Positions 1 to 30,383 of a stretch of DNA of 30,383 nucleotides are shown here, piece after piece. The notes below the pieces were generated by a model. That model saw only the letters and a program-made list of their open reading frames with translations, ran no database searches and was not told the DNA's origin. How positions within the stretch are numbered: the stretch's first letter is position 1; every line of letters begins with the position of its first letter. The DNA comes from Rhizodiscina lignyota. Taxonomy: Eukaryota. The translations under genes and the position numbers were made by a program. The DNA is taken from positions 496,001 through 526,383 of the forward strand of contig ML978138.1 in the NCBI GenBank assembly GCA_010015805.1, written 5' to 3'.

Positions 1-1856
1 CCGACGCGTACCCAACTTATAATCGAGGACACGAAGCTGGCGTGTTCCTGCTCAATCCTGGGACCGATGAGGAATACATTGGAGATGTGTGGCCAGGGTA
101 AGTGCAACACGGATTCGCTCTCAGCTTGATATATGTTGACAATTGAGAAGATACACGGTATTTCCGGATTGGCAGGCTAGCAAAGCTGTAGAATGGTGGT
201 CCAACGAGCTTGTAAATTGGTACAAAGATATCCACTTCGATGGCATCTGGATCGACATGTCGGAAGTCAGCTCATTCTGCGTCGGCTCCTGCGGTACCGG
301 GAACTTGTCTCTCAACCCTGTCCATCCACCATTCGGTCTCCCTGGCGAACCTGGAAATAAGGTTTTTGATTACCCTGAAGGCTTCAATATCACCAATGCG
401 ACTGAGGCGGCTGCGGCTCTCTCATCTTCATCAAGTCAGGCGTCGGCAAATGCTGCGGCTACTCCTGCGGGCTCGCCAACGTCTACTACGTATCTTCGTA
501 CGACGCCGACGCCCGGCGTGAGAGACATCAATCATCCGCCGTACGTAATCAATAATGTCCAAGGCGATCTAGCAGTGCATGCTGTTAGTCCGAATGCGAC
601 ACACCACGACGGTGTTGTGGAGTATGATGTGCACAATCTCTTCGGTCATCAAATTCTCAATGCAACATACCAGGGGCTTCTCAGGTACGTAATCCTTTCC
701 AAAACCGCTTCTAGTCTCTGGATGAATAGATTTCCATTGACAATCTCTCAGCGTCTTCCCTGGCAAACGTCCATTTATCATCGGCCGGTCAACATTTGCT
801 TCAACCGGCCGCTGGGCTGGTCACTGGGGTGGCGACAATGCTAGCAAATGGTGCGTTGGCCCCTTTTCTGAGTATTTCTTGCCCACTGATAGAACCAGGT
901 ATTACATGTACTTCTCGATCCCACAGGCCCTCTCCTTCGCACTCTTTGGCATCCCCATGTTCGGCGTCGATACATGTGGCTTCAACGGCAATTCGGATTA
1001 CGAACTCTGCTCTCGTTGGATGCAGCTCAGTGCCTTCTTCCCGTTCTACAGGAACCACAACGAGAAAAGTACTAATAGCCAGGAGCCGTACATCTGGAGC
1101 TCCGTGACTACGGCTACGAAGACGGCGATGAATATTCGATACAATCTTCTACCGTACATCTACACGCTGTTCTACAACGCGCACACTAAGGGCGATACTG
1201 TCATGCGTGCTCTGGCGTGGGAGTTCCCGTCCGATCCTTCCCTCGCTAATGCGGATCGCCAGTTCTTGCTCGGTCCTTCGATCCTGGTGACGCCGGTGCT
1301 TGATCAAGGTGCAAGCAGTGTGAAAGGGGTCTTCCCAGGTGTCGGAGACGGTGAAGTCTGGTATGATTGGTACACAGGTAGTGCAGTCTCCGCCTCTCCA
1401 GGGGAGAACAAGACCATAGAGGCACCACTAGGTCATATCCCAGTCTATGTCAGAGGCGGCAGCATCCTGCCGATGCAGGAACCGGGTTACACAACCACTG
1501 AATGCAGGAAGAACCCCTGGAAACTGCTCGTTGCGCTTGATGAGCGTGGAAGTGCATCGGGAGAGGTCTACATCGATGACGGGGAGAGTTTGGAGCCGAG
1601 CGAGACTCTGTTGGTCGACTTCTCTGTGCGGAAGAATGGTCTGAGTGTCAAGGTCAAGGGGAATTACAAAGTTGAGCAGCCGCTCTCTAATGTGACGGTA
1701 TTGGGTGTCGGAAGCAAGCCTGGCAATGTCAAGTTGAACGGCAAGGCTGTTAGTGGTGTGAGCTATGAGAGCGAGAGCAAGGTCGCGTATATCACTGGCT
1801 TGGAAGATCTAACAAAGGGAGGCGCATTCAGTGGGGATTGGACGTTGAGCTGGTGA
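1..1856 (+). CDS. GH31 alpha-glucosidase, 5'-truncated by the window edge; exons <1-97, 151-684, 752-850, 899-1856
   Basis: The spliced product reads YIGDVWPG|YTVFPDW, then the nucleophile motif FDGIWIDMSE, YDVHNLFGH, KRPFIIGRSTF, the acid/base motif GHWGGDN, and ELCSRWMQLSAFFPFYRNHN. GT-AG introns at 98-150, 685-751 and 851-898 restore one frame. Stop TGA at 1854-1856. Confidence 0.95.
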
Positions 1857-2413
1857 TATTGAATCAGGGTCACAGTATTTTGCAAGCTGTTGTGGAGTCG
1901 TGATTTCTATGTGCATGCGGCAAATAATCACGACTTACAAATCTTAGTCTTGCTCTGACTTCGCTTTCACTGCCACCGTGACCGGCTCGCTCGGAGTGGG
2001 CAATGTCGACATACATTCGATCTTCACTGATGGCAAATCGGTCGACGCTTTCATCCCTGTCCAAGCCTGTAGCTCTCCTCATAGTCCGCCAAAGAAAATG
2101 TGGTTGGATCAATCTGTATTAGCAAAGATCGCCCAGCATAGCCAGACCAATACCATACCGCCCTCAAGGCAGTCCGGCTCTGCTTTAAACTTGATGTACT
2201 CCAGCAGTCTGGCCAGATGAGTTTAATGGCAGGTACAGCAGGTGAGCACTCTGCTGATCGTCATCTTTGGTACTCCGAGCTCCGCTGGAATGCCGTACGT
2301 CAACGCTTGAATGACGAATCCAACTCCGCATCGACATCCATGCTTTATTTAGTATTTAGACAGACCTTCATACGCCTCAAATATGTCCATGAGTATTGAG
2401 AAGCGATTGAACG

Positions 2414-4102
2414 ATGTCACAAACGGCTATTCAAGAGTCTATTTCAGCGCAGCCTACCGACGATGGCATCCTACTGGAGACCATCCCTGAAACCCACCGC
2501 GTTCGCTCTGTGTCAGGTGGTGCTGCAATTGAGCCTTCAGCGAGCACAGAATCGCCTTCTGAAATTCAAACGGCAGAAGATGAGACCAGATACCCAACAG
2601 GCGCGAAGTTCTGGCTGATTATGTCTTCCGTCAGTCTCGTTCTCATCTTAGGCGGTATGGACTCCTCCATCGTGGCTGTCGCTGTTCCCTCGATCACCAA
2701 CCATTTTCACACCGTACGAGATGTGGGATGGTACGCCGCAGCGTATCGACTCAGCATTTGCAGCTTTCAATTCATGTTTGGCAAGCTGTACACGCTCTTC
2801 AGTCTCAAACGGATCTTCTTGATCTCTATAATCATTTTCATGATTGGAAGCATTCTATGTGCTGCTGCACCTACAAGCGCAGCGTTCGTTGCGGGAAGAG
2901 CTGTCTGTGGCTTTGCTGGCGCCGGAATGATTTCTGGTTGCTTCGCTTCGATTGTTCATAACCTTCCGCTGCGTAGACGTCCAGTCTGGGGCTCTATCTT
3001 GGGTGCAGTGGAGGGCATCGCAGTTATTGCTTCGCCTCTCATAGGGGGAGTTATAGTGCAAAAGCTGAGCTGGCGCTGGTGTTTTTATATCAACATTCCA
3101 CTCGGAGTCGTCACTTTCGTTGCTCTGATGGGTCTGCTTGACAACATGGAGCCCGCAGAAACGCTCTCCTGGAAGCAAAAGCTCTCACATCTGGACTTGA
3201 TCGGCAATGCAGTCTTCGTCCCCGGAATCACCTGCCTCTTTCTTGCTCTCGGGTGGGCAGGAACTCGCAATCCTTGGAACTCACCGACTATCATAGCGCT
3301 GTTCATTACATTTGCTGCCCTCCTCTTTTCCTTTGCCTTTGTGCAGTACCGCAGGCAAGACGCTGCAACTCTTCCACCTCGTCTGCTGCGTAACCGCAGC
3401 GTCGTTTCTGGGTTCTTCTTCAGCCTCTGCTGCAACTCCACAATGCAAATCGTCGAGTATTATCTACCCACGTACTTTCAAACCGTACGAGAGTATACGC
3501 CAGCTAGATCGGGCATCATGATGCTGCCTATCATCATCAGCTTTCTCGTCGCGATGTTGATCCAAGGATCAGGAGTTACATTAATCGGCTATTATGTTCC
3601 GTTTATGCTCGCGGGATCAATTCTGATGCCAATATTCGCGGGACTCATGACAACGCTCCGAGTGCGTTCCAATCTTGCACAGCTCATACTATATCCCGGG
3701 TTCATGGGTTTTGCAGGCGGCATCGGATTCCAGTCTCCGCAAACAGCAGTGCAGACGTCCTTGCCTCCGAACGATGCAACCATCGGTCTTGCAATCATCA
3801 TGTTCGCGCAACAATTTGGCCCGGCAGTCTTCATCTCAGCTGCACAAAGCATCTTGACGAACCGCTTGGAAGAGAACCTCCCTGTCCTTGGCTCAGGACT
3901 GAATGTGACCAGCATCGAGAACATGGGTCTGACGGACTTGAAAATGCACATGGGAGCAGAGAAGTTGCAGGAAGTACTAAGTGGATTTGATCACAGCTTG
4001 GCGCAGACATGGTATCTTTCTGTCGCACTGGGATGCATGACGATGGTTGGGAGTCTAGGGATGGAATGGAAATCTGTGAAAAAGGAGAAGGCTCGTCAGT
4101 GA
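2414..4102 (+). CDS. MFS drug/toxin efflux transporter, DHA2 (14-TM) type, intronless, 562 aa
   Basis: One ORF with many hydrophobic spans. Motifs include MDSSIVAVAVPSITNHFH, DVGWYAAAY, FGKLYTLFSLKRIFL, GRAVCGFAGAG, LSWRWCFYINIPLG, YYLPTYFQ and the C-terminal GMEWKSVK, all typical of fungal DHA2 pumps. Confidence 0.93.
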   Translation: MSQTAIQESISAQPTDDGILLETIPETHRVRSVSGGAAIEPSASTESPSEIQTAEDETRYPTGAKFWLIMSSVSLVLILGGMDSSIVAVAVPSITNHFHTVRDVGWYAAAYRLSICSFQFMFGKLYTLFSLKRIFLISIIIFMIGSILCAAAPTSAAFVAGRAVCGFAGAGMISGCFASIVHNLPLRRRPVWGSILGAVEGIAVIASPLIGGVIVQKLSWRWCFYINIPLGVVTFVALMGLLDNMEPAETLSWKQKLSHLDLIGNAVFVPGITCLFLALGWAGTRNPWNSPTIIALFITFAALLFSFAFVQYRRQDAATLPPRLLRNRSVVSGFFFSLCCNSTMQIVEYYLPTYFQTVREYTPARSGIMMLPIIISFLVAMLIQGSGVTLIGYYVPFMLAGSILMPIFAGLMTTLRVRSNLAQLILYPGFMGFAGGIGFQSPQTAVQTSLPPNDATIGLAIIMFAQQFGPAVFISAAQSILTNRLEENLPVLGSGLNVTSIENMGLTDLKMHMGAEKLQEVLSGFDHSLAQTWYLSVALGCMTMVGSLGMEWKSVKKEKARQ

Positions 4103-4543
4103 GCAAACAGAGATATCGTTCGAGTGCGCAGACAATGGTCAAGACAATATAACAGAGCACCAGTGACAGGCACTGCTGGCTCGACGACTTGGCGCACATT
4201 CCACTACTATTGTCAGGGGCTCAGATGCTCACGCCAGGCTGAGCTACTACTATGAGCACTTGCGTTAAATGGTGAACTTGGAGACGAGCTGTGAAAAGGA
4301 AAAATCGGAATTTTGTCGGCCCAAGCCCATACCATAGCAGATGGGCCCGGCGAAAGCTTTGACAACCTCCAGTTTCGTTTCATCACGGTCTTGTAACTGG
4401 TTAATCACCTTAAGACCTAAGCTATTCGGTTACACAAGCAGAAGATCGTTACGACTACAAAACTTTTCGTTAGACCGAGTTCATGATTTCAGACCCTTTT
4501 CCATATTACGCCTCCTGTGGCGGTCATTCCTGACAAGACCGCT

Positions 4544-6949
4544 TCAATGCCTTCGACGCTTGCTTGGTAGGGCGAGCTTGTGCTGCTCTTGCTCCCCATC
4601 CGCATCGTCCTCATCAAGTTCAACCATCACATTACCCTTAGGCCGAGCAACATCCTCCGCCAGTTCGAAAATGAAATCGTCCACCGCAGCCTCGACGTCT
4701 TCATCGTCTTCGTCCTCCTCCTCATCATCAGCTTCATCCCTGCCTCTACTGTTCTCAGCTACACTCCTGCTCCTCTTCCTCGAACTCCTTCCCTCAGTGT
4801 CCTCGGCCGCGGAAGCAGCCTCACTCTCGAAATTGCCAGCCGCTTCCTCAAGATGCATCGCCGCGTCAACCATGCTATTCCCCTGCTCATAGCCTCGCAG
4901 TGGCCGATGATTCATCGTCTGCTTCTTCAACGCCTGTCTCTCCTTCTCGTCCGCGATGCCTTCCAAGACGCGGATCTGCCGCCGCCACTTCTTAGGATCG
5001 CGATCCGGATCAAATTTACTGACTTCTTGGCCGTTGAGCGTCTCCACGCCAAGCGAGTCTGCGCGGTGCTCGCCCCAGAACCAAGTCTTGCCTTCCAAGA
5101 TGCGCTTGTCGTGCTTTTCACTGTAGGCTCTTCCGTCGATAATGCCGTCTAAGCCAACTGAAAGGTTGGTAGCGTCGGGAGGGAGCCACTTTTCCATTGC
5201 ATCGGTTTCGTAGCAACGCCCCATGATGCGGAAGAACGGTACTTCTAGTTTCTTGTTTTGCGGATGTCGTAGATACCACTCTGTAGAATATTCGGCAAAC
5301 GCTTCGAGCCCATGATCCGCAGGGTCGATCTCCTCTTCGTCATACGCTTTTGATATGTCTGTCGTAAACGTCTTGCCAGTGATGTGTACCGAAAGGTTGT
5401 AAGGATGTCTGTCATCATTATCGTTATCGCTCGCCTCATCCAATCGTTGCAGCCTGAGTTTGATGCTGCTGATGCGCATAATATCTGAAATGGTTTCTTC
5501 TCCAACTTTCCTTAGTCGTACCACATCCCCAGCAATAATGAGCTCGCTTCCAATGTAGATACCTCTGCAAGAAATAGCTGCCGTTGGCCATGTGCCTGAG
5601 AAGTGGAACTTGTCTCTGAGAGAAAATGACGACATCGTTTTCATGGCATTCACGATTGACGTATGCCAAGTTCCCTGCTTGAGGTTCTGAAGAATCTGCT
5701 GCCAGAAAACGAAAGGTCGCATTTGTGAGACAGGGACGTATTTGTGCCGCTTTGAGAGGCTCTTGTCCGCGCTGTTTGGGTCTGGCAGCGGCTCCACACG
5801 GAATCCAGAATAATTGACTTGATATTCATGATGGTTTTCGGTCTCTTGCAGAAGATCGTCAATTTCCAGCTCATCCATAGAAGTCAGGGTAACGACACCG
5901 GCCTCCCAAGCAGGCAATGATCCTTGCTTCCCATCTTCACTGGAGCGTATGCGATACGTACGCGTCGGTGCGTGATATCCAATGGACTGGCCTTCCTTGA
6001 GTGTCCGCACAAAGAGAACGATTTCGCCCACTCGCGGTACCCAGCCCGGTTGCCGAGATATTTCATCAAGCTGATTAGTCGATTGTTCATGCTCGGCGCG
6101 CCAATCCATACTAAACTGCTCCGTGATCGGGACGTCCATGCTACCAGCCTTCTTCAGGCGATCGATGAGTATGCGATACACATCCGGAGTGCCCTCTTCA
6201 TCTGTTGGTCCAGTTGGCGCGGGTTTGGAAATGATCTTTCTCGGGCCACTCTTTCCTGGGGGCCGATTACGTGCTACGTTAAACTTCAGTATATTATCGC
6301 AACGATGATCATGCTGTCAAATTTTACTTACGCTTAGCTGTAGGGGCCGTTGTCGTTTGCTTCTCCCCAGCGGTTGAACCCGTACTGGCTCTACCCATAC
6401 GACTTTTCCCTGCGCTTCCAAGACAGACCGTGCAGTTGCAGCCAATATTGCTACCGTCATTATCCAAAAGGTGAATGAAATGCGGAAGGAACCGATTTGG
6501 TGAATCGAACCATTTATGGCCAGGATATCCGTAGAGCCAACGATCGGTCTTTTTCAAGTATTAGCATAGCATGAAGAAAATCAATCGTGGAATCAGACCC
6601 TACCGACCTGGGCACCGTTTGCACGCGTCTTCTCGTAGACCTCATATCCAGTGGGAAGCTTTTTCAGAAAATAGCGCATGCCTATGGTAGCAGTCAGATA
6701 TTGAGTCGCGTAAGATGGATGCATGCATCGAGCAAGGGCAAGGAATGGAATGAACATATAAGAATAGCGCACTATCTTTCCCTACTCACCAGGCTTAGCT
6801 TTGCCCCGATGTTTCATCCAGCCGGTACCCAACTTCTCCAGATAGATATTTGGGGGGTTGCAGAGCTTGTACTGAGCCCCTTCAGGCCTATGTGTCGGGT
6901 CTCCATCAGACGCGTCGGGCGCGTCGACGATGACGATATTGCTATTCAT
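4544..6949 (-). CDS. clr2: Clr2 (cryptic loci regulator 2)-family transcription-silencing protein, about 726 aa; exons 6949-6790, 6681-6608, 6548-6332, 6273-4544
   Basis: Three GT-AG introns (6789-6682, 6607-6549, 6331-6274) join an N-terminal region (SDGD...YLEKLGTGW...LPTGYEVYE...DRWLYGYP...FDSPNRFLPHFIHL...CNCTVC) to DEEGTPDVYR, WVPRVGEIVLF, WEAGVVT, SGFRVEPLPDPN and GIYIGSELIIAGDVVRL. These match the Clr2 domains as I recognise them. The C-terminus is acidic and ends in an NLS-like KRRRH. Confidence 0.85.
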
Positions 6950-7915
6950 CGTGTTTGACGTTGCTTTAAGAAAGGCTGGAGGAAATTTGAAGAGTGGCAG
7001 GAGTTAAAATTCTCGTGGCATGTTTTCACGTGCGACGTATGCTCTGGCGAATGAGGGGGTTGCTCGTGAAAGAAAATGTGATACGGAGGTTGAAAATCAC
7101 TCACCAAAACCAAGTCGCTTTCACCGTGTGTTTGCACCTCCTGCACTTCCACGGCGCATCCTGAAGTGCCCCAGAACATGCAGACGTGGAGCAAGCACTC
7201 CAATGCTCCGAATGCTCGTATGGGGTGTGCAGTGGCATGCACAAGACAAGATCTCGATGCTGCGAGATGGTGATGTTGCAGGGGCTGCAGGAGAAGGCGC
7301 ACGGCCGCCCAACCTCGTCCCCCACCGGCGGTGACTAGTAGGTGGTGACTACGCAAGCAGGACGTGCGCGCACAATCCTTCGGCCAGGAACGCGAGCGAA
7401 GCGCAGCAAAAGGCAGGGAACTTTGTTTCCGACTGCCCTCGCCCTCCACATATGCTCTAGCGCCCGACGCCTTCGATATTCGCTATGCCCAGTCGAGCAG
7501 CAGCACAGTGCACATCTATCGGATGCTCAGGTCATGCTCTACTGATTCGTGCCAACCTTGACCCTGTGCCAATCGACCTTCTCTCAGGGACAACCTCTCT
7601 TTGCTTCCATTGTTCTCCTCCTCTCGTTGTTGCGCTCCTTCTGTATAGTTTTGTATTCTTATCCACACCTTCATTCATTCTCTATACGCCGCGCATTCAT
7701 TACGACGCTTCTAGTGCCTTCGTACCACGACATTTCGTCACTTCAGCTGCAGCGTTCCGAGCGTCCAACGGCGGAGGTTATCGTCCTCTCCGCACCTCGA
7801 CACTTGTCGAGGACTTCCGACGTTCGATCAGTTATAAACATGTCGCGTCCAATTCTTCTTCGGTAGCACCAGTCACAACATCAAGGCCCTGTCAATTGGC
7901 ACCGTCGCAGCCACC

Positions 7916-9131
7916 ATGTCAGGCCAAATCCCAAAGTACCCTCCAGCGGCACTGTCAGACGAGCCAATGCCAAAGCGAATTTCAACGCCTGCCGGAGACC
8001 GCCTGTCGACAATCATAGAGGGCGGCGGTGCCTCGCATCTGTCACGTTCAACAAGATCATCTTCGAGGCTATCCATGAATAGGGTGAGCGCTGGCTTGGG
8101 CTTACCACCTCGAGAAAGCCACGAGCAGTCTTACACGACCATCTGGTCCGATGCGAATCTCCCAGTGCGCGACTCGGAGAAGGTCGACCGGAGCTGGAGG
8201 GACGATAATTTCTTTCTACGAAGAGGTGGATGGAAACGCTTAATACTTTTAATTCTAATATTCGTAATCATCATCGTTGGCGTAGTATTGGGCCTTGTCT
8301 TTGGATTGAAGAGTCGCAATTCCAAGTAAGTCTGCTTATCTAAATTGATGTTCCACATGCTCATCCGACAGCAGACAAAGTGCGCCTCCGAGCACAAAGA
8401 CCAATGCAGACACAACACCGACATCTTCATTTTCGTCATCTTCTTCCGGGTCTTCGAGCGATCCCGATCCAACTCCAACGCACACGGCCGCAGCCGCTCC
8501 CAGCGCTTCCAGCACACCATCCAAGTTCCCAATCGGAACGTACTCCATGGTCACCTATCTCTCAACCGTACAAACGAACTGCACCTCCAACCCCGATACC
8601 TGGACCTGTTTCCCCTACAGCACCTACGGCGAAAACCAAGCGAAATCCATGACGACCTTCAACTGGAACATCACCGCAGGCTCCTCTCCCGACACCTACA
8701 AGATCTCCTCCACCGACGACCCCTTCTCCGTATCCTTCTCCAACGTCGACCTCAACATTGTCGACAAAGGCCAAGCCAGCGAGCACTACATGTTCCAGCT
8801 CACTTACGACAAGCAAGTCCAACCCAGCGCAAGCCTGACAGACGACGATGCCACCACGACCTGCTTCTACAACGCCACGACGTTCCAGAGTTACTTGTAC
8901 ACCCAAATGGCGAAGGATTACCCATCGTCTGGCATTAAAGATGCCAACGCATCATACACAGAATGGCCCTTTGCCATGAGGGTCGAGGAAGTCGCCGGGG
9001 GCGGAGACAACGTGCCGAATTGCTACAAGACGAACAACAACGTGGTCGGAGATCAGATCGACTCCGACTCGCTTAAACCGCAAGCAGGCGGAGAATTGTG
9101 CGACTGCCTGTACTTGAACTGGTTCCCATAA
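7916..9131 (+). CDS. Conserved fungal single-pass (type II) membrane protein with a Ser/Thr linker and Cys-rich extracellular domain, about 389 aa; exons 7916-8325, 8372-9131
   Basis: Start context CCACCATG. The TM segment RRGGWKRLILLILIFVIIIVGVVLGLVFGL is followed by an intron at 8326-8371 (GTAAGT...CAG), an S/T/P-rich stalk, and FPIGTYSMVTYL...CTSNPDTWTCFPY...WPFAMRVE...CDCLYLN. Function unknown. Confidence 0.8.
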
Positions 9132-9807
9132 CGGCCGTTCATTCGATTTCTCGTTATCACATGTGCTACTACACGCCGAAGCACATCTCGCGCGATCTTT
9201 CATTTACATCGCTCTTTGCCATATACCCTTTAGCTCATTGATGTACGATAGCGACACCTCAGGCGGATTACCTTATGGGCGTTCCAACATTTTGCTTTTC
9301 GGACGGGGAAAATCACTGCCACGGCAGAATGGCAACAACAAGGAGTTTTACGAAGTCCACAGTAGATACAAGAGTATAAATAAATGATAATATAATTCTG
9401 AGACAGAACATCTTCAGTTGTCGAAGTGTCGGTGTGATGGTGACAGGGGGAGCTAGCCTGGATGAGGCTCAAAAGTCCTGGTCGCGAGTGCATATTGCCC
9501 TGGCCCCTGTCGAAGGGTCCCTGCCCACCTGCGTCATATAGCCGTGCGCGCACTACCTATCTCCTCGAGCTCCACCCCGTTAGCTTTCTTTTGGCGTGCC
9601 TGCAGAGCTCTCAACGTCCTCGTTTCAATATAGCCTTCAACAATTTTAAGAACACTGACTTGCTTCAATTGCTCTCACGCACCTGGGATTTCATTTCAAA
9701 AATCTCCAATTGCGAGCAGTTGCTGCGTAGATACAGCTACCTGAATATTCGCCACCGAAGACTTCAGCAAACCCACCACCTCAACATCTCCCTCCCAGCT
9801 CGTCAAG

Positions 9808-10463
9808 ATGCTCCGCTGGTATCAACTGCAATTGCGCACCCGCCCTCTACTCACCCAGAGCATCACCACAGCTGTAAATGCCCCCTAACACCCAATCCCA
9901 ACTCGCCTTATCTACCCAACCTCCACCCAAACTGACAACCCTGCTCACGCCCACGCTCACAGTTCCTCTTCGCAACCGGCGACGTCCTCGCACAGCAATT
10001 CGTCGAAGGCCGCAGCCCCGAAACACACCACTTCCCACGGACAGCGCGCATGGCGGCGTACGGCGGGCTGGTGTTCGGGCCCGCGGCGACGCTGTGGTAC
10101 TCGAAGTGCCTGACGCGCATCAACCTGTCGTCGACGCCGCTGACGATCGCGGCGCGCGTCACGGCCGACCAGACGGTGTTCGCGACGACCAACCTGTTCG
10201 TGTTCCTGTCGAGCATGAGCGTGCTCGAGGGCACGGACCCGAAGGAGAAGCTGCGGCGCAACTACGTCGAGGCGCTGAAGAAGAACTGGATGGTGTGGCC
10301 GGCGGTGCAGGTGGGCAACTTTGCGTTCGTGCCGCTGGAGCATCGCGTGCTGGTGGTGAACGTGGTCAGCATTGGGTGGAACTGCTATCTGAGCTACATT
10401 AATAGCCAGGGCGGGTACGAGGCGGCGGACGATGATGAGAAGGTGCCAGATGTGGTGAAATAG
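9808..10463 (+). CDS. SYM1: Mpv17/PMP22-family mitochondrial inner-membrane protein SYM1, 188 aa; exons 9808-9873, 9963-10463
   Basis: Reads MLRWYQ...RPLLTQSITTA|FLFATGDVLAQQ...RTARMAAYGG...ADQTVFA...NWMVWPAVQVGNFAFVPLEHRVLVVNVVSIGWNCYLS. Intron 9874-9962 has a CTGAC branch site. Confidence 0.93.
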
Positions 10464-11892
10464 CTCGGGTGAGATGGAGATATTAAACACAATATTACTG
10501 GTGGTTCGGTCACATCAGAGAGGAAGCGAGATCGCATCGGTGGATGATGGCGATGGTCAGGGAGAAGACGTTTCCCGTCTTGAACGATTGATGGATGCTG
10601 TTTGTGGACAGCATCGTCAGGGCAGTGCCTCCGATGCGGAGGAAGCGCGAGCTGGACGAATGATGGGAAAGTCTCTGGAGACAACTCTGTACATATGCGA
10701 CTGTACCTCATGAGTAGTGGTACATGCGCCGAATCGTGACGTACATCGATTTCATGACAGCTATTAACGACGAGATCTATCTATACTGTGTCATCATCAT
10801 CTTCTTCTGATTCCAATTAATCCAACAGAAGCGAGCAAACTCACACAAGTCTTCGCAGACATTCGCGTATCCAGTTGCAGAGGAACAATACGAATAATAC
10901 GAGGCAGCAGTCATCAAAGCATCACACAGGCGCGCAAATCATCAAATGTTTTAAGAAAGAGTCTTCGATTCCCACTGCATGAATCATGAGGCGGCAACTG
11001 CTCGCCTCGCTAACTTCCACTTTTGTTGTGCACCGGCAAAGCCCCGTCGTCCATCCATGCCATTGAAGACTCAGAAAGAGGAGAACACCTTGCTGCATGG
11101 GGGGCGTCATTGCCGCTTGTAGAAGAAAACCAGAGAGAGAGAAAAGGGGAAAGAAGCCTTCATGCCGCCGCTGATTCGATTCAATCGCTAATCCACGCAA
11201 CCCAGATGCCAAGCACAAAAAAGTCATTTGAATTGGGGGGAAGAGAAGTGAAGGCCTCCTGCAGAAAGAGCATCCGTCGATTTTTGAAAAAGTGGCCCAA
11301 GGGCATTCCTGCATCGCTTGTGTGACCGCAAACCGCCTTTGGCTGGAGAAAGCCCGTCCAGCCATCAATCCGCAGTAGTTGTACAGACGAAAAGTTTGAA
11401 TCGCACTAAAGAAAGAGCAGGGGGGGCAGGCCGTCGCTGATTTTTCTCTATCCTCCCAGAAGACAACTCAGAAATAAGGAAAAGGGTGTGTCGATCGAAA
11501 AACCAGTGGTGCAGGTGTACGTGTGTCGGAATGAAAGTCGTGGTGCTGTGCTGAAAGGGAGAGTCGATGAGGGGGGAAATGGTGAAAGGGAATCGTTGGT
11601 GTGCCAAAACTTTTTAACCATGCCAAGAGTCGCCGGTTCATTAGGGTATGCAGATGGAGCACAATTGGCCTGAGGAAGGTCCACCGGGAGGGCATGACAT
11701 GCATCGGAGCTTGTTCGGTAGTTGACGCACCCTGATGCAGTGCTAGCAAGATCCGTCGCAACGACCTCGCTCGAAGGACTCGCCACGGCGTCCCACATCC
11801 TGAATGATCTCCTTCCGCCTCGTTACGCAGTAATCACAAGTGCAGGCGCATGTTCGCAAGTCGCAAATGCAGAAGCAAGGCGGCTCACGCGG

Positions 11893-12050
11893 ATCCAGGC
11901 GCTCCTTCAATCACTGGAATATATCAAAATCTCATGCGAAAAATTTGGGGCTTTGGATCTTACCACTTCCTGGCCTCCATACAGGAGCTCCTGCAATTAC
12001 TGCAATTCGTCAAATTCTCAAGCATGAAAGTTTTGGAGTTCGATCTTACC
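11893..12050. repeat. Diverged tandem duplication (72-nt units, 86-nt period) of the terminal intron + stop-codon acceptor of the RRM gene
   Basis: 11893-11964 and 11979-12050 align without gaps at 53/72 identities by my hand count. On the minus strand each unit has a GTAAGATC donor, a 50-nt intron, CAG-stop, and a second AG 9 nt further on. Confidence 0.85.
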
Positions 12051-13445
12051 TTCATCTGCTGATAGGGACCTCCATAGCCATGAGCCTGCGGAGGCATGCC
12101 GCCACCCATTTGCATGTTCGGGTAGACTGGTGGAGGTGGAGCAGGACGGTAAGGAGTTCCTGCTGGACCGGAGTTGTTCTGGCTACGACCCCAGGAGAGC
12201 CTCACACGCGAATTGCCGATCGGATATCCTTGCATCTGGTTGATGGCCATTTCGGCAGCGTGGCGTTGCACAAACTGCACGAAGCCGCAGCCCTTGCCGG
12301 GAGGGATCTTGACGTAGGTAATCTCACCGAAGCCCTGGAAGAAGGAACGCAGCTCATCCTCGGTGACATAGCCGGAGAGACCGCCGACGAAGACGGTGGT
12401 GTTATTGGGGTCGGTGAACTGGTTCATGGGCTGTGGAGCGCCGTAGTACGCTCCCATTGGAGGAGCACCCATGCCGTACATGCCGACTGGACCGCCTTGC
12501 ATGCCAGCACCAGCACCACCACCCATGTTGCCGAATCCTGGGCCACCGCTCTTGTTCTTGGGAGTCGCAGTGGAGATGCGCATCGGACGATTTCCGGCGT
12601 ACACGCCTTGCATCTCCTGCAGAGCGCGCTGCTGCTCGTCCTGGCTCGAGAAGCGGACAAAGCCATAGCCGCGTGACATGCCAGTGATCGGGTCGGACAT
12701 GATCTTGGCAGACTTGCAGGATGGATACTTCGGTTGGAATAGTGAAACAAGGACATATTCGTTCACTTCTGGGCCGAGATCACCCACGAAGATGGAGTAC
12801 TCGGGACCACGGTCGTCACGACTGCGTCAGTATTAGTACAAGCACGTCCGCAGTTTATAGGAATGCGATTGTAAACAAACCTTCTATCCGCGAGACCTCC
12901 ACCAGACGCCCAGTTAAGCTTGAAGGGGCGAGTCGAGTTGGGGATCATCTGGCCGTTGAGCCCAAGCGCCTTTTGCGCAGCTTCGGCAGATTGAAAGTCG
13001 ACGAAGCAGTAGCCAGCGTTACTTCTAACACTGCAGTGTTAGGGTAAAACGTTCAAAATACAGGATATAGAGTTTTCGATTACTTACCCGGAAAACTTGT
13101 CGCGAATCATCTTCACATTCACTTGCTCGCCCATGCCGTACCAAACGCTGCGGATGAAGTTCTCATCAATCCAGGGCTCAAGTTCACCCATCCTGTAGGG
13201 GCATGTCAGCGCGTGTTTACTGCAAACACCTTCAGAGAGAGCTGAGCTGTCGCTTACCAAAGAGTGGTCTTGGAATCACCCTGCGGCTCTGAGCCTGGTC
13301 CGCCTTGCATCATTGCGCCAGGAGGCATGCCACCTGCCATGCTCTCAATCGGCTGGCCCATCTGGCCAGGTTGCTGTTGCGCGCCGCCTGCGCCAGGAGT
13401 GTTTGCCTCCTCTCCGCCGGGTTGTCCTTGGAAAGCGTAATCCAT
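11997..13445 (-). CDS. NAM8: Triple-RRM mRNA-binding post-transcriptional regulator (NAM8/NGR1/Csx1 family), about 403 aa; exons 13445-13258, 13192-13088, 13024-12881, 12821-12050, 11999-11997 (stop only)
   Basis: RRM1: TLWMGELEPWIDENFI...NAGYCFVDF...FKLNWA. RRM2: EYSIFVGDLGPEV...SRGYGFVRF...RPMRISTA. RRM3: DPNNTTVFVGGL...GKGCGFVQF...SRVRLSWGR. Four GT-AG introns keep the frame. The exact orthology within the family is uncertain. Confidence 0.9.
13025..13042. repeat. Perfect 18-bp palindrome CTAACACTGCAGTGTTAG covering the branch point and 3' splice site of intron 2 of the RRM gene
   Basis: The sequence equals its own reverse complement. On the transcript strand it begins with the CTAAC branch site and ends with the TAG acceptor. 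Confidence 0.9.
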
Positions 13446-13554
13446 TGCTTCTAAACGTATTCGTTATGCGCAAGCTCGTATTGGTTTCGAAATGCTGGCT
13501 GAAGTGGTTGAGAAGGAAGAAGCTGCACACGATTGTGGAAAAGTGTGTAGTTGG

Positions 13555-14324
13555 CTGGCGTGGTAAGAAAGAGAGAGCGTTAGCGCGCAACGTCATTGAA
13601 TAGAGTTCACGTGGGCGCGCGCTGACTCACAAAAGCTTGAGTGGTATACCGAAGCACTGCTTGTAGAGAAGTGAAAAGTCCGCAGGTAGCCGAGTGTGTT
13701 GAGTGTCTACGAGAACGGTGCGCGCGCGCTCGAAGGGAAGCTGGAAGGACTGGAGTGAAGCAGCCGTAATAACCGTGTTAAGACCGAATTGTGTTGACGA
13801 CTAACTCCAGTACGCGCATGAAATCCTCGTGAACGAAGGGCCGTTACTGAGAAGAAGCTCGATGCAGCAGCAGGAACCAGAGATTGCTCGCGTGGAAAAT
13901 CTGCGAGGTCAGCGCGTTAGTGTTGCGGCACTCCACTTGACGATGAGTAAGATGCAACGCGACAGCACAACGAAGCGATGCGGAGCGGGCGCGCGGTGTT
14001 TGGGAAGTGAAGGATCGCAAGAGCGAAGTGATCAGTGAAGTGCGGGAAAAGGCGGGCGAGCGTGTCGAGCGACCGAGTAATTCGCCGAGGGTGAGAATTT
14101 TGCGTTTGCGCAGGCGTCGGGCGGCAGTGAGGTCACTGTCGAGGCTGGCGCGCCTTCAGGGCGAGCGCGGCGCGAGCAGCGGGGAGGAGTGCGACGCCTG
14201 TCGACAGCAATTGGGGAACGGGCGCGGGGGGCGTGTGGTGATGTGCTGGAGTCGCGAGAGTCGATGTGAAGCCAGCGCGGAAGCAGAAGGGTCGCGGATG
14301 CGCGCGCGCAAGCAGAGCACTCAC
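13555..14324 (-). other. Probable 5'-UTR introns of the RRM gene (13630-13555 and 14324-13901)
   Basis: Minus strand shows GTGAGT...GCTAAC-pyrimidine tract-CAG (76 nt), and a GTGAGT at 14324 with CTAAC/CTGAC...GCAG ending at 13901. A CT-rich TSS-like tract lies near 14450-14500. The donor pairing for the long intron is a guess. Confidence 0.5.
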
Positions 14325-15653
14325 CGGGATGAGAGGGAAGTATCGAGGCCTTCAACAATGCAAAGCGTAACTCGACTTGCAAGCGCCGTGAAGAGCAGAG
14401 AAAGCACGCAAGACCCACGACGCAAAGAGACGGAGAGCACTGCTGCGATTAAGAGTGATGAGGTGTAGAGGGGTGAGGGTGGAGGAAGAGAGCGAGGCGG
14501 GGCGAGGGAGCACTACTGTCACGGTCGCTCAGCACCCATCGCATGCCCACCCACACCCATACCCACCGCTCGGCTCGGCCTTGGCAAGCGGCGGATAAGT
14601 CCAGCGTCACGACCACAGCAACAGCTCCCACGCCGACGCGACCTGCTGGATAGAGCCTGAAGAACAGTGCCCGGGCGTGCTGCTGCTGGCGGGCAGTGGG
14701 CGGCAGCAGCGCATGCAGCGCCAGCCTCCACCCTTCGCACCACCTGCCCATGCGCTGCAGCAAAAGAAGAGTCGTCGCCGCGCTCCTTGCTTGCTCGGCT
14801 GTCCCATTGCTCCTTTCGTCCCGTCCTCTGTGCGCCCACCACTCGGTTTGAGCGCGGCGCCTGCGTTTGCTGATCCCCATGAGCTGCATTTCCTGCCCGC
14901 CGCCGCGTCATGGAGCAGCTCGCGAGCCACTCCGCGCACGCTCATTCGCCCTCGCCCGCCCGCCAGCGCCCTCGCTATTCTTAGTGCCGATTCCTGCAGG
15001 TCCCAATTGCTTGCAAATCAGCTGCTTCTGGCTCGCAGGTACAGGCACATGAAGAAGAAGACATCATCGAGCGTGCTGCAGCAATGCATGCCGCATGCGG
15101 AGACGCTCAACATCAGCATCCGACGAGGACGCTCAACCCAGCAGCTCAAAGAATGCACATGTGACTGACATTAATTTCATCGAGAGAAAGAATGCGATAG
15201 CGCGAGACGTTGGAGACGAATTGGGATATCCATAGACTCAATTGGTGTGTCATAGCGGACCGGGACAGGACGCTTGCCGCAAACGGATAAACGGACTCGC
15301 AAATCAAGCACCAATCAGCCGAGGTAGTATAGCAGAACATTGCAAAGTCAGATGGCATACAGTGCATCAATCGATTGCAAGACGAGGAAGTGTCGAGGTT
15401 AAAATGCAAAGAGACGCTGGCAACGAGGTGGTGTGAGAACAGACGATCACGGAAACTCGGAATCAGGCAGCGTCGCCAGAAATGGACGGATCGCAGCAAG
15501 CGCACAAATCAAGAAGCATCGCGTCGGATGAATGCATGTTTTCACATCTGGTATAATAATTGACATCAACTCATCCTTCCGCGTGACAATCATCTCCATT
15601 AGAACTCCCAATGGCATCGTATCCACAAGACACACACCTCACGTGCTCCCCGT

Positions 15654-16295
15654 CTACGCCTTCTCGGGAACGCCAGCCGCCTGCTTCGCCTCGCCGAAGC
15701 TGTCCCTGCCGCTGGCAAACACCTTGTCGAAGTCGTACTCGAACCATCTGATGTCGGGCGACAGACCGGCAAACTTCCACACGCCGTCGACCTTCTTGTA
15801 CCAGTGCGTGTTGGTGGAGTGCGCGTGGCCCTTGACCAACACCTTCGTCTGCGTCGTGTCCTCGTACTTCTGGTGGGGCACGCGCAGCTGGTGGTAGCCG
15901 ATCACCTCGTCGTCCGACACCTTCTCCCACTTGGTGCCGCCGATGAAGTGCTGTGTGCGGAGGGTTGGGTCGCCGAGCACGTTCGGGTCGGACGCCATCT
16001 TGACGAACTCGTCGGCAGGCATCGCCTCCCACATCTTGTCGAGGAAGGAGCGGTAGTCGACCTGTACATCGGCACGAGTTAGAGAGCTGCACTTCGCGGA
16101 GAAGTGGTGGGAAGACTGACCCTCAGGGTGGGAGCAATGCACTTGCTCAGCCTCTCCCAGTCCTTGCTGTCGTAGCTGTCTGCCCACTCGAAGCAGGCGG
16201 CTTGGAGGCCGATCAGATCTGTTCAATATCAGAGAGTGCGGGGCAACATCGATCGCAGACAACATACCCTCGTGCGTGATGATATCCTTCGACAT
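15654..16295 (-). CDS. SCD1: Scytalone dehydratase (DHN-melanin pathway), 177 aa; exons 16295-16268, 16218-16121, 16061-15654
   Basis: Reads [44 protein letters not shown]...[14 protein letters not shown]...[10 protein letters not shown]...[24 protein letters not shown]. Introns at 16267-16219 and 16120-16062. Confidence 0.96.
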
Positions 16296-17375
16296 TGTGA
16301 ATACGACTGAACAACTTTTGATGTGATTGAAGAAAGCGACTTTTGCTTTTGACGCTGAAATTGAAATCGAAAAGTAGAAAAGAAAGAAGAGGCGGTCACC
16401 TAGACCATTTAAATACAGACACCGCCGCCGGTGTGCAATCTGCGCAAGCTGCGCTTCGGCGGCTCTCCATCGTGCCCGGACTGTGGGGGAATCCCGAAGG
16501 CCATGCAGAACATCGAGCAACTCCGACCCCTCGGACTCGCCCCTGACTATTCTTGGGAGGCCCGACGCAGGGGAGTTTATTGTCCTGCGCGGATGTCGAC
16601 AGGAGCTGCGTGGAAGGAATTGCTATTTTGCGAGTGCGGTCACCGCACCCGTTTGGAGGCGCAGGGCTTTTGGTGTTGCCCGTATTCTCATGCAGGGATG
16701 GCGGGCCGTTGAGTGGGGAAGAGGAGCCCTAACCCTATGATTTTCAGGAACAACATCTATCGAGATGTGAAGGTGCGGATGTTTATCTACGATAAGGGAC
16801 GATCTTTGAATGTGTCTCATGCTGATCCGTCGATCGTAAGTGCTCGACATTGAGATTCCACCATGAAGAAAAGCCACTGAATCCGTATCCGGAGTGCCAA
16901 TATTTGTTTTCCCCAGAATCGATGCAGTCACCCGCATTCCTGCAAGTGCCCTGCTGAGACGAATGAATGTTTGGCAAAGATTCTGCAATTACCTTACACC
17001 GCTCCTTCGTTCTGAAGACGATGATCTTTCCAGCCTTACACAAGAGAATCGTACTTCTCTCACATGATATGATCAGGAATAATATAAAGAAAATATAATA
17101 GCAACAAGATAATAAGACTGGATCAGGCATTAGAAAGTTGCCTCCAAAATCAGCAACTTCCTATTATTCTTTCACTGTCATGACACCAAGTCATAAGCAA
17201 AAAGCAATCCTCAAGTGGTATCTCAAATCAGCCTTAACATCCGTCTATTTCTAGACTGAAGCACCAAATTCGCAGCTTTGGCGTGTACAGTCTGTGTTAA
17301 CTGACGGCCCTATGTATCCTCGCGGTGAGCTATATTGCAGCCACGACTCAACTTTTCGGCCACCCACTTGCACAT

Positions 17376-19624
17376 CTAAGAATCAACAGCCTTGCCTCCC
17401 TTCTCGTCGACCTTCTCAGGCGACGTGTTCGATCCCGTCTCCTCAATAACCTGTCCCCTCATCATATGTGGCTTCTCCTTGCCCGTGAGATCCCTATAGA
17501 TCCTAACAGCAGTGCGCTTCATCGTGTGACGCCCTTCGTACAGCGGATACAATCCCACGCAGAAGGAGCTGCAGAACAGCCAGAGGATGCCCACGGAGAC
17601 CCAGCCAGTGAAGAAGGGCTTGGAGAAGACGTAGCCGGAGCCATACATCGGCATCGGCCAAAGCACTAGCAGGCAGAGTGTCATGATCACCGTCATAACC
17701 CGCGCAATACGGCTCGCCCGCTTCAGCTTCGTCTGCTCCTGTTCCGACTCCGCGACGCTGTTCCGACGCTCGCCAGGGACGTTCTCAAGGTCAACGTGTG
17801 CGGCCTGGGCGATGTCGTGGTCGTCGCCCTTGCGGATTGCCTTCATCGATACCCAGTCATAGTTGGCGGGCTTGAGGGCGAAGGTGAGGATTGGGATGAA
17901 GATGCAAGGGGAAAGGAGGGCGACGACGTTGCCGGCAAGCATGGGGTTGTTGGCACCAGTGCTGGCGACGGATAGGTTGCCACTCTCCTTCTTCGCTGTC
18001 ACGAGCCACGCGATGAGCGAGCAGACGAAGCCTAGTGGTGGTGAGAAGGTGGCTGCTGCCCAATTCTGCTTGGACCAGAGTAGGGTGAGTGCAGCGGGAA
18101 GCACGGCGGAAGAGATTATGACTCCCATGAGAAGGTAGAGGTAACCCATGGAGATGCTGGACAAAGTAAGCGCAAGCTCAGTTCACTGAAGACGCGAGAC
18201 AACCCACCCAATGTAATGTAGACCAGTACTGAAGCCAGCAAGCAAAATCGCATACGTGACGACGCATGCGTGAGCCATGTAAATGAGTCTCCTTCCGCTT
18301 GCCTCGGGATTGAAGTACGTTTGATAGATATCATAGGTGAAGATGGAAGATACGGCAATCAGTTCTGCAGACATTGCGGAAGTGACAGCCATGAAGATAA
18401 GGAGCAGCGTTGCAGCAGCTCCACCCTTTCCAAGCAGTGCAACAGCAGCATCCGGAAGGACGAGACCGGCAGAGACATCAGCTGGAGCCATGCGGTTCGG
18501 GTAGGTTGGGAAGACTGGATTGCCCTCGAGAGCAAGCGCAGAGAGACCCATGGTCGTTGCGCACAGCCATGGAATCGCAAACCAGCTGAGACCGCCCATG
18601 ATATATCCGGGGAGGGCATGGATTGGACTGGCGGCAATAGCCTTATTGTAGTAACCGTTATCGCAGAAAACCGTCCCAAAGTTACCCACGATGTTGATAA
18701 CAAAGAAGACTGCTCCCTCGCGAGATCTCATTGTGAGGTAGCTGCCATCCGCATTTCCGGCAACCGGGTGTTCTTTAGCTGCTTTAACAAGCAAGTCATA
18801 CACTTTGCCTGGGCTTCCAAGTACATCGCTTGTGGAATATGCAGTGAAAGCAAACGTGAAGATGATGACCAGGATGACAACAGTGTGCGCGTAGTCCGTG
18901 AGGAAAGTTGCTTTGATGCCGCCGAACATTGTGTATAGTACGACACCGACCGGGAGCAAGAAACATGCTGCGGCAGTCGGTACTCCTGTCAGAGATGTGA
19001 CAACCTGTGACTATTAGAGGAATCCCCAAAGGCTAATTTGGTTATAACATACAGCAGATCCACCGGTAAGCAGCATAGCCGTCCTGCTTCTATTAGTAAA
19101 GCTCAGCAGCTTCGACTTTAGCTTGGACTTACACGAGGACATTCGTCATCAGGCCGAATGTAATGTAGACAAAGTGAGTAATGGTACCATATCGCGCGCG
19201 AATGACTTCGAGGAAGGTGTGGGCATTTGGAGCGCGGCGCTTGAGTTCAATGGCGAGCGTAGCAAACAGGATGATTTGTACCGTCGCTCCGGACGCGTAC
19301 CAGAAAGGTCCAGAGACTCCATAATTATAGGCTACGCCTGAGCTCTGGAGGAGAGTAGCTGCCCAAGTCCAAGACGACACGACAGCCGAGGAGACCAGTC
19401 CAGATTTGACCGTCCTTCCAGCAGTACTGAACATTTCTGATGTCTGAACTTCATAGTTGTAGCGCTTCAGGATGTACGTCGTGAGGATCATAGCAAGGCT
19501 ATGTTTGAGACGTTAGAACCACAATTCTCATCAATGCTGGATAATTTACTTACGCGAAGGCGAAGCCCAGGCCAATGATGACACCGTACCCGGCGCCCTG
19601 GGAAAGGGGTGGTGTTCCGCTCAT
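17376..19624 (-). CDS. DUR3: Urea active transporter (SSS family, DUR3/UreA), about 681 aa; exons 19624-19554, 19498-19133, 19083-19053, 19004-18208, 18156-17376
   Basis: Reads [81 protein letters not shown] and [21 protein letters not shown]. Four GT-AG introns of 48-55 nt. Confidence 0.96.
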
Positions 19625-19711
19625 GCTGTCAAAGAGTCTTTTTCTATTACAAGAGCTAGAACTCTACGAGAATTGCGACCGAAGAAAGGAGAATTCATGA
19701 CTGACATGAGA

Positions 19712-20651
19712 GATAAATATGCTACCTACCGAGCTCTGCCAGCTCCCCAAACGCAGGGTTTCTCTCCGATCGAGGCCGATCTACTCATCGAATTTTGCAA
19801 ACAGCCCATGAAGCTAAACCCAGCATGCTTTCTCCGTGGGGTAGTGACATGCAGTTCGTGTAGCATGAAGCTAGCTGCTATGCGCTGCAGAACGTTGCAA
19901 GATGCATGCATGGTGCCGCCTTGGGGTCCGATAAGGCAGAAGAAGAAGAACATTTGCGGAGGGTCTGCGATAAGATGAGGAAGGAGATTTAGTCAACGAC
20001 AACGGGCCAATGAAAATTCTTTCATCTGCGGGAGGCTCAATGAGCCGAGCACGGACGGGGAAGTCAAATTGGACGTCTGAACAGATCTGCATGTCCAAAG
20101 CTCGTCATACGACAAGGAAGAAACAGGGGAGCTGAGAAGATTTTCGCCTGCAACCTATCTTGAGATGTCTTGAACTGGCAAGCTTACTATGATGACCATG
20201 CCTGCGCCGTACTCTGAATGACGATGGTCCAGTGTGACGGAAGAGATGCCGATGTCCTGCTGCGCGCTTGGACTGCTGTGGTTGGGGAGGCTGAAGCTTC
20301 GGGCGACGGGCGTGGCCGAGACAAAGTGGGGATAAGGAAAATGCGACCTTTCGCTAAGATGAATTGAGGCGTCGTTCGATGATTGGCCGATGGGCGTCGT
20401 TATCTAGACGACGTATCATCACGCGAGCAGAAAATTGTCCAACACAACGAGACGAAAATTCTCCTCAGCAAAAGAAACGTTGCTGCGGCGTTCCTCAAGG
20501 CGTCTTGGCCTGGCTGGACGTCTCTGCAGGGCGACCACCACCAGATCGTTTCTAAAGATTGGCGCCGAAGGAGCGTCAGTAATTGGCCTTTTCGTATCTG
20601 CCAAGCTTCTCAGTGTTTGGAGAGTGTGTATCTCGACCACCAGATCGATAA
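19712..20651. promoter_or_regulatory. Cluster of GATAA(G) sites upstream of DUR3, consistent with AreA/NIT2 nitrogen regulation
   Basis: GATAA at 19712, GATAAG at 19930, 19969 and 20331, TTATC at 20400, GATAA at 20647. Urea transporters are established GATA-factor targets. Confidence 0.55.
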
Positions 20652-22826
20652 CGCTTGATATCTGCTCGTATCCCCAAGATTAAGGTAAGAGCCTGGAAGC
20701 ATGAAGAACAAGCTAACGACCATCGCGGGAGCTCACTCACATCTGAAGCGCCGTTGAAGTACATTTCTGACATTAAGGACGATGATGTTTCTGCTTGGCC
20801 TTTTTAGCATGAGTGGAAGCCAGATATCGCATAGAGATCCTTACTCAGCATTACAAATGCTGTGTTGCGGAGCGTCGACGGACGACGGTGGATAATATCA
20901 CCACTACCGCTTTCGGTAAGCCAGACAACCGTGAAAGCATCGCGTTCAATAATATCGAAATGGACTGGAATACCTTCACCAATGAATCAAGATTGATTTA
21001 ATTTATGATAATGGAAACTGTACGGTATGTAGGTCTATTAATTTGTTGAACCCCTTATCCCGAGGCCCCCTGCTTAAAGCTATAATATGAATCATACTCA
21101 CAGATTCCTAGGCCCCTACAATTTGCAGACTGGGCGCAGTTGGAGCGTTAATTTAAATTATTATCACGGCAGTGCCACGCCACTATCTTCCCTGAGCAAG
21201 TTCCGCACTACTCCTGTAATCATCGCCTTAACCGAACGGAGTCCCAATAGAAAAACCTGATGTCTGCTAAAGTTTTTCTCCTCCCAAGTCACTCTCTGAT
21301 AATGTGCCGACAGTACGGGGCTGGAATGAGAGTTCTTTTCGCTCTTGCGTTCAACTCCAGGTTAAGGCAATTCCTTTTTAATCCCATCTTTCCCTTTGTT
21401 TTAGTCTTCTTCTTTTTTGTTTTCAAGCTCTGCTGCGTCACTTTATCCGCTTCAATGAGAGATGATCACTGTGCACCTTTCGCATCATGTCAAAATGATT
21501 CATGGCGAGTGAAGGGGCTTTGCTATTGAGATATCGACCTACGACGAAACACTCCCCGGCTCTTTACGAGCTCTGAGTGCAACTTTTACCTATGGTTGCA
21601 AAATTCTCTTGTAGCTTGCCTTCCAACATCTGCATTCAGCAGCCAACTTTTTTCCTTCAGTATTCGGAGTCGATCTGTTGAAAGAGAGCGCCCAATTCCA
21701 TTCTCCTTGCTTCAACGGTTATGACACGTCAAGCTTCCGATCTTTCTGTCATTAAAGTTCTCTTCTTTTATAAGCACGAATCCCGCCTAACCAACCTTCT
21801 CCACGCAGCGCCTCACCATTCCTCGTGGAGCCTTGGCCCAGAGCCTTGCACCAGTGTATCGAGTACACTGCGAGGCTGCGATTCCAAACGTGTACATTCC
21901 TCTTTGCACTGCTAGAACAATAGTCTGGGATCCGCGTCTTCCGAGCCCGCAGCGGCATTGGTTACATCCTCTTACAGCCTTCATCTTCTAAGCGCAGACA
22001 GCCCCGCGCCTTCGCCACGACCACTGAATAGAAAGCAATTAGCGCCTTCCACGAAAGAGTCACAGACCTTAGGCTCGACCTTGCAGGACCCAAAGTCTTT
22101 ACAGCCAAATCGGCGCATACCACCGAGAAAGAGCTTAACTTTGTGGCATAAACCGCCCCTCCCTCGCTTGCCATTATGTTATACCTTACTGTTGGGAACA
22201 GTCGTGTGGTGGAAGAAGAGGACTTGACTGGCGTGTTGAGTTCTGGCTATGGCTCACAGACAGGAAGAAGAAACGTGATCAGATTTCCATTTGCTATCTA
22301 TCTAGGAGAAGCAAACAGGGAAAAGATTGTGTGACGACACTGTCAGAAGAGGCTGTGGATTCGCTAATATGACAATAGCTAAAAGACGTAAAAACAGGCC
22401 CCATTGGAACGAGTACGCACCTTATCCATTCAGCTACGAGCAATTCCATTCCCGCGATCGACCACCTCAACAGCGGTCAGCTGTTTGTTCGCAGTCTACA
22501 AGTTATATAACGCGTGCGTTTCCCCCGTCTTCTCCATATCAACTCTTCCCTAGACCTTTACAAGCAGACAGGTTGGCATATCAATTCTGTTGGAGTTATT
22601 TACAGGTTGTTCCTTTCGTGAAGGGAGATACGGAAGCACAACACGCAATACTGGTAGATCATCTCAATGAAAATCTTGCATTGATTCCTCAGACTTCCAA
22701 GCAAGTGTCAAAGTGCAACCTCATTCTGTGAGCAACAAGGAATCTGTCACCATCATAAATAGCTCCTTACCACTGTCATAGCCCCTACCGATCCAAAACT
22801 CATCAGAACACTAACACAGAATAGAG

Positions 22827-24140
22827 TTACGTGTTTGCTCTTTGCGATATTACCGGCATGTTACCGAAAAACACAACCAGGACGGCGCAATATGCAGCTG
22901 CTGCTCCGAAGATCTCGTGACGCCTTGCACGAGTGAAGAATGACAGTAGAGTGGAGAAGGCCAACGTAAAAAGTAGAAGTGTTCCGACCGCGATGGTCGC
23001 GCCGTTCGTATCTAGACCGTTGTCATTTGTGACGCGATAGAGAATGTATACAGGCGCAACAAGCAAACCGAGTATGCTCATCGTAATGATTAACAAAACA
23101 AGGTTTTCCACCCGGTTACGGCTGAAATATAATTCGTTGGCCTTGGTACGACCTTCTGTCTTCCGTTTAGTCTCCCGCGAGCGGAAGACGTACCTAACAG
23201 GGTGACAATTGAGAATCCTCAATAAATTCTCAACGCCATCATCCAGCCAGGCACGTTCTCTGCCAGTACGCAGTGTGATCATGTCCTCTTTCCATTCAAT
23301 CCACGGCTCATCCCGTTGGCAAAGCGGTCGCGTATTCCAGAAGAAATTCCGAAAGCTTCGATACGAGGACGCCGATGGACGTGGAAGAGAGGTAAGATCT
23401 TTCGCAAATAGAAGAAGCTTCGCTAGGTTTCAGGCTTAGCTTTGACGAACTTTTCTGGCTCTTACGTCGAAGAACTTACCGTATTCCTTAAACCTTGCTT
23501 CAAGCTTCGCGAAAAGCGCTTGCCTTTCGCTAGGAGTTTCACTACCCAGCTCCGCTCTATTCAGGCAACCAGGACGTTCGCTATCATCTTCATTATCCAT
23601 GTCTCCCAAGATGTTCTCGAGCTCCTGCAATTCGTTCTGTTTCTCCAAGAGCAATCTAGCGTGGATGTACCCGAACCTGCGGTATATCATGAAGTTCTCA
23701 TCGCTGTCAAGGAAAGCCGCAAGCATAGGATAGCCTTCGGGGCATTTTTGAACTGTTACCGGTCAATTGAAGGCAACCGTCTCAGTGCGGTAAGAAGACT
23801 CAGGGTTGCGCAGACTTACGGTTTCGCACTTGAACTGGATGCCTTGCGCCCCAGCTCAGCTTCGCACGAAGCTTGGAGAATGTTATCCATTGCCCGAGCC
23901 TCGTCTTACACGGAACTTTGGTTGGTTAGCACTTCTCAGGCGGCTCGAGGAGCAAATGCTTGAAGTTCTACCTTGAGCCCCCATCGGCCGGCCCTGTCCC
24001 GTCAGACCTGATGATATGCTGCGCACAGACGCATCTTCCACCTGTAACGTCTGTCCGAGTTTCTCCTCTTCTACAGCTCCGCTTATCGTTTCTTTCTGTG
24101 CTTCAAGATCGAATTCAGGCCGTGTTATCACCAAATTCAT
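22827..24140 (-). CDS. DUF6594-like fungal membrane protein with three C-terminal TM helices, 377 aa; exons 24140-23972, 23915-23820, 23752-23480, 23422-22827
   Basis: Three phase-1 GT-AG introns (56, 67, 57 nt) give one frame. It has the signature CPEGYPMLAAFLDSDENFMIYRRFGYIHARLLLEKQNELQELE...D, then EDMITLR.GRE.AWLD, three hydrophobic helices, and TRARRHEIFGAAAAYCAVLVVF. Family call is from motif memory. Confidence 0.85.
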
Positions 24141-24310
24141 ATTCGTAGGTTGAGAGAATGATCGAAATCTCAAACTCAGGCTCCCCTCAGGCTTTTTCAG
24201 GCTCCCATGACATTCTGCTGCCTCAATTTAAATAAAAACATAGCAAGGCTAAATCCCAAGATCATGGCAACGAAAACTGTCTGCTGCAGACTGCATGCAG
24301 CCGCTCTAGG

Positions 24311-24731
24311 CTAGCTCAACATCTTCTCGGGAACCCAATCTTCGACCTCCACGCCATCAGAATCCTGCACCCTGTAATAGAATCTGCCTTCTTTGTCCTT
24401 CGCACATTGGATGATCTTAACCGGCATCACCGGACCTCTGGGTTTATTTCGGTATTGCGCCATTTGTCCTTCGTGAAAGCCTTTCTTATACTGTGGATTG
24501 GTTGCCTCGTCAGCGCTCAAGGATCATTTCGGTGACACAGCACTCACCTGGGCAGGCTCATCCTCCCTCACACTCGTTCGCCCTGGTGACTCCGCCCTCT
24601 ATTACAACACTTTAACTCTCTGACATGGACCAACTGCGACTGCAGAGACTTACTGGAATGATCAATTTACAATCTCCGTGTAGGTCTCGAGGCTCATTAA
24701 AGATCCCCTGGACACCGATAACGTCAGCCAT
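24311..24731 (-). CDS. Small hypothetical protein, 102 aa, with a C-terminal SH3/Tudor-like beta-rich pattern; exons 24731-24654, 24598-24548, 24490-24311
   Basis: Start context GACATGG. Two phase-0 introns (GTAAGT...TAG, 55 nt; GTGAGT...CTGAC...CAG, 57 nt) give MADVIGVQGIFNEPRDLHGDCKLIIP|RAESPGRTSVREDEPAQ|YKKGFHEGQMAQYRNKPRGPVMPVKIIQCAKDKEGRFYYRVQDSDGVEVEDWVPEKMLS*. Confidence 0.7.
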
Positions 24732-25175
24732 GTCGAGAGGTATGGCTTAGTCCACTTGATTCGAAACCCAGGTATGTAGACTCTAGTGCCGACTGTGACG
24801 GTGGGCGATGTGATCCATCAAGATTATTATATACGGCTTCTTGAATCCGGTGTGAGGGAAGGCCGCATCCGATCACGTAGTACTGCGTGGCGCATTCTTC
24901 TACTGTCCACTGATTATCACCCGATCACGCTGGGAATCTCTAGGAAGGTGCTTCCAAGGGCGGCCTCAACGAGAAGTACACGTAGACGGATCCGGTTTGC
25001 AATCTGCCTCGGGCGTCGAGTCCGCCTTGCTAAGGCAACCGGTGAAGTGTTCGTGCAGATGTGGCTTTGCGTTCTTTTGAGGCTGAAAGACTACACTATA
25101 GGTTTATATAGAGTAACTTGTGGCGCATCACAATGGGGACATAGCATTCGTTCTCAAGTTGGCCTCTTAGATCAA
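24732..25175. promoter_or_regulatory. Putative bidirectional promoter (444 bp) between the small gene and the caspase-like gene
   Basis: TATATAA on the minus strand at 24833-24827, about 100 bp before ATG 24731. TATATA on the plus strand at 25105-25110, about 70 bp before ATG 25176. Confidence 0.5.
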
Positions 25176-26698
25176 ATGGACCCAGCAGAACCTACTCTTT
25201 CCCCTCCTTCCGAGCCGGACTCGTACTCTCCACTCAAAATGAAGTCTTCACTCGGGAATATCAGGGTCGCCAAAGACGCCGATCTCCGCAGTAAGCAGGC
25301 AGTATTCGACCAACACTTTGTCTTTCAGCCGGAACCCGTCAAACATGATCGGACTGCGGTACTTCTCCTTTCTTGGCAAGGAAGTAATATGGATGGTGTC
25401 TCCAAAGAGGTGAGATAATTACCGTGTTTCCTTTCGTTGGCATTCCAGCACTTTTGAGTTACATATTGTTGGTATCGACGTTAACTGCAAAAAGTTACAA
25501 GATGTTAGAAGCGTTTTCGAAAAAGTGTATGGGTTTGAAGTCAAAGAGAAAGAGTTGGTTGGAGATATGCCAGCATCAGCTCCACAGCCACAACTTCAGC
25601 TCCAGCATATCCTCACCAACTTCATGTTCCATCATCACTCGACTCGTCCGCTGTACATCATCTACTACGCTGGACATGGGTTTGGTGGAGATAAAGCTGG
25701 GAATTTGCATCTTCCACGGTAATGCACGCTGTTGGGGACGTGGACTCCCGCTAACTTAGTTCTCCAGCGAAGTGAAATTGAAAAAGTCAACAAAACAGGA
25801 CATCATTGTGTGGAATGAGGCAGAGAAACAGCTACATAATCAGCGAGCAGACATTCTTCTCATTTTCGACTGCTGCGATGCTGGAGCTCTTCGCCAACGT
25901 GGGGATTATACGTTCGAATTTCTTGGTGCCTGTGAAGCAAACAAGAAGACGCCATTTCCGGGACACGAGTCGTTCACAACTGCACTTGTTTGGGCTCTAC
26001 GCAATCTTGCTGAGGAAGGAACAGGCTTCGCTACCCCGAAACTCAAATCTGAGATCAAGAAGCACGGTAAGTTTCAAGGCGACCCTGTCCTCTTCTATCG
26101 GGGAGAAAACGCGAACCCAAGTGGCCCACATGTTTGGATTGAACGGATGCCCCAAGGCAGTGGATCGAATAACCAGACACCAACGCGACCCTTCCCTGAT
26201 CTAATCGTTGATTCTCAGGAATCATGGGATTGGATGGAATTCCGACTGTGGTTTGACAGGGCGCAAAAGCACGAGGACGTCAAGAACCTTGCCCAGGGGT
26301 ACAATCAACTTGTTACCGAGCATGGGCAAGACCTGGGTCTTCGCTTGGTGTCTCTCGTTAAGTCGTCACTGCCTCCAGGTCAAGTTTCCAATGACTTGAA
26401 AATTTTCGTCGACAATTGGAGGCAGTACAAGCGTCGCGCGTCATCTGCTAGTCAAATTCCTCAGCTTGAGATTATCCCTCCTGAATCGACGCTGGGGTCT
26501 TCCTTCCCCCCGTCACCTTCAGAACCTATTGTGGAGGTGCTGACTCAAGCTGAGCCACGATCTCCTGTTACGCTCATCCACTCTCCCTCAAAGACACCGC
26601 CACCGGGCGTAGACCTGATGGGGCCGGAAGACATGGAAGTCAAGGAATTATATGAGGGCGAAGCTCATCCCGAAGTTCCGCGACACATCGGCAAATGA
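25176..26698 (+). CDS. Caspase-like (clan CD, C14-related) cysteine protease with an intact His-Cys dyad, about 462 aa; exons 25176-25409, 25495-25718, 25768-26698
   Basis: Reads TAVLLLSW...E|LQDVRSVFEKVYGFEV, then LYIIYYAGHG (His), ADILLIFDCCDAG (Cys) and FEFLGAC...TPFPGHESFTTALVWAL. Introns 25410-25494 and 25719-25767 (GCTAAC branch) keep the frame. The tail is Pro/Ser-rich. The start codon is not certain. Confidence 0.8.
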
Positions 26699-27534
26699 GC
26701 CATCAAGCATTAATTCCCGGTTCATTTTGGAGAAAGGGCAAATTTCCTTCAGCAACTAGTTCTCAACCGGGTAAGACGTGCCAGGAGCTTTTGGCGTTCT
26801 CATGGAATATGATCGTTGGATTATATAGGTTTGAGCTGCAAGTCTAGCTTCCCAATAGTTATACGACACTACTCGATGTCCAGACATTTCGGTCCTGCTT
26901 TGCGGCTTTGCCCCAGGATATGTGCTTGGGTCAGGTATTCTACGCAAATATGTATGTAGTATTGAGTAACTTAGTCGTCGTAGGTACTCGTGATCTTTTC
27001 CTAGTTCAATCTGTTGTCCTCGATTAAATCTATATTTGCATCTTTATGCCACAATGCATATAGAGGTCCAGACTACATGCAAACAAAGGCAACATCCCAA
27101 CATGCAGTGGGCTTATTGACCAAAGCAATGTTGCTGCTCGTCCCATTATACTCTCATCTGCGCCTCGCTTTACCAATCCTTTACCACAATATAAAAGTTC
27201 AGAAGCGTTTGAACGGTCTTCATTGTAGCGGATCCCAAACCTGCTCCTCGAGGCCTTTTCTGGATCCTGCAACGAAGTATTTTGCCTGTGCGCGGGAAGG
27301 ATGGCAATGGAGAATTAAACGCGAGTGGGTTTTAAAGAGGCACTTTGAAAACTACGCCTAGTTAATATTTACTACCAGACGAGGAAGTTCACCAGGACAA
27401 ATCTTAGTAATCGATGAATATGTAAGCACTTGCGCATGTGAACTTCCTGTTCCAATATCTGCCTCGCATGTCACAAAACAATACGTCCTGAGTGACTTTA
27501 CCTCTCGATCTAATCTCTGCTATTGTTTTAAAGC

Positions 27535-29339
27535 CTACATCTTAGCTCTAAACTTCTCAGCGCCCAATTCCACCTTCTGCAGCCCCATCTGCCTAAACAA
27601 TTGATCACTCTTCGCCGCTTGCCTCTCCAATTTCGCCTTAATAGCATCCTTCCTCGACCTATTCTCCCTCCGCCCAAGCTGCTGCAAATGCACTTCGTCC
27701 GGCCCATCCGCAATCCGCAGCGTGCGCAAATGCGCCCACATAAACGCCAACGGCGTGTCCTGGCACACGCCCATCGCGCCATGCACCTGCACCGCCTTGT
27801 CAATAACGTCTAGCGCCACCTGCGGGACCTTGACTTTGGCCTGCGCAATCTCTTTGAGTGCGTGGCGCGCGTCCTTCTGATCGGTCTTGATGGCTGCGTT
27901 CAAGACGATGAGGCGGGAGGCGTCGATCTCGATCCGCGCTTTAGCGATCCATTCGATTAGCACGCCGTGCTCGTAGAGCGGCTTGCCGAAAGAGATTTTA
28001 CGCTCATCGTTGAGCCGATTGATAAGTAGTTCTAAAGCGCGTTCAGAGGCTCCGATACCGCGCATTGCGTGGTGGATACGTCCAGGGCCGAGTCGGCCTT
28101 GCATAATCTCGTTGCCGCGCCCTTCGCCGAGGACCATAGCGTCGAGAGGCATCTTTACATCTTTGAATGTGATATGGCAATGACCATGGGGCGCGTCATC
28201 ATAGCCGTATACGCTTAGCATCCGGTGAATCGTGATACCTGGAGTGCCGGCCGGAACAAGCATCATGCTTTGCTGCTTATATTTATCTGGATTCGTCGGA
28301 TCCGTCTTGCCCATAGTGATATAGATCTTGCAGCGGTCGTCTGCCGCGCCAGAAGACCACCACTTCGTGCCGTTGAGTACGTAGTGGTCCCCCCGCCGCT
28401 CCATGCGTAGCTGAATGTTCGACCCGTCGCTGCTGGCGACGTTAGGCTCGGTCATGAGGAACGCGGAGCGGATTTCGCCCGCCATAAGGGGTTTGAGCCA
28501 TTTCTCCTTTTGCGCGGCGGATCCGTAGCGCGCGATTACCTCCATGTTGCCTGTGTCGGGTGCGGAGCAGTTGCATGCCTGTGGGCGTCCGTCAGACCAA
28601 GAAATCAAGACAAGCAGGAAAGACTGATACGCTGTACCTCGCTAGCAATGAACGACTTGCCAAGCTGCTCAGCCATAAGCCCGTACTCAGCGTTCGTGAA
28701 TTGCGGCCCTTCTTTGAAATGATTTTTGGGCAGGAACATGTTCCAAATGCCTACGGCATGCGCCTTCTTCTTCAGATCGTCGAGCACACTGGGGTGGCCC
28801 CGGAACCGCTCGATGCCGGTGCCGATTTGGGACTGGTAGACGGCTTCGGCGGGGATGCATTCTTCGTTGACGAATTGCTCGACCTGTGGACATGTGAGCG
28901 GGGCATGTTTGATGTGGGGAAGAGAAAGGGGAGGTGATTGACGTGTGCGCCTGTAAAATCACGTGCCACCAAGGAGCAGCGAGCTCGGTAGTCATCACAA
29001 AGAAGCGGTAAACAGGTAAGACTAAAAGAAATGTTTGCAATCTACGTATTTTGGATTGAGGAGTCTCAGATGGCTTGAGTTTTATGGATACAATGTTGTG
29101 TCCACACCGCCCTCCCCCTCACAATCGACGAGCTTTGGCAAAACCGGTAGACGTGAAGTTAAAAGCAAGGCATTCAAGATGATTAAGATGAGAAATTTGT
29201 TAGAAGCATCTGTATTCAATGAAGTTCCGCAATTTTGAAACGTCGGATTTTAACGTACTTTGTCGAGAAGCTGCTTCGCTCGCTCTGACACGAATGGAAC
29301 GGCGATGGGAGGGATGTTCTGAGACGCCGATGTAGCCAT
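27535..29339 (-). CDS. Acyl-CoA dehydrogenase (ACAD10/11-like), probably peroxisomal, 456 aa; exons 29339-29259, 28883-28638, 28578-27535
   Basis: Reads MATSASQNIPPIAVPFVSERAKQLLDK|VEQFVNEECIPAE...GIWNMFLP...ASE|ACNCSAPDTGNMEV...RSAFLMTEP.VASSD...KWWSSGA...QGRLGPGRIHHAMR...RTLRIADGPDEVH. The C-terminal AKM fits the PTS1 consensus. Confidence 0.94.
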
Positions 29340-29410
29340 GATGGATTGTATCTTTAGCGTAGTATGAGATGGTAGAGATCAATTGAAGACTATTCAGATG
29401 AGAAATTTGT
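29173..29410. repeat. 28-nt imperfect direct repeat (29173-29200 and 29383-29410) flanking ACAD exon 1
   Basis: TTCAAGATGATTAAGATGAGAAATTTGT versus TTGAAGACTATTCAGATGAGAAATTTGT: 24/28 identical, with a perfect 15-nt core. Confidence 0.75.
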
Positions 29411-29483
29411 GCAGGAATGTTCTACTTCTTGGAAGCTCTTGCGACAAGAGGGGAGCGGAGTATAGACTTAGGTGGAGAAAGAG

Positions 29484-29489
29484 CCGAGG
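29484..29489. promoter_or_regulatory. CCGAGG (CCTCGG) FarA/FarB-type fatty-acid response element upstream of ACAD
   Basis: Exact hexamer about 145 bp upstream of the ACAD ATG. It fits a beta-oxidation gene, but a single hexamer can occur by chance. Confidence 0.45.
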
Positions 29490-30344
29490 CGGCCCTGAAA
29501 CCAATGTGGGGTGCATTTCTCAATACCCAAATACAAAGTCAAGCCGCTCTGGTACTCGGGCCAATAAGAGGACCAGAATATGCCTCTGCAATGCCAAAGA
29601 TGGACAATTGCTGATCCTGGCCGAGAATGTCAAAACCTGGGTTAGGTATAAGAAAGTCTTGTCGACCAAAGGACGGCGCTAATGGCCGTAGTCGAAAGTT
29701 CCCGGAGTCGCGAAAGGTACGCTTGCTGGTACTCTTCGCGCGTCCTCTGCAATGCAACAAGCGGTGGTAGCGGTAAGATGTATACGTACCGCAAAAGGGC
29801 TTTGTCCTCCCCGCACGCGCCGGCGGGATTGCAAAATGCGATATTGACATTGCTAATGACGGCGACTTTCATGAATAGTACATGTAAGGTCTTGAGGTAG
29901 CTAGTCCTCAGGTAAAGGGGAGAACGCCGCGGAAAATTGCGGGCCGAATCTCGATTACTCTATTCGCTGCAGAGCTTTATCGATAAGGATTTTCCTATCG
30001 CGGTAATTTTGGCCGAGTAAGCGTGATCTAACCCCGCCTTCCACCCTGCAAGTCCCGTCCATTCCAACGATCGTGAAGGCAGAAAAAAAGAACGCCTACG
30101 TTACTAGTTACTATTTCCTGTAGTAGCAAGCACTGGATTCTGCATTTGTATCGCGTAGGTTTTTCCCTCATCGCCGCCGCCACAGGGCGAGGCGCGAACC
30201 TCCGAAAATAGCGCTCCGAAAAACTCAACCTCTACCACCTCCACCACCTTCACCACCTCTATTCAACCTCAACGCATGCTATTAGGCAAACGACAACGCT
30301 CCCGAAGCCTATCAGCCGATAACCAAACAGAACGACGTATCCCG

Positions 30345-30383
30345 ATGCCCCCAGAACCTTCCTCCGCTACAGGACGCACCCGA
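30345..30383 (+). CDS. Possible start of a divergent gene running off the window (MPPEPSSATGRTR...)
   Basis: ATG followed by an open frame to the window end (13 codons), preceded by a C/A-rich leader-like tract at about 30225-30300. Too short to identify. Confidence 0.25.
   Translation, partial: MPPEPSSATGRTR

Follow-up and report, generated by a model that had tools for sequence, protein, structure and literature searches.

Within the window, a stretch of 30,383 nucleotides of Rhizodiscina lignyota DNA, positions 22827-26698 hold a Peptidase_C14 gene and a full-length DUF6594 gene, with a gene of 102 aa in between. A preliminary description, made from the letters alone, had proposed these three genes; each was found where it had been placed, and the distances of 170 nt and 444 nt given there are exact when recomputed from the gene models. 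The features of the locus, in window coordinates, are the following.

22827..24140, minus strand: DUF6594 gene, 383-aa model, exons 24140-23910, 23871-23820, 23752-23480 and 23422-22827
22866..23105, minus strand: predicted three-TM-helix region of DUF6594, about residues 194-273 of NCBI model P0016 (AlphaFold2 and alignment)
23910..24140, minus strand: exon for the N-terminal extension of DUF6594 (exon model), 77 aa, low complexity, ATG start
24141..24310, minus strand: intergenic spacer of 170 nt between the stop codon of the small gene and the start codon of DUF6594
24311..24731, minus strand: small gene, 102 aa, exons 24731-24654, 24598-24548 and 24490-24311
24732..25175, no strand: divergent intergenic region of 444 nt between the ATGs of the small gene and the protease, putative promoter
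25176..26698, plus strand: Peptidase_C14 protease gene, exons 25176-25409, 25495-25718 and 25768-26698
25675..25677, plus strand: putative catalytic His codon, in the motif YYAGHG
25871..25876, plus strand: two Cys codons of the motif FDCC, one of them the putative catalytic Cys

The divergent region carries a TATA-like tatata at about 25106-25111. Of the flanking genes, the one previously named DUR3 encodes a sodium:solute symporter, consistent with a DUR3-like protein, and that named ACAD an acyl-CoA dehydrogenase; a scytalone dehydratase and an RRM protein are also encoded around this copy. Three ORFs in the gap at 19.5-22.7 kb were tested against Pfam and gave no match.

The three predicted proteins

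The protease is 463 aa long from its first Met, and is represented at NCBI by P0001, which begins at the second Met (441 aa). P0001 scored 24.3 bits against Pfam PF00656 (Peptidase_C14; gathering cut-off 21.4) and P0009, P0010 and P0011 scored 25-30 bits; P0002 and P0003, fragments containing exon 3 only, gave no Peptidase_C14 match. Together with the presence of YYAGHG and FDCC, this match above cut-off bears out the His-Cys protease of the preliminary description. Of the 31 sources that bear the protease, the window and 30 loci, 29 have a YY[AST]GHG-type motif and at least 27 a D-C-C-type motif, and the columns D166, C167 and C168 are invariant in an alignment of 13 family members. An Asp lies two residues ahead of the second Cys, which by analogy with metacaspases and paracaspase suggests a preference for basic P1 residues. 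In Pfam searches, P0001 and its relatives matched Peptidase_C14 only, with no repeat, NACHT or NB-ARC domains. Judged by its sequence, the protein is a caspase-like cysteine protease that stands alone and keeps a predicted His/Cys dyad intact. Its sole NCBIfam match was NF047832, 'caspase, EACC1-associated type' (E 3e-8 to 7e-12, spanning about 17-204 of 211 profile positions), at scores of 33.4, 37.7 and 45.3 bits that lie far under the curated cut-off of 140. An Atlas model of the protease (pLDDT 0.62) aligned with bacterial Peptidase_C14 clusters at TM 0.42-0.46, its profile found one weak, irrelevant match among PDB sequences, and PADLOC returned a weak 'caspase' match on two of five proteins and nothing else.

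The four-exon DUF6594 model proved reproducible, apart from its first intron, which at just 38 nt is doubtful. Pfam PF20237 matched two exon pieces at 72.5 bits (profile positions 1-88) and 119.6 bits (88-238; cut-off 30), which jointly cover positions 1-238 of 238, and the stop codon lies at 22827-22829. P0016, the NCBI model of the gene, is 5'-partial (285 aa, from 'PEGYP...' to the stop). The helical core and three TM helices anticipated earlier reappear in the AlphaFold2 model (pLDDT 81.2), with helices at residues 189-222, 226-250 and 255-274 of P0016. From N- to C-terminus, the predicted product consists of a disordered extension, a long hairpin of helices, a helical middle and the three TM helices; given this predicted all-helical fold and its C-terminal TM helices, DUF6594 reads as a constitutive membrane protein. 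Since TM1 and the TM2-TM3 loop are flanked by basic residues, its N-terminal part is expected to face the cytosol. By alignment, the most conserved part is the last TM helix, which is nearly invariant, rich in small residues (Gly and Ala) and preceded by a basic loop; R255, H256, E257 and A261-F272 are nearly invariant among 63 DUF6594 sequences. Foldseek found no significant structural match to the model (best E 0.42), and NCBIfam models gave no meaningful match (best E 0.1). The VIA-align matches (best Z 8.7), to designed helical hairpins, SMC coiled coils and ESCRT-III hairpins, were rejected as generic for long helices. No mention of DUF6594 or PF20237 was found in the open full-text literature searched.

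The N-terminal extension of DUF6594 has no Pfam match, and its sequence shows no detectable conservation, since tblastx of window positions 23761-25176 against 80 related loci returned nothing at E 0.01 or better. An ATG-led ORF nevertheless lies at the equivalent place upstream of DUF6594 in most of these loci, with its own short motif in most, and in L038, L006, L016, L004 and L027 the extension is continuous with the DUF6594 exon, without an intron. We dropped the idea that cleavage after the Lys of an N-terminal D-x-E-K-G exposes a Gly for myristoylation, the residues following the Gly being inconsistent across loci by eye.

The three-exon model of the small gene was likewise reproducible, with GTAAGT and GTGAGT donors and introns of 55 and 57 nt; for exons 1 and 2 the prediction uses splice signals only. 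Its last exon encodes the C-terminal 60 residues, for which the earlier guess of a beta-barrel-like fold is endorsed by AlphaFold2 (pLDDT 86.7, four strands called) and by Foldseek. Nearly all of the top 50 Foldseek matches are to domains of the Tudor, chromo or PWWP type, at a TM by query of 0.51-0.66 (TM-score 0.64/0.74 and E 2e-3 in the best case), and the predicted barrel resembles the ERCC6L2 Tudor (6hq9), the MRG15 chromo barrel (2f5k), the LBR Tudor (2dig) and the 53BP1 Tudor. No Pfam match better than E 0.01 was obtained for 37 family members, the weak matches being to unrelated families, and a family profile searched against PDB sequences found YdhK best (E 0.01), with sub-threshold matches to the chromodomains of CBX1, CDYL2, CBX5 and MPP8 (E 0.03-0.7). 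The family conserves aromatic positions in W/F-x-Y and G-x-W. In contrast to chromatin proteins of this 'Royal family', the fungal protein would stand alone, at about 100 aa, beside a membrane protein and a protease.

The small Tudor-like gene was apparently missed by gene callers. Among annotated database proteins of 38-123 aa, none shares three 5-residue words with the small ORF, and a single-sequence search of 1.84 billion representatives gave two matches only: an independent 91-aa protein, P0014 (E 1e-4), and P0015, a 973-aa repeat protein that we take to be spurious. In the aligned barrel ORFs a stop codon comes no more than a few residues past the domain end. A modest excess at third codon positions is seen between moderately diverged pairs (for example 21/12/33 and 16/16/35), the pairs having been taken under a loosened filter after a stricter first filter left none.

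Linkage and divergence across fungal loci

The preliminary description had asked whether the three families recur together in other genomes. We ran this check on 80 metagenomic fungal loci, fetched by DUF6594 alignment alone, and recurrent linkage is clear. The barrel ORF occurs in 47 of the 80, always upstream on the DUF6594 strand, and its end lies 355-685 nt (median 557) from the DUF6594 domain; a short spacing between the two is kept across related loci by eye. A protease homologue occurs in 31 of the 80; of the 20 loci with 3 kb or more on each side, 18 have one. Dereplication at a nucleotide identity of 95% or above leaves 57 clusters. Of the 33 that are informative for the barrel ORF, 31 contain it, and of the 15 informative for the protease, 13 do. 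The remaining two, L033 and L074/L075, show no protease within the available DNA, so the Tudor-like/DUF6594 pair can exist without it; a more sensitive HMM search of the protease-less loci recovered no additional protease. Because the 80 loci are the closest DUF6594 relatives, the linkage is shown for the subfamily found in the window alone, and the number of independent lineages is uncertain because metagenomic loci are not assignable to species. In five further cases in the protein database, homologues of the protease and the closest DUF6594 homologues share identical 'longest contig' values (316344, which is Viridothelium virens, 18636, 30076, 11408 and 19856).

Gene order varies. In the 24 protease-containing clusters the arrangement is divergent 16 times, DUF6594 followed by the protease five times, and the protease followed by DUF6594 three times; well-supported branches of the DUF6594 tree require at least two origins of one arrangement. 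The core of the module is a tandem on one strand, in which the DUF6594 gene follows the Tudor-like gene a few hundred bases on, and the protease stays beside this pair, having changed position and orientation several times. The flanks of 27 representative loci yielded no fourth recurring ORF family, the next largest groups being antisense ORFs, parts of the trio, or an SDR (five loci). As the association is recurrent, spans three gene orders and involves no other conserved neighbour, we regard the trio as a real module; a functional three-gene module is well supported, and the trio in the window is an instance of a module conserved in filamentous ascomycetes.

The three components diverge at very different rates. 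On average, two barrels share 33% identity, two proteases 41% and two DUF6594 proteins 52-54%, and between L010 and L012 the corresponding values are 38, 55 and 86-87%. The small barrel protein is the fastest diverging of the three, far faster than DUF6594, although its rapid divergence may also stem from weak constraint. The identities of DUF6594 and of the protease co-vary from pair to pair (Mantel r 0.62, matched by none of 2000 permutations).

Likeness to known protease-effector systems

Protease genes beside membrane-targeting cell-death effectors are an established theme in fungi (PMC8851545, PMC12881547). In the HET-Q1/RCD-1 gasdermin family, HET-Q2-like proteases are encoded adjacently, and about one fifth of them belong to the caspase clan (CHAT) (Clave et al., 2022, PMC8851545; PMC12881547). 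The gasdermin analogy drawn in the preliminary description survives as a theme only, given that DUF6594 is a predicted all-helical three-TM protein and the protease, which matched only Peptidase_C14 in Pfam, belongs to neither the S8 nor the CHAT type. We do not count DUF6594 as a gasdermin, because its Pfam identity is DUF6594; gasdermins are absent from its Foldseek and VIA-align lists, which by itself is indecisive. Gasdermins are soluble until cut, whereas DUF6594 is predicted to reside in the membrane constitutively. Further, the protease here lacks the TPR, WD40, ANK or NLR parts usual in fungal gasdermin clusters, and the trio includes a third, Tudor-like component. That the protease has no sensor domain counts against the proteolytic switch proposed below.

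A second comparison is offered by the bacterial EACC1-caspase pair, described as a two-gene membrane-associated conflict system ('System 4'), in which the single TM helix of EACC1 is strongly conserved, carries a small-residue patch and is suggested to sense membranes and activate the caspase (Kaur, Burroughs, Iyer and Aravind, 2020, PMC7159879). The bacterial system shares with the trio a caspase-superfamily protease paired with a membrane protein, a small one in the bacterial case, that has a conserved small-residue TM helix. The two differ in that DUF6594 has three predicted TM helices and a predicted cytosolic domain of about 190 aa, that the bacterial pair lacks a Tudor-like partner, and that the fungal caspase is without fused variable effector domains. 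No description of the trio was found in the literature searched.

A candidate membrane-associated switch and its alternatives

Our preferred reading, which we hold tentatively and at somewhat short of even confidence, is that the trio acts as a single proteolytic switch, membrane-associated and of a conflict or cell-death type. DUF6594 would be a membrane effector that stays inactive until cut by the soluble protease, either within its disordered N-terminal extension or in a conserved low-confidence loop right before the ...TLRxGRE.AWLD motif, and the Tudor-like protein would act as a specificity or regulatory subunit, whether adaptor, inhibitor or trigger sensor. That cleavage activates DUF6594, and that the trio serves in cell death or defence, we infer; the fast-evolving small subunit and the likeness of the protease to bacterial conflict-system caspases lend circumstantial support.

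Other accounts of the same genes differ greatly in plausibility. As DUF6594 is a large fungal family, some chance neighbours are to be expected, yet adjacency by chance, or synteny simply inherited without any functional tie, is contradicted by the locus and cluster counts, by the three gene orders shared with no other conserved neighbour and by the co-divergence of DUF6594 and the protease, and is scarcely credible. Somewhat less remote, and still very improbable, is that the small ORF is no separate gene, and instead serves the DUF6594 transcript as a uORF or leader, or is a 5' exon that went unrecognised, leaving a module of two genes. The gene is indeed unannotated, the DUF6594 ATG comes just 170 nt after its stop, and six of 20 NCBI-named DUF6594 models are flagged 'partial', suggesting that the 5' region is hard to model. 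A leader, however, would sit poorly with a domain of about 60 aa kept in 47 loci and followed shortly by a stop, with its high-confidence predicted fold, with third-codon-position enrichment between moderately diverged pairs, with an independent database match in P0014, and with a DUF6594 extension that in most loci has its own ATG and short motif.

Two further accounts accept the three genes and assign them other roles. The logic might be reversed, with a harmless DUF6594 serving as a membrane sensor or anchor that recruits and activates the caspase, whose substrates would lie elsewhere or be the Tudor-like protein. This would follow the role proposed for the EACC1 TM helix (PMC7159879), and fits a protease resembling the EACC1-associated type and a predicted constitutive membrane protein whose last TM helix is likewise nearly invariant and Gly/Ala-rich. 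We think it unlikely, if worth serious consideration, since DUF6594 showed no sequence relation to any NCBIfam model, the TM helices number one in EACC1 and three in DUF6594, the protease reaches 33-45 bits against a cut-off of 140, and no candidate substrate emerged. A little less probable again is a housekeeping module, in which a dedicated caspase-like protease would handle maturation, turnover or signalling of a DUF6594/Tudor-like membrane complex, with no part in death or defence. Metacaspase-type enzymes do have non-death roles, the copy in the window has ordinary genes around it (symporter, acyl-CoA dehydrogenase, scytalone dehydratase and RRM protein), and the protease carries neither sensor repeats nor NLR parts. 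Set against this, though none of it decisively, are the very unequal rates, with a hypervariable small subunit, and the many distinct copies in one metagenome (at least 14 loci, contig prefix Ga0265797). Further, the database holds two Pyrenula ochraceoflavens DUF6594 paralogues of the window's subfamily, a pattern more in keeping with a family that is expanding and diversifying than with single-copy housekeeping.

The proteolytic switch admits a more specific version, in which the trio would be an undescribed caspase-based membrane death or immunity system of filamentous ascomycetes, with DUF6594 as a new executioner and the hypervariable Tudor-like protein as a recognition subunit acting in allorecognition or in pathogen or mycovirus sensing. 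The short, fixed spacing would here correspond to a single bicistronic Tudor-like/DUF6594 transcript, and caspase ancestry shared with bacterial EACC1-associated caspases would link bacterial and fungal membrane-caspase conflict systems. That all of these elements hold jointly we consider unlikely. At the least, DUF6594, a fungal family without an assigned function, now has a genomic context in a caspase-like protease and a small Tudor-like partner. Should the trio prove to be a membrane system gated by its protease, fungal regulated cell death would gain a further effector type, unrelated to gasdermins and HeLo/MLKL-like domains, and bacterial and fungal caspase-based conflict systems would have a second contact point. 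The trio is readily testable, its genes being short, its catalytic residues clear targets for mutation, and all three components co-expressible in yeast.

Gene structure of the trio and its surroundings

The trio was rebuilt from stop-to-stop ORFs and the raw window sequence of the dothideomycete Rhizodiscina lignyota, which returned the three spliced genes as drawn in the preliminary description, and spacers of exactly 170 nt and 444 nt between them. The remaining genes of the window are ordinary ones.

Genes of the window
140-1856 (+): GH31 glycosidase
2411-4102 (+): MFS transporter
4544-6316 (-): Clr2-like
9936-10463 (+): Mpv17/PMP22
11960-12826 (-): RRM protein
15654-16622 (-): scytalone dehydratase
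22827..24140 (-): DUF6594 gene; PF20237 matched over the whole profile across two exons (72.5 and 119.6 bits)
Three exons (-): small gene, 102 aa; the preliminary model was rebuilt exactly
25176-25409, 25495-25718, 25768-26698 (+): exons of the protease gene, with GTGAGA/GTAATG donors and in-frame junctions
Flanks of the trio: sodium:solute symporter and acyl-CoA dehydrogenase

Read from its first Met, the rebuilt protease comprises 463 aa, and its NCBI model, P0001, is the identical chain from the second Met (441 aa). The upstream in-frame Met lies 22 codons 5' of the annotated start (25176-25241, extending the protein from 441 to 463 aa), and a TATA-like tatata occurs ~65 nt 5' of this first ATG. 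P0016, the 285-aa NCBI model of the window's DUF6594 protein, carries a 5'-partial flag. In the preliminary DUF6594 model, intron 1 (23872-23909, GTAAGA...CCAAG) keeps the frame and is unusually short, at 38 nt, so that the exact 5' structure of this gene is uncertain. Between the symporter and the trio, ~3 kb (19517-22731) of slightly lower GC (0.46-0.47) contain short ORFs only, and the three of these that were tested have no Pfam match.

Recurrence of the three-gene cluster

Database records of protease homologues and of the closest DUF6594 homologues agree in their 'longest contig' value for the window's own contig (526383), and five further record pairs likewise have equal values (Viridothelium virens, 316344; and 18636, 30076, 11408 and 19856). 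For the proteases of Bogoriella megaspora and Bathelium mastoideum, no equal-contig DUF6594 was listed among the proteins of 110-350 aa searched. JGI metagenome contigs were then scanned with the DUF6594 alignment alone: 593 stretches matched, of which 239 encode relatives of the query, and the best 80 of these, with up to 10 kb per side, constitute our set of loci. The set is limited to the DUF6594 genes closest to this one, and its loci are metagenomic and not assignable to species. Because many are near-duplicates, they were grouped at 95% or higher nucleotide identity over the DUF6594 region, giving 57 clusters.

Using 13 protease-family proteins as tblastn queries (E 1e-3 or better), we detected a protease in 31 of the 80 loci, and the match rate climbs with the DNA available, to 18/20 loci where each side has 3 kb or more and 16/18 where it has 5 kb or more. 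When only clusters that reach 3.5 kb or more upstream and 2.5 kb or more downstream are counted, 13 of 15 carry a protease (exceptions L033 and L074/L075), and a more sensitive protease HMM found no additional protease over the loci.

The small gene is without annotation in the window's genome, and none of the database proteins of 38-123 aa has three 5-residue words in common with its product. Searched exhaustively with phmmer against 1.84 billion representatives, the small protein matched a 91-aa protein, P0014 (E 1e-4); the sole other match, a 973-aa repeat protein, was regarded as spurious. That the gene is real was settled by comparison of the related loci. Weak small-ORF tblastn matches in the 80 loci all lie just 5' of DUF6594 on the same strand, the ORFs around them have a domain of ~60 residues in common, and in all eight of those ORFs the stop falls 2-5 residues past a conserved Leu. 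An HMM built from these ORFs, iterated three times over all six-frame ORFs of 30 aa or longer, detected the domain in the window and in 47 of the 80 loci (the best 80 of 239 relatives). The ORF is upstream of the DUF6594 match and on the same strand in each of the 47, with 355-685 nt (median 557) from its end to the match, and 573 nt in the window. Of the 33 clusters that extend 900 nt or more upstream, 31 have the ORF, with L023 and L033 the exceptions. Third codon positions are enriched in differences between moderately diverged pairs (e.g. 21/12/33, 16/16/35 and 18/18/34). In L023, an ORF at 44-409 (+), ~1.4 kb 5' of DUF6594, bears the pattern Y-x-Y-Q-V-D-G...W and has no Pfam match; to judge from this pattern, it may be a divergent barrel copy.

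The position of the protease gene is less uniform. Of the 24 protease-bearing clusters, 16 show the window's arrangement, with the protease upstream and divergent; in five it follows DUF6594 on the same strand at a distance of 0.7-0.9 kb, and in three it precedes DUF6594 on the same strand. A DUF6594 tree of limited resolution requires about five changes of arrangement, and by its well-supported branches one arrangement must have arisen at least twice. When all ORFs of 70 aa or more from 27 representative loci were compared with one another, no other ORF family proved widely common in the flanks; the next groups consisted of antisense ORFs lying over DUF6594, fragments of the trio, an SDR (five related loci) and WD40 proteins (three). 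Loci that are more alike in DUF6594 tend to be more alike in the protease too (Mantel r 0.62 between the pairwise identities, a value attained by 0 of 2000 permutations). That the genes have stayed adjacent through rearrangements, amid flanks that are not conserved, favours selection on the cluster over inherited synteny, and the proposal that the three genes are neighbours by chance is contradicted by these data. Recurrent linkage, a check that the preliminary description had proposed, thus holds among the nearest relatives of this DUF6594. The trio is a three-gene module, with an invariant core formed by the small gene and DUF6594 in tandem, and a caspase neighbour that is mobile but faithful. 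The tight and constant same-strand spacing of the core suggests a shared, possibly bicistronic, transcript. In the window (24141-24310), 170 nt lie between the small-gene stop and the DUF6594 ATG, and in most loci, judged by eye, ~150-350 nt.

Predicted structures and divergence of the three proteins

AlphaFold2 modelled the alignment of the small protein as a barrel (pLDDT 86.7), for which the best Foldseek match in the PDB was the ERCC6L2 Tudor domain (E 2e-3, TM 0.64/0.74), followed by the Tudor/chromo barrels of MRG15, LBR and 53BP1. Pfam yielded nothing better than E 0.01 for 37 aligned members, and the barrel profile gave only sub-threshold matches to PDB sequences, namely YdhK and chromodomains. 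The protein has this predicted fold without family membership. The "small beta-barrel-like protein" of the preliminary description is borne out, both by these models and by the recurrence of the domain, as a real and fast-evolving protein, Tudor/chromo-like by structure prediction, which lacks a curated family. Evolutionary rates differ strongly within the trio: mean pairwise identity is 33% for the barrel, 41% for the protease and 52-54% for DUF6594, and between L010 and L012 the respective values are 38%, 55% and 86-87%.

The AlphaFold2 model of P0016 (pLDDT 81.2) comprises a long helical hairpin (residues 15-98), a helical middle and three TM helices (189-274), and fold searches with it returned no specific match. 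Across 63 DUF6594 sequences, the last TM helix and the preceding basic loop are nearly invariant. Under the positive-inside rule, the placement of basic residues ahead of TM1 and in the TM2-TM3 loop suggests that the first 190 residues of the modelled protein are cytosolic. The N-terminal extension proposed previously also finds support in related loci, as an ATG-led, Ser/Thr-rich ORF begins ~150-350 nt past the small-gene stop in most representatives, and is continuous with the DUF6594 domain, without an intron, in five loci. An acidic motif, [DE]-hydrophobic-E-[KR], with a Met at most 40 residues before it in the same open frame, occurs on the sense strand in 17 of 36 representatives and on the antisense strand in none. 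It sits a few residues after the extension's Met, often with G next, in extensions including those of L002, L006, L010, L012, L020, L034, L035, L045 and L067; the window's version, FDLEA (~24110-24096), departs from the consensus.

P0001 matches Pfam Peptidase_C14 at 24.3 bits (gathering score 21.4) and carries YYAGHG and FDCC; Pfam found no repeats or NLR parts on the protease. In protease-bearing sources (30 loci and the window), the His motif is present in 29/31 and the Cys motif in at least 27/31. The 13 protease relatives have invariant blocks (D-C-C, FEFLGAC and SFT..L.WAL); past their caspase domain come a conserved stretch of ~100 aa and then a disordered tail. In the ESM Atlas, P0001 falls among several Ascomycota clusters of 50-130 members, 33-60% of which have Peptidase_C14. 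PADLOC matched 2/5 proteins weakly to 'caspase'. Enzymes of this clan with a preference for Arg or Lys are distinguished by an Asp two positions ahead of the catalytic Cys, and by analogy the Asp position in the protease would fit a basic cleavage site.

Candidate mechanism, known systems and database names

The preliminary description had proposed a protease-activated cell-death or defence system. That interpretation is supported in part: the module is real, as recurrent linkage attests, and the mechanism stands as a candidate. We infer that the trio acts as a membrane-associated proteolytic switch, and tentatively favour the direction proposed previously, in which DUF6594 is cut by the protease and the Tudor-like protein acts as regulator, as a possible account that falls short of an even chance. 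The protease would cut the cytosolic part of DUF6594, either in its disordered N-terminal extension or in a loop modelled at low confidence (P0016 residues 132-138) that immediately precedes the conserved TLRxGRE.AWLD block, and thereby unleash the conserved TM part, while the hypervariable Tudor-like protein might set specificity or keep the system off. The main rival reverses this logic: DUF6594 would be a membrane sensor that switches the caspase on, by analogy with the bacterial EACC1-caspase pairs, in which a conserved TM helix of EACC1, rich in small residues, is suggested to do so (PMC7159879). The sole NCBIfam match of the protease is indeed NF047832, 'caspase, EACC1-associated type' (E 3e-8 to 7e-12, covering almost the full profile), making EACC1-caspase its closest relative by sequence, but the score of 33-45 bits fails the family cut-off of 140. 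We consider this reversal rather unlikely, and a housekeeping role for the trio slightly less likely.

Fungal gasdermin genes are described as clustering with S8 or CHAT protease genes (PMC8851545; review PMC12881547), and the figures reported for 1,884 homologues are a protease gene within 10 kb for 80%, and one of CHAT type for 19% (PMC8851545). The trio has this theme in common with them, whereas effector, protease architecture and third component differ. A search of the main articles of open full-text literature returned no paper with 'DUF6594' or 'PF20237', and no description of the trio was found there as judged by titles and abstract starts. A clustered protease and membrane protein is a known theme; what is new is that two components come from no described system. 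For DUF6594, an uncharacterised family of fungal proteins, the trio provides a testable context, and it brings to light an unannotated partner gene, the small Tudor-like one.

The 5' end of genes in this DUF6594 subfamily seems to give gene callers difficulty; a 'partial' flag is borne by six of the 20 NCBI-named DUF6594 proteins listed (P0016, P0032, P0039, P0052, P0067 and P0070). Members of the protease family are misnamed 'Phosphatidylinositol-4-phosphate 5-kinase' or 'Homeobox domain-containing protein' (P0009 of Bogoriella megaspora, and Atlas clusters). P0051 (Rutstroemia sp.), which contains DUF6594 only, is named 'Peptidase C14 caspase domain protein', a name perhaps taken over from a gene model in which the two neighbours were fused.
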